The translations under genes were made by a program, and so were the position numbers. From Candidatus Thorarchaeota archaeon (GTDB lineage Archaea > Asgardarchaeota > Thorarchaeia > Thorarchaeales > Thorarchaeaceae): DNA of 64,000 nt. The notes under the pieces were generated by a model. That model saw only the letters and a program-made list of their open reading frames with translations. It was not told where the DNA came from and ran no database searches. Shown one piece after another: positions 1 to 64,000 of this stretch (within the stretch, counting starts at the first letter, position 1; each line of letters opens with the position of its first letter). The stretch spans positions 1 to 64,000 of the forward strand of contig JAGSHN010000030.1 in the NCBI GenBank assembly GCA_029855935.1. Direction: 5' to 3'.

Positions 1-1
1 C

Positions 2-604
2 GGCTATGCCTGGGTCTTTCCACGGGGACCTCTGGTCGTCGTCGGCACAGGCGGCTTGGTCAGCGAGGTCAGAGCCTCGGGGAGACGTCTGCAGGAGTAT
101 CTGGACCACCTTGTACAGGAGACAGAGCCCGCGCGCTCCGAACTAAGTGGAGCAGAGACCGTCAGAACGGAGGCGGCACTTATGCCCCTTGCCGGTGTGG
201 TTCGTCCTTCGTCTGCAGAGCGAGTGATGCTCGCAGGTGACGCAGCAGGCCACTGCTCGCCCATAACAGGGGAGGGGATCTACTACTCTATGGTGGGCGG
301 GGAGTGTGCAGCGCGAGCCGCAGTTCACGCGGTCAGCAGGGGCGACTTCAGCGCGAAGACTCTGAGAGGGTACGAGAGAGCATGGACCCGGCGGATTGGT
401 TCCGACCTCAAGTGGGGTCTGTGGCTCCAGCGCAGACTGATCCGGAGCGGGTCGCGATCGCTGGGCCCGGCCCTGCTCTCGTCTGAGAAGAACATTCGCG
501 CTATTGGAGAGATGCTCCTTGGCGAGCGGACGGTGCTCCGCGCGATACTCTCTGTCGCTCCCTCGTACGCGCGCCTGAAGATAGGCGAGCGCTTCTCCCG
601 TTGA
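2..604 (+). CDS. Geranylgeranyl reductase family flavoprotein, 5'-truncated by window edge
   Basis: Frame open from base 2: GYAWVFP motif, then LAGDAAG..SPITGEGIYYSM FAD motif. Confidence 0.85.
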   Translation, partial: GYAWVFPRGPLVVVGTGGLVSEVRASGRRLQEYLDHLVQETEPARSELSGAETVRTEAALMPLAGVVRPSSAERVMLAGDAAGHCSPITGEGIYYSMVGGECAARAAVHAVSRGDFSAKTLRGYERAWTRRIGSDLKWGLWLQRRLIRSGSRSLGPALLSSEKNIRAIGEMLLGERTVLRAILSVAPSYARLKIGERFSR

Positions 605-709
605 GATCTGGACCGATAGCATCGCACAGTTTCTTCGGACGCAGCGGGTGTCAACGACAGTGACTGGCCCACACCTCTGTGATGCGTCAGCGATACGTTA
701 GAGAATGAC

Positions 710-1075
710 TTATATTGTGGGGTTCTTACCCCTGCAATCAATTGATTGAAGTACTCGCAACGGTCTTCTCTGAGGATTGCGGAAACCGCAACAGGGGCGT
801 CTGTCGCTCTCACCTCGGGAATACCGCCTGATAGAGGGACCCGACATACACAGGTCACACGTTGGTCAACCACCCAGGCAAGGGGCAGGCTCACATTGCC
901 CCACGTGATTGGGGACAGCGTTGGGCAACCAAGACGGGGAAGAAGGGACCGGAGATCCTCGGAGGCGAGGAAAGAACTGACACAAAGAGCCTGCCCTCGC
1001 CTCCAAATTCTCTACTGTTTCGCGGCCCGGTGACTCGAGGTTCTGTGGGTGACCCTGCTCTGCTGAGTCACGTCT
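710..1075 (+). other. Hairpin-rich non-coding segment, candidate structured RNA or regulatory region
   Basis: No credible ORF. TTATATT at 710-716; stems 719-732, 777-791, 883-892/987-996, 961-970/995-1004, 1030-1036/1065-1071. Confidence 0.3.
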
Positions 1076-1675
1076 GACACTCCTCCGACGTGCTCCCGAT
1101 TGCCCATCAGTGGTTCCGGTCTTGTGAACGGCCTGATTGTGTGCTGGTACTGACAATGGGTCATATCTCTGCTGTGCTCCATTCCCATCACGATTCGATT
1201 GAAACACCTACGTAGCTAAGCTATCGTGGAGGGGCCTCCCATCGTCTCACTCCCACTCTCAGTCCGATCCAAACATAGTACTATGAAGTTCTGGACCGAC
1301 AACACTGCGCCATTTCGACCCTACTTTTAGGCCGGTTGAAACTGCAGCTAGCTTGACCCGTTTCCGGCAAGATAAGTCCTACGGTGGTTGCTCTGTGCAC
1401 TCTTTCCCGGAAGTCTCTGGTCGTGCATAGTGCGAGGTGAGTCCGAATCTCCAGCGAGGTGAGATGTGCGACTTGGGTCACCCCGGACGCGGCGGCGACC
1501 GTTCCCGCCTGATGACCGAACTATGATCGGATGGAACAAGATGGGACATAATGGCCTGCTGCTCGAAGGCCTCTGTCCTTCTGTGTCTGACGCAGGATGA
1601 TCTAGTGCTCGCTATCCCGCGCGACTTGATGAGGGCTTGGCGAGGTGTGGAGAGTGTCGGACTGGCCTCGGTCGC

Positions 1676-1945
1676 CTACGACGCCTCGGCACGCATCTTG
1701 TTGACAATGAGGCACTTCTGACGGTAGGCCTCCTCATCGAGGCTGGTGATGAACTGTTCGAGACGCTTGACGCGTGTGAATTCCTCCTCGATTCCGAGGT
1801 CGCGCACGGTCACAAGTGCCGTCTTGTTCTGAATTCTGACATAGATCCCACCAATGCCTACGTGATGCTTCATGTAGACTGGTTGATCCTGTCCCTTGAC
1901 CCGATAGAACCCTTGTCTTCTTAGCATCCTTGAGAACATCTGCAT
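1676..1945 (-). CDS. Hypothetical protein (89 aa)
   Basis: Protein-like composition, GGAGG upstream of ATG, AT-rich promoter-like region upstream. Confidence 0.7.
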   Translation of the reverse strand: MQMFSRMLRRQGFYRVKGQDQPVYMKHHVGIGGIYVRIQNKTALVTVRDLGIEEEFTRVKRLEQFITSLDEEAYRQKCLIVNKMRAEAS

Positions 1946-2501
1946 CTGTGCAGCCCTCCCGGCGGCTGACGAAAATATGAGTACACGTATCTACAATATA
2001 AACACATCACATTCCGTTGAGTAAACGTATGAGATGGGCAGCTTTGCCATTCTGAACAAAGACTACAGAATGAGGCCTCCGGCAATACAAAACTCCGTTC
2101 TGCGGATTCTTTTTCTGCACTTGACCACGCAGCTGGCCAAGAAGTAACATCTATGTTCACCGTTTGGCGCGGAACAATCATACGTTTACTAGTTAGAGCA
2201 TCAGTGGGACATGGTAAATGGCATACGTGTACTAGGTATATGTCTAGGAATTTACTCACCGGGCACGGTACACGTGTGCATCGAGCAAGGCAGACCATTG
2301 TCCAGTGTGGGTGTACTCAGGCCCGACAATCGGACGCGCACTCACTACGCCGTTGGACAGGAGCTCTCCCGTGAAGTAACTCAATCCGATCGGCGCCGCT
2401 TGCCGTGTCCGTCAGATACTGTGTCGTCTACCGCAAGACCGGAATTCTTGATGTCCTCACAAGCGCATAATTCATATTGCAAGCTGGACTCAGCGGCATG
2501 T

Positions 2502-3173
2502 ATGTACAACCTGCCACACCCTCCAGGAGAGCACGCCAAGAAGAGCCCCTTCGCCCTCTTTGTAGCCGCCATCCTGATTGTCTCCGGCATAGTTCTGGCG
2601 ATCTACGAGTGGCTCAATGCATCATCGGTCTATGATTGGGCTGCGGGGTGGGGCTTGGCGACACCCCTGTATCTCATTTTCATAGGAGTGATGATGAGCG
2701 ACCTTGACTCGGCCGAGTCGCTGAGGAAACTGGCGGAACCGATAGCCACCGAGCTCAATCTGCCGACTTATGCAGAGAGCGACTTTGTATCTCTGAGGCG
2801 GATGTTCTTTGCATTGCTATTAGTGCTGACGCTACTGAGCGTTGTGCCGCTACAGTACCAATGGTCATTCGTCATGTGGTTTCTAGTCACCTTCGGTCTG
2901 CTTGCCACAGAGATCTCGGTGTATGTGTTCATAGGGGAGATGTTCCTCTATCTCGTCGTCGTGGCAGTTCTCTCTACAATCTCTCTCACTATTGCTACGA
3001 AGACTCATCCTCTTGGAGGACAGATCCTCGAACGGCTGCAGGAGATTGAGGCCGAGGAGAAGAAGCGCGAGAAAGAGCAGAAGGGTCAGCAAGAGAAGGC
3101 CGAACCGGAAAGTGCAAGCCCTGACGAAGGCGAGAGCGACTTGGATTTCGGATTCAGTCCCGACCAAGAATAG
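2502..3173 (+). CDS. Multi-pass membrane protein with acidic C-tail
   Basis: About 4-5 hydrophobic helices; start MYNLP chosen by alignment with the downstream paralogue (MYSTP). Confidence 0.75.
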   Translation: MYNLPHPPGEHAKKSPFALFVAAILIVSGIVLAIYEWLNASSVYDWAAGWGLATPLYLIFIGVMMSDLDSAESLRKLAEPIATELNLPTYAESDFVSLRRMFFALLLVLTLLSVVPLQYQWSFVMWFLVTFGLLATEISVYVFIGEMFLYLVVVAVLSTISLTIATKTHPLGGQILERLQEIEAEEKKREKEQKGQQEKAEPESASPDEGESDLDFGFSPDQE

Positions 3174-3271
3174 CGACCGGTTTCCTACGCCCTAACGATC
3201 ACGGCATCAATCACCCACAGGATCGAGGGGGGCCGTAACTACCACATTCTGATCTTGCCCTAGGGTGCCAC

Positions 3272-3935
3272 GTGTACAGCACACCTCAAGTACCAGAGGG
3301 GTTCACCACTGTAGGCCGCTTCAAGCTTCTCATTTCCCTCCTCTTCATAATGTCCGGTGTCGCCTTCGGAGCCTACAAGTGGCTCAACTCGTCGTCGTTC
3401 TACGAGTGGGCGACCGGATGGGGCTCAGCAGGGGCAGGCTACATCGTTGGTCACAGGACTGATCCTGTTTCCAAACACTCTGTCCACGGAGGCGCTCAGG
3501 GCTGAGGCCGAACCAATAGCCATCGAACTCCATCTCCCCGCCTATGCGGAGGCTGACTACGTAAGGCTCAAGCAACAACACTTCGTCCTGATCACAGTCC
3601 TGAATCTTGTTGCTGTGGCACCATTTCAGCTCCAGTGGTCTCTCTTCGTTCGGCTGTTGGTTGAATATGACCTCTACCTGACAGACGCGGCTCTGACGTT
3701 TGTCCTCCTTGAGTTCGTACCCTTTGTGCAGATTCCGGACAAGCTCTGCAGTCTTGCCAGCTGGATAGCCAAGAGATCCCACCCTGCTGGGGCTCAGATT
3801 CTGGAGCGACTCGAGCAGGTCCGACAGGAGGAACAGGAGACAATCGAACAGAGGGGCACGACAAGGCGTAGCAGGATGACCCTGAACACTTCCGTGATCA
3901 CAACTTCAGGCCTCGGTGACGACACACGCTGGTAA
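3272..3935 (+). pseudogene. Frameshifted tandem paralogue of 2502..3173
   Basis: ORF 3272..3505 matches the N-half (YKWLNSSSFYEWATGWG vs YEWLNASSVYDWAAGWG); ORF 3357..3935 matches the C-half (AEPIAIELHLPAYAE vs AEPIATELNLPTYAE); one extra base near 3446. Confidence 0.7.
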
Positions 3936-4014
3936 GCTGTCCTGATGAGTGTCTCACCACGTGCCTCTTGACAACCCTTAAAACCCCAGCATGTCGACGG
4001 TGCCAAGACTCACC

Positions 4015-4554
4015 ATGGACATCTTCGGCGACCTGTTCAATGCCATCATCGATGTACTGGATCCAGTTGCCAACCCGCCTGCCTCGGCACTGTTCGTGTT
4101 CATCGTAGGCGTCACTCTCTCGCTGTTCTCGACAGTGGTGACAGTGAGAATGGTCGACCTGGAGGACCTCAGGGAGAAGACCGAGTTCGTCAACGAGTGG
4201 CGCAGGAAGCAGATGCAGGCGATGAAGACGATGGACCCGGTTCTTCTCACCGAGGTTATGGCACAGAGGAGTAGAGTGCTGCTTGTCCAGTCTCAGGTGG
4301 CTCAGGCGCGGATGAAGCCGATGTGCGTCTTCTACCTGCCGATGTTGATTGTCTTCTTCCTCCTAGGGGCCGTCTACGGGGTCACTCCAGTCGCGATCCT
4401 TCCGTTCAACATTCAGCACGTCTTGCCCTTCCTCGATGGGTGGATAGGACGGACTCTCGACAGCGGCGCCTTTGGCCTCTATTTCTGGTCGTGGTACGTG
4501 CTGACGAGCGCCGGTATTGGCAACATCATCAGAAGAGCAGCAGGGCTCGTTTGA
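4015..4554 (+). CDS. EMC3/TMCO1 (DUF106, Oxa1 superfamily) membrane insertase
   Basis: TM1, coiled coil, MKPM..YLPM TM2, C-terminal FWSWYVLTS..IRRAAGL signature. Confidence 0.85.
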   Translation: MDIFGDLFNAIIDVLDPVANPPASALFVFIVGVTLSLFSTVVTVRMVDLEDLREKTEFVNEWRRKQMQAMKTMDPVLLTEVMAQRSRVLLVQSQVAQARMKPMCVFYLPMLIVFFLLGAVYGVTPVAILPFNIQHVLPFLDGWIGRTLDSGAFGLYFWSWYVLTSAGIGNIIRRAAGLV

Positions 4555-4572
4555 GCGCCCATTCTGATCTCG

Positions 4573-4603
4573 GGGCGGAGGCTGCTCCCACGGGAGACCG
4601 CCC
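4573..4603. terminator. GC hairpin between convergent genes
   Basis: gggcgg (4573-4578)/ccgccc (4598-4603) with an inner ctcc/ggag stem. Confidence 0.3.
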
Positions 4604-4612
4604 GGCACTTGC

Positions 4613-5785
4613 TCACTGCGACTTCTCTGTTCTAGGCCGTACTACCATCAGAATCACAGTGGCTACGACACACAGGACGAGTGAGACGTGGAATGATGCA
4701 AGATGACCCATGTTGTCCCATACCCATCCGAGGAGCATCCCGGCCGGGAGAGCGGCTATGCCCACGGCCATCTGAAAGGCACCGATGACGCTGGCGCGTC
4801 GTTCCTCCTCGACTAAATCGGCGACGTAGCTGGTCTGCACGGGGTCGAGAGCGCCGTTCGCGAGGCCGAAGAATATCATCAACGGGAGGACCGTGAGCCA
4901 GTCGGTCGTGAGATTCGCCCAGAAGGAGGTGAGTGCAAGCAGGATGAATGCGGCTATCAGTACAGGCCTTCTGCCCACGCTGTCGGAGGCCCGACCGAAG
5001 GGATATGCTGACAGGGCATAGACACCGGTGAACAGGATGTAGAGGAGGGGCAACTGAACCTCGACGTACCCGAAGTCCGCAGCGTACAGGATGAGGAACG
5101 AGTAGGAATATGTCCCCAGGGCAAGGATAATTGAGGCGAGGAGGAAGAGCTTCAGGTCTCGGCTCAGGCCACGGAATGAGACTCCCCTGAAGACCTCACG
5201 ACCAGCCTCCTCACGGATCAGCAGTACCACAAGGAGGACGGCTATCGTGCCCGGGATGGCGGCGAGGATGAATGTCCAGAAGTAGCCGAGATAGAGGAAC
5301 AGCACAAAGCTCAGTGTGGCCCCCACAAGAGCGCCTGCAGAGTCTGCCGCCCGCAAGAAGCCGAAGGCCCGCCCGCGTCGCTTCTCACGTGCGTGGGCTG
5401 CGACTATTGCGTCTCTGGGAGGACCACGCATCTTTCCCAAGCGGTCAAAGGCCTTCAGTACGAGTATCTGCCAGAATGAGACACTGAAGATGAAGGCCAG
5501 CCTCGACAGCATCGATATGAGGTAGCCGGAGGTTATGAACGGCTTCCGTTTCCTGAGCCTATCCGACGCGTAGCCAGAGGCCAGCTTTGACAGAGAGGTC
5601 ACTGCTATGGCCATTCCGTCGACGATGCCAATCTGAAACAGGTTCAGCCCGAGCTGACGCTGGAGGAAGGTTGGCCAGACCGGGGCAATCATGTCCGACC
5701 CAACATCGTTCATGAACGAAGCAGAGGCGAAGACTACTGTGGGGTCTATTCCCTCGTTGTCGGTGTTCTCGGCCGTGAGTATCAC
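4613..5785 (-). CDS. MFS transporter
   Basis: About 12 TM; motif A-like GYASDRLRKRK and GRASDSVGRRP; GTG start after GGAGG. Confidence 0.9.
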   Translation of the reverse strand: MILTAENTDNEGIDPTVVFASASFMNDVGSDMIAPVWPTFLQRQLGLNLFQIGIVDGMAIAVTSLSKLASGYASDRLRKRKPFITSGYLISMLSRLAFIFSVSFWQILVLKAFDRLGKMRGPPRDAIVAAHAREKRRGRAFGFLRAADSAGALVGATLSFVLFLYLGYFWTFILAAIPGTIAVLLVVLLIREEAGREVFRGVSFRGLSRDLKLFLLASIILALGTYSYSFLILYAADFGYVEVQLPLLYILFTGVYALSAYPFGRASDSVGRRPVLIAAFILLALTSFWANLTTDWLTVLPLMIFFGLANGALDPVQTSYVADLVEEERRASVIGAFQMAVGIAALPAGMLLGWVWDNMGHLASFHVSLVLCVVATVILMVVRPRTEKSQ

Positions 5786-5931
5786 CTTGCCTCCGTTCCT
5801 GAACTCCGCCCCTATTGTATATAGCTCTCTGGTCAATGTCCACCTCTGAGTCATCCTGCAGGACCGCACATTGTGGCTGTACGGTGCTTCAGTGAATAGA
5901 CTCATATTGAGCGCAGAGAATTGGGTTGCCT

Positions 5932-7128
5932 ATGCCAGAGCCAGCAACGGTGTATTTCGGTTCTGTCCAGCATGGTGCCAAGGCTGCCTTTGCATCATTC
6001 GCAGCGAAGGTCGACGAGGTCTTCAGGAGACTGGACCTCTCCACGATTGACAAGAAGGACAAGGTTGCGATCAAGATGCACCTTGGTTTCAGGGACGGCT
6101 ATCAGACGGTGCCCGTGTTCTTTGTCCGTCGGATTGTCAAGGCAATCAAGGAACGGGGTGCCTTTCCGTTTGTCACCGACAATCCGACGTCAGTGTACAA
6201 TGCTGTTGCGAGGGGCTACACGCAAGAGACATGTGGCTGTCCAATCATTCCGATAACTGGTGTGAAAGACGGCTACGTGGAGAGGGTCGATGCCGGGCTC
6301 CACGGCGTCGAGAGTATGGATCTTGCTGGAGTTCTGAGGGACGCGGACGTCCTTGTTGACCTGACGCACGTGAAGGGCCACAACTCTTGTGGCTTCGGCG
6401 GTGCAATCAAGAACATCGCCATCGGGGGCTACGCCGCAAATACGAGGTGGAAAAAGTATCACACCGTGTACTCGCACGTCCCATACTGGGACCCTGACAA
6501 GTGCACACCGGAGCACGCAAAGAGACTTGTCGACTCCTGTCCCTACAACTGCATCAAGTACGACGAGGGGAGACACAGTCTGACGATAGTGTTCGATGTG
6601 TGCAATCAGTGTATGAAGTGTATCAGAGCTGACGAGGGGGTCGGATGCCTGGACATAAGACAGGAGCACTTCTCCGCGTTTCAAGAGCTTATGGCCGTCG
6701 GTGCGAAGATCGTCCTTGACACCTTCGACGAAGACAAGCGGTTCTTCGTCAGTTTCCTGACTGAGATAACCGCCCTGTGTGATTGCTGGGGCTTCGGGCA
6801 GCCCTGTGTCGTCAATGACATCGGAGTACTCTCAAGCCGGGACATTGTTGCCATAGAGCAGGCGTCGCTGGACCTCATAGCCAAGGAGGGCCTGATCGAG
6901 AAGAACATCCCACCGTTCCTGCGGACCAATCTCGATCCCCATATGGACCTGCATCCATTCCAGCGCCTTCACGGACCAATGAAGGACCCCCATATCGCGG
7001 TCCGGTATGCTGAGAAGCTCGGGCTCGGGACCACAGAGTACGAACTTGTCGAGATTCTGAGGCCAGAGGAGACCCTGAAGATGAAGCCGCCGGAGGGCAT
7101 CAGCGAGACAGAGCCATCATTCTTCTAG
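5932..7128 (+). CDS. DUF362 domain Fe-S protein
   Basis: VAIKMHLG, THVKGH..GFGGAIKNIAIG, ferredoxin-like CP..C/CNQCMKC, CDCW, DIVAIEQAS. Confidence 0.85.
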   Translation: MPEPATVYFGSVQHGAKAAFASFAAKVDEVFRRLDLSTIDKKDKVAIKMHLGFRDGYQTVPVFFVRRIVKAIKERGAFPFVTDNPTSVYNAVARGYTQETCGCPIIPITGVKDGYVERVDAGLHGVESMDLAGVLRDADVLVDLTHVKGHNSCGFGGAIKNIAIGGYAANTRWKKYHTVYSHVPYWDPDKCTPEHAKRLVDSCPYNCIKYDEGRHSLTIVFDVCNQCMKCIRADEGVGCLDIRQEHFSAFQELMAVGAKIVLDTFDEDKRFFVSFLTEITALCDCWGFGQPCVVNDIGVLSSRDIVAIEQASLDLIAKEGLIEKNIPPFLRTNLDPHMDLHPFQRLHGPMKDPHIAVRYAEKLGLGTTEYELVEILRPEETLKMKPPEGISETEPSFF

Positions 7129-7307
7129 CTTGCGAGACGAACACCTACAGCGATGATCCTGCTATCACACTATGGGAACGCCTTCCCGATTGGCATCGAC
7201 CAGCGGATGCAGCATCGTGTCTCGCGGTAACCGAGAGATTGTCGGAGCAGGTATACGCACACAATACGCTAATAACGTCATGCTGCCGTGCCTGTGCGGC
7301 GATAGAG

Positions 7308-8402
7308 GTGATTCTGCCACCGCCCACAGCAACGGTACTCTTCACGTTCGAGCAGGTCACATTCTGGGCTGGTGCCCTATTGATGCTCCGGACCTACCGG
7401 AGATACGGGTTCGAGGCCTACAGGTATATGGCGCTGTCATTTGGCCTCTGGGCTGTCAGCTCGTCATTCAGGCTCTTGGCAAACATGTTTGAGAGCAACG
7501 AGATGAACACGGTAACCACCCTGTGGCAGGTGATGAACCTCTTTCTGATCCTCGGTATTGTGACGACGTTCTATTCGTTCTTCTACTATCAGCACAACCG
7601 ACTACCCGCGCGCACAAACATCGCATCCCTCCTCGGCGGAGGTACAATCGTCGCCTACTGTAACCCGGACTGGTTCAGCGTCAGTCGAGACTTGCAGGCC
7701 CAGATCTATGCGGCCTCGTATTCTCCCGTTGTCAACCTCTTCGCAGTACCACTTATCGTACTCTTCATACTGGTCTTCCTGCGTCCGATATTCAGAAAGT
7801 TCAGAAGGGCGAGCTCGGAGGAGGGACGCAAGGAGGCTCTGAGCCTACTGCTGGTCCTGTCGTTCCTTCTTGGCTGGGCAGCAGCGAGCGGTCTGACGGG
7901 AATTCCTCTTGTGCGCATTGCGCGACCGTTCCTCTTTGTCGCAGGATGGATGGTGTGGATAGTATTGACCTCTCGCCGGCCTCTGACGCTGATCTTCTCT
8001 GAGAGGTCATTCGACAAAGTACTTGTGATGACGAGCGCGGGCTATCCGATACTGCTGTACGACTTCCAAGAAAAGCGATTTGAGGACCCCTCTCTCTTCT
8101 CTGCGCTCTTCTCTGCCCTAGAGACGGCCATGAGCAACCTCATTGAGACACAGAGCGAGCTACAATCAATCTACTACGAGAACAAGGTCATCACCATCGA
8201 GAAGAGAGCAGACGTGTTCTTTTTCGGGATTGGCGACGAACCGGACACAGCTCTTGAGGCTGCGCTTCGCGTGTTTGCTGACCTGTTGTTGCAGTATCAC
8301 TCGTTCTCGGTCGAGGAGGACGGGGCCGTTTTCGCTCTTGACCTTGACGAAGATGTGGTAACGGAGATAGTAGAGCAGTCATTCGGGAGTGTCACAGTAT
8401 AG
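7308..8402 (+). CDS. 7TM membrane protein with C-terminal longin-like domain
   Basis: Seven hydrophobic segments, then VLVMTSAGYPILLYDF..DPSLFSALFSAL..LQSIYYENKVITIE pattern; start uncertain. Confidence 0.7.
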   Translation: MILPPPTATVLFTFEQVTFWAGALLMLRTYRRYGFEAYRYMALSFGLWAVSSSFRLLANMFESNEMNTVTTLWQVMNLFLILGIVTTFYSFFYYQHNRLPARTNIASLLGGGTIVAYCNPDWFSVSRDLQAQIYAASYSPVVNLFAVPLIVLFILVFLRPIFRKFRRASSEEGRKEALSLLLVLSFLLGWAAASGLTGIPLVRIARPFLFVAGWMVWIVLTSRRPLTLIFSERSFDKVLVMTSAGYPILLYDFQEKRFEDPSLFSALFSALETAMSNLIETQSELQSIYYENKVITIEKRADVFFFGIGDEPDTALEAALRVFADLLLQYHSFSVEEDGAVFALDLDEDVVTEIVEQSFGSVTV

Positions 8403-8490
8403 GAAGCAGGCTGCTGGTCTGTGTCTTGTGGGAAATACAATCACAGAAAAGCAAAATAATCACACAGGGTCTGCTAGTGACTACCGGAGG

Positions 8491-9417
8491 ATGACACTAC
8501 TGCCCAAGAGCCGCTCCCGAGAATCAGTGATGATTGCCTTCGTCCGCTCCGTGTGCAATATGGTGGAGCGGGGGGACATTGACCTAATCGGCGAGTCTCT
8601 CAGAGGATACTGGGTAGACAAGAAGGCTCATCCGTGGCACAGAGTCCTGAAATACCTTCAGAGGAAGGGTGACAAGTACGCTGATCAGAAGCAGCTCGCA
8701 GAGTGGGTCGGCGTGCTCAGGGACGGGGTGTTTGCAGCACTTGATGCACTGTCGCTGAATCTGGCAGTGGACATTAGTATTGAGGAGATCCTCTCGACTC
8801 TGCTCTCTGCAGAGACGTGGCGTGATGGTAGGAGGGAGGTACGCAACGTGTTGGCAAAGGTCGCGTTGGACCTGATAGATCGGCACAAGCTGGACCACCT
8901 GCAGCCCTCGGAACTGGCAAGAGACGGGTTCGGCTTTCTTGTGCCGCGTCTCCTTGATTCACAAATCCGACAATTGGAGAAGTGCCGGCCTGTGGAGAAG
9001 GATGACACCATCGACCTGACGGCTCTTCACAGGTCAGTCCTGGGTAGGATGGTCCTCCGAAGTGCCGAGGTCGGAGAGAGGAAGCTGAGGAGGGACGATC
9101 CCCGGGTCTCCGAGCTTTTCGCCGCGTACGATCGAATGCTTCTGGACAAAGAGGTCGAGAAGGGGACCCTTGCCACAAAACTTGATGAGCTCACTGCACA
9201 GGCCACGCTGAACGGACAGGTAGTAGAAGAGGCAAGGGCAATCTCTGCACCGGAGCCCGCTGTGGGTGTGGGAGTGGAGGAGAACGGGAGGACTCAGAAG
9301 CCTCTGACGGAGTTCATCGACGAGAAACAGCCATCGGCTCGAGAGAAGAAGACGAAGAAGAGTGCCACAAAGGGTCCGAAGCGAAAGAAGAAGAGTGGGG
9401 GCAGCAAGAAGAGATGA
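8491..9417 (+). CDS. Hypothetical protein with PIP-box-like motif and basic tail
   Basis: GGAGG directly before ATG 8491; QKPLTEFI; Lys-rich C-terminus; ATGA overlap with next gene. Confidence 0.75.
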   Translation: MTLLPKSRSRESVMIAFVRSVCNMVERGDIDLIGESLRGYWVDKKAHPWHRVLKYLQRKGDKYADQKQLAEWVGVLRDGVFAALDALSLNLAVDISIEEILSTLLSAETWRDGRREVRNVLAKVALDLIDRHKLDHLQPSELARDGFGFLVPRLLDSQIRQLEKCRPVEKDDTIDLTALHRSVLGRMVLRSAEVGERKLRRDDPRVSELFAAYDRMLLDKEVEKGTLATKLDELTAQATLNGQVVEEARAISAPEPAVGVGVEENGRTQKPLTEFIDEKQPSAREKKTKKSATKGPKRKKKSGGSKKR

Positions 9418-10889
9418 ATGACCAAGTGGACATCGCCAAGCTTGAGAAGAGTCACATCAGCGGCATGCGTCGACTCATAGTCTCCCTCGATTCTCCCGAC
9501 CCCAAGACAATGTACGCTGCAGCGGGCAAGATGATGGCCCACGAGAACAGCATCGCGCTACTGCCGAAAGCAATGAGCCTGCTGGATACCGACGACGCGA
9601 CTATTCGGAGACTGATGTTCAGGACTGCTGCACAGCTTATGTACGGAAAGTACGTCGGGGCACTCATAGAGGCCTTTGACAACATCTCTCCTGCGGAGCG
9701 GGAGCAGGTGCTGCAGCTCGTCGAGGAGCGACTTCGGAACCGGGGCGGACCCTCAAGCCGCTACGAGCAGGAGAACTGGGTTCAGGCGCTACAGAGGCTC
9801 GGCCGTGAGCATCAACCAACAGTGCTTGGCATCATGTCGTTCCTTGGAAGGCCCGGCCTGAAATGGGTCAAGGACCTAGTCTCTGAACGCATTCAGGAGG
9901 TCACTCCTGCAGCTATCCACAGGCTCAACACAATCCCCAACTCGCAGAGAAGGCGCCTCCTCCGACTGGCCGTCGAGAGAGCCGTCCAGCGGAACAGAGA
10001 GCTGATTCCCTACATCATCGATGCTCTCGATGAGAAGAGCCTGAAATATGCGACGATGATCCTCAGAGAGGGGGCCTGGAGAGAGCGTGCGATGGTCGCT
10101 GCAAAGGTCGCTCGTCTCGGGATTCGTAGTTGTCGAGGTATCGTTCTCGACATCTTGGCCGACCCGGACTGGCGGGTGAAGCAGGCCCTGCTGGAGAACA
10201 TCGACATTAGCAAGAGCAAGTTCTCGGCACTCTTGCAGCTGCTCGGCTATGTGATCGCCGACTCACACGCCCGGGTACGGGGCCACGCCGAGAGACTTGC
10301 GCTTCTGCTTGGCATACAGACATGTCTTGATGGTGATCTTGAGAGGCAGCGCACCAGAGTGGAGAAGAGATACAGGAAGCAGCTGCTCCGCGCCGCTCAG
10401 CATAACCCAGATGTCGATTCCTCTTGGCTTGGCGTACAAGTGGTGGTCCCCGAGGTCGAGTTGGAGCCCGAGGAGCAGGAGGAGGGTCTCAGCCTTGGTG
10501 ACCTTGGTGCCGGAGCAGAGGAGAGGCGTCCATCGCCGGGCGAAGAGCCACGGCCAGAGAGCGCGCCGGCAAGCCCTGATGTATCGTCACTGCTTGCTGC
10601 ACTGAAGAGGACAAAGCAGTCCGTGTCCGCGGGAACTCAAGAGTCCGTCCTGAAGGCTGTGGAACGTGTTGACGAGTCGGCGGCTGTGACAGACAGGTTC
10701 ATCGAGACGTTGAAGGAGCTCAGTGAGTCATTCGGCAAGGACGTCCCAATGGAGTCGCTCCGTAAGGAGCTCAGGGCAGACGGAGTCACAGATGAGGACT
10801 TTGAGAGGGCTCTTGAGGCCCTTGAGCGAGACGGCCTTGTGTACCGTTCGGGCAAGGACACCGTAAGCTACGTGGATATGGAACTCTGA
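9414..10889 (+). CDS. HEAT-repeat protein with C-terminal winged helix
   Basis: HEAT-like LDTDDATIRR, LADPDWRVKQ, IADSHARVRG; acidic linker; FERALEALERDGLVYRSG wHTH end. Confidence 0.75.
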   Translation: MNDQVDIAKLEKSHISGMRRLIVSLDSPDPKTMYAAAGKMMAHENSIALLPKAMSLLDTDDATIRRLMFRTAAQLMYGKYVGALIEAFDNISPAEREQVLQLVEERLRNRGGPSSRYEQENWVQALQRLGREHQPTVLGIMSFLGRPGLKWVKDLVSERIQEVTPAAIHRLNTIPNSQRRRLLRLAVERAVQRNRELIPYIIDALDEKSLKYATMILREGAWRERAMVAAKVARLGIRSCRGIVLDILADPDWRVKQALLENIDISKSKFSALLQLLGYVIADSHARVRGHAERLALLLGIQTCLDGDLERQRTRVEKRYRKQLLRAAQHNPDVDSSWLGVQVVVPEVELEPEEQEEGLSLGDLGAGAEERRPSPGEEPRPESAPASPDVSSLLAALKRTKQSVSAGTQESVLKAVERVDESAAVTDRFIETLKELSESFGKDVPMESLRKELRADGVTDEDFERALEALERDGLVYRSGKDTVSYVDMEL

Positions 10890-10996
10890 TCTCCTTTCCT
10901 CTGCTGGCAAGTGCAAGACGGATTCCAAGAGGCGGGCGCTCACCCGCCGCAAAGACTAAGTGGCCAGCAGTTCTTGGTCGGGAGGACCGGAGAGAT

Positions 10997-12328
10997 ATGA
11001 GAATGGGACGGACCACTCTCATCAGGAATGCAGTGATAGTGACCGTCGACGACAGCAATACCGTCTATGACAGAGGGTACGTGTACGTTGAGGACGGCAA
11101 GATCACAGATGTTGGCGAGGGGGACACCAAGGACGACGCCGATATGGTTCTCGACCTGCCGGGAAGGATCGTGATGCCCGGTATCGTTGTGGCGCACACG
11201 CATCTCTATGGCATACTGCTCAGAGGCGCAGCCCTCAGAATAGCCCCACCAACGGACTTTGCGCAGGTCCTTCAGAGGATCTGGTGGCCCGTCGACGAGG
11301 CGCTCACGGTCGATGATGCGTATGCCAGCGCACTCTCTGCAGGTGCCGAGATGCTGCTCAGTGGCTGCACCACCTTTGCCGACACGTACTCCGGTCCAAA
11401 CGCAATAGAGGGTTGTCTCGAGGCAATTGCCAGAGCAACGGACGAGCTAGGAATGAGAGGAATCATCGCCTTCGAGGTCACAGAGCGTCACTCCCCAGAG
11501 GAAGCGGAGAGAGGTCTCGACGAGACGCAGCACGCTGCGAGGACCCTTTCGTCTGATGATAAGATCTCCCTGATGGTCAGTGTACACGCCTCTTTCACCG
11601 TCAGCGACGGACTCATCACAAAGGCCGTGCGTCGGGCGCGCACACTTGACCTGCCCCTGACCATTCACACATCTGAAGGTCTTGTGGACCTCTACCACAA
11701 TCTGGAGAAGTACGGCGAGCGCACAATCGAACGCCTCGACAGGCTTGGCGCGGTCACGTCATCGACCGTGCTTGCTCACTGCGTTCACGTCAACGACACA
11801 GAACTCGACATTGTGGCCGAACGTGGCGCCTCTGTCGCCCATAATCCAATGAGCAACATGCTGAACGCGGTGGGCGTGGCACCAGTCCCGAAGATGCTGA
11901 ACAGAGGCATCACGGTCGGGCTGGGCAATGATGGCTGGATCTTCGACCCATTCGAGAACATGCGATGCGCACTCACCGTGCACCGGCTCGCCGCAGGAGA
12001 CCCCAGCGTCGTAGACGAGAACACTGTCTTGCGGATGGCCACAGTAGAGGCAGCGAGATGCTATGGCCTAGAGGGGCGGGTCGGATCCATCAGGGTGAGT
12101 AACGACGCGGACGTCATTGTCATTGACGGACGCGGTCTTCCCACTCCTGTGACCTCACGGTCGGTCATCGGCCACATCGTACATAGCGTCCGTGGCAGTG
12201 ATGTAGAACACGTACTCGTGGGCGGTGAATTGGTCGTTAGAGACCACGCCCTTGTGCGGGTGGACAGGTCTCGGGTCAGCGAGATCTCCCGCAGAGCTGC
12301 ACGCGCGCTATGGGACCGCCTCCATTGA
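10997..12328 (+). CDS. Amidohydrolase, SsnA/MTA-SAH deaminase-like
   Basis: AHTHLY, PPTDF..IWW, IHTSE, LAHCVH, GLGND metal-binding motifs. Confidence 0.9.
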   Translation: MRMGRTTLIRNAVIVTVDDSNTVYDRGYVYVEDGKITDVGEGDTKDDADMVLDLPGRIVMPGIVVAHTHLYGILLRGAALRIAPPTDFAQVLQRIWWPVDEALTVDDAYASALSAGAEMLLSGCTTFADTYSGPNAIEGCLEAIARATDELGMRGIIAFEVTERHSPEEAERGLDETQHAARTLSSDDKISLMVSVHASFTVSDGLITKAVRRARTLDLPLTIHTSEGLVDLYHNLEKYGERTIERLDRLGAVTSSTVLAHCVHVNDTELDIVAERGASVAHNPMSNMLNAVGVAPVPKMLNRGITVGLGNDGWIFDPFENMRCALTVHRLAAGDPSVVDENTVLRMATVEAARCYGLEGRVGSIRVSNDADVIVIDGRGLPTPVTSRSVIGHIVHSVRGSDVEHVLVGGELVVRDHALVRVDRSRVSEISRRAARALWDRLH

Positions 12329-12404
12329 CACAGTGCGATAGTCTCCGTCTGCAGAGTGCCAGTTCAAGAAGTCTTTTACACACATTTCCTCGACAGACCC
12401 GTTG

Positions 12405-13346
12405 ATGAACTCCGTCAGGGACACCTTCAGATACGAGGGACCGATCTTCGACGCTCACTCTCACGTCGTCGACTGCGACTCCCTCTCACTCCTTGTCAAG
12501 ACTGCAGATGAATTCGGAGTTCGTCGTGCCGTGTTGATTGTGCATCACTCAAAGCCCACGGAGATTGAGAAGCGCTATCCTGAGCGGTTCATCTTTGCAA
12601 AGTACTTCTCGGGCACAATGCTGCTGAGCGGCGACGTCGACAGAGCAATCAAGGAGGCCGCCCGCATGGCCGAGGAGGGATTCACTGTGGCTAAGATGCA
12701 TTTCTCGCCAGTGTGGGCCACCCGGCTGGAGGGCTCAAGTCCCCTCAGCATCGACTCAACGTCGCTTGATCCCTTCTTCGACTTTCTGCAAGACGAGAAC
12801 ATTCCCTCTTTGATTCACATTGCCGACCCGGACACCTACTACAGGACCCGCTATGCAGACACGTCTGTGTTTGGTACGAAAGAGGAACATCTTCGGCAGT
12901 TCGAGGCACGGCTTGAGCGTACGCCGAGACTACGCATTCAGGTTGCCCACTTTGCTGCACAGCCTGAGCCTCATCGTCTTGACCACCTCGGCTCTCTCCT
13001 TGACCGGTTCCGAAATGTTGTCATTGACACAGGCTCCGCGCGTTGGATGGTCCGCGAGCTTGGACGCGAGCCACGTAGGTCACGTGACTTCATCACGAAG
13101 TATCGTGACCGCATTCTGTTTGGCAGTGACTGCGTCGCAAGAACTACGGACCGTTCCTATTTCGAGGGGAGATTCCATTCGTTGCGGATGCTGATGGAGT
13201 CGAATGTCTTGAATGTCCCGTTGCCCTTCGTTGACGAGGACACGGTGAAGACGGGCGGGACGTTCATCAACGGTCTCTGCCTTCCGGACAGGGTTCTCTC
13301 CGCACTGTACTGGGACAATGCCTCGACCAGATACGACATAGAGTAG
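12405..13346 (+). CDS. Amidohydrolase_2 family protein
   Basis: DAHSH, IHIAD, VAHF, RILFGSD, LYWDNA. Confidence 0.85.
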   Translation: MNSVRDTFRYEGPIFDAHSHVVDCDSLSLLVKTADEFGVRRAVLIVHHSKPTEIEKRYPERFIFAKYFSGTMLLSGDVDRAIKEAARMAEEGFTVAKMHFSPVWATRLEGSSPLSIDSTSLDPFFDFLQDENIPSLIHIADPDTYYRTRYADTSVFGTKEEHLRQFEARLERTPRLRIQVAHFAAQPEPHRLDHLGSLLDRFRNVVIDTGSARWMVRELGREPRRSRDFITKYRDRILFGSDCVARTTDRSYFEGRFHSLRMLMESNVLNVPLPFVDEDTVKTGGTFINGLCLPDRVLSALYWDNASTRYDIE

Positions 13347-13455
13347 GACCACTCACTACAGCCAGCCCGAAGACGGTCCGCTCAATGCAGCTCAAGTTTA
13401 TTACCCTCTACATCTAGTTCTCCGTGACTGCATCTTGAGAGAGGGTGTCGGCAGA

Positions 13456-14187
13456 ATGGAACAGACCGAACGGCAGCTTTTTGTTGACAGGGAGACACGA
13501 AGAATAGAGACCCGCCTACGCAAGGCGCAACTGCTGTTTCCTCTGAACCCAATTCCAGAGCCCCTGTTCCAGACGATGCTCGCCTTCACGGATCCTCGTG
13601 ACGACCCTCAGGCCGCACTTGAACGGCTGATGCAGAGTCGTGTCTTTGAGGCCACCGTCTGTACCTTCTCCTTCAATCAGCTCTTTCCCGTAAACACTGC
13701 TCGAAAGTTTGTGTATCCCACCCCTCACGACGGAGTCCTCGAGGAGGTCATAGACGACCTTGAGGGGCAGTTGCTGTCATTTCAGGGTCGCCCTCTCGAC
13801 GACACCCTCGGAGAGAGGTTCGAGCTATTCAGAAATCTGTACATCGATGAGGAGCGACTCGACAGATTCCGACTTGGGGCGCTTGAGATATACGGTGACC
13901 TCACCTATCGGAACATCGTCCGTGATCCGCGTGTCTCGCTCAATATGCGCTGGGACGAGGGGACATCCTTGAAGAGTGTCCAGTTGAACTGTATAGCAGA
14001 GATTGTCGGTAAGAGCACCCCGTTCTACAGATTCATCCGCGTGGTCCGGTCGCTCTTCTCCCAACATTTCGTCGACCTCTTGGGCTACGAGTATACCTGC
14101 GCCTACAAGTTCTGGATATGCGAGTCCTTCAACAAGCATCTCTCGGACAGGCACGGCTTCAGACCAAGCGTCCGTACCTCTGACTGA
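13456..14187 (+). CDS. Pyridoxamine 5'-phosphate oxidase-like split-barrel protein
   Basis: LEIYGDLTYRNIVRDPRVSL..SVQLNCIAEIV pattern. Confidence 0.55.
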   Translation: MEQTERQLFVDRETRRIETRLRKAQLLFPLNPIPEPLFQTMLAFTDPRDDPQAALERLMQSRVFEATVCTFSFNQLFPVNTARKFVYPTPHDGVLEEVIDDLEGQLLSFQGRPLDDTLGERFELFRNLYIDEERLDRFRLGALEIYGDLTYRNIVRDPRVSLNMRWDEGTSLKSVQLNCIAEIVGKSTPFYRFIRVVRSLFSQHFVDLLGYEYTCAYKFWICESFNKHLSDRHGFRPSVRTSD

Positions 14188-14198
14188 GATGAGCCGCC

Positions 14199-17000
14199 TT
14201 GGTCACAGCAACAGACTTTCCCGATGCGCTCCACTTCAAGCATCGCTGGAGAGACTATCAGAAGCAGGTGCTGAACCAGCTCGAGGACCTCCGTGACGAC
14301 GAACATATTCACATTGTGGCTGCGCCCGGCTCTGGAAAGACTGTCTTGGGCCTGGAGGTGATTAGGCGGCTTGGTCGTCCTGCGCTTGTGTTGGCCCCGA
14401 CAGTGGCCATCCGTGACCAGTGGATTGAGCGGCTGGTCCGCGACTTTCTACCTGAGGGGGCGGATGTGCCAGGATGGATCTCCACAGACATTCGGCGACC
14501 GGGCAAGATTACCGTTGCCACCTATCAGGCCCTGCACAGCGCGATGAAGGGAGAGCCGGACCCGGACGACCAGTGGGTGAGCGAGGAGGAGACACACTCC
14601 GCGGAGATAGCCCAACAGCATCAGACGGTGAACGTGTTCGGACAGGAGGATGGGGACGAGGACATAGAGCAACGCCTCGGAAGACGGCGGACGCATCGTC
14701 GTGACAGTAATCTACCCGACATCCTGAGGGCTCACAGCATTGATACCTTGGTCCTTGACGAGGCTCACCATCTGCGGACAGAGTGGTGGGGGAGTCTGAC
14801 AAGACTCGTCCATAGACTCTCAGTCTCTGTCGTCGTTGCGCTCACGGCCACACCGCCATATGATGTTCCCGAGTACGAGTGGGATCGCTACGTGGACCTG
14901 TGTGGTCCGATTGATATCGAGGTGCCAGTGCCCGAGCTTGTGGCCGTTGGGGACGTGTGCCCGCATCAGGATCTTATCTATCTGACAACCCCGACTGAGG
15001 ACGAGAGGCGCGTCATCAGCGAGTACCGGCAGAGGGTCGAGTTGTTTGTTGAGGAACTGAAACAGAATGCGGAGTTCATCGCCCTTCTCAGCAATCATCC
15101 CTGGGTCCAAGACCCAGAGTCGTACGCCGAAGAGGTCCTTGAGGAGCCAGACCTCTTCTCAAGCATGCTTGTCTTTCTTGGCGCAGCGGGCGTGGAGGTG
15201 CCAAAGAAGACCGTGAAGTTTGTCGCGGGGGAGGTGAGGCGCCTGCCGAGTCTCAACCTTGAGTGGCTGGAGATACTACTGACCGGCCTGCTGTTTCCGC
15301 ACGGCTCTCGCGGAGACACGCTCCAGCCAATCCTCGAACGAGTCCTCCAGGAACTGCGCGACATTGGTGCGGTGGAGCGCAGACACGTGATGCTTAGAGA
15401 GACCAAGACGGTCAAGAGGCTTCTGATGCAGAGCATCTCGAAGCTTGAGGGAATGAAGGAGATTGTCGTGACCGAGTACGAGTCACTCATCTCCGACATG
15501 AGAATGGTCATTCTCACAGACTACATCAGGAAGGGCTTCATCCCGCGCAACCGGGATGACGAACGGCCTCTGCTGAAGATTGGCGTGGTCCCTATCTTCG
15601 AGACACTACGGCGTGCGCGTATCCTCGGGTTACGTCTCGGGGTGCTGACAGGCTCTCTCGTCATAATCCCGTCTGAGAGTGAAGAGAGGTTTCTGAGCAT
15701 AGTACGCGGGAGGGAGATTGACCCCTTCGCTCTCAAGCTACGGCCCTATCCCGCGGACGACGACTACCTGCTGGTCGAGGTGAGCGGCTCACAGCGCTCG
15801 GTGATTGTGGGTGCCGTCACGGAGCTGTTCAACCAGGGAGGCCTGCACGTACTGGTTGGTACCACTGCACTCCTTGGGGAGGGTTGGGACGCCCCGACCG
15901 TGAACTCCTTGATACTGGCGAGCTTTGTGGGTTCCTATATGCTCTCCAACCAGATGCGGGGCCGTGCGATCAGGTCTGTCAGGGACGACCCCGACAAGAC
16001 CGCAAACATCTGGCATCTTGCTTGCGTCTATCCTGACAGTCACGATGCTGGCGGAGACTACGAGACGCTGGTGCGGAGGTTCAGAGCGTTTCTCGGGATC
16101 TCCTTCGAGTACGATATGATAGAGAATGGTATTGCCCGTACGGGGATAGGAGAACCCCCCTTCTCGAAGAAGAGCATAGACGCCTTCAACAAACGCATGC
16201 TGGAGATTGCTGAGGACAGGCAGGCAATAAGAGAGAGGTGGGAGGTTGCGCTACGTCGAGGAGAGGAGGGCGTCCGACTCGTCGAGGAGGTCAAGGCGCC
16301 ACCTGTACTCCTTCCCCGAGGATTCGTGTTTAGGAACACCATATCAGCAATGTTCTGGGAGGGCGTGGCTCTGAGCCTCTACGTCTTCGCTCAAATGGCG
16401 CGTGCGGCACGAAACTTGAGCTCGCTCCAAGAGCTATTGATCTTCATGGAGTTTGCAGCCATTATCGCAGTGCTGGTGGGACTGCCGAAGATGCTCAAGG
16501 CCGTGTGGCTGGCCATCCGCCACGGACCAGTGAAGTCAAGTCTGAGAGAGATAGGCCTTGCACTTGTCGAGGCACTCTACTACGCAGGCGCAATACGCAC
16601 ATCGCCCGACTACATAGAGGTGATTGCAGAGGACGATCCCCAGTTTCCTGGATGGGTATTCTGTCAGATCAAGGGCGGAACGAACAGGGACCGCTGGACG
16701 TATCAGAGGGCGCTGCAAGAGCTGTTGAACCCGATAAGGAATCCGCGATACCTCCTTGTGCGCTACTCCAGCCTGTGGAATCTCTTTGGACGGGTTGACT
16801 ATCACGCTGTGCCAGCGGTGCTCGGCACGAATAGAAGATACGCATCGAATTTCGCAGAACGTTGGGAGAGGCACGTTGGAAAGATGGCGCTGGTCTACAC
16901 ACGCAACGCGGAGGGGAGAAGAATTCTCCTTCAGGCGAGGACACACTCTCTCTCCGCCGCATTCCGCCCCCGAGCCGAGTCGATCACGCGATGGCGGTAG
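14199..17000 (+). CDS. SF2 (ResIII/DEAH) helicase with C-terminal membrane segments
   Basis: WRDYQ Q-motif, APGSGKT, DEAHH, TATPP, LGEGWD, QMRGRAIR; two hydrophobic helices in the C-terminal third. Confidence 0.9.
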   Translation: MVTATDFPDALHFKHRWRDYQKQVLNQLEDLRDDEHIHIVAAPGSGKTVLGLEVIRRLGRPALVLAPTVAIRDQWIERLVRDFLPEGADVPGWISTDIRRPGKITVATYQALHSAMKGEPDPDDQWVSEEETHSAEIAQQHQTVNVFGQEDGDEDIEQRLGRRRTHRRDSNLPDILRAHSIDTLVLDEAHHLRTEWWGSLTRLVHRLSVSVVVALTATPPYDVPEYEWDRYVDLCGPIDIEVPVPELVAVGDVCPHQDLIYLTTPTEDERRVISEYRQRVELFVEELKQNAEFIALLSNHPWVQDPESYAEEVLEEPDLFSSMLVFLGAAGVEVPKKTVKFVAGEVRRLPSLNLEWLEILLTGLLFPHGSRGDTLQPILERVLQELRDIGAVERRHVMLRETKTVKRLLMQSISKLEGMKEIVVTEYESLISDMRMVILTDYIRKGFIPRNRDDERPLLKIGVVPIFETLRRARILGLRLGVLTGSLVIIPSESEERFLSIVRGREIDPFALKLRPYPADDDYLLVEVSGSQRSVIVGAVTELFNQGGLHVLVGTTALLGEGWDAPTVNSLILASFVGSYMLSNQMRGRAIRSVRDDPDKTANIWHLACVYPDSHDAGGDYETLVRRFRAFLGISFEYDMIENGIARTGIGEPPFSKKSIDAFNKRMLEIAEDRQAIRERWEVALRRGEEGVRLVEEVKAPPVLLPRGFVFRNTISAMFWEGVALSLYVFAQMARAARNLSSLQELLIFMEFAAIIAVLVGLPKMLKAVWLAIRHGPVKSSLREIGLALVEALYYAGAIRTSPDYIEVIAEDDPQFPGWVFCQIKGGTNRDRWTYQRALQELLNPIRNPRYLLVRYSSLWNLFGRVDYHAVPAVLGTNRRYASNFAERWERHVGKMALVYTRNAEGRRILLQARTHSLSAAFRPRAESITRWR

Positions 17001-17007
17001 TGAACGT

Positions 17008-17343
17008 CTATGCTCCATCCTGTTCTGGCCGCCTTCTTCTCAGCGCTCTCCTTTTCCTCCTCCGAGCCTTGCTCTTGGGCTGGACAAAATCGGTGAGCGA
17101 GAGTTGGCGAACCGGACCGAGCCGCCATTCCTTGGTATCGCTACTCCTCTCGACAAGACGCTCTCTGAGCATGTTTCGCAGGTGATAGAGGACCGTGGAG
17201 TAGGAGACGTGGACCTGACGTGAGATGGCTGCAGTGGTGGCCTGCCCTTGTCTCTCCACCGTTGCCAGAATTCTGGAACGTGTAATCACGCCTCTCCGAA
17301 TGTTGCGAATCAGGCCGAGATAGGCACGCCTGTCGAGTGACAC
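17008..17343 (-). CDS. Winged-helix (ArsR-like) DNA-binding protein
   Basis: TTAAISRQVHVSYSTVLYHLRNMLRERLVER; GAGG upstream. Confidence 0.8.
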   Translation of the reverse strand: MSLDRRAYLGLIRNIRRGVITRSRILATVERQGQATTAAISRQVHVSYSTVLYHLRNMLRERLVERSSDTKEWRLGPVRQLSLTDFVQPKSKARRRKRRALRRRRPEQDGA

Positions 17344-17665
17344 CTCATCACCTGACCATCGACATCTGCCATCCTATCTGCGGCGAAGCAATATTAGTCA
17401 TTTCACACCCCGAAGTCAGGGTTGGTATCTGAATGTATCTTTCATCCTAAGGCAGCACGGGACGTGCGCTGTGCTGGAGAGCTGGGGATAGTCCGCCGGG
17501 TACATCAAGTATATCTTTATCAGTTTCGTTCTTCGCTCTCTGACGAACAGGACAGTAGCTGTTACCCCTGCCGGCGCCACCGAGTCACGGCAGTCCGCCC
17601 CCCAAGATTCAGAGACCAGCAGCGCGGATGCAGTAACCTGACAATAGCCTACGGAAGGATGGTAA

Positions 17666-18919
17666 GTGCGTAATCCCGGCATAACTGGCATTCTAGTGGT
17701 TCACAAGGACTCTGGGCTCCCGCTTCTCTATCAGAAGCTGGATCCACGACATACTGACATCGACCCGGCCTTGTTGTCGGGATTCTTCACAGCACTCAGG
17801 CTATTCTCCCAAGAGATTGTCCATCAGCAGAGATCCGGGTTTGAGATAAACTATGGCACGAGCCAGCTAGTTGTTGCTATTGGCAAGGTCACAATGTTCG
17901 CAGCACTGGCGGAACGAGCCTCTACCGACATAACAGCTCGCGTCAATGAACTGCTGGACGAATTCGAGAGGATGTGGCTTGCCGACAGGGAGGACATTGA
18001 CCCCGGGGACCCTGAGCTGAGAAGTCGCCTCGAGGAGTTCAAACAGACAATTGTGGCCCGTATTGGGATTCAGAACATCAAGCCGAAATGGATTCCCGTC
18101 TTCACCAATGTGCACGCCGTGGATCCGAATGAGCACGCGGTGGACCGCTACATAAATGGAGAAAATACAATCGATGCAATAGTCACAATCAGCGGACTTG
18201 AGAGAAGCAAGGTGATCGATCGCATAACAGAGCTCTGGGCCAGTGGAGCGATCTACTTCAAGAACCTCCTTGACAACACTGACGTGGTCATTCCCACAAG
18301 CCGACTGTTCAGACACCTTCAGGTGGACACACCTGAGAGGAGAGAACTGGAGAGGAGAATGGGCCACGTTGTGCACCTCCTCCCGGAGGTCTCTCGTCTG
18401 CTTGATGGACGCACCACCGTTGGAGAGATTGTGAAACGTCTCTCGCCGGAGGTGTATGACCTGCTGGACTATCTGTTTCGAGTGAATGCGATCGAAGTCC
18501 TCACGCCCGAGAAAAAACGGATCCTCGTGGCGAAAAAACTGAGTGAGATGTCTCTAAGTGTGGCGGCAAAGGTCTTCGACAGCTCAGACGTCGCAAGGGC
18601 AGTCGAACGCGCTCTTGAATCTGCAGGAAGACCCGAGATAGACGCAGATATCCTTCGTGGCGACAACCGCGTGAGTGTGAATTTTGACTTCCACGTGTAT
18701 GAGGGGCTGACCCCACGACAGGTCTTGGAGGTGCACGATGGGTGGCTGAAGTTTCTTCGCGAGTTCGTCGCGGCACTGCCGACCAAGAGGAGGAGACGCT
18801 TCGTCGAGCAGCTCGGAGAACGAATTCGCGAGGACTTCTTTGCCTGCTATGCTCCAGATGAGCTAGAGGGTATCGACGAGTTTACCTTTTATCTCGAGAA
18901 GCTGATGACTCGCTCGTAG
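17666..18919 (+). CDS. Longin-like + winged-helix protein
   Basis: ILVVHKDSGLPLL..DPALLSGFFTAL longin pattern; two WH-like units (INGENTIDAIV, LDGRTTVGEIV). Confidence 0.7.
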   Translation: MRNPGITGILVVHKDSGLPLLYQKLDPRHTDIDPALLSGFFTALRLFSQEIVHQQRSGFEINYGTSQLVVAIGKVTMFAALAERASTDITARVNELLDEFERMWLADREDIDPGDPELRSRLEEFKQTIVARIGIQNIKPKWIPVFTNVHAVDPNEHAVDRYINGENTIDAIVTISGLERSKVIDRITELWASGAIYFKNLLDNTDVVIPTSRLFRHLQVDTPERRELERRMGHVVHLLPEVSRLLDGRTTVGEIVKRLSPEVYDLLDYLFRVNAIEVLTPEKKRILVAKKLSEMSLSVAAKVFDSSDVARAVERALESAGRPEIDADILRGDNRVSVNFDFHVYEGLTPRQVLEVHDGWLKFLREFVAALPTKRRRRFVEQLGERIREDFFACYAPDELEGIDEFTFYLEKLMTRS

Positions 18920-18984
18920 TACTTCACACGAAGAAAAGGAGAGGAGGTCAGGAATAATCACGCTACCAAAGTGAGGGACTAACC

Positions 18985-19716
18985 ATGACTGAGATAGACC
19001 CTGAGACAGCAGTTGAGATCAAGCCCGACCTGTGGTGGGTCGGGTGGCCAGACTATCATGCTGGCTTCTCGAACAACCCGTATCTGATAGTTGAGGAGGA
19101 TCAAGTGATCCTCATCGACCCCGGCTCCCGACACGAGGACCACTGGGGCTGGGTGAAGCGCAAGATTGAGTCCGTGGTGCCACTGAGCTCGATAACCATG
19201 ATCATAGTCCACCACCAGGACCCAGACCTCTGCGCAGCCATACCGCTGATAGAGGAGGAGGTGGGTGTGGGCAACTTCGAGATTGTGACCACCGAGCGGA
19301 CGGCCCTCTTCATTCCGTACTACGGGGTGAAGACTGAGGTGACCAGTGTCGAGGACGGGACAGTGCTTGAGTTGACCGAGGGCCACGAACTCAAGTTCAT
19401 CACCACCCCGTATCTCCACTTTCCTGGGGCGATGGTCACGTACGACACGAAGTACAAGGTACTGTTCAGTTCGGACATCTTCGCTGGTTTTTCCATCGAC
19501 TGGTCACTCTATGCCAACGAGTACTACTTGGAGGCGATGAAGGTGTTCTCACAGCCATACCTTTCACATCACAAGCACGTGTTGAACTTCCTCAGGAAGA
19601 TTGAGGACCTTGACATCGATATGATCTGCCCGCAGCACGGCTCGATCATCCCGCGCGACCGCGTGAGAGAGGCCATCGAGACACTGCGCGACCTGGAGGT
19701 GGGCATATGGGAGTAG
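18985..19716 (+). CDS. MBL-fold di-iron protein, ODP/FprA N-domain-like
   Basis: LIDPG, HHQDPD, PYLHFPG, LFSSDIF, ICPQHG; no flavodoxin domain. Confidence 0.85.
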   Translation: MTEIDPETAVEIKPDLWWVGWPDYHAGFSNNPYLIVEEDQVILIDPGSRHEDHWGWVKRKIESVVPLSSITMIIVHHQDPDLCAAIPLIEEEVGVGNFEIVTTERTALFIPYYGVKTEVTSVEDGTVLELTEGHELKFITTPYLHFPGAMVTYDTKYKVLFSSDIFAGFSIDWSLYANEYYLEAMKVFSQPYLSHHKHVLNFLRKIEDLDIDMICPQHGSIIPRDRVREAIETLRDLEVGIWE

Positions 19717-20024
19717 ACCAGCCAGCAGTGGACCAGCTTGTCCATACGCTCGTTCAGCGCGGCCTCGGCATCTACGGCTATGAGAAGATGACAGAGATCT
19801 GCGAGTCCTCCGGTGTGGCACTCCTTGATGACTTCAGCATTGACTGGCTGGATGATGACAGGGAGAGAGCACTAAAGCGGTTCCTCATATCGTACGCTCG
19901 CCAGAACCCGGCAGCCCGGATGACGGTGCTTGTCCTTGCCAAGCGGTACGGAGTTCCTGTCCCAAAGGAGCTGGAGCGAAAGAAGAGATTCCGTGCCAAG
20001 TTCCGTCGGCTCTTTAGGCGTTGA
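19707..20024 (+). CDS. Small helical hypothetical protein
   Basis: 105 aa; overlaps the upstream gene end by 10 nt; GGAGGTG upstream. Confidence 0.7.
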   Translation: MGVDQPAVDQLVHTLVQRGLGIYGYEKMTEICESSGVALLDDFSIDWLDDDRERALKRFLISYARQNPAARMTVLVLAKRYGVPVPKELERKKRFRAKFRRLFRR

Positions 20025-20054
20025 GTTCATTAGAGGCGACAGAGGGGACAATGC

Positions 20055-20990
20055 ATGCGTTTCGGAGTGCAGGTTGAGCCTCAGTTCGGCTTCCCGTACG
20101 AGAGGATACTTGAGATCGCTAGCGAGGCCGTTGAGAATGGTCTCCCCTCGGTCTGGTTCTCGGATCACTTTATGCTGAACAGAGAGGCGGGAGACCGGAT
20201 ACTGCTCGACCCCTGGCTCGTGATGGCAGCCCTCTCTCGTGACACCGAAGACGTACGCCTGGGTGGTCTTGTCTTCTGCAACTCATACAGGATGCCAACG
20301 CTGCACGCAAAGATGGGTGCAACACTGGACGTTCTGTCGAACGGCCGGCTTGAGTTCGGCATTGGTGCTGGATGGAAGGAGATTGAGTACCGTGCCTACG
20401 GGTACGAGTTCCCACCAGCACCCACGAGGATTGCTCAGCTCTCAGAGGCACTACAGATAATCCGTTGTGCGTGGACGGAGGAGCGCTTCTCTTTCCACGG
20501 CAACTACTACCATGTCGAGGAGCACATATCCTATCCGAAACCGGTCCAGCGACCGCATCCGACCATCTGGGTTGGGACAATGACAGCAGGTCCGAAAATG
20601 GTCGATGTCGCAGCCCACTACGGGGACGGTATCAACGTGGCCTGGCGGTTCCGACCTGAAGAGTGCAAGAGGATATTCGACGAGCTGGATGACCGGGCAG
20701 AGAAGTACGGGCGGAAGAGAGGTGCTATCAAGAGGTCCGTGGGACTATGGACGCATGTCTTTGCCTCAGAGGCCGAGTATCAGAGGGGCCTTGAGAGTGA
20801 GGCTGCAAGAAGGGGCATCTCGGTCGAGCAGCTCAGGGAGAGAGTATCAACGGCGCTCTGGGGTACAGTCGACCAGGTCGCTGACAGACTCCGCGAGTAC
20901 GAAGAGCTCAACGTGGAGTATGCAATATTGATGTTCCCCCACGGTGAGGAGCTAGACCAGATGCGCCTACTGAGGGAGAACGTCGTCTGA
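20055..20990 (+). CDS. LLM class (F420-dependent) oxidoreductase
   Basis: WFSDHF, DPW, LDVLSNGRLEFGIGAGW, PKPVQRPHP. Confidence 0.9.
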   Translation: MRFGVQVEPQFGFPYERILEIASEAVENGLPSVWFSDHFMLNREAGDRILLDPWLVMAALSRDTEDVRLGGLVFCNSYRMPTLHAKMGATLDVLSNGRLEFGIGAGWKEIEYRAYGYEFPPAPTRIAQLSEALQIIRCAWTEERFSFHGNYYHVEEHISYPKPVQRPHPTIWVGTMTAGPKMVDVAAHYGDGINVAWRFRPEECKRIFDELDDRAEKYGRKRGAIKRSVGLWTHVFASEAEYQRGLESEAARRGISVEQLRERVSTALWGTVDQVADRLREYEELNVEYAILMFPHGEELDQMRLLRENVV

Positions 20991-21101
20991 CCATCACTTC
21001 GACAAGGCAGCAAGGGACAGATGGCGTCTAGGAAAGGTCCTTGCGTCACTGGCGACGATCCAGTGGCCACTGGTAGATGCTCTGCCGGTCTCGACCGCTC
21101 C

Positions 21102-21383
21102 TCAGGAATCGCCGCTGCGAAAGAGCTCCTTCAGCGCAGCAGGCTCGCTGCCCTCGCCCACCGGCCGGATACGGTAGTCAGGATAAGTATGGCTCAGCCT
21201 TGCGGCGACCCTTGTGCCTACCAGCTTCGTGACGACGTCCGCCTTCTTCCCCCGCCAGAGGTAGATGACCTTGTTATCGTGGTCGATCAGGACCAGAACC
21301 TTCTTTGTGTCAAGCTGCCGGATAGGGCCATCGGTCTCGATCAGGCGCGCCTTGGAGTCTATCTCAAAGGTCTCTACGTTCAG
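21102..21383 (-). CDS. Single-domain gelsolin-like protein
   Basis: LDTKKVLVLID..IYLWRGKKA..VGEGSEPAALKELF gelsolin motifs; start uncertain (CTG after GGAGGTG, or 21440). Confidence 0.8.
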   Translation of the reverse strand: MNVETFEIDSKARLIETDGPIRQLDTKKVLVLIDHDNKVIYLWRGKKADVVTKLVGTRVAARLSHTYPDYRIRPVGEGSEPAALKELFRSGDS

Positions 21384-21449
21384 AGGAGCACCTCCATTCT
21401 CTCGTACAGTTGCGGCCCGCCTTATCATCCTTTCCTGCACCTAGGTAGC

Positions 21450-22100
21450 TCAGCCTGGCACGCCCGTAGTCCACGCAAGAAGGAACAGGATCAGGGCCGT
21501 GACGAGACCCGCAAAGAGAGTCTTCGCCCCGTATCTTATCATACTCTTCTTTGAGATGCTGCCCAGGAACATCCCGAGGAGGAACAGGAGGAGCAGACTT
21601 GCCCCTATCGACATCAGAAAGGCGAGCTGATAGGGAATAATGCCTGACGGCACGAAGAGCAGCGGCATCATTATTATCAGCGCCGCCACCGCTGGTGAGG
21701 CCCCGTCCACTATGGCGACTACGACTGAGGTGGTCTTTGATGCCTTGGCATACATCGAGTGGCTCATATCGGTGAGCATTGCCCTTCCTATCTCCTCGAC
21801 CTCCCGTTCCCGCTCAGCGCTCTCTGCGAGATACGATCCCGAGAGGCCGGAAACGGCCATTGCAATGCTAGTCCCGAGAGCCCCCAAGAGGATGGCGTGA
21901 AAACCCGGGCCAGGATTCTGGGGATTGATCGTGAGCAGGCCTCCGAGAAGCAGTCCGAGCATAGTCAGTGCGCCGTCGAATGCGTTCATTGCAAGATAGC
22001 GACGAGCTATCTCGACACCGTGAGTTATCTCGAGAGCCCTCATTATCTTCGCTATTCTGCCCTCTTCCTCTTCCGAACGGTTTTTTCCGCCAGTTGTCAA
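21450..22100 (-). CDS. VIT1/CCC1 family transporter
   Basis: RRYLAMNAFDGALT, AMAVSGLSGSYLAESAE, 5 TM. Confidence 0.8.
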   Translation of the reverse strand: MTTGGKNRSEEEEGRIAKIMRALEITHGVEIARRYLAMNAFDGALTMLGLLLGGLLTINPQNPGPGFHAILLGALGTSIAMAVSGLSGSYLAESAEREREVEEIGRAMLTDMSHSMYAKASKTTSVVVAIVDGASPAVAALIIMMPLLFVPSGIIPYQLAFLMSIGASLLLLFLLGMFLGSISKKSMIRYGAKTLFAGLVTALILFLLAWTTGVPG

Positions 22101-22363
22101 CTACCTTCAGACCTCGCTTGGACGCGCGCTCGTTGCTGACAACGCGCGCACCATTCCTCAATGCGGGCCGGGGTCGCCCATCGACCCGGTCTGACCATAT
22201 GTTGCCGCGCGACAAAGCGTCCCACCCTGAATATAAGTCGGTTGGTCTGAGAGCTGAGCACAAGGACTACGTCGAGAGAGAGCTTGATGAGCATAACATA
22301 GAAAAGCGTTCTCCGCTCTGGGAGCGGGGGCAGCGTGCCTGTCCTGACGAGTGGGTGAGGCTG

Positions 22364-23833
22364 TTGAGCGAGGAAGAGCGCCACCACACAATCACGATCT
22401 TTGACAGACCCAGACTCCTCAGGTTCATTGGCCTGACACAGATGCTCTTCGGGTTCTTTGGGGTGGTTGCCACTGTCGGCCTTCTGTATGCGTGGTCTGT
22501 TGGAGTAGAGTCGCTCAAGGGTGTTGGACCACTGTACGCAGCTGCTCTGTTCTTAGGGGTCGCCCTTCCGTGCCTTGTGATCGGCAACTACGTGGACGAC
22601 CTTCGACGTGAGGCCGTCATAGCCCAGATCCTCTACAGCACGTTTGCTGTGGTCATATCGGCCTATTTCCTCTACTGGAGAGGCATAGACTATCACTGGA
22701 CGTTTCCCTTCTTCGACACACAGTTCGACGTGTTTGTGGGCAATCTCGCTGCTGAAATCCTCGTAGTAGAGGCGGTCTTCGCACTCTACCTCGTCGTGAA
22801 ATGGCACGATGTCGTACCACCACCGGGCACCGTCGTCGAGCGCGACCGCACGAGAGCCCGACTCATTCAGCGCGGAGTCTCGCCCAGTGCGCTCTCTCCC
22901 GCGGTGGTCAGTGCTGACGGAACGGAGCTAACGACGGACCAGCAGGAACGGGTACTGCAGGTACGCAGGGTGGAGACTGAAGAGGGAATGGCAATCCTCT
23001 GCTCGAACTGTGGCGGTGCAACTCCTCTGAGCAAGGTCGCTCCTGACAACACTCTGACCTGCGACTACTGTGGCGTGAGGCTCGGCGTGAGCAGTGTGTT
23101 CGTCCCCTGCAAGAACCATCCAGGCTACCTTGCAGCAACGAGCTGTGCTGTCTGCGGCGGGTACTTCTGCAGGCAATGTCTCACAGCCCAAGAGCCCCCA
23201 GTCGACGAACGATGGGACGGCTCCACAATCTTTCTATGCAAACAGTGTTTCGAGGGGCGATATCGTCCGGCCGTGACGACAGCATCGCTCGTCATTCCAA
23301 TCGAAGAACTGTTCACCAAGGCTGGGGGAAGATTCGCCAAGCTGGGTCAGATGTACAAGCGGTTCCTGTACGGGTACGCCTCTTCTATGAGATATGTGGC
23401 GGAGTTCGGGCTCAAGGTTGCTGTCCCAATGTTGAAGGGGGCCTCTGGCCCGTCGGGGGACAATGCCGCTGCCGCGCTACTGGTCATCATTCTCATCATC
23501 ATAGCAATTCCCGTTCTAGTGGCGGTTCTGATGCTTGCGGCGGGCATCGTCATCATTCCGCTGCTGTTCTACGCGGGTCTGATCAGCATCACAATTCAGG
23601 CCATCCGAATAATCCGTCACACAGACTTTGTCAGCCTGGCCGAGGCCAGGGACCTCTCCATCAGGCGTCGCAAGGAGGTCCGGACCACCGCCCCACCGAT
23701 GCGCGAGGCCACCCAGTCTTGGAGTGCAGCGAGCCGGCCATCTCGGCCACCTCCCATTGGGACGCAACACCTCAGTAATGCCGACCGTCGGAGGCTGCGG
23801 AGAGAGATGGACACCGTCTGGGCCAGGAGGTGA
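22364..23833 (+). CDS. Membrane protein with zinc ribbon and B-box-like zinc finger
   Basis: 4 TM; CSNC..CDYC; CKNHP..CAVC..CRQC..CKQC; C-terminal hydrophobic hairpin; start uncertain. Confidence 0.75.
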   Translation: MSEEERHHTITIFDRPRLLRFIGLTQMLFGFFGVVATVGLLYAWSVGVESLKGVGPLYAAALFLGVALPCLVIGNYVDDLRREAVIAQILYSTFAVVISAYFLYWRGIDYHWTFPFFDTQFDVFVGNLAAEILVVEAVFALYLVVKWHDVVPPPGTVVERDRTRARLIQRGVSPSALSPAVVSADGTELTTDQQERVLQVRRVETEEGMAILCSNCGGATPLSKVAPDNTLTCDYCGVRLGVSSVFVPCKNHPGYLAATSCAVCGGYFCRQCLTAQEPPVDERWDGSTIFLCKQCFEGRYRPAVTTASLVIPIEELFTKAGGRFAKLGQMYKRFLYGYASSMRYVAEFGLKVAVPMLKGASGPSGDNAAAALLVIILIIIAIPVLVAVLMLAAGIVIIPLLFYAGLISITIQAIRIIRHTDFVSLAEARDLSIRRRKEVRTTAPPMREATQSWSAASRPSRPPPIGTQHLSNADRRRLRREMDTVWARR

Positions 23834-24690
23834 TGAAGATATCGGACACAGAGACTGGGAATGACAGCAGCCCGGCCACCATCATGTGCCCCGTGTGCGG
23901 CGGTCAGGTGGTCGTCGCCAACGTCGACAAGGTGAACCGATGCGAGTATTGCGGTAGTCCAGTCCTCGGCCCAGGCCAGAAGTACACCTGTGTGAATCAT
24001 CCTGACCGACGTGCAAAGGGGGTATGTCACGTCTGCGGCGACCTCATCTGCGAGGAGTGTCTTGAGAAGCGAGTCGGAGACTACGGTGGAAAGCTTCTGA
24101 CCATCGTCAACTGTCGGAAGCCCGAGTGTGTGGCAGAGAGCGAGTGGGCACCCCTACTCAATGAGGAGTACCAGCGGATGGTCAACTTCGACTGGGCAGA
24201 CCACATCGACAATATCATCCTTCGAGTGACGGGCCTGGGTGGTGTCCTGTTTATGATATTCGAACTCTTCTTCGTTCTCTCTATGCTCGGTGTCCAGTAC
24301 TTCACAGCCTGGGGACTGTCGGGCAACATTCCCCACGCCCTGTTTCTGGGCGACTATGTCATAGTTCTCTGCATCCTCGGCAACCTGCTGTCGGCCATTA
24401 TCATGCAGACAGCACTGCAGGTCTACGTCCACGACAGGCAGCTCGGTTCAGGCATAATGCTGCTGATCTTTCTCATCATCGAGGTTGTGTTCCTGCTGTT
24501 CCGTGGCGTGGTCTTCAACCTACGGCTGTTTCCAGATCCCCGCCTTCTCCTGTTCCTGACGTTGTCGTTCTCTCTAGCCACCATACTCGTATTCATCGGT
24601 TCATTGATGGCTATTGTTGTGGGCTACAAGAAGCGCAGGCAGATGCAAGAGGCCGCTCGCAGGCTCGGACTGACAGCTGACAGCGGGTGA
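23830..24690 (+). CDS. Zinc ribbon + B-box-like + 4TM protein
   Basis: CPVC..CEYC, CVNHP..CHVC..CEEC; GTGA overlap with upstream gene. Confidence 0.8.
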   Translation: MMKISDTETGNDSSPATIMCPVCGGQVVVANVDKVNRCEYCGSPVLGPGQKYTCVNHPDRRAKGVCHVCGDLICEECLEKRVGDYGGKLLTIVNCRKPECVAESEWAPLLNEEYQRMVNFDWADHIDNIILRVTGLGGVLFMIFELFFVLSMLGVQYFTAWGLSGNIPHALFLGDYVIVLCILGNLLSAIIMQTALQVYVHDRQLGSGIMLLIFLIIEVVFLLFRGVVFNLRLFPDPRLLLFLTLSFSLATILVFIGSLMAIVVGYKKRRQMQEAARRLGLTADSG

Positions 24691-24851
24691 ACTTCGATTC
24701 TCGCAGTACTGACCGCAGAAGAGCGCTCACGCGCCGAAGGTACAACATAGGAACTGTTATCACGAGAGAATGGGCCAACTACAGTTGTCCACCGCGTTGG
24801 GACAATGCGGGAAGACTGTTCCTCGGGTAGCGAGAGAAAGGGCCAATCTGG

Positions 24852-26597
24852 GTGTGGAACGTGACTACTGGTGATGACGACTCTCTGTCGTGCAAGACTG
24901 CCAAGGAGATGCACCTGGCACTAATGCAGCTCTCCGCTGACGGAATCGCCGTAGCACGGGACGGCACCGTCCTGATGGCAAATCCCGCACTGTGCGATAT
25001 GGTTGGAGAAGATCCCGTGGGCAGGGAGATCTCAGCTCTACTCAACCGTGTGCCCGGTCCAGACTCGCGGGGTCCTGTGGCGACTCAGAAGGGAGAGCTC
25101 AGGACGGTCCGCGGTACCAAGATTCCCGTCGAGTACAGCTTTGCGGAGGTCACATTCGAGGGCTCGCCCGCAAGGGTCTATGTGATTCGAGATATGTCAC
25201 AGCAGATAGCAATGGAGCGAGAGGCACAGCTCAGCGCGATCCGCTACAATGAGATCCTGATACACTCACCCGTGGCATTCTTCACAGTCAGTCCCCGCGG
25301 TATCATCACAGACATCAACGTCGCAGCACTGGAACTCCTGGGATACGAGCGCGAACAGCTTGTTAGGAGGAACATTGTCGCGATCTTTCCCCGGACCAAG
25401 GAGGGCCGCCGTGCAGGCGAGGACCTTATCACTTCGGCTGCGAGGGGCAACGTAGTGGCAAATGTCGAGACCCAGTTTAGGCGTAGCGATGGCGAGCTCG
25501 TCTGGGTCAGTGTGACGGCCTACCCGATCAAGATGAAGGAAAACATAGACGTGATAATGGTCATGGCAATGGACATCCATCGACGAAGGATTGCTGAAGA
25601 GCGCGCCAAGATGGAACGCGACAGAGCCAATCTCTATCTGGAGATCATGACCCACGACCTGAACAACATCAATCAGGAGGTGGTCTTCTCTCTCGACCTG
25701 GTCGGCGAGTATGTGGAGATACCAGACGAGCTCAAGGTCAGGCTAGACCAGACGCGCTGGAACATAAGACGTGGCGCACGCATGATACGTAACATGCGGT
25801 CACTGCTGCGGCTCCAGACTGAGCCTCCCAAGAACGGACCGTTTGACCTGAGAGAGCCCATCCGCGATGCCGTCCGGGCCGTGCAGAGCGATATGACCTG
25901 GAAGCGTGTGCAGGTCAACGAGGAGATTCCGGACAGAGAGATTCTGATTGAGGGTAATGAATACCTGTATGACGTCTTCTTCAATGTGGTCCACAACGCA
26001 GCCTTCTTTGATGTGTCCGAGGATGTAGTTGTGGACATCCGTGTTGAGGAGCAGGACGGTACAGTACGGGTCATCGTGGAGGACAGGGGGCCGGGTATTC
26101 CGGACCATCTCAAGGCGGCGGTGTTCCGAAGGACCGACGAGGACGCTCGCAAGATAACCGGTAGGGGCCTCGGCCTGACGCTCATCCATCAGATAATGAA
26201 GACCATACGTGGCCGCGTCTGGATCGAGGACAGGGTTCCTGGCGACCATAGGAAGGGGACTAGAGTTGTTCTCGAGTTTGCCAAGTGGGTGGAACCTGTC
26301 GTTCTCCCCTGCGGACGAAAGACCTGTATCACCTTCTACAAGTCGGCACATTGCCTATTCTGCGAGCCGTCGTTCCAGATTCTCACATCCGTGATGGACG
26401 AGTTCGGAGTGTCGAGAGATCATCTTGAGGAGGTGGACATTGACGACCCCACTGCGGAGGTGGGAGACATCGACCTCTCAATGATGCCGGTGGTACGAAT
26501 ATGCAACAACACGCTCTATGGGTTCTTCTCAGAGGACAACGTCCGGTCGGCCGTCGCGAACCTTTTCGCCCAGCCCTGTTTTCCTCAGAACAGGTGA
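24852..26597 (+). CDS. PAS-PAS histidine kinase with C-terminal thioredoxin-like domain
   Basis: Two PAS, THDLNN H-box, DRGPGI and GRGLGL G-boxes, then FYKSAHCLFCEP..MPVV. Confidence 0.9.
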   Translation: MWNVTTGDDDSLSCKTAKEMHLALMQLSADGIAVARDGTVLMANPALCDMVGEDPVGREISALLNRVPGPDSRGPVATQKGELRTVRGTKIPVEYSFAEVTFEGSPARVYVIRDMSQQIAMEREAQLSAIRYNEILIHSPVAFFTVSPRGIITDINVAALELLGYEREQLVRRNIVAIFPRTKEGRRAGEDLITSAARGNVVANVETQFRRSDGELVWVSVTAYPIKMKENIDVIMVMAMDIHRRRIAEERAKMERDRANLYLEIMTHDLNNINQEVVFSLDLVGEYVEIPDELKVRLDQTRWNIRRGARMIRNMRSLLRLQTEPPKNGPFDLREPIRDAVRAVQSDMTWKRVQVNEEIPDREILIEGNEYLYDVFFNVVHNAAFFDVSEDVVVDIRVEEQDGTVRVIVEDRGPGIPDHLKAAVFRRTDEDARKITGRGLGLTLIHQIMKTIRGRVWIEDRVPGDHRKGTRVVLEFAKWVEPVVLPCGRKTCITFYKSAHCLFCEPSFQILTSVMDEFGVSRDHLEEVDIDDPTAEVGDIDLSMMPVVRICNNTLYGFFSEDNVRSAVANLFAQPCFPQNR

Positions 26598-26686
26598 CGC
26601 TGGCCTGATATTCTAGAATCCTCTCTTCGTTCCGTCCAAGCTGGATTTATTAAAGACCCCACGAACTCAGGAGGGAGGATGCAAAA

Positions 26687-27091
26687 ATGGGACTGATAAG
26701 CCACGTAGCATCACTACTCGACCAGGCCGGCCTCAAGTACCAGGAGGTCGAAGGCTCGCTGATTCTGCTCTGGAAGACAGACCATTTCGATGAGCTGATC
26801 GTGCGGATTGTGCCGAGCAGCAGCGAGGACTGGCTCTATATCTACGCGCCATTCCCGAGCATCAAAGAACTCTCCAAGGAGGACCAGGTGGAACTGGCAT
26901 TCTCCATGCTCAGAGAGTCATGGAAGATGAACGGTGTCAAGCTGGCCCTTGACCCTGACGACGACATCGTTGTTCTCTCCGAGACCAACGACCGCGACCT
27001 CACCGCGGAAGAGATCAATATGTTGGTCGGAAATGTCGTACGGGCCTGCGACCGCCTGTGGGAGCTTCACCGGGAGGCTGTCATGAGCTAG
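26687..27091 (+). CDS. YbjN-like (T3SS chaperone fold) protein
   Basis: Size and pattern MLRESWKMNGVKLALDPDDDIVV; TTTATTAAA TATA and GGAGG upstream. Confidence 0.65.
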   Translation: MGLISHVASLLDQAGLKYQEVEGSLILLWKTDHFDELIVRIVPSSSEDWLYIYAPFPSIKELSKEDQVELAFSMLRESWKMNGVKLALDPDDDIVVLSETNDRDLTAEEINMLVGNVVRACDRLWELHREAVMS

Positions 27092-27242
27092 AGCCTACAG
27101 AGCGCAGACCTAGTCACAGTTCAGATGGGGCCTCGCCAAGGGCACCACTGGTGGCCGCACCTACAAGGGGCAAAGGCAGGCCCCCTCTCCTGTTTTCGAC
27201 ATCTTGATAAGACAGTGCCATCCACCACGTCTGAGAGAGACG

Positions 27243-27782
27243 ATGAGCGGAACGGCACTCAGGGTGGTACTCCCTCCTGAGAAACGGGAGCGACTTGTTC
27301 TGATACTGCATCCCCGAAGGATTGCGTTCATCATCCACTACGTCGTCGGTGCCGTGTTCATATTCGTCGGCTTTCTCTACTATGTGACAGCGGCTGGTGG
27401 GTGGACCGCGGAGAACATGGTCTCCTGGACTCTTGGTCTCATCTCTATTGGAATCGGCTCGCTCATTATGGTCCGGGTCGAACTGAAGCGCAGATACACA
27501 CTGTACATAGTGACAAGCTGGAATGTCCGGACTCGGACGGGAATAGTCCGCCGAAGCACGGTGCGTGTATTCTACGATGAGATTGACTTTATGGAGACCA
27601 CCTCGACTCCCGAGGAGCAGATTGCAGAGATGGGGGATCTCCGCATATTCTCGAAGAAGAGGCCCGATGCTCCGGCAATCGTGTGGTCCAATCTCTGGAA
27701 TCCAGAGGGCATCCGGGAGGTCATCCAGCGCTTTGTGGATACGACCCCTGACCCGCCTCCTTGGTCGCATATTCCGCGGTAG
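27243..27782 (+). CDS. 2TM + bacterial PH domain protein
   Basis: Two TM then YTLYIVTS..RTGIVRR..GDLRI. Confidence 0.75.
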   Translation: MSGTALRVVLPPEKRERLVLILHPRRIAFIIHYVVGAVFIFVGFLYYVTAAGGWTAENMVSWTLGLISIGIGSLIMVRVELKRRYTLYIVTSWNVRTRTGIVRRSTVRVFYDEIDFMETTSTPEEQIAEMGDLRIFSKKRPDAPAIVWSNLWNPEGIREVIQRFVDTTPDPPPWSHIPR

Positions 27783-27889
27783 CCCTGCTCAATCATAGAC
27801 TGGGAACGCCCCGCTCATCGACCGAGTGCACATTGGAAAGTTTCAAGAAGGAGTTATGCTATGTCAGTCTACGGAGGCACCATCGAGAC

Positions 27890-28582
27890 ATGTGGGAACG
27901 GACTGCAATCCGTTTTGAGCAAGAAACGGGTGGTACAATAGTGTCAAGTCTTCCTCTTCGCAGCGCCGAAGTGATTCTATCGGACCGGGGAATATCTAGC
28001 ATAGACCTGGGCCAGTTTGCCCCGCTCGATAATGTGACGGTGATCGACCTCTCCAAGAACCTGCTGCGTAGTCTCGACCTGTCCCCGCTGGTCAATCTCT
28101 CCAGGCTCCGCGTTCTGAATCTCTCAAAGAACCGGTTGGAGAGCATCTCTCTCGCCCCCATCGTAAGGTGCCGCCATCTTGAAACAGTCGACGTCTCACA
28201 CAACCAGCTTAGACAGATAGAACTCGCGGAATTTCCACCTCACTCGAGACTGAAGCGAATCTATCTGAATGACAACAGGCTGACCTCACTCGACCTAGGC
28301 GCATTTGGAAAGTGTGAGGAGCTACAGTTCCTCATCTTGAGCAACAATGAGCTTGAGGCAATCGATCTCAAGCCGCTCGTCGGTTGCCAGCAGCTTGCAT
28401 ACATAGTGATATCTGGCAACAAGATCAGGGAGATTGATGTATCACCTCTGTTTCACGTCTACAGCCTAGAGGTCTTTGCTGTCGACCCCGACACCGTGTT
28501 GTACGCCAACAAGAGGCTGCAGAGTGCAGAGGCCGTACCTCTCCCGATTGCCGACAAGATGTCCAGAATTGAATGGCGATAG
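27890..28582 (+). CDS. Leucine-rich repeat protein
   Basis: About 7 repeats of 22 aa, LxxLxLSxNxLxxIDLxPL. Confidence 0.9.
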   Translation: MWERTAIRFEQETGGTIVSSLPLRSAEVILSDRGISSIDLGQFAPLDNVTVIDLSKNLLRSLDLSPLVNLSRLRVLNLSKNRLESISLAPIVRCRHLETVDVSHNQLRQIELAEFPPHSRLKRIYLNDNRLTSLDLGAFGKCEELQFLILSNNELEAIDLKPLVGCQQLAYIVISGNKIREIDVSPLFHVYSLEVFAVDPDTVLYANKRLQSAEAVPLPIADKMSRIEWR

Positions 28583-28594
28583 TCAAGACGGCTC

Positions 28595-28903
28595 CTATGC
28601 CGGGGGAGGCGGGGGTACGTGATCAGGTGACCTCTGCTCTTCGATACCCAGTGCGATGAGCAGCTTGCCCGCATCCTGATAGCCGAATACGTAGGCAATC
28701 TCGTCGAGTATCTTCCTTGCTGTGATTCCAGTGCCCCGAGTCGTCTTGGCCTCAAGTACCTCTGAGACAAGATCCCTCAGGTCCTGTACAGCGGTCTCCG
28801 ACTTTGCCGCAGTCGTCTCAGAGTCTCCCTGAAGTGCCGCCTCCAGCAGAAGGCGAACAATCACGCGAATTCTTGGCAGATAGTCGTCGAGTTCCATTGC
28901 CAT
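28595..28903 (-). CDS. Hypothetical protein
   Basis: 102 aa amphipathic helical ORF filling the gap between genes. Confidence 0.6.
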   Translation of the reverse strand: MAMELDDYLPRIRVIVRLLLEAALQGDSETTAAKSETAVQDLRDLVSEVLEAKTTRGTGITARKILDEIAYVFGYQDAGKLLIALGIEEQRSPDHVPPPPPA

Positions 28904-29018
28904 TGAGCCTCGTCAGAAACTCTCCTGCCATAGATGAAAAGGTCTCTTCCTGAGTTTGTCATACTCTTGCAATACTAGCCCTCATGACGGATACGTGTAC
29001 GATGGTCTTGTGGTTCCA

Positions 29019-29669
29019 ATGGCCGATCCGGAAGAGACAGCCGCGAGAATGACCATCAAGGTGGCAGGTGAGCTTCAAGACATACGGGACCACTGGGTGC
29101 GCCGTCTCGACCAGTACTTCAGCGACATAGAGAGACTAGTAGATGGTGAGTGGCTCTCAGTTGACGACGTAAAAGGGGTCATCAGGGAGGTCAGGCTCGC
29201 GGCAAGAGAGGCTCTCGACGGTCTTGGCAATGACCTCAGTGCGGTGCTTGTCCACGAGTCGGGGGGACTGTTCGCACGCTTCGAGGCAGAGCGTCAGTCA
29301 CTACTCGATGAGATCAACTCCCTTCGTTCTTCACTTGCAAGGGCACTGTCCGGTCACGAACGTCAGATATGGAGGGAGAACGAGGCCCTGAGAGCCGCAC
29401 TTGAGCAGGTGCCAGAGTTCAAGCTCCTGAGATCCCTGCAAGAGATTGGCACTGCGACCTATAGAGACCTTGCCGCCAAGACAGGCCTCAAGTCTGCGGT
29501 GCTGAAGCGGCTCGTCAAATCGCTCACGGGGATGGGCTACGTCGCTGTGGACAAGAGGTCGCGTCCCCATCGGGTGGTCTATCTGTCTTCGCCGTGGACA
29601 ACGGACGCCACGGCAAGTCTGAATATCGAGCGGCAGGAGGTCACAACGCAACAACCTCCTCTGGCCTGA
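29019..29669 (+). CDS. Coiled-coil + winged-helix protein
   Basis: Heptad-rich N-part; ATYRDLAAKTGLKSAVLKRLVKSLTGMGYV. Confidence 0.7.
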   Translation: MADPEETAARMTIKVAGELQDIRDHWVRRLDQYFSDIERLVDGEWLSVDDVKGVIREVRLAAREALDGLGNDLSAVLVHESGGLFARFEAERQSLLDEINSLRSSLARALSGHERQIWRENEALRAALEQVPEFKLLRSLQEIGTATYRDLAAKTGLKSAVLKRLVKSLTGMGYVAVDKRSRPHRVVYLSSPWTTDATASLNIERQEVTTQQPPLA

Positions 29670-30528
29670 TGTGACTCGCACCGAGGACTCGCGCAGCTCC
29701 TCTCACCCAGCCCCTGACGTAACGCAAGACAAACTCGTGCACGATCACTGCGGGCAGGACAAAGGCAATCATCAGGAACGGCAGGCCGACAGTCCAGAAG
29801 ACGCTTGTCAGTATCTGAAGAGGAGTCATATCCACCCCCATAAGAACAAATGGCCGATAGAAGTGGGTGAAGAACGCCGACACCGGGTAGCCAAGCAGGG
29901 AGTAGCCGCCGAGAAAGTTCGAGACCCAGCGTCCGACGCCCGTCATGTCGGGGCATCTCCTTGCCGCAAGCTCTTCAGGCCGGAGGTAATAGATCACTCC
30001 ACTGTCGCTCAACGCCCAGGTGGGGGCATAGAGAGCGATTGCTACGACCAATACGACAAGTGATGCCAAGATGGCGAACAAGGGCATAAAGAGGGGCCTG
30101 ATTGCCTGCGGAACGACGGGAGGCTCTCGAATGATGAAGTCAGGGATGACCGCCAGCAGCACTTGGGCAAACGTCAGGCTGAACAGTGCTGGTGCCACGG
30201 CTCTCTGGAGTATCTTCCTTGTCCCAAATGACTCCCCAACCTCGACAATGCCAAGCCTGTACGATGTCAGCTTGGCCATCCTGTTGCCGAGCGTGTAGAT
30301 GAAAGCGAGCGGGACAGTCAGGATGATGTAGATCAACAGCGTCACCGGAATGACCGCACCGACGACAGTGGTGATGTCCGACATCATGCCGCCTGGCACA
30401 AGCGGGACGATGTCGTAGGCCGGCGCTTCTTGGAAGATTGCGCGTCCCAAGAACTCGACCATCTCGAATGTCAGCCATATTCCGAGTGCAGATACTATGA
30501 TGGGAATCACAAGTCGTCTCAATTCCAT
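29641..30528 (-). CDS. Multi-pass membrane protein
   Basis: About 6 hydrophobic segments; GGAGG upstream. Confidence 0.75.
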   Translation of the reverse strand: MELRRLVIPIIVSALGIWLTFEMVEFLGRAIFQEAPAYDIVPLVPGGMMSDITTVVGAVIPVTLLIYIILTVPLAFIYTLGNRMAKLTSYRLGIVEVGESFGTRKILQRAVAPALFSLTFAQVLLAVIPDFIIREPPVVPQAIRPLFMPLFAILASLVVLVVAIALYAPTWALSDSGVIYYLRPEELAARRCPDMTGVGRWVSNFLGGYSLLGYPVSAFFTHFYRPFVLMGVDMTPLQILTSVFWTVGLPFLMIAFVLPAVIVHEFVLRYVRGWVRGAARVLGASHIRPEEVVAL

Positions 30529-30628
30529 CTCTACTCGGCCTCCTTCTCTCCGTTATGTATGCAAACGAACATTTAAAGAGGAGATGTGCATATCCTGCGC
30601 ACAACCGCTGTGAAGAGGAGCAAGGCGA

Positions 30629-31195
30629 ATGAGTACTGAGAAGACCCTGCTTGTTGGACTGCTCGTTGTCATAGTCATCACCGGTATTGCTATCGGTGTC
30701 AGTGTCCTGTCAATGCCGCAGGAGAACACTCAGAACAAGGGCGGTCAGGACAGTTCTCTCGCCCCTGACATCGACCTGATTGACCAGGAGCGGATGGTCC
30801 CGGACTGGGAGTTCGAGATGTCTGATGGTAGCAGCCTGGCCATAAGGGACTTGATAGGAAAATGGGTCATTGTTGACCTGATGAGCACCTCGTGTCCAGC
30901 GTGCGAGGCCGAGAATGACGAGCTAAAGGAGATCTATCGTGACCACAGTGACTCGATAGTCATCCTGAGCCTCTCCGTGGACAGCAGCTCCACGCCAGAT
31001 ATCATGGCTCAGTACAAGGAGTCGCGGGATATACCCTGGGACGTGGGCCTCGACGACAACGGGTTCTTCGTGCAGTACTTCCGCGTGCGGTATACTCCAA
31101 CGCTGGTGATCATCGACGATCAGGGGTACTTCAGGATGTATCACGAGGGACTGTGGACAGCGGATGACATTATGCAAGCAATGTCACTGATGTGA
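30629..31195 (+). CDS. Membrane-anchored TlpA/ResA-like thiol-disulfide reductase
   Basis: N-terminal TM, TSCPAC, YTPTLVIID. Confidence 0.85.
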   Translation: MSTEKTLLVGLLVVIVITGIAIGVSVLSMPQENTQNKGGQDSSLAPDIDLIDQERMVPDWEFEMSDGSSLAIRDLIGKWVIVDLMSTSCPACEAENDELKEIYRDHSDSIVILSLSVDSSSTPDIMAQYKESRDIPWDVGLDDNGFFVQYFRVRYTPTLVIIDDQGYFRMYHEGLWTADDIMQAMSLM

Positions 31196-31216
31196 ATCCA
31201 TTCGGAGATGTAGCCA

Positions 31217-31903
31217 GTGCAGCAGATTGTGGAGGTACTCCTTCAGGTCGGAGCGAGCTTCGCGGTGGGCTTTTACACTGCAGTCTCACCGTGCCTGTTT
31301 CCTCTCCTCCCGCTCATGCTACTTCGGAGCCTCCAGACTGAAGACTCCCATCGGCATAGTCTCCTCATCACGATGACTCTGGTGCTGGGCATCCTGAGCT
31401 CAATCGCAGTGTTTGCTGCAATCTCAGGACTCATCGGGATGTTCCTGGTCCAGAATCATAACCTCCTACAGGCGGGGCTGGGCGTCCTGCTTGTCTTCTT
31501 GGGAGTGGTCACGATGTCCGAGAGACTGCGAACTCTGCTCCGTCTCTCCACCCTTAGCCTGACACGGCAACCAGACCTTCCTACCAGCCTGCTGAACGTC
31601 TATCTGATCGGACTCGGCTACTCCCTTCTCGCAGCACCGTGTTCCGGCCCCGCCCTACTAGGAGTGTTCGTACTGTTCGGTTCCTCAAGCGAACCAGTCA
31701 TTCTGATTGTGATGTTTGTGGCGCTCGCTGTGGGAGTCACGATACCCTATCTGGCGATTGCCCTAGTCAGTGGAGAGGCCCGTCAGAGAATGACATCGTC
31801 ACTCGCAAGGTCTTCCCGACTGGTCGAGATCGTCGTTGGGACTCTGCTCATCATAGTCGGCGTAGTCCTGATGCTACCCTTCTTTGGGGTGGTCATCCTC
31901 TGA
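31217..31903 (+). CDS. ccdA: CcdA/DsbD-TM family protein
   Basis: SPCLFPLLP and APCSGP cysteine motifs, 6 TM, adjacent to TlpA. Confidence 0.85.
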   Translation: MQQIVEVLLQVGASFAVGFYTAVSPCLFPLLPLMLLRSLQTEDSHRHSLLITMTLVLGILSSIAVFAAISGLIGMFLVQNHNLLQAGLGVLLVFLGVVTMSERLRTLLRLSTLSLTRQPDLPTSLLNVYLIGLGYSLLAAPCSGPALLGVFVLFGSSSEPVILIVMFVALAVGVTIPYLAIALVSGEARQRMTSSLARSSRLVEIVVGTLLIIVGVVLMLPFFGVVIL

Positions 31904-32674
31904 GACCACCAGATCGCTCTTCGGACGCGCAAACAGGTCCTCAGCAGGGTCGCGCAGGATGCTTGTGGCAGTCCCCTCCGTTCTCTCGACTCGGAGCCCT
32001 CTGACCACCGCCACCGGGACACCCTCATCTGCCTGGCCCATCACGAGCTCGGCGGCCGCCGCTATCTCGTCGGCAACACAGATGAGCGACGACTTCAACA
32101 CCCGGCCGAAGAGGTCGGTCTTTCCGGCATTCCGGACAAACGGGTCGATGCCAGAGACCCCGATACACACATTGACAGCGCCCCTACGCCACGGCCGACC
32201 CTGGGTGTCCGTGATGATCACGCCCACCGACACTCCGCCCCACTCCTGAATGTGTGTCCTCAGACGCTCAGCAGAGGCGTCGGGGTCTCTTGGAAGAAGA
32301 ACGACGTAGCCCTCCGTAGCGTTGCTCAGGTCCACCCCTGACATGTCGGTGACAATGCCAGCACGAGTGCGAGTGATCAACACGGGTGCCTCAACAAGAA
32401 CCTCATCAGCCTCATCGAGGGCCACCTGTACGACGCGAGGGTCTCGGCCCGTCAGTGATGCGATTCTCTCGGCCGTACGCGACACTTCAACAGTCCTCAG
32501 ATCCACCACGCGGCCCTCGGATATGGACACCACCTTGTGCGTGACGACAACGATATCGCCATCTTGGAGTCGCAACCCCGCCCTCTGCATCTGGTTCACT
32601 ATTAGAGAGCCGAGGTCATCGCCCGGAGATACGGGGGGGATTCCAGTGACAGGCACGACCTCGTACTCGGACAT
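31874..32674 (-). CDS. cofE: Coenzyme F420-0:L-glutamate ligase
   Basis: GDIVVVTHKVVSISEG, GVDLSN, DTQGRPWRRG, ADEIAAAAELVMG. Confidence 0.92.
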   Translation of the reverse strand: MSEYEVVPVTGIPPVSPGDDLGSLIVNQMQRAGLRLQDGDIVVVTHKVVSISEGRVVDLRTVEVSRTAERIASLTGRDPRVVQVALDEADEVLVEAPVLITRTRAGIVTDMSGVDLSNATEGYVVLLPRDPDASAERLRTHIQEWGGVSVGVIITDTQGRPWRRGAVNVCIGVSGIDPFVRNAGKTDLFGRVLKSSLICVADEIAAAAELVMGQADEGVPVAVVRGLRVERTEGTATSILRDPAEDLFARPKSDLVVSEDDHPKEG

Positions 32675-32710
32675 CGCCTCCACCGGTCCCAGACAGGTGA
32701 CGTCGAGGTC

Positions 32711-33334
32711 TCAGTCCTTCTCGAGCTCGCTGTTCTTCTGCTCCTCTATGCTATTGCCCTCGCCAAGCCCGGCCTGAAGGGCGAGATCGCGAGGGACTGC
32801 GCGGTAGAGGACTGTTCCGCCGATGACGTTTATCGCAGACTGGAGCGCGTTCCACGGGAAGAGGATGACGCCAACGCTGAGGGCAACGTCGTATGGCAGA
32901 CCGTAGAACAACGGGAGCGCAACGTAGTTGAACAGGAGCATACCTGCTGCTCGAAACAGGCAGGCAAGGAAGAGGCTCACTATGAACCTCACCGTCTGAT
33001 GACCTGAGCGGGAGGAGACAATCTTTCCGCCGATGTAGAATCCGAGGACCGTGAGAGTCTCAGCAGCCACCTTGAACGTCGCCCCAATGGGGTTTCGGTA
33101 GCCGATGGCCACTCCCATCACGCACACCGTTATCAGAGAGTAGACCAGACCAAGGCCGATCGCAACGAAGATGATGGGGATGCCCGTCCAGTCGATGGTG
33201 AAGTAAGGGAACTGCGGTACAACCTTGAGGTCCGTCACTCCGACGATGGGGAACACCTCAAGCATTGCTGTCATTGCAGAGAAGACAGCAAGGAGGGCTA
33301 TGCTCCTCGAGTCGCGTCTGAGTCTCAGCTGCAT
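32711..33334 (-). CDS. ECF transporter S component
   Basis: IALLAVFSA, FTIDWTGIP, 5-6 TM, ILFPWNALQ. Confidence 0.7.
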   Translation of the reverse strand: MQLRLRRDSRSIALLAVFSAMTAMLEVFPIVGVTDLKVVPQFPYFTIDWTGIPIIFVAIGLGLVYSLITVCVMGVAIGYRNPIGATFKVAAETLTVLGFYIGGKIVSSRSGHQTVRFIVSLFLACLFRAAGMLLFNYVALPLFYGLPYDVALSVGVILFPWNALQSAINVIGGTVLYRAVPRDLALQAGLGEGNSIEEQKNSELEKD

Positions 33335-33528
33335 CTACTGTCACCCGCCCTTCGAGAGGCATTGCTCCTGAAAAGCATAGTCCTCAGGCGGTCGTCGTGG
33401 CCGAATGAAACGCAGTCGTTTAGGGAGGAGCGCGAGGAGAAGTTGAGCAGGTCATCAGTACCGCAGCGATCTCCCACACACGGGGCTGGAAACAATAGAG
33501 AGTGGTTTGAGATACGGGAAACCAATTT

Positions 33529-36500
33529 ATGATGACAAGGATGACCCGGACTCACAATTGCGGGGCGGACACGGTGGATATCAAGGGTCTGATGAAGAAG
33601 GTTGGAAAGGGCATCCTTGTTGCCGCCGCGAGCATGGTGGCCGGCGTTGCACTTGGTCCGATGGCAGGTGGCGCTGTCGGTAGTCTTGTCGCGAAGAAGA
33701 TGGCAGAACTCGGTGTCAGTATCGACGCTGACGCCATTGGCGACATGATTCAGAGAAGGATCAAGGATACGCCCGAGGGTATTGCAAGGCTCTTCGAGAG
33801 AAAGCAGATGGATGGACTTGCCAAGGAGATAGCGAGGGAACTCGGCATCAGGCAGGATGAGGCCTTTGCTGCACTCCAGTACGGCCTACGTGAGCTGCAG
33901 AACACGCTCTCCGGAATTGTTGAAGAGTTGAAGACCAATCAGTCCCTCCTGCTCGAGGTCCTCCACCTTGCACAAGAGTCAGACTCGAAGATTGGAGCAA
34001 TTATGGAGAACACATCACGGATTGAGGTCTCCATCAGTCAAGTAGATACGACCCTCAGATCCATCGAGCGCCAACTTGAACGCGTCTTCAAAGAGTTCTC
34101 AAAGAAGTATTCCACTGCAAGACTTGACTATGAACGGTTGCTGATAATCAGCCGCCTGCACCGACAGAATGCCATACTGGCCTCCCGCTACGGCATCTGC
34201 TACGACCCTGACCTCTATGTGCCCCGACTACGCGATGAGGAGACCTTTGAGGACTTCCTGAGCGATGTTGGTCTCACCGACAGAAACGTCTTCCTTGTGC
34301 TCGGTGACGTGGGCATGGGCAAGACGTGGTTCCTGTCGCGACTCTCCTCCATCACACTAGGTCGAGGCTATCCCTCCTTCTTTGTGACCCTCAGACAGGG
34401 GATCCGCAGCCTGACCGGGATACTGAACCGCAGTACCCTCCCCGAGTTTGTCAGTGAACTGGAGTCGGTCATCTCATCCAGTGACCAGCACGCATTCATC
34501 TTTCTTGACGGACTTGACGAGATGCCGGGTCGAGAGGCCCGGGTCATTCTTGGAAACATAGCGACCACAAGGTCCAACGCGGTGTCGTTCGTGCTGTCCT
34601 GCCGGATTGCGGACTGGACAGTTGATGATAGCATCGTACAGGCATCCCACGATTTGAGACACTCCATCTTTGAGAATCAAGAGGCGACTCACAGGGCAGC
34701 CAGTCTGGGAATCAGGACCCCGGTCTCCGTGCTGCTGACAGAGTTCACAGAACCGGAGACGAGGGCGGCAATCGAACGGTATGGCATCACGCATTCCATT
34801 CCACCAGACCTGCACTCACTCATCAGGAGGCCCTTCATCCTAAGACTGGTCGCCCAGTGGTCTGCAGCTCACGGCTCAGTCCCCTCGCCATCGTCACCCG
34901 AGTTCCTCGACCTGATGGCTGGTGACGACAACCCTGCAGACTCGATTCTCGGCAGGCTCGGTATCATCACCCAGCGTGAGACCCTTTTCGAGATCGTCAA
35001 GAGGTTCATTCTGGAGAGGCGTGATAGACTTCTGCTCTCACAGTTGCCAGTAGATCCGGAGTCGGACACCTTTCAGACCATTGTGTCCTCCGGGATATTG
35101 CAACTCAGTGTGGGCAGAGTGGGAACAAATGTGACAATCAACCAGAACTTCATCATCCCACTCATCGCCCTCACAATGGAACGATTCTCTATGATCAGCA
35201 ATGATTATGACGCACTGCGGGCCTCTCTAGAGGAGTGGCTTCCCGATGTCGCGGCCAGTGTTGAGAGGCTCCTCGGTCAACCCAAGAGCCCATTCGCTCC
35301 CATCCAGACACAGGGACGTTCGACACCTGTAGACCAAGCACAGTCCTCCACTGCGCTGCCAGACTCCACCGAGGTCGTCCCCCCAATCGGACGACTCTTG
35401 GCGGATGAAGACAAGGATGTCCGCAGCCACACAGTAGAGGGAGCGAGCAAGGCGGCCAGTCGCCTGCCGGACTCTACCGAGGTTGTCGGCCACGTTCAAT
35501 CGCGGAGACAATCAGAACCCACAGATGCTGCACAGCCTTCCATCATCCTATCGGACCCCAAAGAGATTGTCGACCTCCTCCGACCACTCCTCAGAGACGA
35601 TATGCATGTCCGCGGTGCCGCGGCGGTGGGGCTAGGCCTCGTGGCCACCGCTCTGGCGGGCTCCACAGAGATCATCGACCTGCTCCGACCACTCCTCAGG
35701 GACAAGGAACCGTATGTGCGCTATCACGCGGCCTGGGGTCTTGGTCTGGCGGCCACCACCCTGCCGAATCCCAATGAACGAGTTGACCTACTCCGACGAC
35801 TTTTCGAAGGGGTCAACCTCCATAGTGCCTCGGCGCTGGGTTTGAGTCTGGCAGCCACTTCTTTGCCGAATCCCTCGGAGCGAGTCGCAGTGATTCGTCC
35901 ACTCCTCACACACAAGAGCTCGGACAACCGCAGGGGCGCGGCGTTGGGCATGGGCATTGTGGCCACCACCCTGCCTGACCCCACAGAGGTCATCGACCTC
36001 CTTCGACCACTCCTCAGTGACGAGGACGTGGATGCCCCTGGGTACGCAGCCTTGGGCCTGAGTCTGGCGGCCACCACCCTACCGGACCCCACCAAGGTCA
36101 TCGATCTGCTCCGACCACTCCTTGACCACAAGGATGTAGATGTCCGGATACGTACTATGCGCGGCCTGAGTCTCGTGGCCACCACCCTGCCTGACCCGAA
36201 GGAGCGAGTCGGCCTGTTTCGGTCACTCTTCAGGGGGACGCACTACCAGCATAGCGCGCAGAGGGCATTGTGCCTTGGTTTGGTGGCCACTTCTTTGCCG
36301 GATTCCACATATATCGTCCATGATCTCCAAGAGACCATTGACAGACGGAAGGGACTTATGGAAATACGAGACACCCTTTTCGGCGGCATTCCATCTGACC
36401 GGATTGTCATGAATTATGCGGTGTGGGGTCTTGGTCTGGCGGCCACCACCCTGCCTGACCCGAAGAAGCGAGTTGAATTGCTCCGACCGCTCCTCAGGGA

Positions 36501-36891
36501 CAAGGACGTCCGCAAGAACGCGGCGTTTGGTATGGGCCTGGTGGCCACCACGCTGCCTGACCCGAAGGAGCGAGTCGAACTCCTCCGACCACTCCTCAGG
36601 GACAAGGACGAGGATGTCCGTGGGTACGCGGCCCTTGGCCTGGGCCTGGTGGCCACCACGCTGCCTGACCCGAGGGAGCGAGTCGAACTCCTCCGACCAC
36701 TCCTCAGGGATAAGGACTGGGCTGTCCGCAAGAACGCGGCGTTGGGCTTGGCGCTCACTTGCTACCCTGTTGGTCGGATTCCATTCGGATATTGGTCTGC
36801 GTTGCAAGACAACTTTTCGCACACTTCGGAGGTAATGCTCCCGATTGCGTTGGTGGTTCAATCATACGCAAACAAGAAGGACAGAAAATAG
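33529..36891 (+). CDS. STAND/NACHT-like NTPase with N-terminal Gly-rich hydrophobic region and C-terminal HEAT-like repeats
   Basis: Walker A GDVGMGKT, Walker B FIFLDGLDE, FVLSCR, RPFILRL; about 13 repeats; start may be GTG 33574. Confidence 0.8.
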   Translation: MMTRMTRTHNCGADTVDIKGLMKKVGKGILVAAASMVAGVALGPMAGGAVGSLVAKKMAELGVSIDADAIGDMIQRRIKDTPEGIARLFERKQMDGLAKEIARELGIRQDEAFAALQYGLRELQNTLSGIVEELKTNQSLLLEVLHLAQESDSKIGAIMENTSRIEVSISQVDTTLRSIERQLERVFKEFSKKYSTARLDYERLLIISRLHRQNAILASRYGICYDPDLYVPRLRDEETFEDFLSDVGLTDRNVFLVLGDVGMGKTWFLSRLSSITLGRGYPSFFVTLRQGIRSLTGILNRSTLPEFVSELESVISSSDQHAFIFLDGLDEMPGREARVILGNIATTRSNAVSFVLSCRIADWTVDDSIVQASHDLRHSIFENQEATHRAASLGIRTPVSVLLTEFTEPETRAAIERYGITHSIPPDLHSLIRRPFILRLVAQWSAAHGSVPSPSSPEFLDLMAGDDNPADSILGRLGIITQRETLFEIVKRFILERRDRLLLSQLPVDPESDTFQTIVSSGILQLSVGRVGTNVTINQNFIIPLIALTMERFSMISNDYDALRASLEEWLPDVAASVERLLGQPKSPFAPIQTQGRSTPVDQAQSSTALPDSTEVVPPIGRLLADEDKDVRSHTVEGASKAASRLPDSTEVVGHVQSRRQSEPTDAAQPSIILSDPKEIVDLLRPLLRDDMHVRGAAAVGLGLVATALAGSTEIIDLLRPLLRDKEPYVRYHAAWGLGLAATTLPNPNERVDLLRRLFEGVNLHSASALGLSLAATSLPNPSERVAVIRPLLTHKSSDNRRGAALGMGIVATTLPDPTEVIDLLRPLLSDEDVDAPGYAALGLSLAATTLPDPTKVIDLLRPLLDHKDVDVRIRTMRGLSLVATTLPDPKERVGLFRSLFRGTHYQHSAQRALCLGLVATSLPDSTYIVHDLQETIDRRKGLMEIRDTLFGGIPSDRIVMNYAVWGLGLAATTLPDPKKRVELLRPLLRDKDVRKNAAFGMGLVATTLPDPKERVELLRPLLRDKDEDVRGYAALGLGLVATTLPDPRERVELLRPLLRDKDWAVRKNAALGLALTCYPVGRIPFGYWSALQDNFSHTSEVMLPIALVVQSYANKKDRK
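35356..36762 (+). repeat. Intragenic tandem repeat, mostly 34-36 aa (108 nt) units
   Basis: Consensus LPDPxERVxLLRPLLxDKDxxVRxxAAxGLGLxATT; 36533-36609 and 36641-36717 differ at only 2 positions. Confidence 0.9.
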
Positions 36892-36999
36892 AGGCAACCG
36901 TGACCATTGATGGGACTACCGTCGGGCAATTGTTGTTCGTCTACTATCGCATTGTCATGACAATTCCGTGTCGCGAGTGCGCTACCAAGGTCCTCTGGT

Positions 37000-37380
37000 C
37001 CGAAGAGGTCCTGAGTTTCAACAGAAAAGGTGGTTCGGATTGGCGCGTCACCATCATCAACACTGAGATCACGATCCGTCGCAATGGGGATGCTTTCAGT
37101 AGCCCATCTCATCAATAGCTCTGCCGCGGGTGCAATCTCTTTGGCGATACGGGCCAACGATGAAAGCGTGGTTCGCGTGTAGAGGTCTCACTCTCCGGAC
37201 TCTCCTGCGATGAGATCAAGGCCATACAGGCTGATGCATTTACTCGATGCTTGCTCTCTACGGCCCTTCCTGAGTGTCCGCCACAATGGATTGGACGTGA
37301 AGACCGGGCCCATTGAGAATATCCTGACTAGTTGCTCCCGCACTCACGGGAGGATCTCTGAACAGGGTAACAACATATCG
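37000..37380 (-). pseudogene. cofE: Degraded second copy of cofE (C-terminal half)
   Basis: Manual translation RYVVTLFRDPPVSA..IVADTQEGP* / CISLYGLD..GE*DLYTR..SSLARIAKEIAPAAELLM..QDLF is colinear with CofE at 31874..32674; two stops and a frameshift. Confidence 0.8.
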
Positions 37381-37532
37381 GAGAGGGCGTCTTGCGCCTC
37401 AATTTCGTCTTGGCGGTCACCTGCCCTTTCAGAGACACCGCTCCCGAATGACCCCGTCCCCGGAGGTACTCCTAACCGAAAGCTTTTCACTGGAATCATA
37501 CGTGACTCTAGAAATCAACCGGGTGAGAAGAG

Positions 37533-39284
37533 ATGTTTCTGTCGCGCTCAGAGACCTATCCACTGGACGATATGATAGATGTTGCATCTGGGAGAACGAG
37601 AGCGGATCTCGTCCTGAAGAATGCCTCCGTGGTGAACGTGTTCACGGGCGAGATTGAGGAGGGCGACGTGGCGATCTTTCAGAACTACGTCGCTGGCATT
37701 GGCAAGTACGAGGGAGACAAGGTCATAGATCTCAAGGGACAGTACGTCGTTCCCTCGTTCATTGACGCGCATGTCCATGTCGAGTCATCGATGGTGATGC
37801 CCATTCAGTATGCACGCGCTGTCGTCCCCCACGGCACGGGCGCCGTCGTTGCAGACCCCCACGAGATAGCGAATGTTCTGGGTATCGAGGGCATCCTCTA
37901 TATGAGCAAGAGTATGCGGGGCGGCCCTCTTGAGTTCTACATCATGGTGCCGTCCTGTGTGCCCTCGACCGACCTTGAGACGAACGGAGTCTCGCTGGAC
38001 TTTCTTGACATCAAGCCGGTCCTGACGGAGCATTACGTCCTCGGCCTGGCCGAGGCGATGAACTATCCCGGCGTGATCTATCGCGACCCCGTCATTCTTG
38101 ACAAGATACGTCTGGCACTGGCGATGGAGAAGCGAGTCGATGGTCACGCGCCGGGAATTGCGGGAAACGACCTGAACGCCTACGTCGCGGCACGTATCAC
38201 ATCAGACCACGAGTGCACGACGCTCGAAGAGGCAAAGAGGAAGATGGCGAGGGGGATGCACATTCACATCCGCGAGGGCTCCACGGCGAAGAACCTGCGT
38301 GATCTGGCTCCCATCATCACTCCTGAGACGGCGATGTTCTGCAGCTTTGTGACCGACGACCGCAACACGCTTGACCTGCTGACCAAGGGACACATCGACA
38401 TTATGATCCGTGACGCAATCGAGTTGGGCGTCGACCCGGTGCTCGCGATCAAGGTGGCGACCATATCGCCTGCGGTACACTACGGCATCCAGTATGTGGG
38501 CGCCGTCGCGCCGGGCTACTATGCCGACCTCGCAGTCCTTGGTTCACTGGGGAAGGTCGATGTCAAGATGGTCTTCAAGCAGGGGATGCTGGTCGCAAAG
38601 GACGGCAAGATGGTCCGTGAGTTCGGGATGGCCGAGGAGCCCCGACTGAGAAGGTCCGTCAACATCCACTGGCTTGAGCCACACGACTTTGAGGTCAAGG
38701 CACGCGGCACTCACATCAACGTCATTGGGATGATCCCGCATCAGATTGTGACCGACTGGCTTGTCGAGGAGGCACGTGTCATCGACGGCCTCGTTGTCCC
38801 TGACACCGACCGGGACATAGCGAAGGTCGCAATCATCGAGAGACACAACGCCACTGCACCTCACGCCATCGGATTTGTCAAGGGAACCGGCATCAAGGAG
38901 GGCGCAATGGTCTCTTCAATCGCTCACGATAGTCACAACATCGTGGCCGTGGCGACAAACGACCACGACCTGATAGAGGCGGCAATACAGCTAGTGCGAA
39001 TGCAGGGCGGTATCGCTGTCGTCCGTGATGGCAAGGTCCTTGCCTCTCTCCCATTGCCAATAGCAGGCCTGATGTCGGACCGTCCCATCGAGGAGGTCAG
39101 CGAGAAGCTGCAGGAACTGAAGGAGGCAGCCCACGAGATCGGCAGCGAGCTGGACGAGCCGTTCATGTCAATGGCCTTTCTGTCACTGCCCGTCATTCCG
39201 CGCCTCAAGATCACCGACAAGGGACTCGTGGATGTGGACAACTTCCGTTTTGTGGACCTGTTTCAAGTGAAAGGAAGCGGGTAG
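37533..39284 (+). CDS. ade: Adenine deaminase
   Basis: IDAHVHVESS, DPHEIANV, DGHAP, SDHEC, REGS, AHDSHN, LPVIPRLKITDKGL. Confidence 0.95.
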   Translation: MFLSRSETYPLDDMIDVASGRTRADLVLKNASVVNVFTGEIEEGDVAIFQNYVAGIGKYEGDKVIDLKGQYVVPSFIDAHVHVESSMVMPIQYARAVVPHGTGAVVADPHEIANVLGIEGILYMSKSMRGGPLEFYIMVPSCVPSTDLETNGVSLDFLDIKPVLTEHYVLGLAEAMNYPGVIYRDPVILDKIRLALAMEKRVDGHAPGIAGNDLNAYVAARITSDHECTTLEEAKRKMARGMHIHIREGSTAKNLRDLAPIITPETAMFCSFVTDDRNTLDLLTKGHIDIMIRDAIELGVDPVLAIKVATISPAVHYGIQYVGAVAPGYYADLAVLGSLGKVDVKMVFKQGMLVAKDGKMVREFGMAEEPRLRRSVNIHWLEPHDFEVKARGTHINVIGMIPHQIVTDWLVEEARVIDGLVVPDTDRDIAKVAIIERHNATAPHAIGFVKGTGIKEGAMVSSIAHDSHNIVAVATNDHDLIEAAIQLVRMQGGIAVVRDGKVLASLPLPIAGLMSDRPIEEVSEKLQELKEAAHEIGSELDEPFMSMAFLSLPVIPRLKITDKGLVDVDNFRFVDLFQVKGSG

Positions 39285-39790
39285 TTAGCCTACGTGCTGG
39301 GAACTCATCCATACTTTCCTCTCGATCTGCGCTTTCCGGCAGACGGGGAACTGAATGAAGACGTATGACGAATCCTAGGAATGAAAGAGGGGGGAGAATA
39401 CATCCATTGTGCGATGACACAAAAGTACAGAATCGGGAAAAGCACTAGGCAGAAACGGAATTGCCAAGTTCTTAGATAGTGGAAAGACGCGTGCGTTCAC
39501 AGAAGGACATCCGTATGCTAGCCGTACGTAGAATGAAAAACTCGACGGGAATCATCCTTCTTCGAACGTATGGGTGCGTGGCAACTGACCGTGAAGCTAC
39601 GCCAGCTTTGACACCGCAGCCTGCCTTGGCGAGTGGTTTGGCCACGACCCTCCCAACGCTCTTGTGCTTCCGATCTGCGGAAACGGCCCCACTGGTGGAG
39701 TCGCCCAATCTGGTTTCTACGACAAAAAGGAAACAGTAATGAGAGAATCCTCGCTGAAGAGAGGAAGATGCAAGACGACCAGTTGAAGAA

Positions 39791-40657
39791 GTGAGGGACT
39801 GGTGTTTGAAACAGAGAAGGCTAAGAGCCATCTTGGCAACTGTACTAGAAGCCGCTAGGGGATGGGAGAGAGGGAAATGGGTGCAAGCTGGCGGATTCCT
39901 CTTGGTCCTAGTTGCGGGCTTCCTTCGATTCAGTTCATTCCTGCTCATTGTTTCCCCTAGCGAGTACATCAATAACCTTGCTACAGAGAAACTGGAGGTT
40001 ATGCTCCTATCGGTCGGTGTCTTGTTGTATCTAGTAGGCTACGTGGTTACGGAAACTCCAGTTGAAGAACCACAAGAGGAAGAGCCGGAATTACCATCCA
40101 CAGAGCTGGAACCATATAGTGTGTCGGTGGAGTTTCTTGTTAGCAGAATTGATGCATTGGAAGATGTGCAAAACAATCTCCGGACTGGAGCAAGCATTCT
40201 CGCGGGTGTGTTCAGCGGGATAGCCATCTGGATGATGAATCTGGGCCGTCCACTGGTTCCTTTTGAAGGCGGGGTGACTTTGGCGTGCATACTCGCAGCG
40301 CTACTTTGCCTATGGGCCATTATTTCCTCCTTCAAACTTTGCAGAATTAGATTCCCGGCCGCCACGCTGAACGAGGACCTTCTTCCCGAGAATCAGTCTG
40401 AGGGCGTGTACAAGAAACAGCTTTGTGAAATGGTGAAGGAAAAGTTCAGAGTGGTCGAAGGCATTAAGAAAACTGTGGCATCCGCCGTCTTTTGGGTTAT
40501 CCTAGTCACAGGAGCCGTCTTCGATTGGAGCGGGATTCTAGCGCACCCGGCAACCTCGCTATGGGTTGACCATCTCGCGTACGTTGCAGCCTTTGCTATG
40601 GCTGCGGCAGTTCTGTTGTTCGCCCTTGTGGTCCTTGAGAGAATATACGTTGGCTAG
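39791..40657 (+). CDS. Membrane protein, C-terminal part Pycsar-effector-like (tentative)
   Basis: About 6 TM, acidic linker; many A/T-ending codons unlike flanking genes. Confidence 0.6.
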   Translation: MRDWCLKQRRLRAILATVLEAARGWERGKWVQAGGFLLVLVAGFLRFSSFLLIVSPSEYINNLATEKLEVMLLSVGVLLYLVGYVVTETPVEEPQEEEPELPSTELEPYSVSVEFLVSRIDALEDVQNNLRTGASILAGVFSGIAIWMMNLGRPLVPFEGGVTLACILAALLCLWAIISSFKLCRIRFPAATLNEDLLPENQSEGVYKKQLCEMVKEKFRVVEGIKKTVASAVFWVILVTGAVFDWSGILAHPATSLWVDHLAYVAAFAMAAAVLLFALVVLERIYVG

Positions 40658-40738
40658 CCCTTAATAGAGAATACTTCGCAGTGCCTACAGGCGATCACGG
40701 TCTACGCCCCCCCCGCACAATGCGATATCTTTTTAACG

Positions 40739-40756
40739 TATGAACATATGTTCATA
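40739..40756. promoter_or_regulatory. ArsR/SmtB-type operator palindrome
   Basis: Perfect 18-bp inverted repeat TATGAACAT-ATGTTCATA ending 15 nt before the ArsR gene, next to TTTTTAA. Confidence 0.8.
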
Positions 40757-40771
40757 TATTGAAGACTGGAG

Positions 40772-41095
40772 ATGAAGATAAGACTATTCGCACGCCGGGG
40801 TGACGACGTGCCCGACGATAGGGTCGTGTCACGCGTTGTCCAGATGTTCCGAGCGCTCGCAGACGAAACCCGGCTGAAGATACTCAGCCTGCTGGAGGGC
40901 GGTGACGAGTACGGGGTGACCGAGATTGCAGTGACGCTCGGACTGACGCAGAGTAATGTGAGTCATCACCTGAGCCGGCTTATGGACATGGGCTTTGTGT
41001 CCTACCGGCGCGAGGGCCGGTTCGTATACTACAGGATCTCGGACGAGTGCATCAAGGACATAATGAGGAGAGCAAGAGACCATGTCACATCATGA
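40772..41095 (+). CDS. ArsR/SmtB metalloregulator
   Basis: FRALADETRLKIL..QSNVSHHL..REGRFVYY; alpha5-like D..C and H residues. Confidence 0.92.
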   Translation: MKIRLFARRGDDVPDDRVVSRVVQMFRALADETRLKILSLLEGGDEYGVTEIAVTLGLTQSNVSHHLSRLMDMGFVSYRREGRFVYYRISDECIKDIMRRARDHVTS

Positions 41096-42995
41096 AGAGG
41101 GCGTGTACTGTACCTATTGTGCTACGCTTGAGGACCAAGAGGAGGAGTTCAACCCCAGAAGAGAGTATACACTCACGGCCATCGCGTCGGCCCTGCTGGC
41201 CAGCGCGGTGGTGGCGGACTTCATCATCAAGAATCTGCTAGTCGCCTACACGCTCTACATTGGCACGATGATAGTTGCAGGAAGAGCGATCATCCCGAAG
41301 GGGTTCAAGGGCCTGCTCAGGGTGCATCTCGACATCAACTTCCTGATGACATTTGCCGCACTCGCATCACTGATCATAGGTGCCCCGGCTGAGGGTGCGA
41401 CAGTGCTCCTGCTGTTCTCGGTCGCCGAGCTTCTTGAGGACATCGCAAATCAGAGGGTCAGGAGAGAGCTGGACGCGGTCATCAGTCTGAGGCCCCACGT
41501 CGCGACTGTCATCAGAGATGGTCGGCGCTACATCGTCCCGGTCGAGGAGGTGGCCGTTGGTGAGATAGTCGCTGTCCGGCCTGGAGAGAGGATCTCTGTT
41601 GATGGCGTTGTCGTCGAGGGTACGACCTACGTTGACGAGTCAGCAATCACTGGCGAGTCGGTCCCGGTTCCGAAGCAGCCGGGCGAGAGGGTCTATGCAG
41701 GGACTGTGAATCAGGCTGGCTATATCGAGATCAAGACGACAAAGAGCGCTGACGAGAGCGTGGTCGCAAGGATTGTCAGCCTCGTTGAGGAGGCGCAGAG
41801 GCACAAGTCTCGGACAGAGACCACCGTGGCACGTATCTCTCACAAGTACACGCCTCTGGTCGTGGCGGGGTCTATTCTTCTCGCACTGTTCAACTTCGCA
41901 CTTGGAGCCACACCGGCACAGGCCGTCTACAGAGGGCTGACACTGCTGGTGGCTGGCTGTCCGTGCGCATTCGCCATTGCCATCCCTGTGAGCATGGTGT
42001 CCTCCATCACGGGATATGCCCGAGAGGGCGTGCTCGTCAAGGGGTCCCGCCACGTCGAGACAATGGCGAGGACCGAGGTCGTCGCGCTGGACAAGACCGG
42101 CACACTGACCGAGGGCGCACTGTCTGTGAGCAACATATGCATTCACTCGGATGCAACCCCAGAGGAGGTCCTTGCAACGGCAGCCTCTCTTGAGCAGAAG
42201 TCCGAACACCCGATTGCTCAGGCGATACTGAGAAAAGCGGAGGAGAAAGGGGTGGCCATATCCGACGTCTCAGACTTTCAAGTCGTCCCGGGAATGGGAG
42301 TTGCGGGGACGATTCGTGGCGTTGAGTATGGTGCAGGAAACCTCAGACTGATCAAGCAGGAGAGAGTGGCCCTTCAGATGCCCGAAGACCACGAATGCGG
42401 TGATGGCTCACTGGTCTACGTATACCGTGGTGACCACCACCTCGGGACGATTGTGCTGAGCGACACCGAGCGTTCTGACAGTCCTGATGTCATTGCAGAG
42501 TTGAAGGAGATGGGAATCCGTGTCGTGATGCTCACGGGCGACAACAGAAAGACCGCGGAGATCGTCGCAGAGAGGCTCGGCATCGACGACGTCCACGCGG
42601 AGCTCCTCCCCGAGGACAAGGTCAACATCGTGAAGAAGATATCCCAGGACCACGTCGTGATGATGGTGGGCGACGGGATCAATGACGCTCCCGCCCTTGC
42701 AATGGCGGATGTCTCTGTGGCTGTTGCGGCGGCGACCAATGACGCAGCCATCGAGGCCGCTGATGTAGCCCTGATGAGAGGAGACATATCGTTGCTGCCA
42801 AGGATGATCCAGAAGGCACGCAGAACAATGGGCGTCATCCGTCACAATGTTGCCATTGCAATTGGGGCGAAGGCCTTCGTGGGACTCATGGCGGTCTTTG
42901 GCCTCGCGCCTCTCTGGTTCGCCGTTGCTGTGGGCGATATGGGTGTATCCTTTGTCGTCATAGCAAATGCCCTGAGACTGGCAAAGCGCACGTAG
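41082..42995 (+). CDS. Heavy-metal P1B-type ATPase (ZntA/CadA-like)
   Basis: TGES, CPC, DKTGT, SEHP, GDGIND; N-terminal HH..CTYC. Confidence 0.95.
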   Translation: MSHHEEGVYCTYCATLEDQEEEFNPRREYTLTAIASALLASAVVADFIIKNLLVAYTLYIGTMIVAGRAIIPKGFKGLLRVHLDINFLMTFAALASLIIGAPAEGATVLLLFSVAELLEDIANQRVRRELDAVISLRPHVATVIRDGRRYIVPVEEVAVGEIVAVRPGERISVDGVVVEGTTYVDESAITGESVPVPKQPGERVYAGTVNQAGYIEIKTTKSADESVVARIVSLVEEAQRHKSRTETTVARISHKYTPLVVAGSILLALFNFALGATPAQAVYRGLTLLVAGCPCAFAIAIPVSMVSSITGYAREGVLVKGSRHVETMARTEVVALDKTGTLTEGALSVSNICIHSDATPEEVLATAASLEQKSEHPIAQAILRKAEEKGVAISDVSDFQVVPGMGVAGTIRGVEYGAGNLRLIKQERVALQMPEDHECGDGSLVYVYRGDHHLGTIVLSDTERSDSPDVIAELKEMGIRVVMLTGDNRKTAEIVAERLGIDDVHAELLPEDKVNIVKKISQDHVVMMVGDGINDAPALAMADVSVAVAAATNDAAIEAADVALMRGDISLLPRMIQKARRTMGVIRHNVAIAIGAKAFVGLMAVFGLAPLWFAVAVGDMGVSFVVIANALRLAKRT

Positions 42996-42996
42996 A

Positions 42997-44574
42997 CTAT
43001 CTGTAGTTCAGCAGTGCTCTCGAGGCTCTGGACAGAAAGAACCAGACCGCTGCGAGGACAAACAGCGGAATCGCCAGAATCAGCAGCAGGCCTGAGACCT
43101 GAAGGACGAAGTAACCCAAGAGGCCCCCGAGTGCGAGATTGATCACGGGAAAGGCAAACACCAGGGGAATTGGTGGGCTTGAGGGCTCGTTCGTGAACAC
43201 GGGTATGTAGGCCCCGATCATTGTGCCCGTCGCGCAGAAGAGCGAGAGCAACGGAAGCGCCAGAACGACGAGCGACAGTACACCATCAAAAGTGACGAAG
43301 TACGCCAGCAGCAGAAGGGCTGGCACTGAGGCTATCAATGACTCGACAAGACTTCCAACAAACTTGGCGAGAACAACCGATGACCGCGGCAACGGGCTGA
43401 CCCGAAGCAGATAGATGTTCTCCCGTTCGTCCGAAAATGACAGCAGTGAAGTCGTGCTTGCAACGTGAAGGAATGCCATCTCGACCAGGAAGAACGCGTA
43501 TGGAATGAGGTTCCGTGTCGACACTGGAAGTGTTATTCTCGTAGCAGCATACGGGAAGACCACCCACAGTAGCACGGCGACGACAGAGGCACCAGCCGCA
43601 GAGACGTATTTCGCAAACTGTAGGGGAGAACGCATCCGCGTCCAGAAGTCCTTCAGGATGACCCACATCATTGGATCGCTGAACCGCGACTGCGAGAAGT
43701 CCACCTCGCCTCTGACCGCGCGCTCCAGTCTTGTTGGCCGGCTGACCGGGGTGGGACGTGCGATGTATCTCTCGTAGTCGCCTCTCTCGACGGACACCGT
43801 GACCACCAGGAACATTATGAGGAAGTCGATTCCGATCAGGCCCATCAGTGGCCACAGAAACTGAGTCTGAAGAATGCCAGCGGCCGACAGAGCGACAAGC
43901 GAGATCAGGCTGCTTGGCAAGAGAAGCCCCAGGACTGGGTTCGAGTTCGTAGCAGGATGGACAAGGGCAAGAGCAATGCAGCCCACGCAGACGTATACTG
44001 CCAGTCTCTTGAGACGACCCAGTCCACTTGCTCTGTGGCGTAGAGTGTACCCCAGCAATGACAGAAGGAAGACAAACTCGAGCAGCCCCAGCGCCCCGAG
44101 AACGGCAAGCGATATCTCACCGAGCGAGAGAGCCGTTCTGATGGTCATAGGATATAGAACCAGTACGATGATGAGGGCGATGGTCAGCTTTCGGAGTATT
44201 CGTCTGGCATATCGCGCTACAAAGATCTGGTGTGGTCCAACTGGTGCTGGCATCAAGGCGAACTCGTCCGGGGGCCTGAGAACAGAGGTCGTCCCTGAGC
44301 CGAACATCCCACTGATCAGCGATGAGGCCATCACCAAGCCAAGGACAGTAGCCACAGACTCGACGGTCAGATAGTCCCGAAGCAGAACGGGGACTGAGGC
44401 CAGCATACTACCCGCTGATGCGACCTGGCCAAGCACCCAGCTGATGAAGATTCCACCACACACCATCACCGCATAGAAACCTAGTAACGATGCGCTCTTC
44501 GCGGTCCTCCGCACACCATTGAGTACCTCGCGCATCTCCACGAAGACGAGTGCGTGAGTCTTCACTTTCCTCAC
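42997..44574 (-). CDS. ABC exporter permease
   Basis: About 12 TM in two ABC-2-like halves; coupled to the ABC ATPase. Confidence 0.75.
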   Translation of the reverse strand: MRKVKTHALVFVEMREVLNGVRRTAKSASLLGFYAVMVCGGIFISWVLGQVASAGSMLASVPVLLRDYLTVESVATVLGLVMASSLISGMFGSGTTSVLRPPDEFALMPAPVGPHQIFVARYARRILRKLTIALIIVLVLYPMTIRTALSLGEISLAVLGALGLLEFVFLLSLLGYTLRHRASGLGRLKRLAVYVCVGCIALALVHPATNSNPVLGLLLPSSLISLVALSAAGILQTQFLWPLMGLIGIDFLIMFLVVTVSVERGDYERYIARPTPVSRPTRLERAVRGEVDFSQSRFSDPMMWVILKDFWTRMRSPLQFAKYVSAAGASVVAVLLWVVFPYAATRITLPVSTRNLIPYAFFLVEMAFLHVASTTSLLSFSDERENIYLLRVSPLPRSSVVLAKFVGSLVESLIASVPALLLLAYFVTFDGVLSLVVLALPLLSLFCATGTMIGAYIPVFTNEPSSPPIPLVFAFPVINLALGGLLGYFVLQVSGLLLILAIPLFVLAAVWFFLSRASRALLNYR

Positions 44575-45488
44575 TCCTCCGGAATGCCACCTGTGAGCTC
44601 CAGAAAGACGTGCTCAAGGGTGCGCGCCCTGGGAAATCTCTCTCTGAGTTCGGTCAGTGTACCCCGGCCCACCACGTCACCCTCGTGCATTATCACGAAC
44701 CTGTCGCACAGGCCCTCGGCCACCTCAAGAATGTGGGTGGAGAGGAGGATTGCAGAGCCCGTGTCACGCAGGTGTCTGAGGTGCCGCTTTAGGCTCCAGG
44801 CTCCTCTGGGGTCGAGACCGTATATCGGCTCGTCAAGAAGAAGGACGTACGGCGGCGGTCTGACAAAGATCCCTGCAAGGAGAGTCCTCTGGAGATTGCC
44901 CTTTGAGAGAGAGCCAATGTACGAGTCCAGAAACTCATCGAGCTGCAGCATCCGAGAGAAACGACTTGTTCGGATGATGGCAATGTGTCTCGGCACACCA
45001 TAGATCTTGGCGACAAACGTCAGGTATTCGCGGACACGAAGATTCTCATAGCATGTGGGCCTCTCGGGTATGTAGCCCAGCACACGCTTGGTCTCCGTCG
45101 AGTCCTCTCTCATATCAACGCCGTTCACCATCACGCTGCCACTTGTCGGGCGGATTATCCCGGCGATGGCCCGGAGTGTTGTCGTCTTGCCGGCACCGTT
45201 CGGTCCCACGAGGCCGACAATCTCCCCCGGCCGCACAGTAAGGTCAAGACTCTTGACCGCTGTTGTCGCCCCATACCTCTTCCTGAGTCCAATGACTGAC
45301 ACAGCCGGGTCTGAGAGGGGTCGACCTGTCTGGGCAGGCCGAGGCAGTGAGTCAAGAGCCTCCCTCACAAGACCGCGCAGCTCGGTCACAGTGACGTAGC
45401 GCGTAGAGAGAGGGACGTTCACTGTCTGTGCGAGCCGGCGAAGATCCTCAGCTCGCATCATCTCCAATGTCTCATCGACTGTCTCCAC
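44571..45488 (-). CDS. ABC transporter ATP-binding protein
   Basis: GPNGAGKT, LSKG, LLLDEP, STH. Confidence 0.92.
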   Translation of the reverse strand: METVDETLEMMRAEDLRRLAQTVNVPLSTRYVTVTELRGLVREALDSLPRPAQTGRPLSDPAVSVIGLRKRYGATTAVKSLDLTVRPGEIVGLVGPNGAGKTTTLRAIAGIIRPTSGSVMVNGVDMREDSTETKRVLGYIPERPTCYENLRVREYLTFVAKIYGVPRHIAIIRTSRFSRMLQLDEFLDSYIGSLSKGNLQRTLLAGIFVRPPPYVLLLDEPIYGLDPRGAWSLKRHLRHLRDTGSAILLSTHILEVAEGLCDRFVIMHEGDVVGRGTLTELRERFPRARTLEHVFLELTGGIPEE

Positions 45489-46551
45489 GACGTTGAAGCC
45501 TCCGGCGTATCTTCCAGTATATCACGTACCACAACGGTACCTCTACGAGTTCTTCGCCCTCGGTGTGTTCGCGTTCAACACGGTAGGTGTTGAACCGCCA
45601 AGCAGCCAAGACGACCACGATCTGAAACAGGGGTACAGGCACAACTAGATATAGTATCTGACTGCTCGATATCAGAACCGCTGCTGCCCACGTGAAGTCT
45701 GGCAGCAGTGACAAGACCGTCACAAGCACAAGGAGAAGCGGACGGGATTCGTCCGACAGGAACAACCTGAGCTCCCTGACCACCAGCAGCATCAACACCA
45801 GGGTGATGGGTCCAAGGGGAGAGATCGCGGCCGCGCCAGCGGTGTAGGACAACGTCACAATCTTGGCGGCGCCAATGCTGTTCTCATAGTACCCAAGCCC
45901 CGCCCATAGTGAGAAGAAGACCAGCACACCAGGCCCAAGATGGGGGGCCTCAAGGAACATGAGGGAGCCGCTGAGAAAGAGAAGAACTCCGAGTAGCCGA
46001 CCAAGACTCACCACGGGAGCGGAAGAGGACATCTCGGTGTGTCTCAGGCGAAATCGTCCTCCAAGCCGAGATGGGATAACCCTCTGCGGAAAGGCCCTAT
46101 GAAGAACGGGCACCACAACCAGTGACCAGATCGCATAGGTACTCGTTCCGACAATCAGACCGAGAGTCTGAAACCCGAGTCCGCCTGCGTGTATCGTCTG
46201 CCTGAGCAGCGTGTATGCCAGAGCGAACAGACCAGTGAACATCAGCACTGCGACTACGCCGCCCATTCTCAGAGTCCTGTGTTCGCGGATACGACCGACA
46301 GCCAGTAGAGCCCAGAACACGAGAGCGGGAACCAAGAAGAGCAGCGTTAGCGCTAGGCCCCTCCAGTCCGGGACTCTCAGCGCAGGACGCTGAAGGTCCA
46401 GCACAAACTGGGTATCCAGTGTCACTAGCAGCCCATCAGGGCTTGACATCAAGTAGAGGCCGGTTGGAACAAGAAGAACAATCAGACCCCGGACACAGGC
46501 AGAGACAATCAGTCGGCTTCGGTCTGTGGCGCATGGCAGGCTCATCAGCAC
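45472..46551 (-). CDS. Multi-pass membrane protein
   Basis: About 9-10 hydrophobic segments; overlaps the ABC ATPase start. Confidence 0.7.
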   Translation of the reverse strand: MLMSLPCATDRSRLIVSACVRGLIVLLVPTGLYLMSSPDGLLVTLDTQFVLDLQRPALRVPDWRGLALTLLFLVPALVFWALLAVGRIREHRTLRMGGVVAVLMFTGLFALAYTLLRQTIHAGGLGFQTLGLIVGTSTYAIWSLVVVPVLHRAFPQRVIPSRLGGRFRLRHTEMSSSAPVVSLGRLLGVLLFLSGSLMFLEAPHLGPGVLVFFSLWAGLGYYENSIGAAKIVTLSYTAGAAAISPLGPITLVLMLLVVRELRLFLSDESRPLLLVLVTVLSLLPDFTWAAAVLISSSQILYLVVPVPLFQIVVVLAAWRFNTYRVEREHTEGEELVEVPLWYVIYWKIRRRLQRRGDSR

Positions 46552-46587
46552 ACCGTCTCCCGTTGCCTGTCAATCATCCTAACCCAC

Positions 46588-47325
46588 TTAAATTGTTGAT
46601 GCTAGGAGGTCGCTGGGCGGACTCAGATGTACGGGGATGTGGCCCAAGAGATGCAGACTCCACTCCCTCAGCTCAGTCCTCAGAGCAATGGCCTCAAGGC
46701 CCCTCCTGACCGAGTCTCGAAAGGAGTCGCCGAACGCGGGGTCGGTTGGATCATTAGGAGCAAAGGCGTGTGCGTCCGGTCTCTGTACGACAAACACGAC
46801 TGCCACACGTTCTGCAACGCGCTGCTCAAGTGCCCTGGCAAGGTCGCGCAGGTGTCGTGCCCCGCGTGCCGTGACAGCATCTGGGAACAGGGCCCAGCCC
46901 GACACCACAAGAGTACAGGACTTCACCTCGACGAGGAATCGACCGCTCGGCCCTGATAGGAGAAAGTCTGCACGCCCCTCAAAGAGTCTTGGTTCAGGGA
47001 TCACGGTTTCGTAGTCGCCAAACTCGGGGAGGAGTCGCTCTTCGAATACCTGCTTCATGAACCTGTTCGGAAGCAATGAGTCAATCGACACAAGGACACC
47101 GTCGTGTTCCACCGCGACAACCGTGAATCCTGTCTTCCGTAGGACCGCGTTCTCCCGGCGCACCCAGACTCTCTTTCCGGGAGTCATGAGCTCGTGCATA
47201 CGCCCGGGATTCGGAACGTATGCGTAGTGGCGTTCGCCGTCGACCAAGACCACCGCGAGGAATCTATTCGGCCGGGTGACAAACGTGGCCCGAAGATGCT
47301 CCGGGGTCTCATCTCTCTCCGTCAA
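46588..47325 (-). CDS. sfsA: DNA/RNA nuclease SfsA
   Basis: RPNRF, PNPGRM, RADF, VEVKSCTL, FPDAVTARGARHL. Confidence 0.92.
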   Translation of the reverse strand: MTERDETPEHLRATFVTRPNRFLAVVLVDGERHYAYVPNPGRMHELMTPGKRVWVRRENAVLRKTGFTVVAVEHDGVLVSIDSLLPNRFMKQVFEERLLPEFGDYETVIPEPRLFEGRADFLLSGPSGRFLVEVKSCTLVVSGWALFPDAVTARGARHLRDLARALEQRVAERVAVVFVVQRPDAHAFAPNDPTDPAFGDSFRDSVRRGLEAIALRTELREWSLHLLGHIPVHLSPPSDLLASTI

Positions 47326-47572
47326 GCAGAACACCCAATGGACCAAGGAAGGCCCTGCAGTGATTATTAATCCTCCCTCCCCACAGGAGCGTGACATCGC
47401 GTTCTTTCAACCCAAGAAGAAACATACTATCACCTCCCAAAAAGACCCAAATAGCAGTGGGCCGGATATTGGCACCGTAGGTGCCAACGTTTGCCAGTAG
47501 CTGCAGAGGGACCGCTACAGTCACCACCGAAGCAGTTGGACTGAAGGCCAATCGAGACGGGGAAGGACGGAT

Positions 47573-48838
47573 ATGGAGCACGGCAAGAGAACAGAGTTTC
47601 GGGAATGGCTTGAGTCAGAAGAGGCCGCCCTTGTGCCCTCAAATGAGCAGGTTCTTTTCATTCTGAACCGTTTCTCGGGCCTAGCGCCCTACACTCACGA
47701 GTTTGTTCCTGTCCAGAGCGACTCTCAGATTCTCTCCGGATTCGTGTCGGCGCTGGGTAGTTTCATGGGCGAGATGACGGGAAAGAGGGCTGGCCAGTGG
47801 AGAACGGTCTATGGGGAAGAGACAACAATGATTGTCGAGAATGGCGAGTGGGCCAGCGGGGTCCTCGCTGTCAGGAGAGACACAACTGAGGCAAGGAGCA
47901 AGTTGCGTGCGGTGGTGGAGGAGTTTGAGGTGACCTTTGAGACGTTGCGGGACTCTGACGATATTCAGGGGTCCCTCTTCTACGACTTCGACGGGTTTGT
48001 GAAGCGGATCTTCACCAGCGACAAGATATCTGCAAGAACCCTGATTGCGGGCATTGACAGGTCACGTCCGCTGTCTGAACAGTTGACGCCCAGTATGAGG
48101 TTCAAGGTCACAAGCTTCTTGGAGCAAGTCACAGAGTGGCAGTCTGTGTCTGAGGCTGCGGCCAACCAGGGGATTCCTGTAGACGAGGCGATTGACATAG
48201 TGGCAGCAGCCTATTGGGATCGACTGGTGACCATACTTGAGGTCCCAAGCGACGAGGATATCCTCGCCCCTTCACAGGATTCGCGGAGCATAGTGTTTGC
48301 AGCTGGCAATCCGTTTGCCCTCTCGCCTGACACGCTGCGATTCATAGGCGCCCTGGACGGTCGACACACTGTGCGGCAGATGTTTCAATCCCTTCAGGTA
48401 GAATCGGAAGAGGCAGTTCTTCTGGAACTGGGCTATCTATTGAATCACGGAATCCTACAGAGGATCTCTGTCGAGGGGAAGCTCTCACTTGTGATCGAGT
48501 GTATGGCAAACCGTGCTATGCGAGTTATCGTGGAGCGTACGGGATTTGAAGATGCAAAGAAGATACTGGATGAGATAGTGAGAGAGAACGTCGGACGAAT
48601 CCCCTGGATATCCTATGTTCGCATATCTGAAGAGGAGGGGATATTCTATCCCCGAGAGTCGTCTCTCGACCCTCGCGACATCGACCAGATTGCCGATGCG
48701 CTTGAGTGTGTCGCAGCAGGGATAATCCCTGTCGCAGCCGCAGTCCTTCACGAGAACGATGAGCAGACCCTGAGGTCAAAGATGCAGAGTGAGTGCGAGA
48801 AGCGGCTCCAAGGAATCCTCTCAAACATCGTGATGTAG
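47573..48838 (+). CDS. Longin-like + winged-helix protein, paralogue of 17666..18919
   Basis: LFILNRFSGL..DSQILSGFVSALGSF; LDGRHTVRQM; start may be 47633. Confidence 0.7.
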   Translation: MEHGKRTEFREWLESEEAALVPSNEQVLFILNRFSGLAPYTHEFVPVQSDSQILSGFVSALGSFMGEMTGKRAGQWRTVYGEETTMIVENGEWASGVLAVRRDTTEARSKLRAVVEEFEVTFETLRDSDDIQGSLFYDFDGFVKRIFTSDKISARTLIAGIDRSRPLSEQLTPSMRFKVTSFLEQVTEWQSVSEAAANQGIPVDEAIDIVAAAYWDRLVTILEVPSDEDILAPSQDSRSIVFAAGNPFALSPDTLRFIGALDGRHTVRQMFQSLQVESEEAVLLELGYLLNHGILQRISVEGKLSLVIECMANRAMRVIVERTGFEDAKKILDEIVRENVGRIPWISYVRISEEEGIFYPRESSLDPRDIDQIADALECVAAGIIPVAAAVLHENDEQTLRSKMQSECEKRLQGILSNIVM

Positions 48839-49021
48839 TCCCAACCAATCCCTGTCGGGTCCGTGTGTCCGGACATCGAGAAGACGCAGGGCTTAAATGG
48901 CGCTCTGCACTCAAGTCTATTTCTGGTTGGGCCACCCTGAGAGGCTATGGGGAACTGTGGGCGTAGACTCTGAACAACACCGGGTGAAGACTGGAAGATC
49001 AAGTCTAGTGGCGGGACACCT

Positions 49022-50752
49022 ATGCTGGCTCCTGTGATCAAGGCTCTGCCGTTCGGCATTGCCGTATTCGACAGCGGCGGTAGGCTGCACTTGGCCAACA
49101 GCAGATGGTGCAGGCTCTTTGGAGTCAAGGAACGCGACGCAAGAAGCCTTGTTCTAAAAGACCTTCACGGCGACGGCCCCCTTGAGAGAGTACGTTCCCT
49201 ATTTCTTCTTTTCGAGCAGCGTCCCAGCGAGGAACATGCTCCGATCAACTTGGAGAGCAGCGATGACCACACTGGGCCAATCACGGTATTTCCCTTGCAG
49301 AGCGAAGGCTCCTTCCACGGGCTACTCGTGATGGAGGATGTCCCACGCGGAATCGTCTCCAAGCTGGAGGCAACGTTTAGTGGAATCGTCGGTTCGGCAG
49401 TTGTGGTTCACAGGCCTGATGGTAAGATCGTGTACGCCACTCCAGAGTTGGCGGCAATGGTTGGAATTGGCCAAGATGAGATACTCCAGAAGGACATAAC
49501 AGACCTTGAATATGGCCTCACGAAGAGACGGCTTGCAGACAGGCTCAAGAGACTCAGACAGAAGGGCGGACAGATGACGTTCCGGACAAGGATTGTGAGC
49601 CGTGCTGGCAACAACATTCCCTGCCGAGCGAAAGACCTGTGCCTTGGTGTGGACACAATGAGTCTCATCATCAGTATGTTCACACCAACCCGAGCGCAGG
49701 ACCAGCTTCTACTCCGTCCGGTCTACTCTGAGCTCGCAGGACGTGCCTTCGAGGCCATTCCACTGCCAGCATTCGTGTGGGAACGCGTGAAAGGCCAGAC
49801 TGTGCTGAGGATGTACAACAGGGCCGCCTACGAGTTCACCGACGGCAGGATTGCCAACTACACAGGGTTGCCAGTGGGCAGAATCTTTCCAAGAATGCCT
49901 GAGATTGACAGTGCAATCACGCATACTCTTGAGACCCATCATCCTATTGGTGGTGAGATACCGTGTGCGTGCAATGCCCTCGGGATGAACGGAATCTTCG
50001 TCTTCTCGTTTTCGTGGCTTGCTCCGAAGACCGTTCTCATGACTGTGATGGACATCACCCGCCACATCAGGACGCAACGTCGGCTTGAGCGTCAGACCAA
50101 GGAGCTGAGCGCATTTGCCCATGATGTCAACCACGATGTGAAGAACCTCTTGCAGCAGATACTGATAGAGGTGGACCTTCTCACCGAGGACCACGACCGT
50201 TCTCGGGCCGAGCGCGTAGTCGAGCTTGTGGGCAAGATCACAAGGGTCCTCCAAGAGTCTGTCGAACTGGCAGATGCAGGTCAGATCATTGGAAGACCGG
50301 TGGTCACACCGCTGGAGCGACTTGTCAGAGAGGCCTCAGAACTCCTCGGCCTCCCGCCTCGAGCCGTGAGTATGAACGCCTTGCCGACTGTGAGATGCGA
50401 CCCCTCACGCATATTGAGGGTGTTCCTCAACCTGTTCTCAAACGCCATCCAGCACGGCAAGGCAAGAAGCATTCGAGTGAGATGGTATCCGTCCTCCAGG
50501 CGCCTCACTGTTTCAAATGACGGCGTGCTTGTGGACGAGGAGATTCGCAGGAAGATGTTCCGCGAGCGGGTGTCGAGTGACAGACAGGGCGGAAGAGGGC
50601 TTCTCATTGTCCGACGGATAATTGATGCTCACGGCTGGTCGATACGCCTGCTCGATACAAAGAGGACTACTTTTGAGATCAGGATTCCGGCACACGCAAT
50701 CGTAGATGATAGGAAAAAGGCTGCTTCGGAAGGCGAGCCTGAAGAGAAGTGA
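49022..50752 (+). CDS. Multi-PAS histidine kinase
   Basis: Three PAS-like domains, NHDVKN, NLFSNAIQHG, SNDG, GGRGL. Confidence 0.9.
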   Translation: MLAPVIKALPFGIAVFDSGGRLHLANSRWCRLFGVKERDARSLVLKDLHGDGPLERVRSLFLLFEQRPSEEHAPINLESSDDHTGPITVFPLQSEGSFHGLLVMEDVPRGIVSKLEATFSGIVGSAVVVHRPDGKIVYATPELAAMVGIGQDEILQKDITDLEYGLTKRRLADRLKRLRQKGGQMTFRTRIVSRAGNNIPCRAKDLCLGVDTMSLIISMFTPTRAQDQLLLRPVYSELAGRAFEAIPLPAFVWERVKGQTVLRMYNRAAYEFTDGRIANYTGLPVGRIFPRMPEIDSAITHTLETHHPIGGEIPCACNALGMNGIFVFSFSWLAPKTVLMTVMDITRHIRTQRRLERQTKELSAFAHDVNHDVKNLLQQILIEVDLLTEDHDRSRAERVVELVGKITRVLQESVELADAGQIIGRPVVTPLERLVREASELLGLPPRAVSMNALPTVRCDPSRILRVFLNLFSNAIQHGKARSIRVRWYPSSRRLTVSNDGVLVDEEIRRKMFRERVSSDRQGGRGLLIVRRIIDAHGWSIRLLDTKRTTFEIRIPAHAIVDDRKKAASEGEPEEK

Positions 50753-50880
50753 TTGGACCGTATCCCTCAATGCCCTCAATGGTGGATATGGGTCAAGCGG
50801 GAATCAGGGCCCTCCGAGGACCCTGATTCCGCGAGGAATCGTTTTGTCTTCCCCGTGGCATTGCCAGGGGCGTCCGCGGT

Positions 50881-51120
50881 CTACTTGGTCCTCTTGATGA
50901 ACCAGATGAACTTGCCGTCCTCCTCGTTCATCCCGAGGATCTCGTGGCCGGTACGTTCCGCCCATGCCGGGAAGTCCTTCTTGGTCCCGATGTCAGTGGC
51001 TATGACTTTCAGGACCTGCCCGACCTCCACATTCTGAATCTCCTTCTTCAGCTTCAGTACGGGCATCGGACATCGAAGGCCTGATGCGTCAAATTCTCTC
51101 GCAAACTCGTAGTCGGTCAT
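50881..51120 (-). CDS. tusA: TusA family sulfurtransferase
   Basis: FDASGLRCPMP, VIATD..KDFPAWA. Confidence 0.92.
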   Translation of the reverse strand: MTDYEFAREFDASGLRCPMPVLKLKKEIQNVEVGQVLKVIATDIGTKKDFPAWAERTGHEILGMNEEDGKFIWFIKRTK

Positions 51121-51307
51121 TGTGCATCGTCGTCGCACGCCAGCTGAGCCCTATTATTCGTTTTCGTATGTGAAATGTCAATTTTTGAAATCGTCATCAG
51201 GTGATTGAGTTCGGTTGCAGGCTGTAAGAGTCGCGCCTCCAAAATGTGCTAGTTTCGTCAGACTTATCTGGATGATTGGCGGACTCCGAACACCTAGGTG
51301 AAGAGCT

Positions 51308-51703
51308 ATGGCAGTCTTCCAATTGCTACTACTTGTTCTGGTAGGACTGGCCATCGGGACAATGTTCTCGGGTTTCATGCTTGCCCGTAGAATGGGAATG
51401 TTCCTGATGATGCAGGTGATGATGTTGATGCTGTCGATGTTTGTGGCGTTCGGCGCCCTTGCTGTTGGGCTGCTCCTTCCGCCGCAGGTCCCTGCTCAAT
51501 TCGACCTTCTGCATCTCATCCTGATTGTCGACCTGATCCTTGTGCTCCTCGCTCTGCTGATGGAGTTCGGTCAAGTCGTCCCAATCTTGATGAAGACTAT
51601 GCAGGGCGCACCAATGCACAGCAGCCACATCACAAACCTGCTCGTGCTGTTCTTTCTGCTACTCGGGCTTGTGATGTACTACCCGATCCTAGCAGTCCTA
51701 TAG
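51308..51703 (+). CDS. Met-rich 4TM membrane protein
   Basis: Four hydrophobic helices, MGMFLMMQVMMLMLSM, MHSSH; 15 nt before dsrE. Confidence 0.75.
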   Translation: MAVFQLLLLVLVGLAIGTMFSGFMLARRMGMFLMMQVMMLMLSMFVAFGALAVGLLLPPQVPAQFDLLHLILIVDLILVLLALLMEFGQVVPILMKTMQGAPMHSSHITNLLVLFFLLLGLVMYYPILAVL

Positions 51704-51718
51704 GAGGATGAAGAGAGA

Positions 51719-52081
51719 ATGCCATCACTGTATATCATTGGTCAGTGGGGCCCTGAGGCCGCCGAGCGCTGCTACGGACCATTCGTGACTGGGACTACCG
51801 CTCAGGCACAGGAGATTGATGTCACCATCTTCCTGATGATGGACGCCGTCTGGCTCGTCAAGAAGGGTGTGCCTGAGAAGATCAAGGCTCCGGGATTCCC
51901 GCCCCTGCCGGAACTCATCGACGCGTTTCTTGAGGCTGGTGGGAAGATTCAGGTCTGTTCGAACTCTGCAGAGTTCAGAGGTCTGAGCGAGAAGGACCTC
52001 TATGATGAGCGGATCGAGATTGCCGGAGCGGCCACCATGGTGGACGGTATCTTCAAGCACGACCGGTACATTGCGTTCTAG
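51719..52081 (+). CDS. DsrE family sulfur-relay protein
   Basis: VTIFLMMDAV, GGKIQVCSNSAEFRG (conserved Cys), IAGAATMV. Confidence 0.88.
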   Translation: MPSLYIIGQWGPEAAERCYGPFVTGTTAQAQEIDVTIFLMMDAVWLVKKGVPEKIKAPGFPPLPELIDAFLEAGGKIQVCSNSAEFRGLSEKDLYDERIEIAGAATMVDGIFKHDRYIAF

Positions 52082-52089
52082 GGGATGCT

Positions 52090-52125
52090 GGGCCAATCGG
52101 CCCCTCCTCTATCCTATTTTTCTCG
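52090..52125 (+). terminator. Short hairpin plus T-tract after dsrE
   Basis: gggcc-aatc-ggccc followed by ctattttt. Confidence 0.35.
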
Positions 52126-52420
52126 GAATTGCAGTCGACCCAGAGAAGAGTCTGATTGTGGCGCTCTCCTCAGACCGATGAGCATCTCTGACTCAGAGAC
52201 GATACCCGTCGGGAGTGCACGCCGTTCAAACCATGTTCGTCAGAGGTCACGTGAGGCCTCTGGATTGGGCTGCCAATGATCGTCACTCAGGTCCGTGTTC
52301 TTGACGACGCGGCCACGAGGAGGGTGCTCGCACCGTGTGGAGCCAATAGAAATAGTTGGTGGGACGCTCTTCCGACCCGGGCATAGCCGCGTCAGAGGAG
52401 CGACCCGCTCGGCAGTGCGA

Positions 52421-52654
52421 CTACTTCACGCACTCGAAGTACAGTGCCCACTCGCCGTCATCAATCTCCTCGACACCAAGGAACTTGTTCTTCGTCTTTG
52501 CGATCTCTCTCTGAACAGAGTCCACCGCGGGTGGATGGTCAATCAGGACCTTAAGTACGGTCCCCGGTGCCAGCTTCATCAGAGTCTGTTTCGTGCGCAA
52601 AGCCGGGTAGGGACACACTTGTCCCCGCACATCAAGCTCTTCATCATAGTCCAT
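52421..52654 (-). CDS. tusA: TusA family sulfurtransferase
   Basis: LDVRGQVCPYP, VLIDHPPA. Confidence 0.9.
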   Translation of the reverse strand: MDYDEELDVRGQVCPYPALRTKQTLMKLAPGTVLKVLIDHPPAVDSVQREIAKTKNKFLGVEEIDDGEWALYFECVK

Positions 52655-52682
52655 CTTTCTGTCTACCTCCATTATGTCTTCT

Positions 52683-53723
52683 CTATTCCTTCAGCGACCA
52701 CGCGAGGCGATAGGGATCGCTTGGATCCTCCAGTAGCTCCACAGCACCCTCCTGTTGGAGAACAAGAAGGTGGTAGTGGACCTTCTCGGGTGGCGCCTCC
52801 AGTCGTTGAGCTATCTCGACTGTGGTGGCCTCACCAACGGCCGAGAGTTCGCTCGCAATCCTCTCGCGCAGAGGCCTCTTGACCTCCGCTGGAGTGCGTT
52901 TGGCCTTACGTGCCTGAGATGCAGTGACCCTTGAGTAGTCAGCCTCACCAATCTCGAAGAGTCCTGCCCCCAGTGCCTGATCAAGCACGGCCTTCCCGCG
53001 CTCCGTCAGTGCGATGACTGTCGTATAGCCCTTCTTGCTGCCCGCAAAGCCGCAAGAGATATCGGCATGCGTGGCCACAAAGTCCGTGCAGTACTCGCAG
53101 GGCGTCATCTTTGTGGTCTTGCCGTCATCCGTCTTCCGCATGTTGTTGGAACAGAACAGGCCAATCTTGAGTACACTAATGCCAAGAGTCTCCTCCCAAC
53201 GCGACACCCCACGTAGCTCGCACGGCAGCCCGACCACTGCGAGTCTACCACGCGTGTCGCGCTGATGCCGGATGAGATGCTCCATCACGCCGCTCGGAGA
53301 GTATCTGGTCCCGGCTAGGGAGGGTATGTCGTCCGCCTTCTCGACGACCATAGGCTCAGGTGAGTACTTCTCTCCCGTCACCCCCACCACAGCATCGACA
53401 TCGCCGTTCTCGAGAAGGAACTTGAACAGTGTCGTCACAAAGCCGCCATTCGATGCACTCTCCAAGATCGCCTCGTCTTTGGAGCGGACCGAGACGACCG
53501 CAAGAGGCTCCTCGATCTCAGCGGGTACCTGTTCGGGGTGTGCCTGTGGACAGATGTCAAAACATCGTCCGCAATGGTCGGCACCGCGTCGCAGGATGCA
53601 TTTGCCCGTCAGAGTCGGTACGCCGTCCTTCATTGTGATGGACTTGCAGGTACCAACGCATAGGCCGCAGCCCTCGCACAGGCCGCGGTCAATCACCTGT
53701 TCCTTAAGCAGATCGAAGCTCAC
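52683..53723 (-). CDS. FrhB/FdhB-like F420-binding subunit with N-terminal ferredoxin and C-terminal wHTH
   Basis: CEGCGLC..CGRCFDICP, SNGGFVT, AGTRY, VGLPC, IGLFC, CEYCTDF..ADISCG; wHTH tail. Confidence 0.85.
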   Translation of the reverse strand: MSFDLLKEQVIDRGLCEGCGLCVGTCKSITMKDGVPTLTGKCILRRGADHCGRCFDICPQAHPEQVPAEIEEPLAVVSVRSKDEAILESASNGGFVTTLFKFLLENGDVDAVVGVTGEKYSPEPMVVEKADDIPSLAGTRYSPSGVMEHLIRHQRDTRGRLAVVGLPCELRGVSRWEETLGISVLKIGLFCSNNMRKTDDGKTTKMTPCEYCTDFVATHADISCGFAGSKKGYTTVIALTERGKAVLDQALGAGLFEIGEADYSRVTASQARKAKRTPAEVKRPLRERIASELSAVGEATTVEIAQRLEAPPEKVHYHLLVLQQEGAVELLEDPSDPYRLAWSLKE

Positions 53724-54966
53724 ATGACCACTCCCTGATAACACCCTGTTCATCAGTTGAAAACGAAACGCGGCTACAGCCGTCCTCAGACCGCGCGTGA
53801 ACGGCCTTGATCTCAAGAGGACCCACGCAGTACGTGTCAAAGCCGTTCTTGGCGGACTTCACAGGTCTCTTGAAGCCGCCGAAGTAGACGTTCGACAGGA
53901 CCTCGTTGCCGCCAATAGTCCGAATCTTGTCAATGACGCCCTCAAGCGCCTCGATGTCGTGCTGGTCCAGTGCCGTCAGAAGCCCGTCCTGAGCAGCACG
54001 GAGCTCTGACCGCAGCTCGCGGGTCTCATCACTCACCTGAATCCCTGCTGCAGCCTCGTAGGCCTCGATCAGATTCAGAGCAACAGAGATGCCATAGCGG
54101 CCGTAGATTGTGGCAGCTATCTGAGGTGCCTCCTCAATCGGACGAGCCACCATTATGTCGGCAAGCTCGTCGCCTGTTGATGGATTGCGTCCTGGAAACT
54201 TGAAATGGGAGGCGAGATGAAACCTGAAGAACGTCCCCACAACATCCACCAGCGAGCGCGTTATCTCATCAGGTCTGTCGCCAAGCCGGTCTGTCGCGCA
54301 GTCCGTGGCGACGGTATCCACCTGCAAGTTGACCGCCAGGGAGCCAAAGTACCCGATCATTCGACCGGGCGGGTCGTCAACCATCCCGACACAGCCCCTG
54401 CACGGAGTATCGAAGTCTATGCAGCGCTGGGCACATCTCGCAGAGAGGACACCACTACATGCCAGCCCGAGATTGTTGAAGCATTTCTCCCTGTTCGACC
54501 AGTCAGGCACGCGGATGATCTTGTCAAACTCCTCGTCAGTGAAGTGGCGCTCGCACTCCGAGCAGAGAGGCTGACGTTGAGCAGATTGCCCCTCAATGAC
54601 TGAGAGGAGTTCATCCGGACTTGGCGCACAACCGAGGACTGAGGCCACTGGGGAAAGATATTCGGTCACCGGGACCACATCTGCTCCCTTCTGATTCATC
54701 AGTCCGAATATGCCACCAGTGTACGGACAGGTGCCGTACAGAATCAACTTCTTTCCTCTACTCAGAAGCTCTCTGAGTCTTGCCTCGTCGGACTTTCGCG
54801 CGTATCCGGTGATAACGACAAAGTCGGCGTCATTGTCACTGCCGCTACCGCCGTCAATGAGAGGATGAGAGACAAACTCCACAGAGCTGTTCTTCGCCAG
54901 AGTCAGTAGATCCCACGCACAGCGCTCGCAGCCCCGCAACTGGACAACACTCAGTCTCACCATCAC
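53704..54966 (-). CDS. MvhG-like hydrogenase small subunit fused to a degenerate large-subunit fragment
   Basis: GCERC, GTCPYTGG, GCAP, LCSEC, CF..C..C..C..PCRGC, DVVGTFFRF; then about 155 extra aa. Confidence 0.8.
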   Translation of the reverse strand: MMVRLSVVQLRGCERCAWDLLTLAKNSSVEFVSHPLIDGGSGSDNDADFVVITGYARKSDEARLRELLSRGKKLILYGTCPYTGGIFGLMNQKGADVVPVTEYLSPVASVLGCAPSPDELLSVIEGQSAQRQPLCSECERHFTDEEFDKIIRVPDWSNREKCFNNLGLACSGVLSARCAQRCIDFDTPCRGCVGMVDDPPGRMIGYFGSLAVNLQVDTVATDCATDRLGDRPDEITRSLVDVVGTFFRFHLASHFKFPGRNPSTGDELADIMVARPIEEAPQIAATIYGRYGISVALNLIEAYEAAAGIQVSDETRELRSELRAAQDGLLTALDQHDIEALEGVIDKIRTIGGNEVLSNVYFGGFKRPVKSAKNGFDTYCVGPLEIKAVHARSEDGCSRVSFSTDEQGVIREWSCELRSA

Positions 54967-55367
54967 TTTGCACCTCCGGGACAGGGCGGGGTCTCTGGGT
55001 CGTACTTCCGCTCGAGGATGTCCTCAAAGTCGCCGACAATGGTGTCGCCCTCAGCAGCCCTCGATGTGTACATCGTCACGCAGTCGGTGCTGTATCCCAT
55101 CTCGACAAGGAACTTCTTCACTATCTTGACCCGTCGGAGCGTGATCAGGTTGGCGTCACTGAAGTGGCAGGCTCCAAAGCAGCAGCCGATGACTGCCACC
55201 GCCTCCGCTCCGTTGTTGAAGGCATGAAGAATCTCCCGTGCGCCCGCACGGCCAGCACACGGCACTCTCACTATGTGTATCTCGTCGCTGTATCTCATTC
55301 GTTGGACACCAGCGGTGTTTGCAGCACCCTGGGCACAATTCTGACAGAGAAAGGCCACAATCATCAC
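54963..55367 (-). CDS. mvhD: MvhD/FlpD [2Fe-2S] subunit
   Basis: AFLCQNC, RVPCAGR, GCCFGACHF. Confidence 0.9.
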   Translation of the reverse strand: MMIVAFLCQNCAQGAANTAGVQRMRYSDEIHIVRVPCAGRAGAREILHAFNNGAEAVAVIGCCFGACHFSDANLITLRRVKIVKKFLVEMGYSTDCVTMYTSRAAEGDTIVGDFEDILERKYDPETPPCPGGAK

Positions 55368-57400
55368 TCATCGCCTCCTTCAAGCTCTGCTGCCACGGAC
55401 AATAGCGCACTGACCTCTGCGTTCAGCTGCGAGTCCCTGAAGTTCCGAATCTGGATTGCACCCACTGGACAGGCCGGAACGCACGCACCGCAGCTCTTGC
55501 ACGCAACATCGTTCACCTTCGGCTTCTCCCCCTCGGCCACCGATATGGCACCAACGGGGCACGTCGTCACGCATCCGAGGCAGGATATGCACAGTTCCTC
55601 GTCAATCACAGCGGTGTCCATCCGTTTCTCCAAAAAACCCTGGACAAGGGGTTGTGCAGCAGCCGATGCAGCGCCGCCAGCATGTGCCACCGTCTGGGTG
55701 ATGTCTTTCGGCCCCTGAATGGCCCCGGCCAAGTAGACTCCATCGCGACTGCTGCGGACAGGACCCATCTTGACGTGGTACTCCTTCGCGAAGCCCTCCT
55801 TTGCTCGGAGCAGCTCCAGCTTGGCACTGAGTTTTCCAAAACCCCTCGGCGCGACCATTCCCGCGCTCAGAACAACAAGGTCCGCCTCGATGCACATCGG
55901 CATATGGGTCAGTGTGTCCTCGACCTCGACGCGGATCTTGTCGCCTGTAGGGTCAGGGGTGATGGTCGAGGGACGACCTCGGATGAATCTGATGCCCTTC
56001 TTCTGGGCGCGCTTGTAGTACTCCTCGTAGTACAGTCCTGGTGTCCGGATATCAATGTAGCAGAAGTACACCTCAGTGTCGGGTAGATGGTCCTTGATTA
56101 TGCCGGCATTCTTGATGCCGAACATGCAACACACGCCGGTACAGTATTCATTACCCACCTGATCGTTGCGCGACCCGACACATTGGACGACCACCACGGT
56201 CTTGGGCACTTCCCCATTAGACGGCCGTACTATCTTGCCTTTTGTCAGCGTGGTGGGCGCGAGCATGCGTTCCATCTGTAGCTGCGTTATGATGTCCGGA
56301 TGGCCGTAGTGATAGGCGGTTATCTCCGTCGGGTCGTACTCCTCATAACCGGTTGCAACTACGATTGTCCCGACTTCGAATGTGCGCTCCTCCTTCGTCA
56401 TCGAGAAGTCCACAGCGTCAACGGGGCACACAATGACGCACGAGCCGCAGTCGATGCAGTGCTTCGTGTCCAGAGTGAAGACTGACGGGAGGGCCTGTGG
56501 GAAGGGCTTGTAGATTGCCTTGCGCATCCCGAACCCGTGGTCCCACTCGTTCTCCACCTCGACAGGACAGACGTCTGCACATCGTCCACAAGAGGTGCAG
56601 TTGTCATGTACGTAGCGCGGCTTTGTTGTCACCTCGACCACAAAGTGGCCCATCGTTCCCTCTACATTGGTCACCTCACTGAGTGTGAGCACCTCAATGT
56701 CGGGATGACTCATCACTCCGTTGAGCAGCGGGCTGACCGTGCACATCGGGCACTCATTAGTGGGGAATGTCTTGTTTAGCATCGTCATATGCCCGCCAAT
56801 CGAGGTCTCTTTCTCGACGAGGACCACTGGAATCCCGAGCTCAGCAAGGTCCATTGCCGCCCTGAGGCCAGCGACGCCGCCTCCAACGACCATTGTGCGT
56901 TTTGTGATCGGAATCTTCCTCGTGGCCACGGGCTCTTTCTTCGAGGCCCGTGCGACACCAGCAGCGACCATCCGCTTTGCCTTCTCCGTTGCCGCCTTCT
57001 TGTCATCAGTGACCCAAGAACACCACTCGCGTATGTTCACCTGAGTGTGCATATGCGGGTTCAGTCCGAGATCACTAATGGCCTTGGCAAAGGTCGGCCA
57101 GTGCTGCTCGTACGAGCACGACGCAACGACCGTTCTATTCAGTCCGTGCTCCTTCACGGCCTTCTGAATGAGCTCAATGCCCTGCTTTGAACACATAAAC
57201 AGGTAGTCAGTCGAGTATTCCACGTTTGGCAGATGAGAGGCGAACTCGGCAACATCCTTGACATCAACGACACCCGCTATGTTCTCACCACAGTGACACA
57301 CGAACACTCCGACGCGGGGCCGTTCCTGCTCCGCCGGTTCATCCTTGTTCTTCGCCTTCCTCGTCTTCCTCTGCTTGCCTTTCTTCTCGGACTTGCTCAT
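55364..57400 (-). CDS. hdrA: Heterodisulfide reductase subunit A
   Basis: VFVCHCGENI, GGGVAG, KTFPTNECPMC, two ferredoxin modules, QCVGSR..CTGVCCMFGIK, GPKDI. Confidence 0.95.
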   Translation of the reverse strand: MSKSEKKGKQRKTRKAKNKDEPAEQERPRVGVFVCHCGENIAGVVDVKDVAEFASHLPNVEYSTDYLFMCSKQGIELIQKAVKEHGLNRTVVASCSYEQHWPTFAKAISDLGLNPHMHTQVNIREWCSWVTDDKKAATEKAKRMVAAGVARASKKEPVATRKIPITKRTMVVGGGVAGLRAAMDLAELGIPVVLVEKETSIGGHMTMLNKTFPTNECPMCTVSPLLNGVMSHPDIEVLTLSEVTNVEGTMGHFVVEVTTKPRYVHDNCTSCGRCADVCPVEVENEWDHGFGMRKAIYKPFPQALPSVFTLDTKHCIDCGSCVIVCPVDAVDFSMTKEERTFEVGTIVVATGYEEYDPTEITAYHYGHPDIITQLQMERMLAPTTLTKGKIVRPSNGEVPKTVVVVQCVGSRNDQVGNEYCTGVCCMFGIKNAGIIKDHLPDTEVYFCYIDIRTPGLYYEEYYKRAQKKGIRFIRGRPSTITPDPTGDKIRVEVEDTLTHMPMCIEADLVVLSAGMVAPRGFGKLSAKLELLRAKEGFAKEYHVKMGPVRSSRDGVYLAGAIQGPKDITQTVAHAGGAASAAAQPLVQGFLEKRMDTAVIDEELCISCLGCVTTCPVGAISVAEGEKPKVNDVACKSCGACVPACPVGAIQIRNFRDSQLNAEVSALLSVAAELEGGDE

Positions 57401-58278
57401 AGCTCTACCGCCTCCAGTTTGAAGTCCGGTGCGATCGTCTGGTACTCGAGTCCAATGTCATCCAGTCCCATTGCAAAGGCCGTGAGCTGCGAGATGTGAA
57501 TGACCGGGACGTTGAAGTTAGTCCCGAATTTCTCGTTCAGGCTCTTCTGACCAGTGTCGAACTGTAGATGGCAGAAGGGGCAGATGTCCAGGATTGCCTC
57601 GGCCCCAACCTCCGTTATGGCCGCCATCTTCTCGCCCAACATCTCCAGCGAGACCTCGATGTGACCTGCTCTCACACCGCCGCCCGCTCCGCAGCACGCG
57701 TGTTTCCTGCGGTAGTCAATCAACTCGACGCCGAGTGCCTCAAAGTAGTCTTCAAGAATCGTCGGGTCCTCGGGATCGTCAATCTGTTTGAGGTGGAATG
57801 GCCGAAGGAAGTGACAACCATAGTGGATTGCACCACGCAGACGCACCTTGCGCTTGAGATAGTCCCGAATCCCATAGGGCCCAATGTCAAAACCGAGGAC
57901 CTGAGCAATGTGTTTGACCTCCTGATTCGCCTCGACATGATAGCCGAGATCCGCCAGCCGGGCGTTCACATCCTTTTTCAGCTCCTCGTCGTTCTTCAGG
58001 GCGTGGTTTACCTCGAAGAGTGTGCCGAAGCATCCGTTGCACACAGTGAGGAGGTCTGCACCGTTCGCCTCCGCGATGGCGAGGTTTCTTGCTGCAGCCA
58101 CCATCCAGTCCGGCTTGTTGAAGGAGCGGAAGACTCCGGGTGCAGGACAGCAGCCCGCGCGCTCCATCTCCTTGATCTCGATTCCCAGCTTGTCCAGAAC
58201 AAATCGTGTCGTGGACTCAATGGCGGGATATCGGTTGGGCATTATGCAGCCCAGAAACAACGAGTATGACTGTGCCAC
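57397..58278 (-). CDS. hdrB: Heterodisulfide reductase subunit B
   Basis: FLGCIMPNRYP, CCPAPG, CNGC, HYGCH, CCGAGGG, CPFCHLQFD. Confidence 0.95.
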   Translation of the reverse strand: MAQSYSLFLGCIMPNRYPAIESTTRFVLDKLGIEIKEMERAGCCPAPGVFRSFNKPDWMVAAARNLAIAEANGADLLTVCNGCFGTLFEVNHALKNDEELKKDVNARLADLGYHVEANQEVKHIAQVLGFDIGPYGIRDYLKRKVRLRGAIHYGCHFLRPFHLKQIDDPEDPTILEDYFEALGVELIDYRRKHACCGAGGGVRAGHIEVSLEMLGEKMAAITEVGAEAILDICPFCHLQFDTGQKSLNEKFGTNFNVPVIHISQLTAFAMGLDDIGLEYQTIAPDFKLEAVEL

Positions 58279-58820
58279 TAACGTTCTTCCTCCTCGTCAT
58301 GGTCCTCTGGTCTCGGTGGCAACTGGAAGAGCGTTTTGCCGAGCTTCTCCAGTTCTTCGGGATAACAGTAAACAGTGGGAGGGAGCTCGGGCAGGCCGAG
58401 CTCCTTTCTTATCTTGCGAATCCTGTCGTTGATGGGGACAGCGTGGCCCGTCTTGTGTAGAAGGTCCACCGTCTTGCGATGCTTGTCGCTGATGAATCCC
58501 CTCGCTGATGCCAGGTTTCTGAGGGCAATTATCGCATCTGTCACTTGCAGGTCGCGTGGACATCTGTCATAGCATTGGTAGCATGTCGTGCAGAGCCATA
58601 TGTCGGGATCCGAGAGGACCACCTCGATGCTGAATGCAGCCTTGCGCATCACCTCGCGGGTACGCATCGCTGTCCAGCGCCCAGAGGGGCAGCTGGCGGT
58701 ACAGGTCCCGCACTGAATGCAGAGATTGGGATCGAACCCGGCTGCCTTCAATGTCTCCTCGATGGTCGGATCCCTCTTGCCGGAGTCCAGCACGCACGGT
58801 GGGTTCTTGAAGACGGACAA
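58278..58820 (-). CDS. hdrC: Heterodisulfide reductase subunit C
   Basis: CIQCGTCTASCP, IWLCTTCYQCYDRCPR, TGHAVP, LGLPELPPT. Confidence 0.95.
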   Translation of the reverse strand: MSVFKNPPCVLDSGKRDPTIEETLKAAGFDPNLCIQCGTCTASCPSGRWTAMRTREVMRKAAFSIEVVLSDPDIWLCTTCYQCYDRCPRDLQVTDAIIALRNLASARGFISDKHRKTVDLLHKTGHAVPINDRIRKIRKELGLPELPPTVYCYPEELEKLGKTLFQLPPRPEDHDEEEER

Positions 58821-58842
58821 GACGGACCACCTCGTCTGACAT

Positions 58843-59199
58843 CTACGCTCCGAAGAAGACCGTCTGGTCGGCCTCTTTCATTGTGTTGACGAGCCTGTGG
58901 ATGTCGATCACCTCGACACCGTCAATCAGGCTGCTGGCATCGATGCCGCGCTCCTTGAGACACAGACCACAGGCGATCACTTTGCCGCCGGCGTCCATAA
59001 AGTCCTGAAGGACCTGAACAACTTGGAAGAACTGCTTCGCCTCCTGTCCCTTGACGGCACAGTAGACGCCATCCTCCATCAGGATGATGGTGGTCTCACA
59101 GTCCTCCATCACAGACGTAAGTCCAATTCTGGCGGCCGTGAACGCTCCAATCTTGTCGTAGGGAGGTGTTGCGATTATTAGTGCGAACTTCTTGCTCAC
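58843..59199 (-). CDS. DsrE family sulfur-relay protein
   Basis: IIATPPY, LMEDGVY, GGKVIACGLCLKERG; GTG start after GAGGTGA. Confidence 0.88.
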   Translation of the reverse strand: MSKKFALIIATPPYDKIGAFTAARIGLTSVMEDCETTIILMEDGVYCAVKGQEAKQFFQVVQVLQDFMDAGGKVIACGLCLKERGIDASSLIDGVEVIDIHRLVNTMKEADQTVFFGA

Positions 59200-59451
59200 G
59201 TCTCTCACCTCGTTTTGGGTGTTAACGGCTCGCGGCGATGCTCTAAATAAATGTATGGCTATGAGGCTTCTCTCCAAACAATCGTTTACTGATGAGGGAA
59301 AGAGATAAATAAACGAGTGGCGGGGACCGAGGCAATACGCCCACGTGCACATATATATCGAGGGACGTCATATTCCGAAGGCCACGGAGACAGAGACGTG
59401 AAAGCCAGACTGCCTGTTGACACTCTCCGAGAACCAGAAAGGGTTCTTGAG

Positions 59452-59916
59452 ATGCTTGAGAGTGCGGCAGGCATTGACGAGCTGGACATCAGTATCATCC
59501 TCATTCTGCAGGAAAACGGACGCGCATCATTCAATGAGATAGCCAAGCGACTGGGCGTGAGCGTGGCAACGGTCAGCAAGCGTGTCAGGGCACTTGAGGA
59601 GAGGGGGATCATAAAGGGGTACGCGGCCGTCATCTCCTGTGAGAACCTCGGGTTCACCGAGAACCTGTGGCTGATGGTTCACACAAAACCGGGGGCTGAC
59701 GTAGACTCAATAGGCAAGCAGATCTCGGGGCTCATCGGCGTCAAGTGTGTGTACAGCATCTATGCCGACTTTGATCTCCTCGTACACATCTGCTGCGCGA
59801 CACAGGAAGAGATTGCCGCAACACTGCAGGCCATCGGCAAGATTCGTGATGTCGTCCGCGTCACCAAGATGAGCGTCTGCTCGAAGATAAAAGAGGAGTT
59901 CAAGATAGTCCTCTAG
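59452..59916 (+). CDS. Lrp/AsnC family regulator
   Basis: DELDISII..ENGRASFNEIAKRLG..LEERGIIKGY; divergent from the hdr operon. Confidence 0.9.
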   Translation: MLESAAGIDELDISIILILQENGRASFNEIAKRLGVSVATVSKRVRALEERGIIKGYAAVISCENLGFTENLWLMVHTKPGADVDSIGKQISGLIGVKCVYSIYADFDLLVHICCATQEEIAATLQAIGKIRDVVRVTKMSVCSKIKEEFKIVL

Positions 59917-60013
59917 CGTCGACTGGACGCTCCCGCGAGACTCCAGTGGAGTGCCATTGCCACGGAGAGTACCTCTAAAAGGACTACAGACGGGAGTTCG
60001 CCGGCGGAGACGC

Positions 60014-61489
60014 ATGGCGACAGAGAACGATCAGCGGGTGCTTCTCTCAGTGGGCATAGATGTGGGGACAGCCACATCCCATCTGGTATTCAGCAGACTC
60101 ACCCTTCAGCGGGATCCCCAGAGCAGGACCAACAAGTTCGAGGTGATGAAGAGGGAGATACTCTTCGAGGGGCCAATTCATCTCACTCCACTCATTGGAG
60201 AGACAAGGATAGACTACGACCTGCTGAAGGATATGCTGCTAGAGGACTATAGAGAGGCGGGTGTGGATCCCGGCGATGTTGACACCGGCGCAGTGATTGT
60301 GACCGGTGAGAGCGCTAGGCGTCAGAATGCCGACGAGATTGTCCGCGCGCTCGCAGGTGAGGGTGGCAGATTTGTAGCGGCAACTGCTGGACCCAATATG
60401 GAGAGCCTACTGGCCGCCTACGGCTCCGGTGCGGTGGAGCTCTCAAGAAGACAGGGCATCACTGTCATCAATGTCGACATAGGTGGAGGCTCCTCAAATG
60501 TCGCAGTATGCTCAAAGGGTCGTGTCGTTGATACCACTGCTATCAGCGTCGGCGGACGGCTTGTCGCATTGGATGAACACGGTAGAATTCGAAGGATAGA
60601 GGCGCCGGCCAAGACCATCGCCCGTCATCTCGGTCACACGCTCAGGGTCGGCCAGAGTATTGAGCCCACGGTGATTGGCGAGATCGTGACGCAGCTTGCC
60701 GATGCCCTCGCTCAGGTCTTGAGGGGACCACAGATTGACCAGCTGGCGCAGCAGCTGATGTTGACCTCCCCTCTGAAGGAGAACTACACACCCGACCTGA
60801 TTACGTTCTCTGGAGGAGTCGCGGAGTACATCTACGGCCTTGAGAAACGGTCCTTTGGAGATATTGGTCGGCAGCTCGCGGAGCAGGTTGCGATGCGCGT
60901 GGACTCACTCGGTATGTCGTTGGGGGAGGTCGAGCAGAGGATCAGAGCCACTGTCATCGGAGTGGGGCAGAACACCCTCCGTGTAAGCGGATCAACGACG
61001 TACCTCTCAGAAGGCGTCAGATTCCCGTTTCGGGATCTTCCCGTCGTCGAACCACTGCTGTCAGAGCGCTGGTGGAAGAAGGGGAGCGTCGTTGAAGAGA
61101 TAGGGCACGCGCTGAAGAGGTTTGACCTCCGAGAGGCGAGCGACGCATTCCTCCTCTCCTTCAGGGGACACCTCCCTCCTTCCTATGAGATTCTGGCAGA
61201 GTTCTCGCGCGGGCTTGTGCGGGCGGTCAGGGACCACTGTCAGGACGGAAGGCCACTGTTTCTCTGCTTTCAAGAGGACATCGGCAACAGTGTGGGGAAC
61301 ATCATCCGCAGAGAGACGGACTTTCAAGGGCCGATCATCTCTGTCGACGAGCTCGATGTGCGCGAGGGAGAGTACGTGGACATTGGAGAGCCCGTCATCG
61401 GTGAGTCTGTCGTGCCTGTGATTGTCAAGACCCTGGTGTTCGCAGGTAGTGACAGCAGACAACACAAGAGGAGAGCCTCGAAGACGTAG
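60014..61489 (+). CDS. eutA: Ethanolamine ammonia-lyase reactivating factor EutA family
   Basis: LSVGIDVGTATSHLVFS, TGAVIVTGE, FVAATAGP, DIGGGSSN, SGGVA, IRATVIG, VPVIVKTLVF. Confidence 0.9.
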   Translation: MATENDQRVLLSVGIDVGTATSHLVFSRLTLQRDPQSRTNKFEVMKREILFEGPIHLTPLIGETRIDYDLLKDMLLEDYREAGVDPGDVDTGAVIVTGESARRQNADEIVRALAGEGGRFVAATAGPNMESLLAAYGSGAVELSRRQGITVINVDIGGGSSNVAVCSKGRVVDTTAISVGGRLVALDEHGRIRRIEAPAKTIARHLGHTLRVGQSIEPTVIGEIVTQLADALAQVLRGPQIDQLAQQLMLTSPLKENYTPDLITFSGGVAEYIYGLEKRSFGDIGRQLAEQVAMRVDSLGMSLGEVEQRIRATVIGVGQNTLRVSGSTTYLSEGVRFPFRDLPVVEPLLSERWWKKGSVVEEIGHALKRFDLREASDAFLLSFRGHLPPSYEILAEFSRGLVRAVRDHCQDGRPLFLCFQEDIGNSVGNIIRRETDFQGPIISVDELDVREGEYVDIGEPVIGESVVPVIVKTLVFAGSDSRQHKRRASKT

Positions 61490-61550
61490 AGAGTGGCCCT
61501 CGAAGATAGCAGGCCAGAGATCATCTCAAGTCTATCGGTGCGCCTCACAA

Positions 61551-61994
61551 TCAGTCAGCGTACCTCGGGGCAAGGTCTCTGAACCACGGTGCAACCACGG
61601 CATGATCCACCCTGTCAGAAGAGGGAAGGTAGGGCTTGATGTCGATGACCGGTGAGCCGTCAAAGGCGTCAATCTCGTCAATCCACACACGGCACTCGTC
61701 AAGATTCACCGACTCGACCCTCACAACAGAGTGGCCGATTGGATTCGGCCTCGCCGGGCTCCTGCAGGCAAAGACACCGGAGAGTTCCGGGATCCGTCCT
61801 CCCTTCTTATGCGGATAGACTGTGGTGACAGCTCTGTCATCAGGATTGTCCCTGCCCGATATCCACCACAGCACGATGATGTGAGAGAACTTGTCAACAT
61901 TGATCAATGCGTCGCAGTATCGCCTGTCCACCTCGATGCATCTGCGGCCATCTCGCGTTGCTACGACTCCCACACTGACAATACGGAACTCCAT
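61551..61994 (-). CDS. tsaA: TsaA/TrmO family tRNA methyltransferase-like protein
   Basis: FSHIIVLWW, GVFACRSPARPNPIG, DGSPVIDIKPY. Confidence 0.88.
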   Translation of the reverse strand: MEFRIVSVGVVATRDGRRCIEVDRRYCDALINVDKFSHIIVLWWISGRDNPDDRAVTTVYPHKKGGRIPELSGVFACRSPARPNPIGHSVVRVESVNLDECRVWIDEIDAFDGSPVIDIKPYLPSSDRVDHAVVAPWFRDLAPRYAD

Positions 61995-62224
61995 AGTTCG
62001 TCTGTGTTCGAGGGTGGAGAAAAAGCCAACGGCCAGCGGTCCGTCGTCCCACATACGATGTCCCGGCCAAGGCCGAAATCCGCTAGAAGTACGCTTTTAA
62101 GTGAAGCGCTCTACAGATGAGGAGACCCCACATCGGTCCCCTCGTCTGATACAACTGACCTCAACAACAGACGGTTCCCCGTCAGCGAAGCGGACGGGTG
62201 CCAGCCACCTGATCAAGTGAAACA

Positions 62225-63520
62225 ATGATGTTGCAATTCAGCATTCAACTCTCAATGACGCTCGCAGTAGGAACGCTCGTAGTGTTCATACTGATAATGA
62301 CAATTGCAATCCTCCGATTTGCCGGTTCGCCACAGTTCAGACTGTGGGCAGCTGGTTGGGCCACAATCACAGTCGGGCATATCTTCGGTCTATTCTCTGC
62401 TCCCCGGGCGTTCAGCCTGCCAGACGTTCTCTCAATATCGGGAATGGTCGTCGGAGGGACGCTCATTGTGATTGCCCGCCGGAGGAGGGTGAAGACACGT
62501 CGGGTAGGAACTGGCATTCTATTGTCGGTTCTCGGCTCCCTCATCTACGCATCAGTGTGCTACCTTCTCACGCCCCCAGCTGTGGTTGCCAATGTCCCCG
62601 CGCATCTCTATTCGTCGCTCGTGTTTTCTGTGCTTCTAGTTGGTCTCCTTCCAACTCGGGCGAGAGGAGTATTCTTTACGCTCTTCAAGTCAAGTGTGGC
62701 CATGTGGATTCCCACCAGTGTGCTCTTCAGTCTGACTCTGCTCAGCCCTGACTCACTGTATCCAGTCTTCTTGTGGGCTGAGATGGCGATCCTTGTTCTC
62801 ATGGGCGGCGCCATCTTTGGCTTTCTTCTCATGCTCAATGACTTCAGAATTCGCCAAGAGATTGCCGCCTCGGCCATCCTGGGCGGGATCATCCAGCACG
62901 ACGTTCGGAACTATCTGCAGACAATCGCCTCCAGCCTCGAACTCATGAGGACCGATGAAGAGCGATTCGAGGAGTGGCTACAACTAGCCGGGGAGACTAC
63001 CGAACAGGCAATTGTGTTCGTCAATCAGATGCGCGAGTTCAGCGTGGCCACACTCAGGAGTGCAGCACCCACCCACGTGCTCGACATTGTAGACGTCGTC
63101 ACATCAGTCGTCGAGACGATGAACAGGCTGCGGCGATCATCGCGACAACACATAGCCTTTGAGCCCTGCGCTGAGCTCAGGGTCATCGCAAGTACGGTGG
63201 TACGTCAGGTAGTGTGGAACATCATCGACAATTCCTTCAAACATGGTAGCAAGGTCGTCACAGTCGGTTGCGGAAAGACCGACGACCACGCCTACGTCAC
63301 GATCGAGGACCAGGCCGGTGGGCTTGACGAGGAGACAATTGCCTATCTCACAGACCCCGACATCGCGTACGCCGACGCACCAGGTCTGGGTATGGGAATC
63401 ATCCTCATCAAGGGACTGACCGGGATGTCGGGCGGTGAGCTTCACGTCGAGAATATCAGCGGAGGGGACGGCACTGCCATCGGCACACGGTTCACGGTCC
63501 TCCTCCCTCTTGCCAAGTGA
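62225..63520 (+). CDS. 7TM sensor histidine kinase
   Basis: Seven TM, QHDVRN, NIIDNSFKHG, DQAGGL, GLGMG. Confidence 0.88.
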   Translation: MMLQFSIQLSMTLAVGTLVVFILIMTIAILRFAGSPQFRLWAAGWATITVGHIFGLFSAPRAFSLPDVLSISGMVVGGTLIVIARRRRVKTRRVGTGILLSVLGSLIYASVCYLLTPPAVVANVPAHLYSSLVFSVLLVGLLPTRARGVFFTLFKSSVAMWIPTSVLFSLTLLSPDSLYPVFLWAEMAILVLMGGAIFGFLLMLNDFRIRQEIAASAILGGIIQHDVRNYLQTIASSLELMRTDEERFEEWLQLAGETTEQAIVFVNQMREFSVATLRSAAPTHVLDIVDVVTSVVETMNRLRRSSRQHIAFEPCAELRVIASTVVRQVVWNIIDNSFKHGSKVVTVGCGKTDDHAYVTIEDQAGGLDEETIAYLTDPDIAYADAPGLGMGIILIKGLTGMSGGELHVENISGGDGTAIGTRFTVLLPLAK

Positions 63521-63700
63521 GTGTTCGAGAGCCGGGTCGAACCATACCTCTCTCCGAGTTGGCTCCCCCGCGTGGCGACACCGATATCGTCTATGTGTAT
63601 CTTGTCACACCACCGTGCACAACTAGAGGTTTCCAGGACGGGGTGCACACAGCGACCACCATAACGCTTATTTTGGCGAAAATGAGTGAAAATACCTGCG
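63521..63700 (+). promoter_or_regulatory. Putative CRISPR leader
   Basis: Non-coding, AT-richer near the first repeat (ataacgcttattttggcgaaaatgagtgaaaat); the first repeat is intact. Confidence 0.45.
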
Positions 63701-64000
63701 GTTTGAATCGGACTAGAAGTAGGGTTGAAACCTCCTCCTGCTTGGCAGTGGCACTGGGTGTCTCGTCCTCGGTTTGAATCGGACTAGAAGTAGGGTTGAA
63801 ACATTCTTGATGGTAATATAAATATCACGATTAGACTTTGGTTTGAATCGGACTAGAAGTAGGGTTGAAACCGCACATGTGCTCCTCGAACAACTTGCTG
63901 TCATAGATGGTTTGAATCGGACTAGAAGTAGGGTTGAAACATGGAGTGTTATTTAATGAAACGATTTATGCTTCATGTTTGAATCGGACTAGAAGTAGGG
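63701..64000 (+). CRISPR. CRISPR array, truncated by window end
   Basis: 31-nt repeat GTTTGAATCGGACTAGAAGTAGGGTTGAAAC at 63701, 63772, 63841, 63910 and partial at 63977; unique spacers of 40, 38, 38 and 36 nt. Confidence 0.97.

Follow-up and report, generated by a model that had tools for sequence, protein, structure and literature searches.

In plants, animals and fungi alike, NLR-type receptors occupy a central place in immunity, and the Avs/AVAST proteins, as reportedly described by Gao and colleagues in 2022, are antiviral STANDs. Among described systems the bNACHT proteins (Kibby et al., preprint, bioRxiv 10.1101/2022.07.19.500537) have the same single-protein order as the protein reported here, namely an effector, a NACHT module with the D[GAS]hDE signature that sets NACHT apart from other STANDs, and C-terminal "antigen receptor" repeats that are HEAT, LRR or TPR, as they are in the Asgard family described below; both groups are accessory, and in both the effectors are shuffled between relatives. 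Current accounts derive eukaryotic NACHT genes from bacteria (same preprint), and Asgard NLRs have so far been noted only through generic defense-finder models (PMC11291487). Avs proteins (Avs4, 8dgf; EfAvs5, 9jap) have the STAND switch fold in common with our protein, and their tripartite logic, in which a sensor binds a foreign protein and oligomerization activates the N-terminal effector (PMC13581612), may by analogy apply to it as well.

The window analyzed here, a 64,000-nucleotide stretch from an Asgard (Thorarchaeota-type) archaeon, carries a gene that departs from these systems in several respects. Unlike bNACHT, it is Asgard archaeal with a eukaryotic offshoot, matches no PADLOC model, and has an N-terminal domain of no described family and no defense-island context. 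Unlike Avs, which has TPR-like sensors, it carries HEAT/PC-like repeats, and its putative effector would be non-enzymatic. Judged from sequence, the family is a distinct NLR-like lineage, Asgard-centered where its members are named and missed by standard defense models; it has an undescribed head domain, which probably acts on the membrane.

A NACHT-type STAND switch followed by a repeat array

The gene lies in an uninterrupted forward reading frame (33529-36891), whose longest version encodes 1120 residues from an ATG at 33529. Given that the homologs begin at Val-16 of this version, as does P0002, the gene call of the database (1105 aa), the GTG at 33574 is probably the true start, although residue numbers throughout are counted from the ATG. 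A family-specific N-domain of ∼220 residues is followed by a NACHT-type STAND NTPase, a linker and a C-terminal repeat array (Table 1). This is the tripartite layout that a first-pass annotation had proposed, and the low-complexity linker (residues 586-620) and the three motifs that it had picked out are all in place: GDVGMGKT at residues 259-266 (34303-34326), FIFLDGLDE at 323-331 (34495-34521) and LSCR at 356-359 (34594-34605).

Table 1. Features of the STAND gene and its borders, with positions in the window and residues counted from ATG 33529
Feature	Position	Strand	Details
33-nt imperfect direct repeat, left copy	33340..33372	.	26/33 bases match right copy
NLR-like STAND protein gene (probable start)	33574..36891	+	1105 aa from GTG 33574; homolog alignment and database gene call P0002
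N-domain head module	33574..33843	+	residues 16-105; hairpin and short helices; replaced by CHAT protease in CHAT-bearing sister clade
Basic patch KKVGKG and 28-residue uncharged Gly/Ala-rich hairpin	33592..33705	+	residues 22-59; GxxxG chain, central Gly-Pro
N-domain helical stalk	33844..34233	+	residues 106-235; long helices 109-136 and 162-196 (AF2); retained in CHAT-bearing relatives
P-loop nucleotide-binding domain	34234..34728	+	residues 236-400; Walker A, Walker B/NACHT signature, sensor-1
Helical and winged-helix domains of STAND switch	34729..35283	+	residues 401-585; AF2 model
Disordered Pro/Ser/Thr/Gln-rich linker	35284..35355	+	residues 586-609; AF2 pLDDT <50 over 586-620
13 tandem repeats, ∼36 aa (108 nt), HEAT-like and PC-like	35356..36768	+	residues 610 to ∼1080
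Decayed copy of C-terminal half of cofE	37002..37377	-	stops and frameshift; right-hand end of STAND-carrying block
33-nt imperfect direct repeat, right copy	37416..37448	.	∼85 nt upstream of adenine deaminase gene

Gly-262, Gly-264, Lys-265 and Thr-266 of the P-loop, the run from Asp-327 through Gly-Leu-Asp to Glu-331, and Cys-358 and Arg-359 are invariant in two alignments, of 19 and of 50 relatives. With Walker A and B motifs followed by helical and winged-helix domains in the AF2 fold, the NTPase is of the STAND class, as had been anticipated, and it is of the NACHT type, with D327-G328-L329-D330-E331 matching D[GAS]hDE. The AF2 model of residues 1-620 (pLDDT 81, pTM 0.78) was matched by Foldseek to Avs4, Cdc6/ORC, NLRC4, NOD2, NRC4, Apaf-1 and CED-4, with Avs4 (8dgf) at the top (E 1.2e-5), and VIA-align placed NLRC4 (8fvu_B) over model residues 198-588 with a Z of 16.6 (335 aa aligned, rmsd 4.5), followed by EfAvs5 (9jap; Z 15.2) and ZAR1 (6j5t; Z 12.8). 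A profile of residues 1-620 run against PDB sequences returned nothing meaningful. The closest Pfam families to the switch are nSTAND_NTPase5 (PF25199; 21 bits, gathering threshold 34), NPHP3_N (19.3 bits, threshold 24.8) and NACHT (PF05729; 17.2 bits, threshold 26.7), yet the protein falls below all three thresholds, and hence the switch is a divergent branch outside current models. These matches are stronger in relatives, with 31.7 bits to nSTAND_NTPase5 for one paralog (C6) and, among 50 relatives, matches at E ≤1e-5 in 10 cases for nSTAND_NTPase5, nine for NPHP3_N and four for NACHT.

The downstream array is the presumed sensor. TRF, a second repeat finder and repeat alignment agree on 13 units, close to the earlier estimate; 10 are canonical and three degenerate or interrupted, with the consensus LPDPxERVxLLRPLLRDKDxxVRxxAAxGLGLVATTL. 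The three 3′-most repeats are 80-86% identical as DNA, in which recent homogenization or duplication is visible. The tandem units, with their 36-residue period, match HEAT models (HEAT_2, 93.9 bits against a cut-off of 27.7, E 7.7e-27; HEAT_EZ, 69.4 bits; HEAT, 44.2 bits) and also PC_rep (28.9 bits, cut-off 21, E 1.4e-6), and among PDB sequences they match alphaRep (6e-10) and the PC regions of PSMD1/Rpn2 (2e-7 to 1e-5). Both the PC repeats of Rpn2/PSMD1 and the PBS-lyase-type HEAT-like repeats of alphaRep are likewise 35-36 residues long with an AAxGLGL core; unlike either, the Asgard array is fused to a STAND switch. The repeats are 53% identical to those of the homolog P0003 and 32% to those of P0004, as against 74-78% and 60-63%, respectively, over the N-domain and switch, and in these comparisons the array differs in length by about two repeats. 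On these figures the repeat region is evolving faster than the rest of the protein.

The N-terminal domain, module exchange and a possible mode of action

The C termini of 50 relatives carry LRR in 18 cases, FHA in six, HEAT in three, WD40 in two or three and TPR in two. HEAT sensing, which the first-pass annotation had offered in place of other sensor types, thus describes this array and not the family, in which LRR is the commonest sensor; the repeats here match PC models too. The N termini of sister proteins hold CHAT (three proteins), caspase (one), DUF4062 (one) and a restriction-endonuclease-like HSDR_N, and in the CHAT clade only the head is replaced (profile positions 1 to ∼80) and the stalk is kept. 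Sensor and N-terminal head are exchangeable modules, with sensor swaps and effector swaps within one family, and this modularity is typical of conflict STANDs. Because sister proteins swap effectors at this very position, the case for the N terminus as an effector is strengthened. The suggestion of a membrane-disrupting effector accordingly survives in its first part; for disruption itself, the N-domain offers no known fold to lean on.

The Gly/Ala-rich hydrophobic hairpin that had been recognized at the N terminus is present, with AGVALGPMAGGAVGSLVA forming residues 38-55 (33640-33693), and we regard it as a putative membrane-inserting element. It has a glycine zipper with i+4 spacing (S36-G39-G43-G47-G51-A55), and AF2 predicts helices at residues 27-38 and 44-59. 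In 53 relatives the hairpin is kept, with an uncharged run of median 24 residues, 60% of them small, flanked by a median of four Lys/Arg residues before and two after. In the AF2 model of the N-domain, of fairly high confidence (pLDDT 78-92, pTM 0.82), the hairpin is placed inside a compact domain, so that it resembles a latent element in a packed state and less a free anchor. The long coiled-coil region noted earlier corresponds to the helical stalk, which ends in a conserved YDPxLYVxR motif. Oligomer modeling, which had been put forward as a check, lent support to self-association: a four-copy model of the N-domain scored 0.47, whereas the highest of three controls scored 0.00. In the calibration, 20 of 30 proteins known as one-chain pairs attained that mark, as did one of 23 known as single chains; this job differs from the calibration in its four copies and its own alignment. 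At least 37% of the contacts agree between runs, with a partner pLDDT of only at least 49, and the contacts are in register along residues 133-193. The stalk is therefore predicted by modeling to self-associate in register.

In structure and Pfam searches the N-domain matched no known family or fold. Foldseek against the PDB gave no match at E 1e-3 or better, an ESM-atlas shape search gave TM ≤0.44, and in a wide VIA-align search the best Z was 6.2, which is background for helical proteins; rows at this background level include Cry11Aa (Z 5.9) and PirB (Z 5.7), and also Cry8Ea1 and pyocin S5. A Pfam scan of 53 N-domains (E up to 1) returned only coiled-coil and amphipathic-helix noise, none of it significant (Baculo_PEP_C, apolipoprotein, phasin, PspA_IM30, DUF948 and C19orf12), and no match to Rx_N, HeLo, MLKL or RPW8.

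A working mode is suggested by analogy with the resistosomes (ZAR1, 6j5t; Sr35; NRC4), HeLo/HET-S and MLKL, which have a helical N-domain with a hydrophobic N-terminal element; in those models oligomerization of STAND-fused N-domains forms a membrane channel. Resistosome chains align to our 1-620 model over 513-575 columns (Foldseek), although their N-domains, like those of HeLo and MLKL, have no detectable sequence or fold kinship with the Asgard N-domain. Moreover, the plant CC-NLR switch is an NB-ARC with an amphipathic α1 helix at the N terminus of the protein, whereas the Asgard switch is NACHT-like and preceded by a Gly-zipper hairpin. The mechanism that we envisage would thus be analogous to, and not homologous with, that of plant CC-NLR resistosomes, fungal HeLo domains and MLKL. 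At rest, the repeat array would keep the ADP-bound switch closed, with the hairpin packed in or alongside the helical N-domain. Binding of a ligand to the repeats, most likely a viral protein or one from another mobile element, would permit nucleotide exchange and oligomerization of the NACHT module, which would bundle the N-domain stalks in parallel and cluster the hairpins. The clustered hairpins could then insert into the membrane and perturb or permeabilize it, so that the infected cell is stopped. The immune role and the membrane attack are both what we infer, and for the joint reading, in which an Asgard archaeon has a stand-alone, accessory receptor of NLR-like type with a triggered membrane-attacking hairpin, we estimate a probability of about 55%. 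If the head is indeed a triggered membrane effector, the archaeal relatives of eukaryotes would possess a resistosome-like logic.

Instead of a weapon that is triggered, the hairpin could be an anchor that acts constitutively. The protein would then be a signaling STAND, tethered permanently by a monotopic or re-entrant hairpin that holds its ATPase and repeats against the cytoplasmic side of the membrane, where ligand-driven oligomers recruit or scaffold factors without membrane damage, in defense or in surveillance of membrane processes. Each hairpin arm has only ∼12-16 residues and hence cannot span a membrane alone, and the basic residues at both ends of the hydrophobic run fit a hairpin whose two ends face the cytoplasm. 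Hydrophobicity is in the transmembrane range in most relatives (KD19 1.5-2.2), some relatives carry 57-745 extra residues ahead of the N-domain, and the non-significant Pfam matches listed above include membrane- or lipid-associated families (PspA_IM30, apolipoprotein, phasin, DUF948, C19orf12). Against this, sister proteins hold the death or defense effectors CHAT, caspase and DUF4062 at this position, not other anchors, and the predicted packing of the hairpin within the compact N-domain resembles a latent element. We consider permanent tethering unlikely.

An accessory gene at an insertion site

In a genome of the same genus (G003, 98% complete) only 150 bp occupy the site of the STAND gene and the adjoining cofE relic. 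The gene has been inserted at its locus, with an indel polymorphism within the genus. A duplicated cofE segment brackets the STAND block, and the relic lies at the same distance (37-38%) from both CofE proteins, that of this genome and that of G003. The two 33-nt copies flank the gene and relic, and in a direct scan none of 200 shuffles attained 26/33 matches; blastn between the block borders found no significant DNA similarity.

Of 301 genomes in the phylum, 19 have a match (seven of 90 high-quality genomes; 13 of 70 genera), as do eight of 24 genomes of the same taxonomic family. Three paralogs are found in this genome, one in each of three different subclades, and they are old. The gene is patchy, multi-copy and accessory; the patchy distribution foreseen in the first-pass annotation was thus borne out, and with the indel polymorphism and fast repeats the gene is far from a conserved single-copy core with invariant repeats. 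The annotation's immune receptor, on the other hand, found no backing in the gene's surroundings or in defense models. PADLOC and Pfam scans of neighbors detected no defense genes beside any of the three copies, whose neighbors are metabolic, housekeeping or unknown genes, and no partner gene is conserved, since P0003, P0004 and both paralogs each lie in a different context. The PADLOC check that it had called for gave no model match: PADLOC and NCBIfam defense models yielded only weak sub-threshold matches to Avs2, HyoA and EruA, Avs2 scoring 23.1 bits against an NCBIfam cut-off of 1000 and, in PADLOC, E 3e-6 over the NTPase part only. P0004 is located near an AAA_15/AAA_21 ATPase, and the C6 paralog adjoins a Ras/Roc GTPase protein in divergent orientation.

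These neighborhoods, metabolic or housekeeping around all three copies, would also suit a non-immune regulatory STAND of the TEP1, NPHP3 or MalT type, with the array scaffolding some complex of Asgard cell biology, such as one for proteostasis or membrane remodeling. The match of the repeats to the PC repeats of the proteasome subunit Rpn2/PSMD1 and the divergent Ras/Roc neighbor of C6 point the same way, and defense and non-defense STAND clades are interspersed in a recent survey (Nature 2026, PMC13581612). Nevertheless, the phyletic pattern is patchy, with variable copy number and an insertion polymorphism, the sensor region is fast-evolving and sensors are swapped, and sister proteins have protease and TIR-like effectors in this place. 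A conserved cellular machine is disfavored because patchiness, sensor swaps and effector swaps are unexpected for one, and we hold this alternative to be distinctly improbable. A Sec signal peptide or signal anchor exporting the protein, to which a basic n-region and hydrophobic stretch at the extreme N terminus might point, is rejected with very little doubt, given that the run of 22-28 residues, which has a Gly-Pro at its center and basic flanks on both sides, is unlike an h-region, that a switch dependent on ATP would serve no purpose outside the cell, and that the N-domain is internal in some relatives, for example at residue 745 in P0050.

Among named matches the family is otherwise limited to Asgard archaea and one eukaryote, Kipferlia bialata, a free-living anaerobe, and hence bears on how innate immunity arose in eukaryotes. 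A bolder version of the triggered-hairpin reading, possible but on the doubtful side, makes the N-domain an executioner of cell death of a new class, in which a latent glycine-zipper hairpin becomes a membrane channel upon NACHT oligomerization, with executioner and NACHT module born in Asgard archaea and passed to eukaryotes. Were this true, transfer and inheritance into Kipferlia alike would mean an archaeal, not bacterial, input to eukaryotic NLR-type immunity. A word-based homolog search with the Kipferlia protein P0072, of low sensitivity for other eukaryotes, brought back only P0072 itself and P0039. The whole N-domain and NACHT module, hairpin included, is present in at least 12 diverged Kipferlia genes, and UniProt names these relatives NACHT.

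Class and architecture of the protein

The STAND gene is a single uninterrupted ORF, and a position check of its translation placed all four motifs quoted in the first-pass annotation where they had been described (see the table; residue numbers count from the ATG at 33529). Because V16 is where the homologues start in the alignment and P0002, the public gene call for the protein itself, is 1105 aa long, the GTG at 33574 is most likely the true start. An AT-rich TTTAT element lies ∼45 nt upstream of this GTG, overlapping the ATG at 33529, and on a reading of the sequence only would fit a promoter.

The NTPase module that acts as the putative switch carries residues that are invariant in the alignments, namely Walker A G262, G264, K265 and T266, the stretch L326-D-G-L-D-E331, and C358-R359. 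According to Kibby et al., NACHT is set apart from other STANDs by the motif D[GAS]hDE. In an AF2 model covering residues 1-620, built on a 19-sequence alignment (pLDDT 81, pTM 0.78), a P-loop core of five strands is followed by helical and winged-helix parts; the best PDB matches of the model in Foldseek are Avs4, archaeal Cdc6/ORC, NLRC4/NAIP5, NOD2, NRC4, Sr35, Apaf-1 and CED-4. With VIA-align against 48,161 chains, the top match is NLRC4 (Z 16.6; 335 residues aligned within model residues 198-588, rmsd 4.5), followed by PAB2304 and SSO1545, two archaeal ATPases, then EfAvs5 (Z 15.2), NLRs of wheat and Arabidopsis, and ZAR1 (Z 12.8). NACHT clusters are also the language-model look-alikes of the protein. 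By sequence models it appears divergent, with nSTAND_NTPase5, NPHP3_N and NACHT all sub-threshold and the scores for the Avs2, HyoA and EruA models far below their thresholds. Taken together, the motifs, fold matches and sub-threshold scores therefore place the NTPase in the STAND class with a NACHT signature, as had been proposed from the sequence, and the protein outside every curated defense family tested.

The C-terminal sensor agrees with the earlier estimate of about 13 repeats, there being 13 units in the protein-level alignment and a 108-nt period in the DNA (TRF and a second repeat search). Ten of the 13 units follow the canonical pattern (LPDPxERVxLLRPLLRDKDxxVRxxAAxGLGLVATTL), the array opens with two degenerate units, and one unit carries an insertion; variability is highest in the DKDxxVRxxAAx segment. 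The three 3′-most units are 80-86% identical in DNA, which may be a sign of recent duplication or homogenization. The proposed HEAT-like character holds in that the units match HEAT_2, HEAT_EZ and HEAT in Pfam, but PC_rep also passes the cut-off, and the matches among PDB sequences are to alphaRep, artificial proteins of HEAT-like type, and to the PC-repeat region of the proteasome subunit PSMD1/Rpn2. In comparisons with the nearest relatives, divergence is faster in the repeat region than elsewhere in the protein; the region is 53% identical in P0003 (N-domain 74%, switch 78%) and 32% in P0004 (60 and 63%), and its length differs by about two repeats. The class and architecture of the protein are thereby established.

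Coordinates of the STAND gene, its motifs and the features discussed at this and related loci
Feature	Position	Strand	Remark
STAND gene, ORF	33529-36891	+	1120 aa
Motif AGVALGPMAGGAVGSLVA	residues 38-55		
Motif GDVGMGKT	residues 259-266		
Motif FIFLDGLDE	residues 323-331		
Motif LSCR	residues 356-359		
Repeat array	residues 610-1080		
Imperfect direct repeat, 33 nt, just outside g32711	33340-33372		brackets block
Imperfect direct repeat, 33 nt, beside cofE relic	37416-37448		brackets block
Decayed copy of C-terminal half of cofE, just downstream of STAND gene	37002-37377	-	stops and frameshift
Paralogue on contig C6	L031:8862-12314		
514-aa protein beside C6 paralogue	L031:7185-8729	-	
Paralogue on contig C4	L032:9337-12600		
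2220-aa protein beside C4 paralogue	L032:2190-8852	-	
AAA_15/AAA_21 ATPase near P0004	L029:26-1573; L030:334-1881	-	
Extra segment between dsbD and cofE in G003 (contig C5)	L027:3431-4540		∼1.1 kb; missing in window

The N-domain and its exchange among relatives

The N-domain (residues 16-235) is all-helical and family-specific, with no match above background in solved folds, atlas clusters or Pfam families (AF2 model from a 53-sequence alignment, pLDDT 87.8, pTM 0.82). Its tip consists of a basic patch followed by 22-28 uncharged residues, 60% of them small, with a central Gly/Pro, and among 53 relatives Lys/Arg residues flank the hydrophobic run on both sides (medians 4 and 2). The hydrophobic Gly/Ala-rich hairpin recognized in the first-pass annotation is thus real: the protein has a continuous i+4 glycine zipper (S36-G39-G43-G47-G51-A55), and the basic-flanked tip is kept in 53/53 relatives. 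The domain is nearly always N-terminal in relatives, directly before the switch. In P0050/P0168 (Candidatus Borrarchaeum, 1322 aa), ∼745 extra residues precede it, so that the hairpin is internal there.

Both ends of the protein are exchanged around the switch. The C-termini of 50 relatives comprise LRR (18), FHA (6), HEAT (3), WD40 (2-3) and TPR (2), and in the tree the WD40 protein P0005 is the sister of the HEAT-bearing C6 paralogue. Relatives that have the switch without the head begin instead with CHAT (P0095, P0104 and P0111), caspase (P0157), DUF4062 (P0116) or restriction-endonuclease-like HSDR_N domains. The metagenomic CHAT clade has the order CHAT protease, helical stalk, NACHT-like switch and LRR, and its profile match begins at position 80-140, the hairpin head alone being replaced by the protease and the stalk retained. 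This swap divides the N-domain into an exchangeable head (∼16-105) and a stalk (∼106-235), and it is the best argument that the head is an output module. The head is probably membrane-directed and of a kind not described before.

A model of four N-domain copies passed the mark of the tool, with a score of 0.47 versus 0.00 for the best of three controls; among proteins of solved structure, 20 of 30 that are pairs of one chain and 1 of 23 that are single chains reach this mark, a calibration from which this job, with four copies and its own alignment, differs. At least 37% of the contacts agree between runs, at a partner pLDDT of only 49-59, and they run in register over residues 133-193 as a parallel bundle of long stalk helices. 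The model supports self-association of the N-domain rather than demonstrating it.

Distribution, arrival at the locus and neighborhoods

Searched against 1.84 billion cluster representatives, a profile of residues 1-620 gave 1162 matches at E ≤1e-3, of which 102 reached E ≤1e-30, and the named close homologues are all Asgard (Thor-, Loki-, Njord-, Heimdall-, Borr- and Promethearchaeota). The STAND protein is real and well defined as an NLR-like protein; its lineage is divergent, of NACHT type, and Asgard-centered where named. Leao et al. counted Asgard "NLR" systems with generic models (PMC11291487), and a 2026 survey defined 589 STAND clades (PMC13581612), in the searched main text of which the clade of this protein is not singled out. 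According to a 2026 preprint (10.64898/2026.10.28.762692), Asgard archaea have many LRR and alpha-solenoid proteins that are unexplained, and the present family accounts for some of these.

The patchy distribution anticipated for relatives was found, the N-domain profile matching 19/301 genomes of the phylum (7/90 high-quality genomes, 13/70 genera), with a family member in 8 of 24 genomes of the same taxonomic family. The source genome has three copies of 42-43% mutual identity, each in a subclade of its own within a well-supported clade of 25 members. In G003, a 98% complete genome of the same genus, the order trx, dsbD, cofE, g32711 and adenine deaminase is the same as in the window, whereas the gap between the last two is 150 bp rather than ∼4.2 kb; the block missing from this syntenic site comprises the STAND gene and a decayed cofE copy. 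The gene is thus no conserved single-copy core gene, and its accessory status is established.

The cofE relic is 37-44% identical to CofE, and the copies of the 33-nt repeat match at 26/33 bases, a value reached by 0 of 200 shuffles. The STAND gene is thus flanked on each side by a copy of a cofE-g32711 segment, and one of the two copies is eroded. Such a layout would result if circular DNA carrying a homologous segment had inserted by a single crossover; an alternative origin is duplication with later decay. The GC content of the gene (0.57-0.58) is no different from its surroundings, where the neighbors include F420-0:gamma-glutamyl ligase (CofE), DsbD with thioredoxin, adenine deaminase and a P-type ATPase. 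A segment between dsbD and cofE is in turn present only in G003 of the two (table).

Neighbor scans found no recognizable defense genes around the three copies or the two closest homologues, and no neighbor gene conserved across them. The immune reading is therefore based on architecture, modularity and population pattern rather than on gene neighborhood or experiment, and both an immune role and membrane attack are inferred. The gene of the 62% identical homologue P0004 and an AAA_15/AAA_21 ATPase gene, of a type often seen in defense systems, are ∼2.6 kb apart, with two tandem genes for 149-aa proteins of unknown function between them. The C6 paralogue is transcribed divergently from a gene whose 514-aa product carries a Ras/Roc small-GTPase domain at its C-terminus. 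The gene directly downstream of the C4 paralogue encodes a protein of 2220 aa with TSP3 (bacterial thrombospondin type 3) repeats; a SatD-like gene and one for a PIN_12-like protein of 650 aa lie close by.

Relatives in Kipferlia bialata

Among the 150 best profile matches, 12 proteins bear the NCBI name Kipferlia bialata (Metamonada; P0072, P0081, P0083, P0084, P0086, P0100, P0101, P0109, P0118, P0120, P0123 and P0152; locus L033) and form one clade (SH-aLRT 96); 10 of the 12 also have UniProt and EukProt records. A literature search found no paper describing such an Asgard-Kipferlia link. The clade is nested within a 40-member clade (SH-aLRT 97, midpoint-rooted) in which all other named members are Asgard LRR proteins, a nesting that is provisional because the tree comes from a quick LG+G4 search in which many rows are compositionally odd. 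In character the gene models are eukaryotic, with introns or fusions to eukaryotic domains: one gene takes 6.2 kb for 1138 aa and adjoins an HGSNAT gene, and in other models the fusion partners are RNA-polymerase-I A49 and DH domains. The NACHT-type switch is common to the 12 diverged proteins, and in at least five the N-domain is complete, with the hydrophobic Ala/Gly/Pro segment present (E 2e-26 to 1e-13 with the N-domain profile). P0081 is 28% identical to the STAND protein over 454 residues (E 2e-30). The C-termini of the Kipferlia proteins vary, with MORN repeats or ARM-like repeats as examples.

Follow-up and report, generated by a model that had tools for sequence, protein, structure and literature searches.

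A candidate nickel-independent Mvh-Hdr-like operon flanked by sulfur-carrier genes in an Asgard archaeon

Described Hdr complexes and the Asgard operon

Several complexes built around HdrABC have been described. In hydrogenotrophic methanogens HdrABC is associated with MvhAGD (5ODC and the 8RVU/9SW2 series), and in Methanothermobacter marburgensis the Elp-Hdr complex (ElpABC-HdrABC) is nickel-independent: it retains a dead, truncated ElpA, receives electrons from an FdhB/FrhB-type flavo-FeS subunit and uses an MvhD homologue as the connection to HdrA (Nomura et al., 2025; PMC12350162). The FlxABCD-HdrABC complex of Desulfovibrio (Ramos et al., 2015) has been reported to interact directly with DsrC (Ferreira et al., 2023, as cited in PMC10504309 and PMC6470260). 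The sHdr system occurs with TusA, DsrE3 and LbpA (PMC11094781). For an Asgard archaeon, the idea of an Hdr-TusA-DsrE association is already found in a 2025 preprint on Nerearchaeum marumarumayae (10.1101/2025.07.22.663070), where H2 is assumed as the donor, via a group 3c NiFe hydrogenase.

The window, that is the whole 64,000-nucleotide stretch of DNA analysed here, comes from an Asgard archaeon, as a sequence-only reading had considered probable, and one of the Thorarchaeota type. Genes were called from open reading frames together with Pfam and NCBIfam profile matches, which place eight intact frames on the minus strand between positions 52421 and 59199, in the order dsrE-hdrC-hdrB-hdrA-mvhD-mvhG*-frhB*-tusA. 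The first gene, dsrE (58843-59199; PF02635, 5e-18), has a GTG start and is followed by hdrC (58278-58820; TIGR03290, 192 bits, cut-off 160), hdrB (57397-58278; TIGR03288, 368 bits, cut-off 345), hdrA (55364-57400; 678 residues, of the full-length five-domain type), mvhD (54963-55367; PF02662, 3.5e-32, over positions 1-117 of 123), mvhG* (53704-54966; 420 residues, with PF01058 restricted to the N-terminal third), frhB* (52683-53723; PF04422, 8.9e-18, and PF04432, 1.9e-19) and finally tusA (52421-52672; PF01206, 5e-21, with a CPYP motif). Homology to genes called in relatives makes 53723 the likeliest start of frhB*. Given that the junctions either overlap, by 1, 4, 4, 4 and 20 nt, or are spaced by 10-22 nt, the eight genes form one translationally coupled operon, which upholds the co-oriented, closely packed arrangement described earlier. 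Profile matches across the operon also agree with the earlier statement that it holds neither an MvhA nor an FdhA gene, and a Pfam/NCBIfam search returned no molybdopterin or FdhA-like gene within it that could correspond to an ElpA-type scaffold.

Sequence comparison assigns HdrABC and MvhD to the canonical bifurcating type known from methanogens and not to the sHdr type. The translation of hdrC contains two CxxCxxCxxxCP motifs (2x[4Fe-4S]), and HdrB comprises two CCG domains, the sites of the noncubane clusters (PF02754 with two stretches), and includes the strings FLGCIMPNRYP and CCPAPG. The methanogen-like character assigned to HdrB holds, as both HdrB and HdrC pass their NCBIfam cut-offs and HdrB matches M. 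marburgensis HdrB (8rvu_b) at 5.5e-97. HdrA matches 9sfi_A at 2e-203 over residues 27-674 and 5odc_A at 1.6e-196, as against 4.7e-42 for the sHdrA 6tjr_A. It retains FAD and the N-terminal, inserted and C-terminal FeS domains as well as the Cys217/Cys220 pair, and its Glu377 (MER) and Lys430 (GIK), 53 residues apart, align with E356 and K409 of M. thermolithotrophicus HdrA (5odc_A offsets), whose functional roles have been described (PMC12054007); the identification of these residues as the bifurcating pair is thus borne out. MvhD, the [2Fe-2S] connector, has His68 and Asp71, residues with roles also described (PMC13580544). The Asgard operon therefore has HdrA, HdrB, HdrC, MvhD and MvhG in common with MvhAGD-HdrABC, in a related order, together with the cofactor motifs (the HdrA E/K and Cys pairs, MvhD His68/Asp71 and three MvhG clusters).

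The type of HdrA also bears on the direction of electron flow. In an oxidative, confurcating mode, carrier sulfane sulfur or thiols and reduced ferredoxin would be oxidised and an acceptor on the FrhB* side reduced, as an analogue of sHdr or of the reverse Hdr of methanotrophs. TusA, DsrE and DsrEFH are indeed most familiar from sulfur-oxidising organisms, in which sHdr or rDsr is fed by them (PMC11094781, PMC3397948), and a reversal of Hdr has been suggested for ANME (PMC9012536). The likeness to sHdr lies in the co-encoding of hdr genes with TusA and DsrE-family sulfur transferases; however, the Asgard HdrA is the long, 678-residue bifurcating protein and not a short sHdrA, MvhD and MvhG* are present, and neither a second hdrC2B2 set nor a gene for the lipoate-binding protein LbpA was found in the cluster among the reading frames and Pfam/NCBIfam matches, which makes the oxidative mode improbable.

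The MvhG* and FrhB* modules

In MvhG*, a complete three-cluster MvhG is joined to a mini [NiFe] large subunit of 155 residues that is devoid of Ni ligands. The MvhG part (54184-54966, minus strand; residues 1 to ~260) matches the fold of MvhG 5odc_E (Z 16.4, rmsd 3.1, 241 residues aligned; VIA-align) and has 12 conserved Cys, sufficient for three [4Fe-4S] clusters. The relic (53704-54183, minus strand; residues ~262-420) aligns with the genome's own MvhA (hhalign probability 92.9%, E 3.7e-7; BLASTP 1e-5), and over residues 264-420 its fold matches FrhA 6qgt_A (Z 10.2, rmsd 2.4, 154 residues aligned) and HyhL 5yxy_A (Z 9.0), both by VIA-align. In the relic RICGIC has become TIYGRYG, the change from CxxC to YGxxG being present in 24 of 24 MvhG* homologues, and the protein stops short of the C-terminal motif, so that DPCxxCxxH is missing. 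MvhA-type RxCGxC and DPCxxCxxH ligands were not found anywhere in the operon, which has the relic only, and the encoded complex is predicted to be incapable of holding a NiFe site of its own. The proposed nickel-independence is upheld by the absence of all Ni ligands from the relic and of an MvhA gene from the operon. The term hydrogenase-less fits the operon but not the genome, in which there are two mvhDGA clusters as well as three additional NiFe large subunits.

A large subunit cut down to a stub without metal ligands, together with the loss of neighbouring dsrEFH-like genes in the studied genome, could be taken as signs of a decaying Mvh-Hdr hydrogenase without a function of its own. This is very unlikely, as none of the eight coupled frames is broken, the stub is conserved as well as the FeS part (mean column identity 61% in the relic domain and 58% in the rest of MvhG*) and 79 of 400 Asgard species genomes, from several families, have retained a full-length MvhG*. 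A single study adds a hint of expression: two of its sediment metatranscriptome runs contain short RNA contigs that match the operon of the cultured MK-D1 at 95-99% identity, although the hint is weak because DNA carry-over is possible.

FrhB* is predicted to be a full FrhB-fold flavo-FeS protein. It consists of an N-terminal 2x[4Fe-4S] ferredoxin domain, an FrhB-type FAD/[4Fe-4S] core and a C-terminal winged helix (residues 283-346, matched by winged-helix proteins at Z ~12). Both domains, the FAD motif and the [4Fe-4S] Cys that mark the FrhB/FdhB family are present, with invariant GGFV (of the GGFVT motif), C168, C191, C209 and C212. The predicted model (pLDDT 89) superimposes on 8riu_B with Z 32.6, rmsd 2.3 and 275 residues aligned, on ElpB 8rvu_E with Z 23.8 and on HCAR 5dqr_D with Z 23.3.

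The sequence-only reading had called the complex F420-linked, with F420H2 oxidised at FrhB* and its electrons bifurcated to ferredoxin and protein persulfide. Several observations speak for this: the nearest solved relatives of FrhB* are F420 reductase modules (8riu_B, Fsr, FrhB and ElpB), three paralogues of cofE are encoded in the genome, and F420H2-driven precedents exist in Elp-Hdr (PMC12350162) and HdrA2B2C2 (PMC5296606). The cofE gene noted in the window is real (31874-32683; TIGR01916, 272 bits, cut-off 180); the LLM oxidoreductase (20055-20990) is likewise present and has F420-type subfamilies as its best matches, but it falls below every F420 subfamily cut-off. Against an F420 link, cofH and cofD were not found in the studied genome, which is 97% complete, nor in five other cluster-bearing genomes including the closed MK-D1, and cofH is missing from every one of the 86 genomes in the window's family and the 14 in MK-D1's family, although 13 of these 100 genomes have the cluster. 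The FrhB family moreover includes HCAR, a non-F420 member, and the module varies by lineage: Loki orthologues bear an NAD(P)H-type GltD insert in the core (Fer4_20 and Pyr_redox_2), and in the Harpocratesius lineage the FrhB core is lost. The F420 link is therefore not supported, and bifurcation from F420H2 is a little less probable even than the oxidative mode. The redox partner of FrhB* in the Thor lineage is probably not F420, and that of the Loki proteins is probably NAD(P)H, via the inserted GltD-like domain.

Nickel-independence, a retained dead catalytic subunit, an FrhB-type subunit and an MvhD connector all liken the Asgard operon to Elp-Hdr. In contrast to Elp-Hdr, whose scaffold derives from FdhA, the Asgard scaffold, joined to MvhG, originates from a NiFe large subunit, the lineage lacks F420 biosynthesis and the presumed acceptor is not CoM-S-S-CoB. 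From MvhAGD-HdrABC it differs in having a fused relic in place of a functional MvhA, an additional FrhB-type flavoprotein and flanking sulfur-carrier genes, in an organism without Mcr or a CoM pathway. With Flx-Hdr it shares a canonical HdrABC, a subunit resembling MvhD and a flavoprotein module for electron input, with DsrC as the reported sulfur-carrier partner in the Flx case; an NAD(P)H-type domain, recalling the NADH-binding FlxA, is found solely in the Loki FrhB* orthologues. The Asgard operon differs from Flx-Hdr in that it has no Flx subunits and has the MvhG-relic module, the candidate carriers are TusA and DsrE, and DsrC (PF04358) was not found in the genome. The operon thus belongs with the known Mvh-, Elp- and Flx-Hdr complexes, in variant form. 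The claim of a new complex holds in part: the Hdr-TusA-DsrE idea precedes it in the Nerearchaeum marumarumayae preprint, and the accessible part of that account does not describe the Ni-free MvhG::relic, the FrhB* modules or a synteny survey.

Sulfur carriers and the proposed substrate of Hdr

TusA and DsrE genes (PF01206 and PF02635) lie at opposite ends of the operon, and a second pair is found 0.3-1.5 kb away. This pair comprises a second dsrE convergent with the operon (51719-52081, plus strand; PF02635, 1.9e-16), with an orthologue 89-92% identical at the same place in the related loci L004 and L018, and a second tusA (50881-51138, minus strand; PF01206, 2.3e-24, CPMP motif), whose product shares 80% identity with the second TusA of L004. 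Motifs with a conserved persulfide Cys occur in all four proteins: VCPYP in TusA, RCPMP in the second TusA, ACGLCLKERG in the first-gene DsrE, where it contains the candidate active-site Cys, and VCSNSAEFRG in the second DsrE. A gene for a small, strongly hydrophobic DUF5400 membrane protein (51308-51703, plus strand; PF17379, 8e-6; hydropathy) sits upstream of the second dsrE and is also kept in L004 and L018.

In 16 of 16 related loci the core hdrCBA-mvhD-mvhG*-X-tusA is found again; these loci come from Thor-, Hermod- and Lokiarchaeia and include that of MK-D1, and the gene order is therefore far from chance. Within the window's own family the cluster is unevenly distributed, being present in 7 of 86 genomes. 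TusA adjoins the hdr/mvhG* genes in every related locus having enough flank, and most of these loci also have DsrE or a DsrE-DsrF-DsrH trio. The first-gene DsrE belongs to a lineage-specific family of about 20 clusters, with an orthologue at the same position in five loci (L004, L006, L019, L020 and L021). The synteny comparison thus confirms, across three Asgard classes, that tusA and dsrE are conserved beside these hdr genes. A divergent Lrp/AsnC-type regulator gene next to the operon (59317-59916, plus strand; PF13412, PF13404 and PF01037) is similarly placed in L004, L006, L009, L019 and L021, and Loki loci have an Lrp/AsnC gene upstream. Where relatives have a dsrE-dsrF-like-dsrH stretch (1111 bp in L018, from blastn blocks), the window has a 316-bp gap (52106-52421, no strand) in which a faint 25-residue DsrE remnant alone remains (tblastn, E 0.013). 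Judged from these alignments, the trio of the relatives has been lost from the Thor-type genome studied, and that part of the sulfur relay is therefore dispensable.

Neither McrA, ComA nor DsrC was detected in the genome, so that the textbook Hdr substrates are missing. Among the six HdrB paralogues of the genome, only that of the operon adjoins TusA/DsrE genes. The synteny makes it plausible that carrier-bound sulfane sulfur is the Hdr substrate, a possibility outlined before in the 2025 preprint; of the earlier proposal of sulfur metabolism via a canonical Hdr, the canonical Hdr is confirmed and the persulfide substrate is what the synteny suggests.

Alternatively, the complex would reduce a hitherto undescribed low-molecular-weight heterodisulfide, or a disulfide in some other protein, with TusA and DsrE serving as accessories (sulfur for cluster or cofactor biosynthesis) or in a separate, co-regulated trafficking pathway. 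HdrB scores above the CoB-CoM HdrB equivalog cut-off, and since it is so close to the methanogen protein a small-molecule heterodisulfide may possibly be its substrate; TusA/DsrE proteins also act in biosynthetic thiolation in other organisms, and the DsrEFH-like trio is dispensable here. This alternative is nonetheless unlikely, though less so than those considered above: with McrA and ComA absent there is no known source of a CoM/CoB heterodisulfide, tusA is translationally close to frhB* and dsrE heads the operon, and the association with TusA/DsrE spans three Asgard classes while involving one of the six Hdr paralogues.

Proposed mechanism and meaning

We favour a hydrogenase-less, Mvh-Hdr-like bifurcating complex acting on sulfane sulfur bound to TusA/DsrE, to which we give roughly even odds (about 0.5). 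The complex would be soluble and built as the methanogen MvhAGD-HdrABC minus the hydrogenase, with the 155-residue stub, which has no metal site, presumably retained as a scaffold by analogy with the truncated FdhA/ElpA of Elp-Hdr. FrhB* would be an exchangeable entry or exit for a mid-potential electron pair, and electrons would move from the clusters of FrhB* to those of MvhG, across a putative contact between FrhB* and MvhG*, and then over the MvhD [2Fe-2S] to the HdrA flavin. There the flavin would split them between ferredoxin and the HdrB site, at which the S-S substrate may be a TusA/DsrE-borne Cys persulfide, a polysulfide or a carrier heterodisulfide, with release of H2S; the scheme would allow either direction in vivo. 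From textbook potentials we estimate the persulfide potential at about -200 to -270 mV, and by our own estimate the energy margin for bifurcating the electrons of an NAD(P)H-level donor to ferredoxin and persulfide would be tight.

We suggest, tentatively and as something possible more than likely, that the operon represents the physiological role of the Asgard 'heterodisulfide reductase': a nickel-free, flavin-based bifurcating enzyme with TusA/DsrE sulfane sulfur as its high-potential acceptor, a dead-enzyme scaffold and a swappable donor module. If true, the stub derived from the hydrogenase would add a new type of dead-enzyme scaffold, and lineages could exchange the donor module. The constant sulfur-carrier neighbours hint at what Hdr may reduce in non-methanogens.

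An eight-gene operon around a methanogen-type Hdr

ORF calling placed eight intact genes on the minus strand between 52421 and 59199: dsrE (58843-59199), hdrC (58278-58820), hdrB (57397-58278), hdrA (55364-57400), mvhD (54963-55367), mvhG* (53704-54966), frhB* (52683-53723) and tusA (52421-52672), where MvhG* is an MvhG fused to a small [NiFe] large-subunit relic and FrhB* is an FrhB-type flavo-FeS protein with a C-terminal winged helix. The genes overlap by 1, 4, 4, 4 and 20 nt or are otherwise separated by 10-22 nt, implying a single translationally coupled operon. Pfam and NCBIfam agree with all eight assignments, with HdrC (192 bits, cut-off 160) and HdrB (368 bits, cut-off 345) exceeding the NCBIfam equivalog thresholds, and both the gene set and the sequence strings quoted in the sequence-only reading were recovered in the translations. 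A Lrp/AsnC regulator (59317-59916) diverges from the operon and is followed by an EutA-like gene of the reactivase/ATPase fold (59951-61489), found in the same place in a Thorarchaeota relative (L004). Another DsrE (51719-52081) and a membrane protein of the DUF5400 family (51308-51703) are convergent with the operon, and a second TusA (50881-51138) lies on the same side.

HdrA matches the methanogen proteins over its full length (9sfi_A, 2e-203; 5odc_A, 1.6e-196), whereas sHdrA, from the Hdr-like system of sulfur oxidisers, matches only its flavin core (4.7e-42), and HdrB matches that of M. marburgensis at 5.5e-97; the class assignment is based on such contrasts of E-values against PDB sequences. 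Membership of the sHdr system was considered and rejected. Glu377 and Lys430 of HdrA align to E356 and K409 of the M. thermolithotrophicus enzyme, a pair that marks bifurcating HdrA (PMC12054007), which bears out the earlier proposal of a canonical Hdr carrying this pair. Also present are the HdrA cysteine pair C217/C220 and MvhD His68/Asp71, residues located between the MvhD cluster and the flavin (PMC13580544).

Mapping with the window's proteins gave 16 related loci, and the order hdrC-hdrB-hdrA-mvhD-mvhG*-frhB* is found in all of them, with TusA adjoining the operon wherever enough flanking sequence is available. Thorarchaeota relatives carry dsrE ahead of the operon and tusA-dsrE-dsrF-like-dsrH after it; one Hermodarchaeota genome (L009) has tusA-yeeE upstream; and in Lokiarchaeia, among them Promethearchaeum syntrophicum MK-D1 (L026) and Harpocratesius (L027), tusA-dsrE-dsrE-dsrH stands upstream and a tusA follows frhB*. 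The sulfur-carrier genes are thus kept beside these hdr genes in relatives. In MK-D1 a second hdrC-hdrB-hdrA set in mirror orientation (L026:3-2982) lies just upstream of the tusA-dsrEFH cassette. In the window the dsrE-dsrF-like-dsrH trio is missing after tusA, where a gap of 316 bp (52106-52421), against 1111 bp in the closest relative (L018), holds only a faint 25-aa DsrE-like remnant. The window is the stretch 1-64000 of contig C24 in a source genome of 2.97 Mb (97% complete). Searches with tblastn of the rest of that genome found no convincing DsrEFH-like trio or YeeE/TsuA-type transporter, only a weak DsrE pair (contig C12, 2758-3476) with no adjacent Hdr paralogue. Full-length MvhG* is encoded in 79 of 400 Asgard species genomes (7/86 in the window's family, 64/135 and 6/14 in two Loki families, and 2 elsewhere). 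For MvhG*, FrhB* and the first DsrE, the close homologues carry Thorarchaeota or Hermodarchaeota labels, and a search for wider relatives of this DsrE returned only about 20 close Thor-type clusters, none beyond Asgard.

A large-subunit relic fused to MvhG

The MvhG* model (24 homologues, pLDDT 81) superimposes through residues 3-260 on MvhG 5odc_E (Z 16.4, rmsd 3.1, 241 residues aligned) and through residues 264-420 on the large subunits FrhA 6qgt_A (Z 10.2, rmsd 2.4, 154 aligned) and HyhL 5yxy_A (Z 9.0). The profile of the C-terminal domain also matches the MvhA encoded in this genome at residues 42-104 (hhalign 92.9%, E 3.7e-7; BLASTP 1e-5). The MvhG part conserves 12 cysteines, enough for three [4Fe-4S] clusters. 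In the relic TIYGRYG takes the place of the Ni-ligand motif RICGIC, and the protein terminates ahead of any DPCxxCxxH, so on its own the complex encoded by the operon cannot activate H2. The relic is as well conserved (61% mean column identity) as the rest of MvhG* (58%) and looks like a retained scaffold. The family is rare: its profile, run against 1.84 billion representative proteins, gave 24 matches at E <=1e-3 and 13 at <=1e-30, and our literature search found no description of the MvhG-relic fusion or of the FrhB* variants.

The earlier description of the system as hydrogenase-less holds for the operon, which has no functional large subunit, but not for the genome, which contains two mvhD-mvhG-mvhA clusters (contig C24 at about 78.7-81.6 kb and contig C28 at about 7-9.7 kb) and, besides these, three more NiFe large subunits. 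Pairing of an MvhA encoded elsewhere with this MvhG* was rejected, as every other mvhA adjoins its own mvhG. Both mvhA genes (L010:544-1860, equivalent to C24 about 78737-80053, outside the window, and C28 about 6900-8213) keep the N-terminal RICGIC, and their frames stop before any DPCxxCxxH (...LKLPDPIVKV* and ...LKLPEPMIE*, respectively). No VhuU-like small ORF was seen for these two genes, and a six-frame regex search of the genome located DPCxxCxxH only in the large subunits of contigs C2 and C8. The genome further encodes six MvhD copies and about 15 CCG proteins, six of them HdrB-like.

FrhB* and the electron donor

Residues 1-280 of the FrhB* model (pLDDT 89) match an F420-reductase subunit of Ca. 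Ethanoperedens (8riu_B, Z 32.6). Further matches are FrhB, FdhB, ElpB (Z 23.8), the N-terminal half of Fsr, and HCAR (Z 23.3), a member of the family that does not use F420; residues 283-346 form the winged helix (Z about 12). Eight N-terminal cysteines (two clusters), a GGFVT motif and four core cysteines are invariant in 26 orthologues. Prediction of an MvhG*-FrhB* complex from two alignments gave a score of 0.00, which was taken neither for nor against a contact. Among related operons FrhB* is the variable part. The Loki-type protein (819 aa; MK-D1, L026:11260-13719, also in L023-L025 and L028-L030) carries a Fer4_20 plus Pyr_redox_2 insert, GltD/NfnB-like and of the NAD(P)H type, between FrhB_N and FrhB_C, and that of Harpocratesius (L027:11283-11711) is reduced to 142 aa, comprising a 2x[4Fe-4S] ferredoxin and the winged helix, and has lost the FrhB core. 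Since both ends are kept in this remnant, it suggests that the ferredoxin domain and winged helix are the parts of FrhB* attaching to the complex.

The sequence-only reading had linked the complex to F420, citing a cofE and an F420-type LLM enzyme in the window. The cofE (31874-32683) is bona fide, but the LLM enzyme scores under every F420-subfamily cut-off. Neither cofH (FO synthase) nor cofD was found in the source genome, in four cluster-bearing Thorarchaeota relatives or in the closed MK-D1 genome, in agreement with a review noting just some F420 biosynthesis genes in Thorarchaeota MAGs (PMC8498797). Across the phylum cofH was counted in 0 of 86 genomes of the window's family, 0 of 14 of the MK-D1 family and 118 of 135 of the large Loki family, placing 13 cluster-bearing genomes in lineages without FO synthase. 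These absences, together with the GltD insert and core loss in FrhB*, make F420H2 an unlikely donor to this complex, and the proposed link was dropped. Two more members of the F420-0:glutamate ligase family (C21:293642-294292 and C16:11162-11806) bring the cofE paralogues of the genome to three, and such paralogues occur in this genome, and in the whole family, without cofH or cofD. Genes for a ResA-like thiol-disulfide oxidoreductase and a DsbD/TsoB-like membrane protein (30629-31903) adjoin the window's copy. As a practical correction, annotation within the FrhB family does not equate to F420 use where the lineage lacks F420 biosynthesis.

Sulfur carriers as candidate Hdr substrate

McrA, ComA and DsrC are absent from the source genome, so neither CoM-S-S-CoB nor DsrC is on hand as a substrate. 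Among its Hdr loci, TusA/DsrE genes adjoin only this operon; a TusA-DsrE pair at C21:316469-317070 has no adjacent Hdr paralogue. Candidate persulfide cysteines are kept in both TusA and both DsrE copies. The kept cysteines and the invariant synteny, which form its whole basis, are suggestive of carrier-bound sulfane sulfur as the Hdr substrate. Shorn of F420, the earlier interpretation of a nickel-independent, canonical-Hdr, sulfur-carrier-linked Asgard complex is a well-founded hypothesis. With regard to expression, a run labelled transcriptomic that contains the MK-D1 locus was rejected, given that its single 20-kb contig of uniform depth looks like DNA; short contigs (95-99%) on hdrC, hdrB, hdrA, mvhD, mvhG* and frhB* from two sediment metatranscriptomes of one study are a weak hint that the MK-D1-type operon is transcribed.

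The complex is not of the sHdr kind; it is nearest in architecture to MvhAGD-HdrABC and in logic to Elp-Hdr, where a truncated cofactor-less FdhA, an FdhB-type subunit and an MvhD homologue stand in for Mvh under nickel limitation (PMC12350162). The relic would be a second independent case, after ElpA, of a catalytic subunit kept purely as a metal-free scaffold upon a change of Hdr donor. FlxABCD-HdrABC with DsrC offers a precedent for a canonical Hdr using a sulfur-carrier protein (as cited in PMC10504309, PMC6470260). For the Asgard archaeon Nerearchaeum, a 2025 preprint has already put forward the hypothesis of an Hdr that reduces thiosulfate and sulfite by way of persulfides on TusA/DsrE, the donor being H2 through a 3c hydrogenase (10.1101/2025.07.22.663070).

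The operon offers a concrete, testable candidate for the Asgard Hdr substrate, namely sulfur carried by TusA/DsrE, and its presence in cultured strains (MK-D1) makes the biochemistry feasible. HdrABC genes abound in archaea that are not methanogens, Asgard among them, and these organisms make no CoM or CoB. If the sulfur link is true, it would be relevant to models in which the archaeal ancestor of eukaryotes took part in hydrogen-sulfur syntrophy.

Follow-up and report, generated by a model that had tools for sequence, protein, structure and literature searches.

A [NiFe]-hydrogenase large-subunit relic fused to MvhG in an Asgard archaeal Hdr gene cluster

In the canonical operon of the Mvh hydrogenase the genes follow the order mvhDGA; MvhD is contacted by the distal cluster of MvhG in the Mvh-Hdr complex, as FrhB is by the distal end of FrhG in Frh. 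Among the closest described systems is the group 3c enzyme MvhAGD of M. thermolithotrophicus (5ODC/5ODH), in which a large subunit of ~440-470 aa is paired with a small subunit holding three [4Fe-4S] clusters. Large-subunit homologues without NiFe cysteines are found in complex I (NuoD/Nqo4, with NuoB) and in MBS (MbsL, with MbsJ; 6U8Y), where they retain the entire fold of the large subunit (370-600 aa), enclose a pocket for quinone or sulfur and sit on membrane arms, and the paired small-subunit homologue keeps the proximal cluster as its one cluster. Moreover, in the Elp-Hdr complex of Methanothermobacter marburgensis (ElpABC; Nomura et al. 2025, PMC12350162) the place of Mvh is taken by a shortened FdhA that lacks its cofactor, together with an FdhB-like flavoprotein and a homologue of MvhD, and in the HyhS-HydA hybrid hydrogenases of archaea a group 3 small subunit is fused to an [FeFe] module (Greening et al. 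2024, PMC11216029).

The locus described here can be compared with each of these systems. The window analysed, 64,000 nucleotides of contig JAGSHN010000030.1 from a Candidatus Thorarchaeota archaeon, contains on the minus strand (53704..54966) an open reading frame for a protein of 420 aa (plus stop), with full-length homologues of ~412-435 aa, in which an MvhG-type small subunit continues into a remnant of a [NiFe] large subunit. As in MvhAGD, the locus and domain order is D-G-A beside hdrABC, in agreement with the canonical operon, the small-subunit domain has all 12 Cys for three [4Fe-4S] clusters, and the relic superposes on MvhA (Z 12.8, 2.5 Å over 155 aa); in contrast to MvhAGD, the large-subunit part is reduced to 165 aa and fused to MvhG, NiFe ligands, RxEGH and DPCxxC are lacking, and downstream of the fusion gene mvhB is replaced by an FrhB-like gene and tusA. 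With Elp-Hdr the locus shares a stripped catalytic subunit (there ElpA) and, judging from gene content, a nickel-free feed of HdrABC by an FdhB/FrhB-type flavoprotein and an MvhD homologue, but its vestigial module is hydrogenase-derived (MvhG plus MvhA), shows no FdhA/ElpA homology and belongs to Asgard archaea rather than methanogens. Complex I and MBS resemble it in the loss of the NiFe cysteines from a large-subunit homologue (structural matches to the relic, Z 10-12) and in the retained proximal cluster, and differ in that here three small-subunit clusters are kept, only a third of the large subunit remains and the operon is devoid of membrane subunit genes. Finally, like HyhS-HydA, the fusion places a different module at the C-terminus of a group 3 small-subunit domain, a further case of small-subunit modularity, but HyhS-HydA has an active [FeFe] H-cluster partner with a real [NiFe] large subunit alongside, whereas here the partner is a dead remnant. 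In the literature searched, no description of a large-subunit relic fused to MvhG was found.

The fusion gene starts with a GTG codon in a 4-nt overlap with the stop of mvhD. Its N-terminal domain (residues 1-255; 54202..54966, minus strand) has the Oxidored_q6 fold. In particular, Pfam analysis of the full fusion protein returned Oxidored_q6 only (PF01058, E 1.6e-12, 47.7 bits against a cut-off of 27), leaving the tail unrecognised and with no PF00374 match; the domain aligns with MvhG 5odc_E at E 3e-14, with the Cys of both aligned, and its best Foldseek matches are MvhG. All 12 cluster Cys, namely C13, C16, C80 and C113 of the proximal cluster and C135, C138, C162, C170, C178, C182, C189 and C192 of the medial and distal clusters, are invariant or nearly so in 27 family members, outlining three [4Fe-4S] sites. 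The domain is nevertheless a divergent one: the score against the VhuG equivalog NF045875 (56.9 bits against a cut-off of 450) is below equivalog level, and identity to the canonical small subunits of its own genome is only 25-26%. The original prediction, made from the letters of the DNA, held that the frame runs on past the normal MvhG end, DVVGTFFRFHLAS (residues 241-253). This proved right: similarity to 5odc_E stops at residue 255, a few residues short of the MvhG chain end, and the ~165-aa tail is therefore a real extension.

The tail had been placed at 53704-54174, that is, residues 265-420 with the stop codon, and the relic domain, supported by AF2, VIA, Foldseek, ESM Atlas and hhalign, covers residues 256-420 (53707..54201, minus strand). 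Three blocks, ARPIEEAPQIAATIYGRY (residues 274-291), IGGNEVLSNVYFGGFKRP (residues 351-368) and RSEDG...FSTDEQGVI (residues 392-410), had been said to match, in order, strings of MvhA; close equivalents of these strings, GRPMEEAPRIVPRICGIC, VGAKAIHPTLGIPGGMLSP and EAPRGTLIHNYECDENGYI, occur in P0046, the MvhA-like protein of the same genome. For the first two blocks the similarity is well above chance and the match stands. Specifically, BLASTP aligns the tail with P0046 at 38% identity over 52 aa (E 1e-5), and profile-profile comparison with Asgard MvhA by hhalign gives a probability of 94% and E 1e-7, pairing relic positions 11-116 with large-subunit residues 42-181. A family profile run against the PDB sequences finds [NiFe] large subunits in all six top matches, at the L1 region (E 9e-4 to 1.5e-3), and in genome scans the relic profile also retrieves real large subunits at the same region (E ~1e-6). 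The degenerate L1 region itself covers residues 275-297 (54076..54144, minus strand) in the BLASTP and PDB profile alignments, with a weak NCBIfam frhA match at the same place. The second block is the most conserved motif of the relic, (A/G)GNxxLSNxxFGGFKxP (residues 351-368; 53863..53916, minus strand), with G353, N354, S358, N359 and G364 invariant; it replaces the GxKxIHPxxxxPGG loop of large subunits, its GGF being paired with PGG by hhalign. The third block fared less well by sequence, the best local hhalign match being weak (P 0.02), although it falls at the expected place (large-subunit 354-397); structure supports it, as the whole 165-aa model is collinear in VIA with large-subunit residues ~38-400. 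The corresponding three-stranded sheet (residues 390-417; 53716..53799, minus strand) is defined by DSSP of the model, VIA and the local hhalign match, and is the equivalent of the EAPRG...DENG hairpin region. The exact pairing is uncertain: hhalign prefers to set RSEDGCSRV, at the cost of a 9-residue gap, on the strand that precedes EAPRG, whereas topology and spacing of the three strands favour a gap-free RSEDG/EAPRG pairing.

The AlphaFold model of the relic (pLDDT 93.3) consists of a four-helix bundle (residues 277-287, 289-307, 313-334 and 338-352) and the sheet just described (390-394, 398-404 and 409-417); the model of the full-length fusion has a pTM of 0.84. The best partner of the relic in VIA is FrhA, with Z 15.2; the best 15 chains (Z 9.8-15.2) consist entirely of large subunits and NuoD, after which Z drops to 5.6 for an unrelated chain. 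Every one of the best 50 Foldseek matches is likewise a large subunit or NuoD, and large subunits of the ESM Atlas superpose with TM 0.83 and 2.0 Å over 155 aa, the aligned core amounting to 155-157 of ~440 large-subunit residues. The ESM Atlas feature search returned sub-threshold leads only (0.84-0.86). The silence of Pfam on the tail, and the fact that FrhA, the best match of a single-sequence phmmer search of the PDB, reached only E 0.54, significance being attained only with the family profile, might suggest an artefact of assembly, frameshift or gene calling, or a chance resemblance of an unrelated helical domain to large subunits. This is hardly conceivable: the matches are exclusively large subunits, collinear over helices and sheet, at Z 15 versus 5.6 for unrelated bundles, and the same architecture is found at the 14 loci fetched, from independent assemblies, among them the closed chromosome of MK-D1 (Promethearchaeum syntrophicum). 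Profile and structure matches and the recurrence across assemblies thus refute both variants, and the tail is confirmed as a true, drastically reduced homologue of [NiFe] large subunits. The best matches are the SHI alpha subunit, FrhA and the MvhA of the same genome by sequence and FrhA by structure, differences among groups 3a, 3b and 3c not being decisive.

What has been lost is the catalytic machinery. In the alignment to P0046, Y288 and Y291 take the positions of C64 and C67, so that both L1 cysteines are now Tyr, as had been proposed from the sequence; of the remaining positions, R275 corresponds to R51, E278/E279 to E54/E55, T286 to R62, G289 to G65 and V295 to H71. In other words, T286, Y288, Y291 and V295 stand in place of the RxCGxCxxxH motif. 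Across the fusion family Tyr or Gly occupies the first L1 Cys position, the second varies, and the family alignment contains no invariant Cys or His in the relic domain. The C-terminal DPCxxCxxH motif is absent, again as foreseen: the protein ends 3 residues past the last strand, and the structural alignment stops at large-subunit residue ~400. The RxEGH segment is absent as well, the alignment of the relic starting at large-subunit residue ~38-42 with the MvhG end lying upstream, and ~180 internal residues of the large subunit are also missing. Of the four cysteine ligands of Ni and Fe, none is left, and with 165 aa against ~440 aa (~37%) the large subunit has indeed shrunk to about a third. 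The evidence strongly implies that the fusion protein cannot assemble a [NiFe] site and, consequently, is not a hydrogenase.

The fusion is not peculiar to this assembly, and the survey that the original prediction called for found it in ~79 of 400 Asgard species genomes from several families, always with a full-length tail free of stops. Selection was gauged by domain-wise amino-acid identity, the loci being 34-70% identical in protein. The relic has a mean pairwise identity of 43%, versus 41% for the flavodoxin-like MvhG half, and between Thor-type and Loki-type proteins the values are 34% and 33%, respectively. With every catalytic motif and two thirds of the length gone, the tail could be taken for the functionless remnant of a decaying mvhA pseudogene, read through after loss of the mvhG stop. 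This is very improbable, and effectively refuted by the conservation pattern, since the tail persists without stops in so many genomes, its pairwise identity between Thor and Loki types is on a par with that of the functional MvhG half, its fold is compact and confident (pLDDT 93) and the gene is transcribed in MK-D1. Conservation, fold and transcription show, rather, that the relic is under selection and not decaying. An exhaustive representative search for stand-alone relic genes yielded 17 clusters only, all of them fused forms or short fragments; a 935-aa repeat protein among them was spurious, and the 163-aa frame of G204, a stand-alone candidate, is cut by the contig end. Separately, the 1.1-kb metagenome contig L011 carries a 178-aa relic ORF without an MvhG part upstream, on a contig too short to judge.

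The genes around the fusion lie on the same minus strand and form a conserved cluster. It comprises hdrC (58278..58820; Pfam Fer4 families), hdrB with two CCG domains (57397..58278; Pfam CCG, E 1.6e-35), hdrA (55364..57400; Pfam and synteny), mvhD, the [2Fe-2S] connector subunit (54963..55367; Pfam FlpD, E 3.5e-32), the fusion gene, a gene for an FrhB-like flavoprotein (52683..53720; Pfam and N-terminal alignment of orthologues) and, as last gene, tusA (52421..52672; Pfam TusA, E 5e-21). The order hdrC-hdrB-hdrA-mvhD-fusion-frhB-like is found in all 14 fetched loci, and in 12 of them tusA directly follows the frhB-like gene. Upstream of hdrC a dsrE-family gene (58843..59199, start approximate; Pfam DsrE, E 5e-18) is conserved in Thor-type loci, in which dsrE genes flank the cluster. 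In the FrhB-like protein a 2x[4Fe-4S] ferredoxin motif at the N-terminus is followed by the FrhB_N and FrhB_C domains, and a winged helix forms the C-terminal tail. It scores under the NCBIfam cut-offs for FrhB and FpoF; its gene probably starts at a GTG at 53720, overlapping the fusion gene by 17 nt, with an alternative ATG at 53753, and in Loki-type loci it bears a GltD/NfnB-like insert. None of the 14 loci has a large-subunit gene within the operon, true large subunits being encoded elsewhere in the genome together with small subunits of their own; genes for membrane subunits are likewise missing from the operon.

Taken together with the intact Fe-S wire of MvhG, the relic would make this protein part of an H2-independent, nickel-free electron-input arm to HdrABC, descended from mvhD-mvhG-mvhA, and this is the reading that we regard as likely. 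Relative to such a hydrogenase operon, MvhA has been joined to the C-terminus of MvhG and trimmed to the 165-aa core of bundle and sheet. The resulting protein would act as an iron-sulfur wire or scaffold linking the FrhB-like flavoprotein to MvhD-HdrABC for flavin-based bifurcation, with electrons passing from the FrhB-like protein to the MvhG clusters, the MvhD [2Fe-2S] cluster and the HdrA flavin. In Thor-type loci the flavoprotein would accept hydride from F420H2; in Loki-type loci the donor is probably NAD(P)H, because of the GltD/NfnB-like insert. Use of F420 is plausible but not secure, as the genome encodes Mtd and three CofE-like proteins, while the search for CofD gave no match. The relic may have been retained since it keeps the large-subunit surface in contact with the small subunit around the proximal cluster; its task there may be to shield this cluster, to dock the donor, or both. 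A role as structural cap and electron wire, also advanced in the original prediction, is plausible from the conservation of both the 12 cluster cysteines and the relic. The high-potential acceptor of HdrBC might, speculatively, be a persulfide of a sulfur relay or a disulfide, in view of the conserved TusA and DsrE genes. Complex prediction for the fusion and FrhB-like proteins gave a score of 0.00, which speaks neither for nor against binding. A geometric problem must be counted against this wire model: should MvhD and the FrhB-like protein both need the distal end, the medial and proximal clusters would lead nowhere, and the wire would not span the whole subunit.

An alternative, which we consider unlikely, is that the relic, instead of being a passive cap, creates with an exposed proximal [4Fe-4S] cluster a new site for docking or catalysis. 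That is, the site might reduce sulfane sulfur delivered by TusA/DsrE, in the manner of the Ni-free, hydrogenase-derived MBS sulfur reductase, or electrons of the FrhB-like ferredoxin domain might enter at the proximal end, in the space that the lost part of the large subunit once filled. The Cys of the proximal cluster do not vary, although the NiFe site that would feed it is gone, and the GNxxLSNxxFGGFK segment holds three invariant polar residues (N354, S358 and N359) in a large-subunit loop. Structural matches also include the MBS subunit 6u8y_l (Z 11.5), but this similarity is no better than for other large subunits. Likewise, the position of tusA after the cluster in 12 of 14 loci and the dsrE genes flanking Thor-type loci would fit a sulfur substrate; the relic, however, has no conserved Cys or His to handle sulfur or metal, and a disulfide or persulfide would in any case be expected to react at HdrB, which carries two CCG domains. 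With the same low probability, then, the hydrogenase wire may have been reversed or repurposed, the accessible proximal cluster and the GNxxLSNxxFGGFK site serving the FrhB-like ferredoxin domain or TusA/DsrE-bound sulfane sulfur. If true, this would represent an Asgard-specific, soluble, bifurcating Hdr complex coupled to a sulfur relay and built from a gutted hydrogenase.

Annotations of "MvhADG-HdrABC" hydrogenases are a mainstay of metabolic models for Asgard archaea and thereby of the syntrophy hypotheses on how eukaryotes arose, and one widespread Asgard Hdr cluster bears only the ghost of a hydrogenase. Given the intact Fe-S wire and the Ni-free remnant, the likely reading is that this cluster bifurcates electrons without H2, being linked instead to F420H2 or NAD(P)H, and that a sulfur relay may be coupled to it. 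The fusion is also a natural experiment on which third of a [NiFe] large subunit serves a non-catalytic structural role, and it informs on the decay of catalytic modules into scaffolds, in parallel to ElpA/FdhA and NuoD. As had been anticipated for automatic annotation, relatives of the fusion are labelled elsewhere as plain MvhG/FrhG or hypothetical, and the MK-D1 orthologue DSAG12_01149 is tabulated as plain "MvhG" by Imachi et al. (PMC7015854); the Hdr cluster that is linked to a hydrogenase in that MK-D1 listing is probably not a hydrogenase. The presence of DSAG12_01149, within the cluster DSAG12_01145-01151, in a cultured organism opens the question to experiment, and the gene is expressed there at an RPKM of 265, with its neighbours at 271-318 (PMC7015854 supplement).

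The ORF at 53704..54966 on the minus strand encodes a fusion protein of 420 aa, in which every string quoted in the original prediction was found at its place, with 53704-54174 coding for residues 265-420 and the stop codon. The protein resembles 5odc_E, the MvhG of the solved Mvh-Hdr complex, from residue 2 to residue 255 (E 3e-14), and the match stops a few residues short of MvhG's own end. Thus, the last 165 residues constitute a real C-terminal extension, and the ORF does continue past the normal MvhG end. In Pfam, the sole match of the protein is Oxidored_q6 at residues 29-124, no family being matched in the tail. As a single query against the PDB, the tail has its best match in FrhA, at the L1 region and only at E 0.54. 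From Thor- and Hermodarchaeota, 29 full-length homologues of about 412-431 aa were collected, 27 of which were aligned. When PDB sequences are searched with the profile of their tails, the top six matches are all [NiFe] large subunits (E 9e-4 to 1.5e-3), including sulfhydrogenase I alpha, cytosolic NiFe hydrogenase alpha and FrhA, and all fall at large-subunit residues about 43-104, that is, at the L1 motif; frhA is the best NCBIfam family for the tail, at the same place. The genome encodes several intact large subunits, and a BLASTP comparison aligns the tail with its MvhA-like protein P0046 over 52 residues at 38% identity (E 1e-5). Profile-profile comparison with Asgard MvhA sequences reaches 94% probability (E 1e-7) and pairs relic residues 11-116 with large-subunit residues 42-181, an alignment that contains the first two of the three blocks proposed to match MvhA in order. 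The third block has its best local hhalign match at the expected large-subunit residues 354-397, but this match is weak when taken alone (P 0.02). For the RSEDG/EAPRG pairing, the gap-free version originally proposed agrees with the strand topology and with the exact 8-residue spacing from the first-turn G to the D of the DExG turn, while the hhalign alternative places RSEDGCSRV, with a gap, on the strand before EAPRG; the active-site Arg is not conserved under either alignment.

An AlphaFold2 model of the tail, built from the family's own alignment only and without templates, has a pLDDT of 93.3 (the corresponding part of the full-length model scoring 88-97) and folds as a bundle of four helices and, after it, an antiparallel sheet of three strands. 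The top 50 Foldseek matches of this model in the PDB are all [NiFe] large subunits or complex I/Mbh/FHL homologues, the best being FrhA (6qgr_A; TM 0.56 by query, 2.6 Å). VIA, a Foldseek-independent structure search over 48,161 chains, returned 15 chains at Z 9.8-15.2, every one a large subunit or NuoD-type, the next chain being an unrelated helical bundle at Z 5.6. Specifically, FrhA (6qgt_A) aligns over 157 residues (Z 15.2, chain residues 37-404) and MvhA (5odc_F) over 155 (Z 12.8, 2.5 Å, chain residues 38-400), and ESM Atlas large-subunit models match the relic with TM 0.83 and 2.0 Å over 155 residues. Since all three structural searches return large subunits, the homology of the tail to the [NiFe] large subunit is settled, in line with the clear profile similarity. 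In other words, the relic is a large-subunit core minus the N-terminal ~40, about 180 internal and the C-terminal 40-50 residues.

Mapping of the relic onto P0046 pairs R275 with R51, E278/E279 with E54/E55, T286 with R62, G289 with G65 and V295 with H71. As predicted, both L1 Ni-ligand cysteines are replaced by tyrosine, Y288 and Y291 standing at C64 and C67; across the family the first position takes Tyr or Gly and the second varies. The DPCxxC motif is indeed absent, the protein stopping three residues past the last strand, the RxEGH segment is not present in the relic, and the family alignments hold no invariant Cys or His in this domain. Judged from its residues, the fusion protein cannot build a [NiFe] site. 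The MvhG half is intact: 12 of its 12 cysteines align with MvhG cluster ligands and are invariant or nearly so in the family, and MvhG is the first Foldseek match of the full-length model. This domain is an old paralogue and shares just 25-26% identity with the two canonical small subunits of the genome.

When prokaryotes were scanned at one genome per species, 13 fusion loci were recovered, all Asgard, one of them in Promethearchaeum syntrophicum MK-D1, whose chromosome is closed. Together with one further Thorarchaeota locus (n=14), the order hdrC-hdrB-hdrA-mvhD-fusion-frhB-like is invariant in 14/14, so that the fusion is not unique to one assembly; an artefact is ruled out by the same architecture across independent loci, including a closed chromosome. 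An exhaustive search among 1.84 billion representatives yielded 17 clusters only, which makes this a rare family and one so far seen in Asgard archaea alone. About 79 of 400 Asgard species genomes encode the relic at full length, in ORFs of about 412-452 aa; it is common in two families (64/135 and 6/14 genomes) and patchy in that of the window (7/85). The mean pairwise identity of the relic (43% overall, 34% between Thor-type and Loki-type proteins) resembles that of the flavodoxin-like half of MvhG (41% and 33%), which indicates, at the sequence level, comparable purifying selection on both. The MK-D1 orthologue, DSAG12_01149 (WP_147662238.1), is labelled "hypothetical protein" by NCBI and entered as "MvhG" in the authors' table (PMC7015854); it is transcribed (RPKM 265, operon neighbours 271-318; PMC7015854), and MK-D1 encodes its only true large subunit at a distance of 3 Mb. 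This transcription, the conservation in about 79/400 genomes and the identity on a par with the MvhG half effectively rule out a decaying tail. In one Asgard genome (G254), the relic is matched at two places, one on contig C176 and one on C203; this genome may carry two cluster copies or be a mixed bin. On an ENA metagenome contig of 1140 bp (L011), a 178-aa ORF at 331-867 holds the last MvhG residues and the relic and is followed by an FrhB-like gene, but MvhG coding sequence is not recognisable over the preceding 330 bp; this may reflect a split form, a rearrangement or chimerism of the contig.

The canonical gene order is mvhDGA. Since the D-G-A order of domains and genes at the fusion locus is the same, the simplest history would be an in-situ fusion of G and A, followed by reduction of A. 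Given that the protein retains the wire but has lost the catalytic site, that the MvhD and HdrABC genes precede the fusion gene and that an FrhB-like flavoprotein gene is always next after it (with a 17-nt overlap in the window, i.e., translational coupling), the fusion protein would be part of a nickel-free input arm for a bifurcating Hdr. The relic, proposed at first as a structural cap, may cover the proximal cluster, support the small-subunit fold or dock the donor. MvhD and FrhB both occupy the distal end of the small subunit in the solved Mvh-Hdr and Frh complexes, and this shared position raises a real geometric question for the wire model. The closest functional precedent is Elp-Hdr, in which, under nickel limitation, an ElpABC-type set (a truncated molybdopterin-less FdhA, an FdhB-like flavoprotein and an MvhD homologue) substitutes for Mvh (PMC12350162). 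NuoD and MbsL are known Ni-free large-subunit homologues and ElpA a known degraded catalytic subunit; no description of the relic was found in the literature searched, and what is new is that a large subunit reduced to one third of its size has been joined to a small subunit with all three clusters.

Concerning the donor, the gene after the fusion in Loki-type loci encodes a chimera of 819 aa (817-823 aa across L020:9260-11716, which is MK-D1 DSAG12_01150, L017-L019 and L022-L024), in which a GltD/NfnB-like Fer4_20 + Pyr_redox_2 module inserted between FrhB_N and FrhB_C points to NAD(P)H as the probable donor in these loci. In L021, only a 142-aa ferredoxin-like ORF was found at this position. 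The genome of the window (97% complete) has a strong Mtd match and three CofE-like F420 ligase matches, one in the window at about 31997-32641, but no CofD match; F420 is thus a plausible, unproven donor, and its biosynthesis looks incomplete or non-canonical. In 7/7 Thor-type loci (the window at 52683-53720, minus strand, together with L009 and L012-L016), the FrhB-like protein has at its C-terminus a conserved stretch of about 60 aa that resembles a winged helix, with an HYHLLVLQ motif and weak ArsR/HTH_20 matches, an unusual feature in redox subunits of the FrhB family. Sulfur-relay genes lie either side of the Hdr cluster, namely two tusA and two or more dsrE (50881-52081, 52421-52672 and 58843-59199), and tusA directly follows the frhB-like gene in 12 of the 14 loci; this arrangement suggests that the substrate of this Hdr is a sulfur carrier. 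Beside the cluster of the Thorarchaeota locus L009 stands dsrE-dsrE-dsrH (9298-11885).

Elsewhere in the genome, beyond the window, the MvhA-like large subunit P0046 has its gene (G000:C24, about 78.7-80.0 kb; L001:547-1860, minus strand). This protein has 438 aa, as do its Thorarchaeota orthologues, and terminates at ...KLPDPIVKV, with no DPCxxC motif for Ni binding at its C-terminus, as would fit part of a split VhuA/VhuU-type enzyme. Both in the window (59951-61489, plus strand; E 1.7e-138) and in L009, the cluster is adjoined by a EutA-family gene, for a reactivating factor of the ethanolamine ammonia-lyase type.
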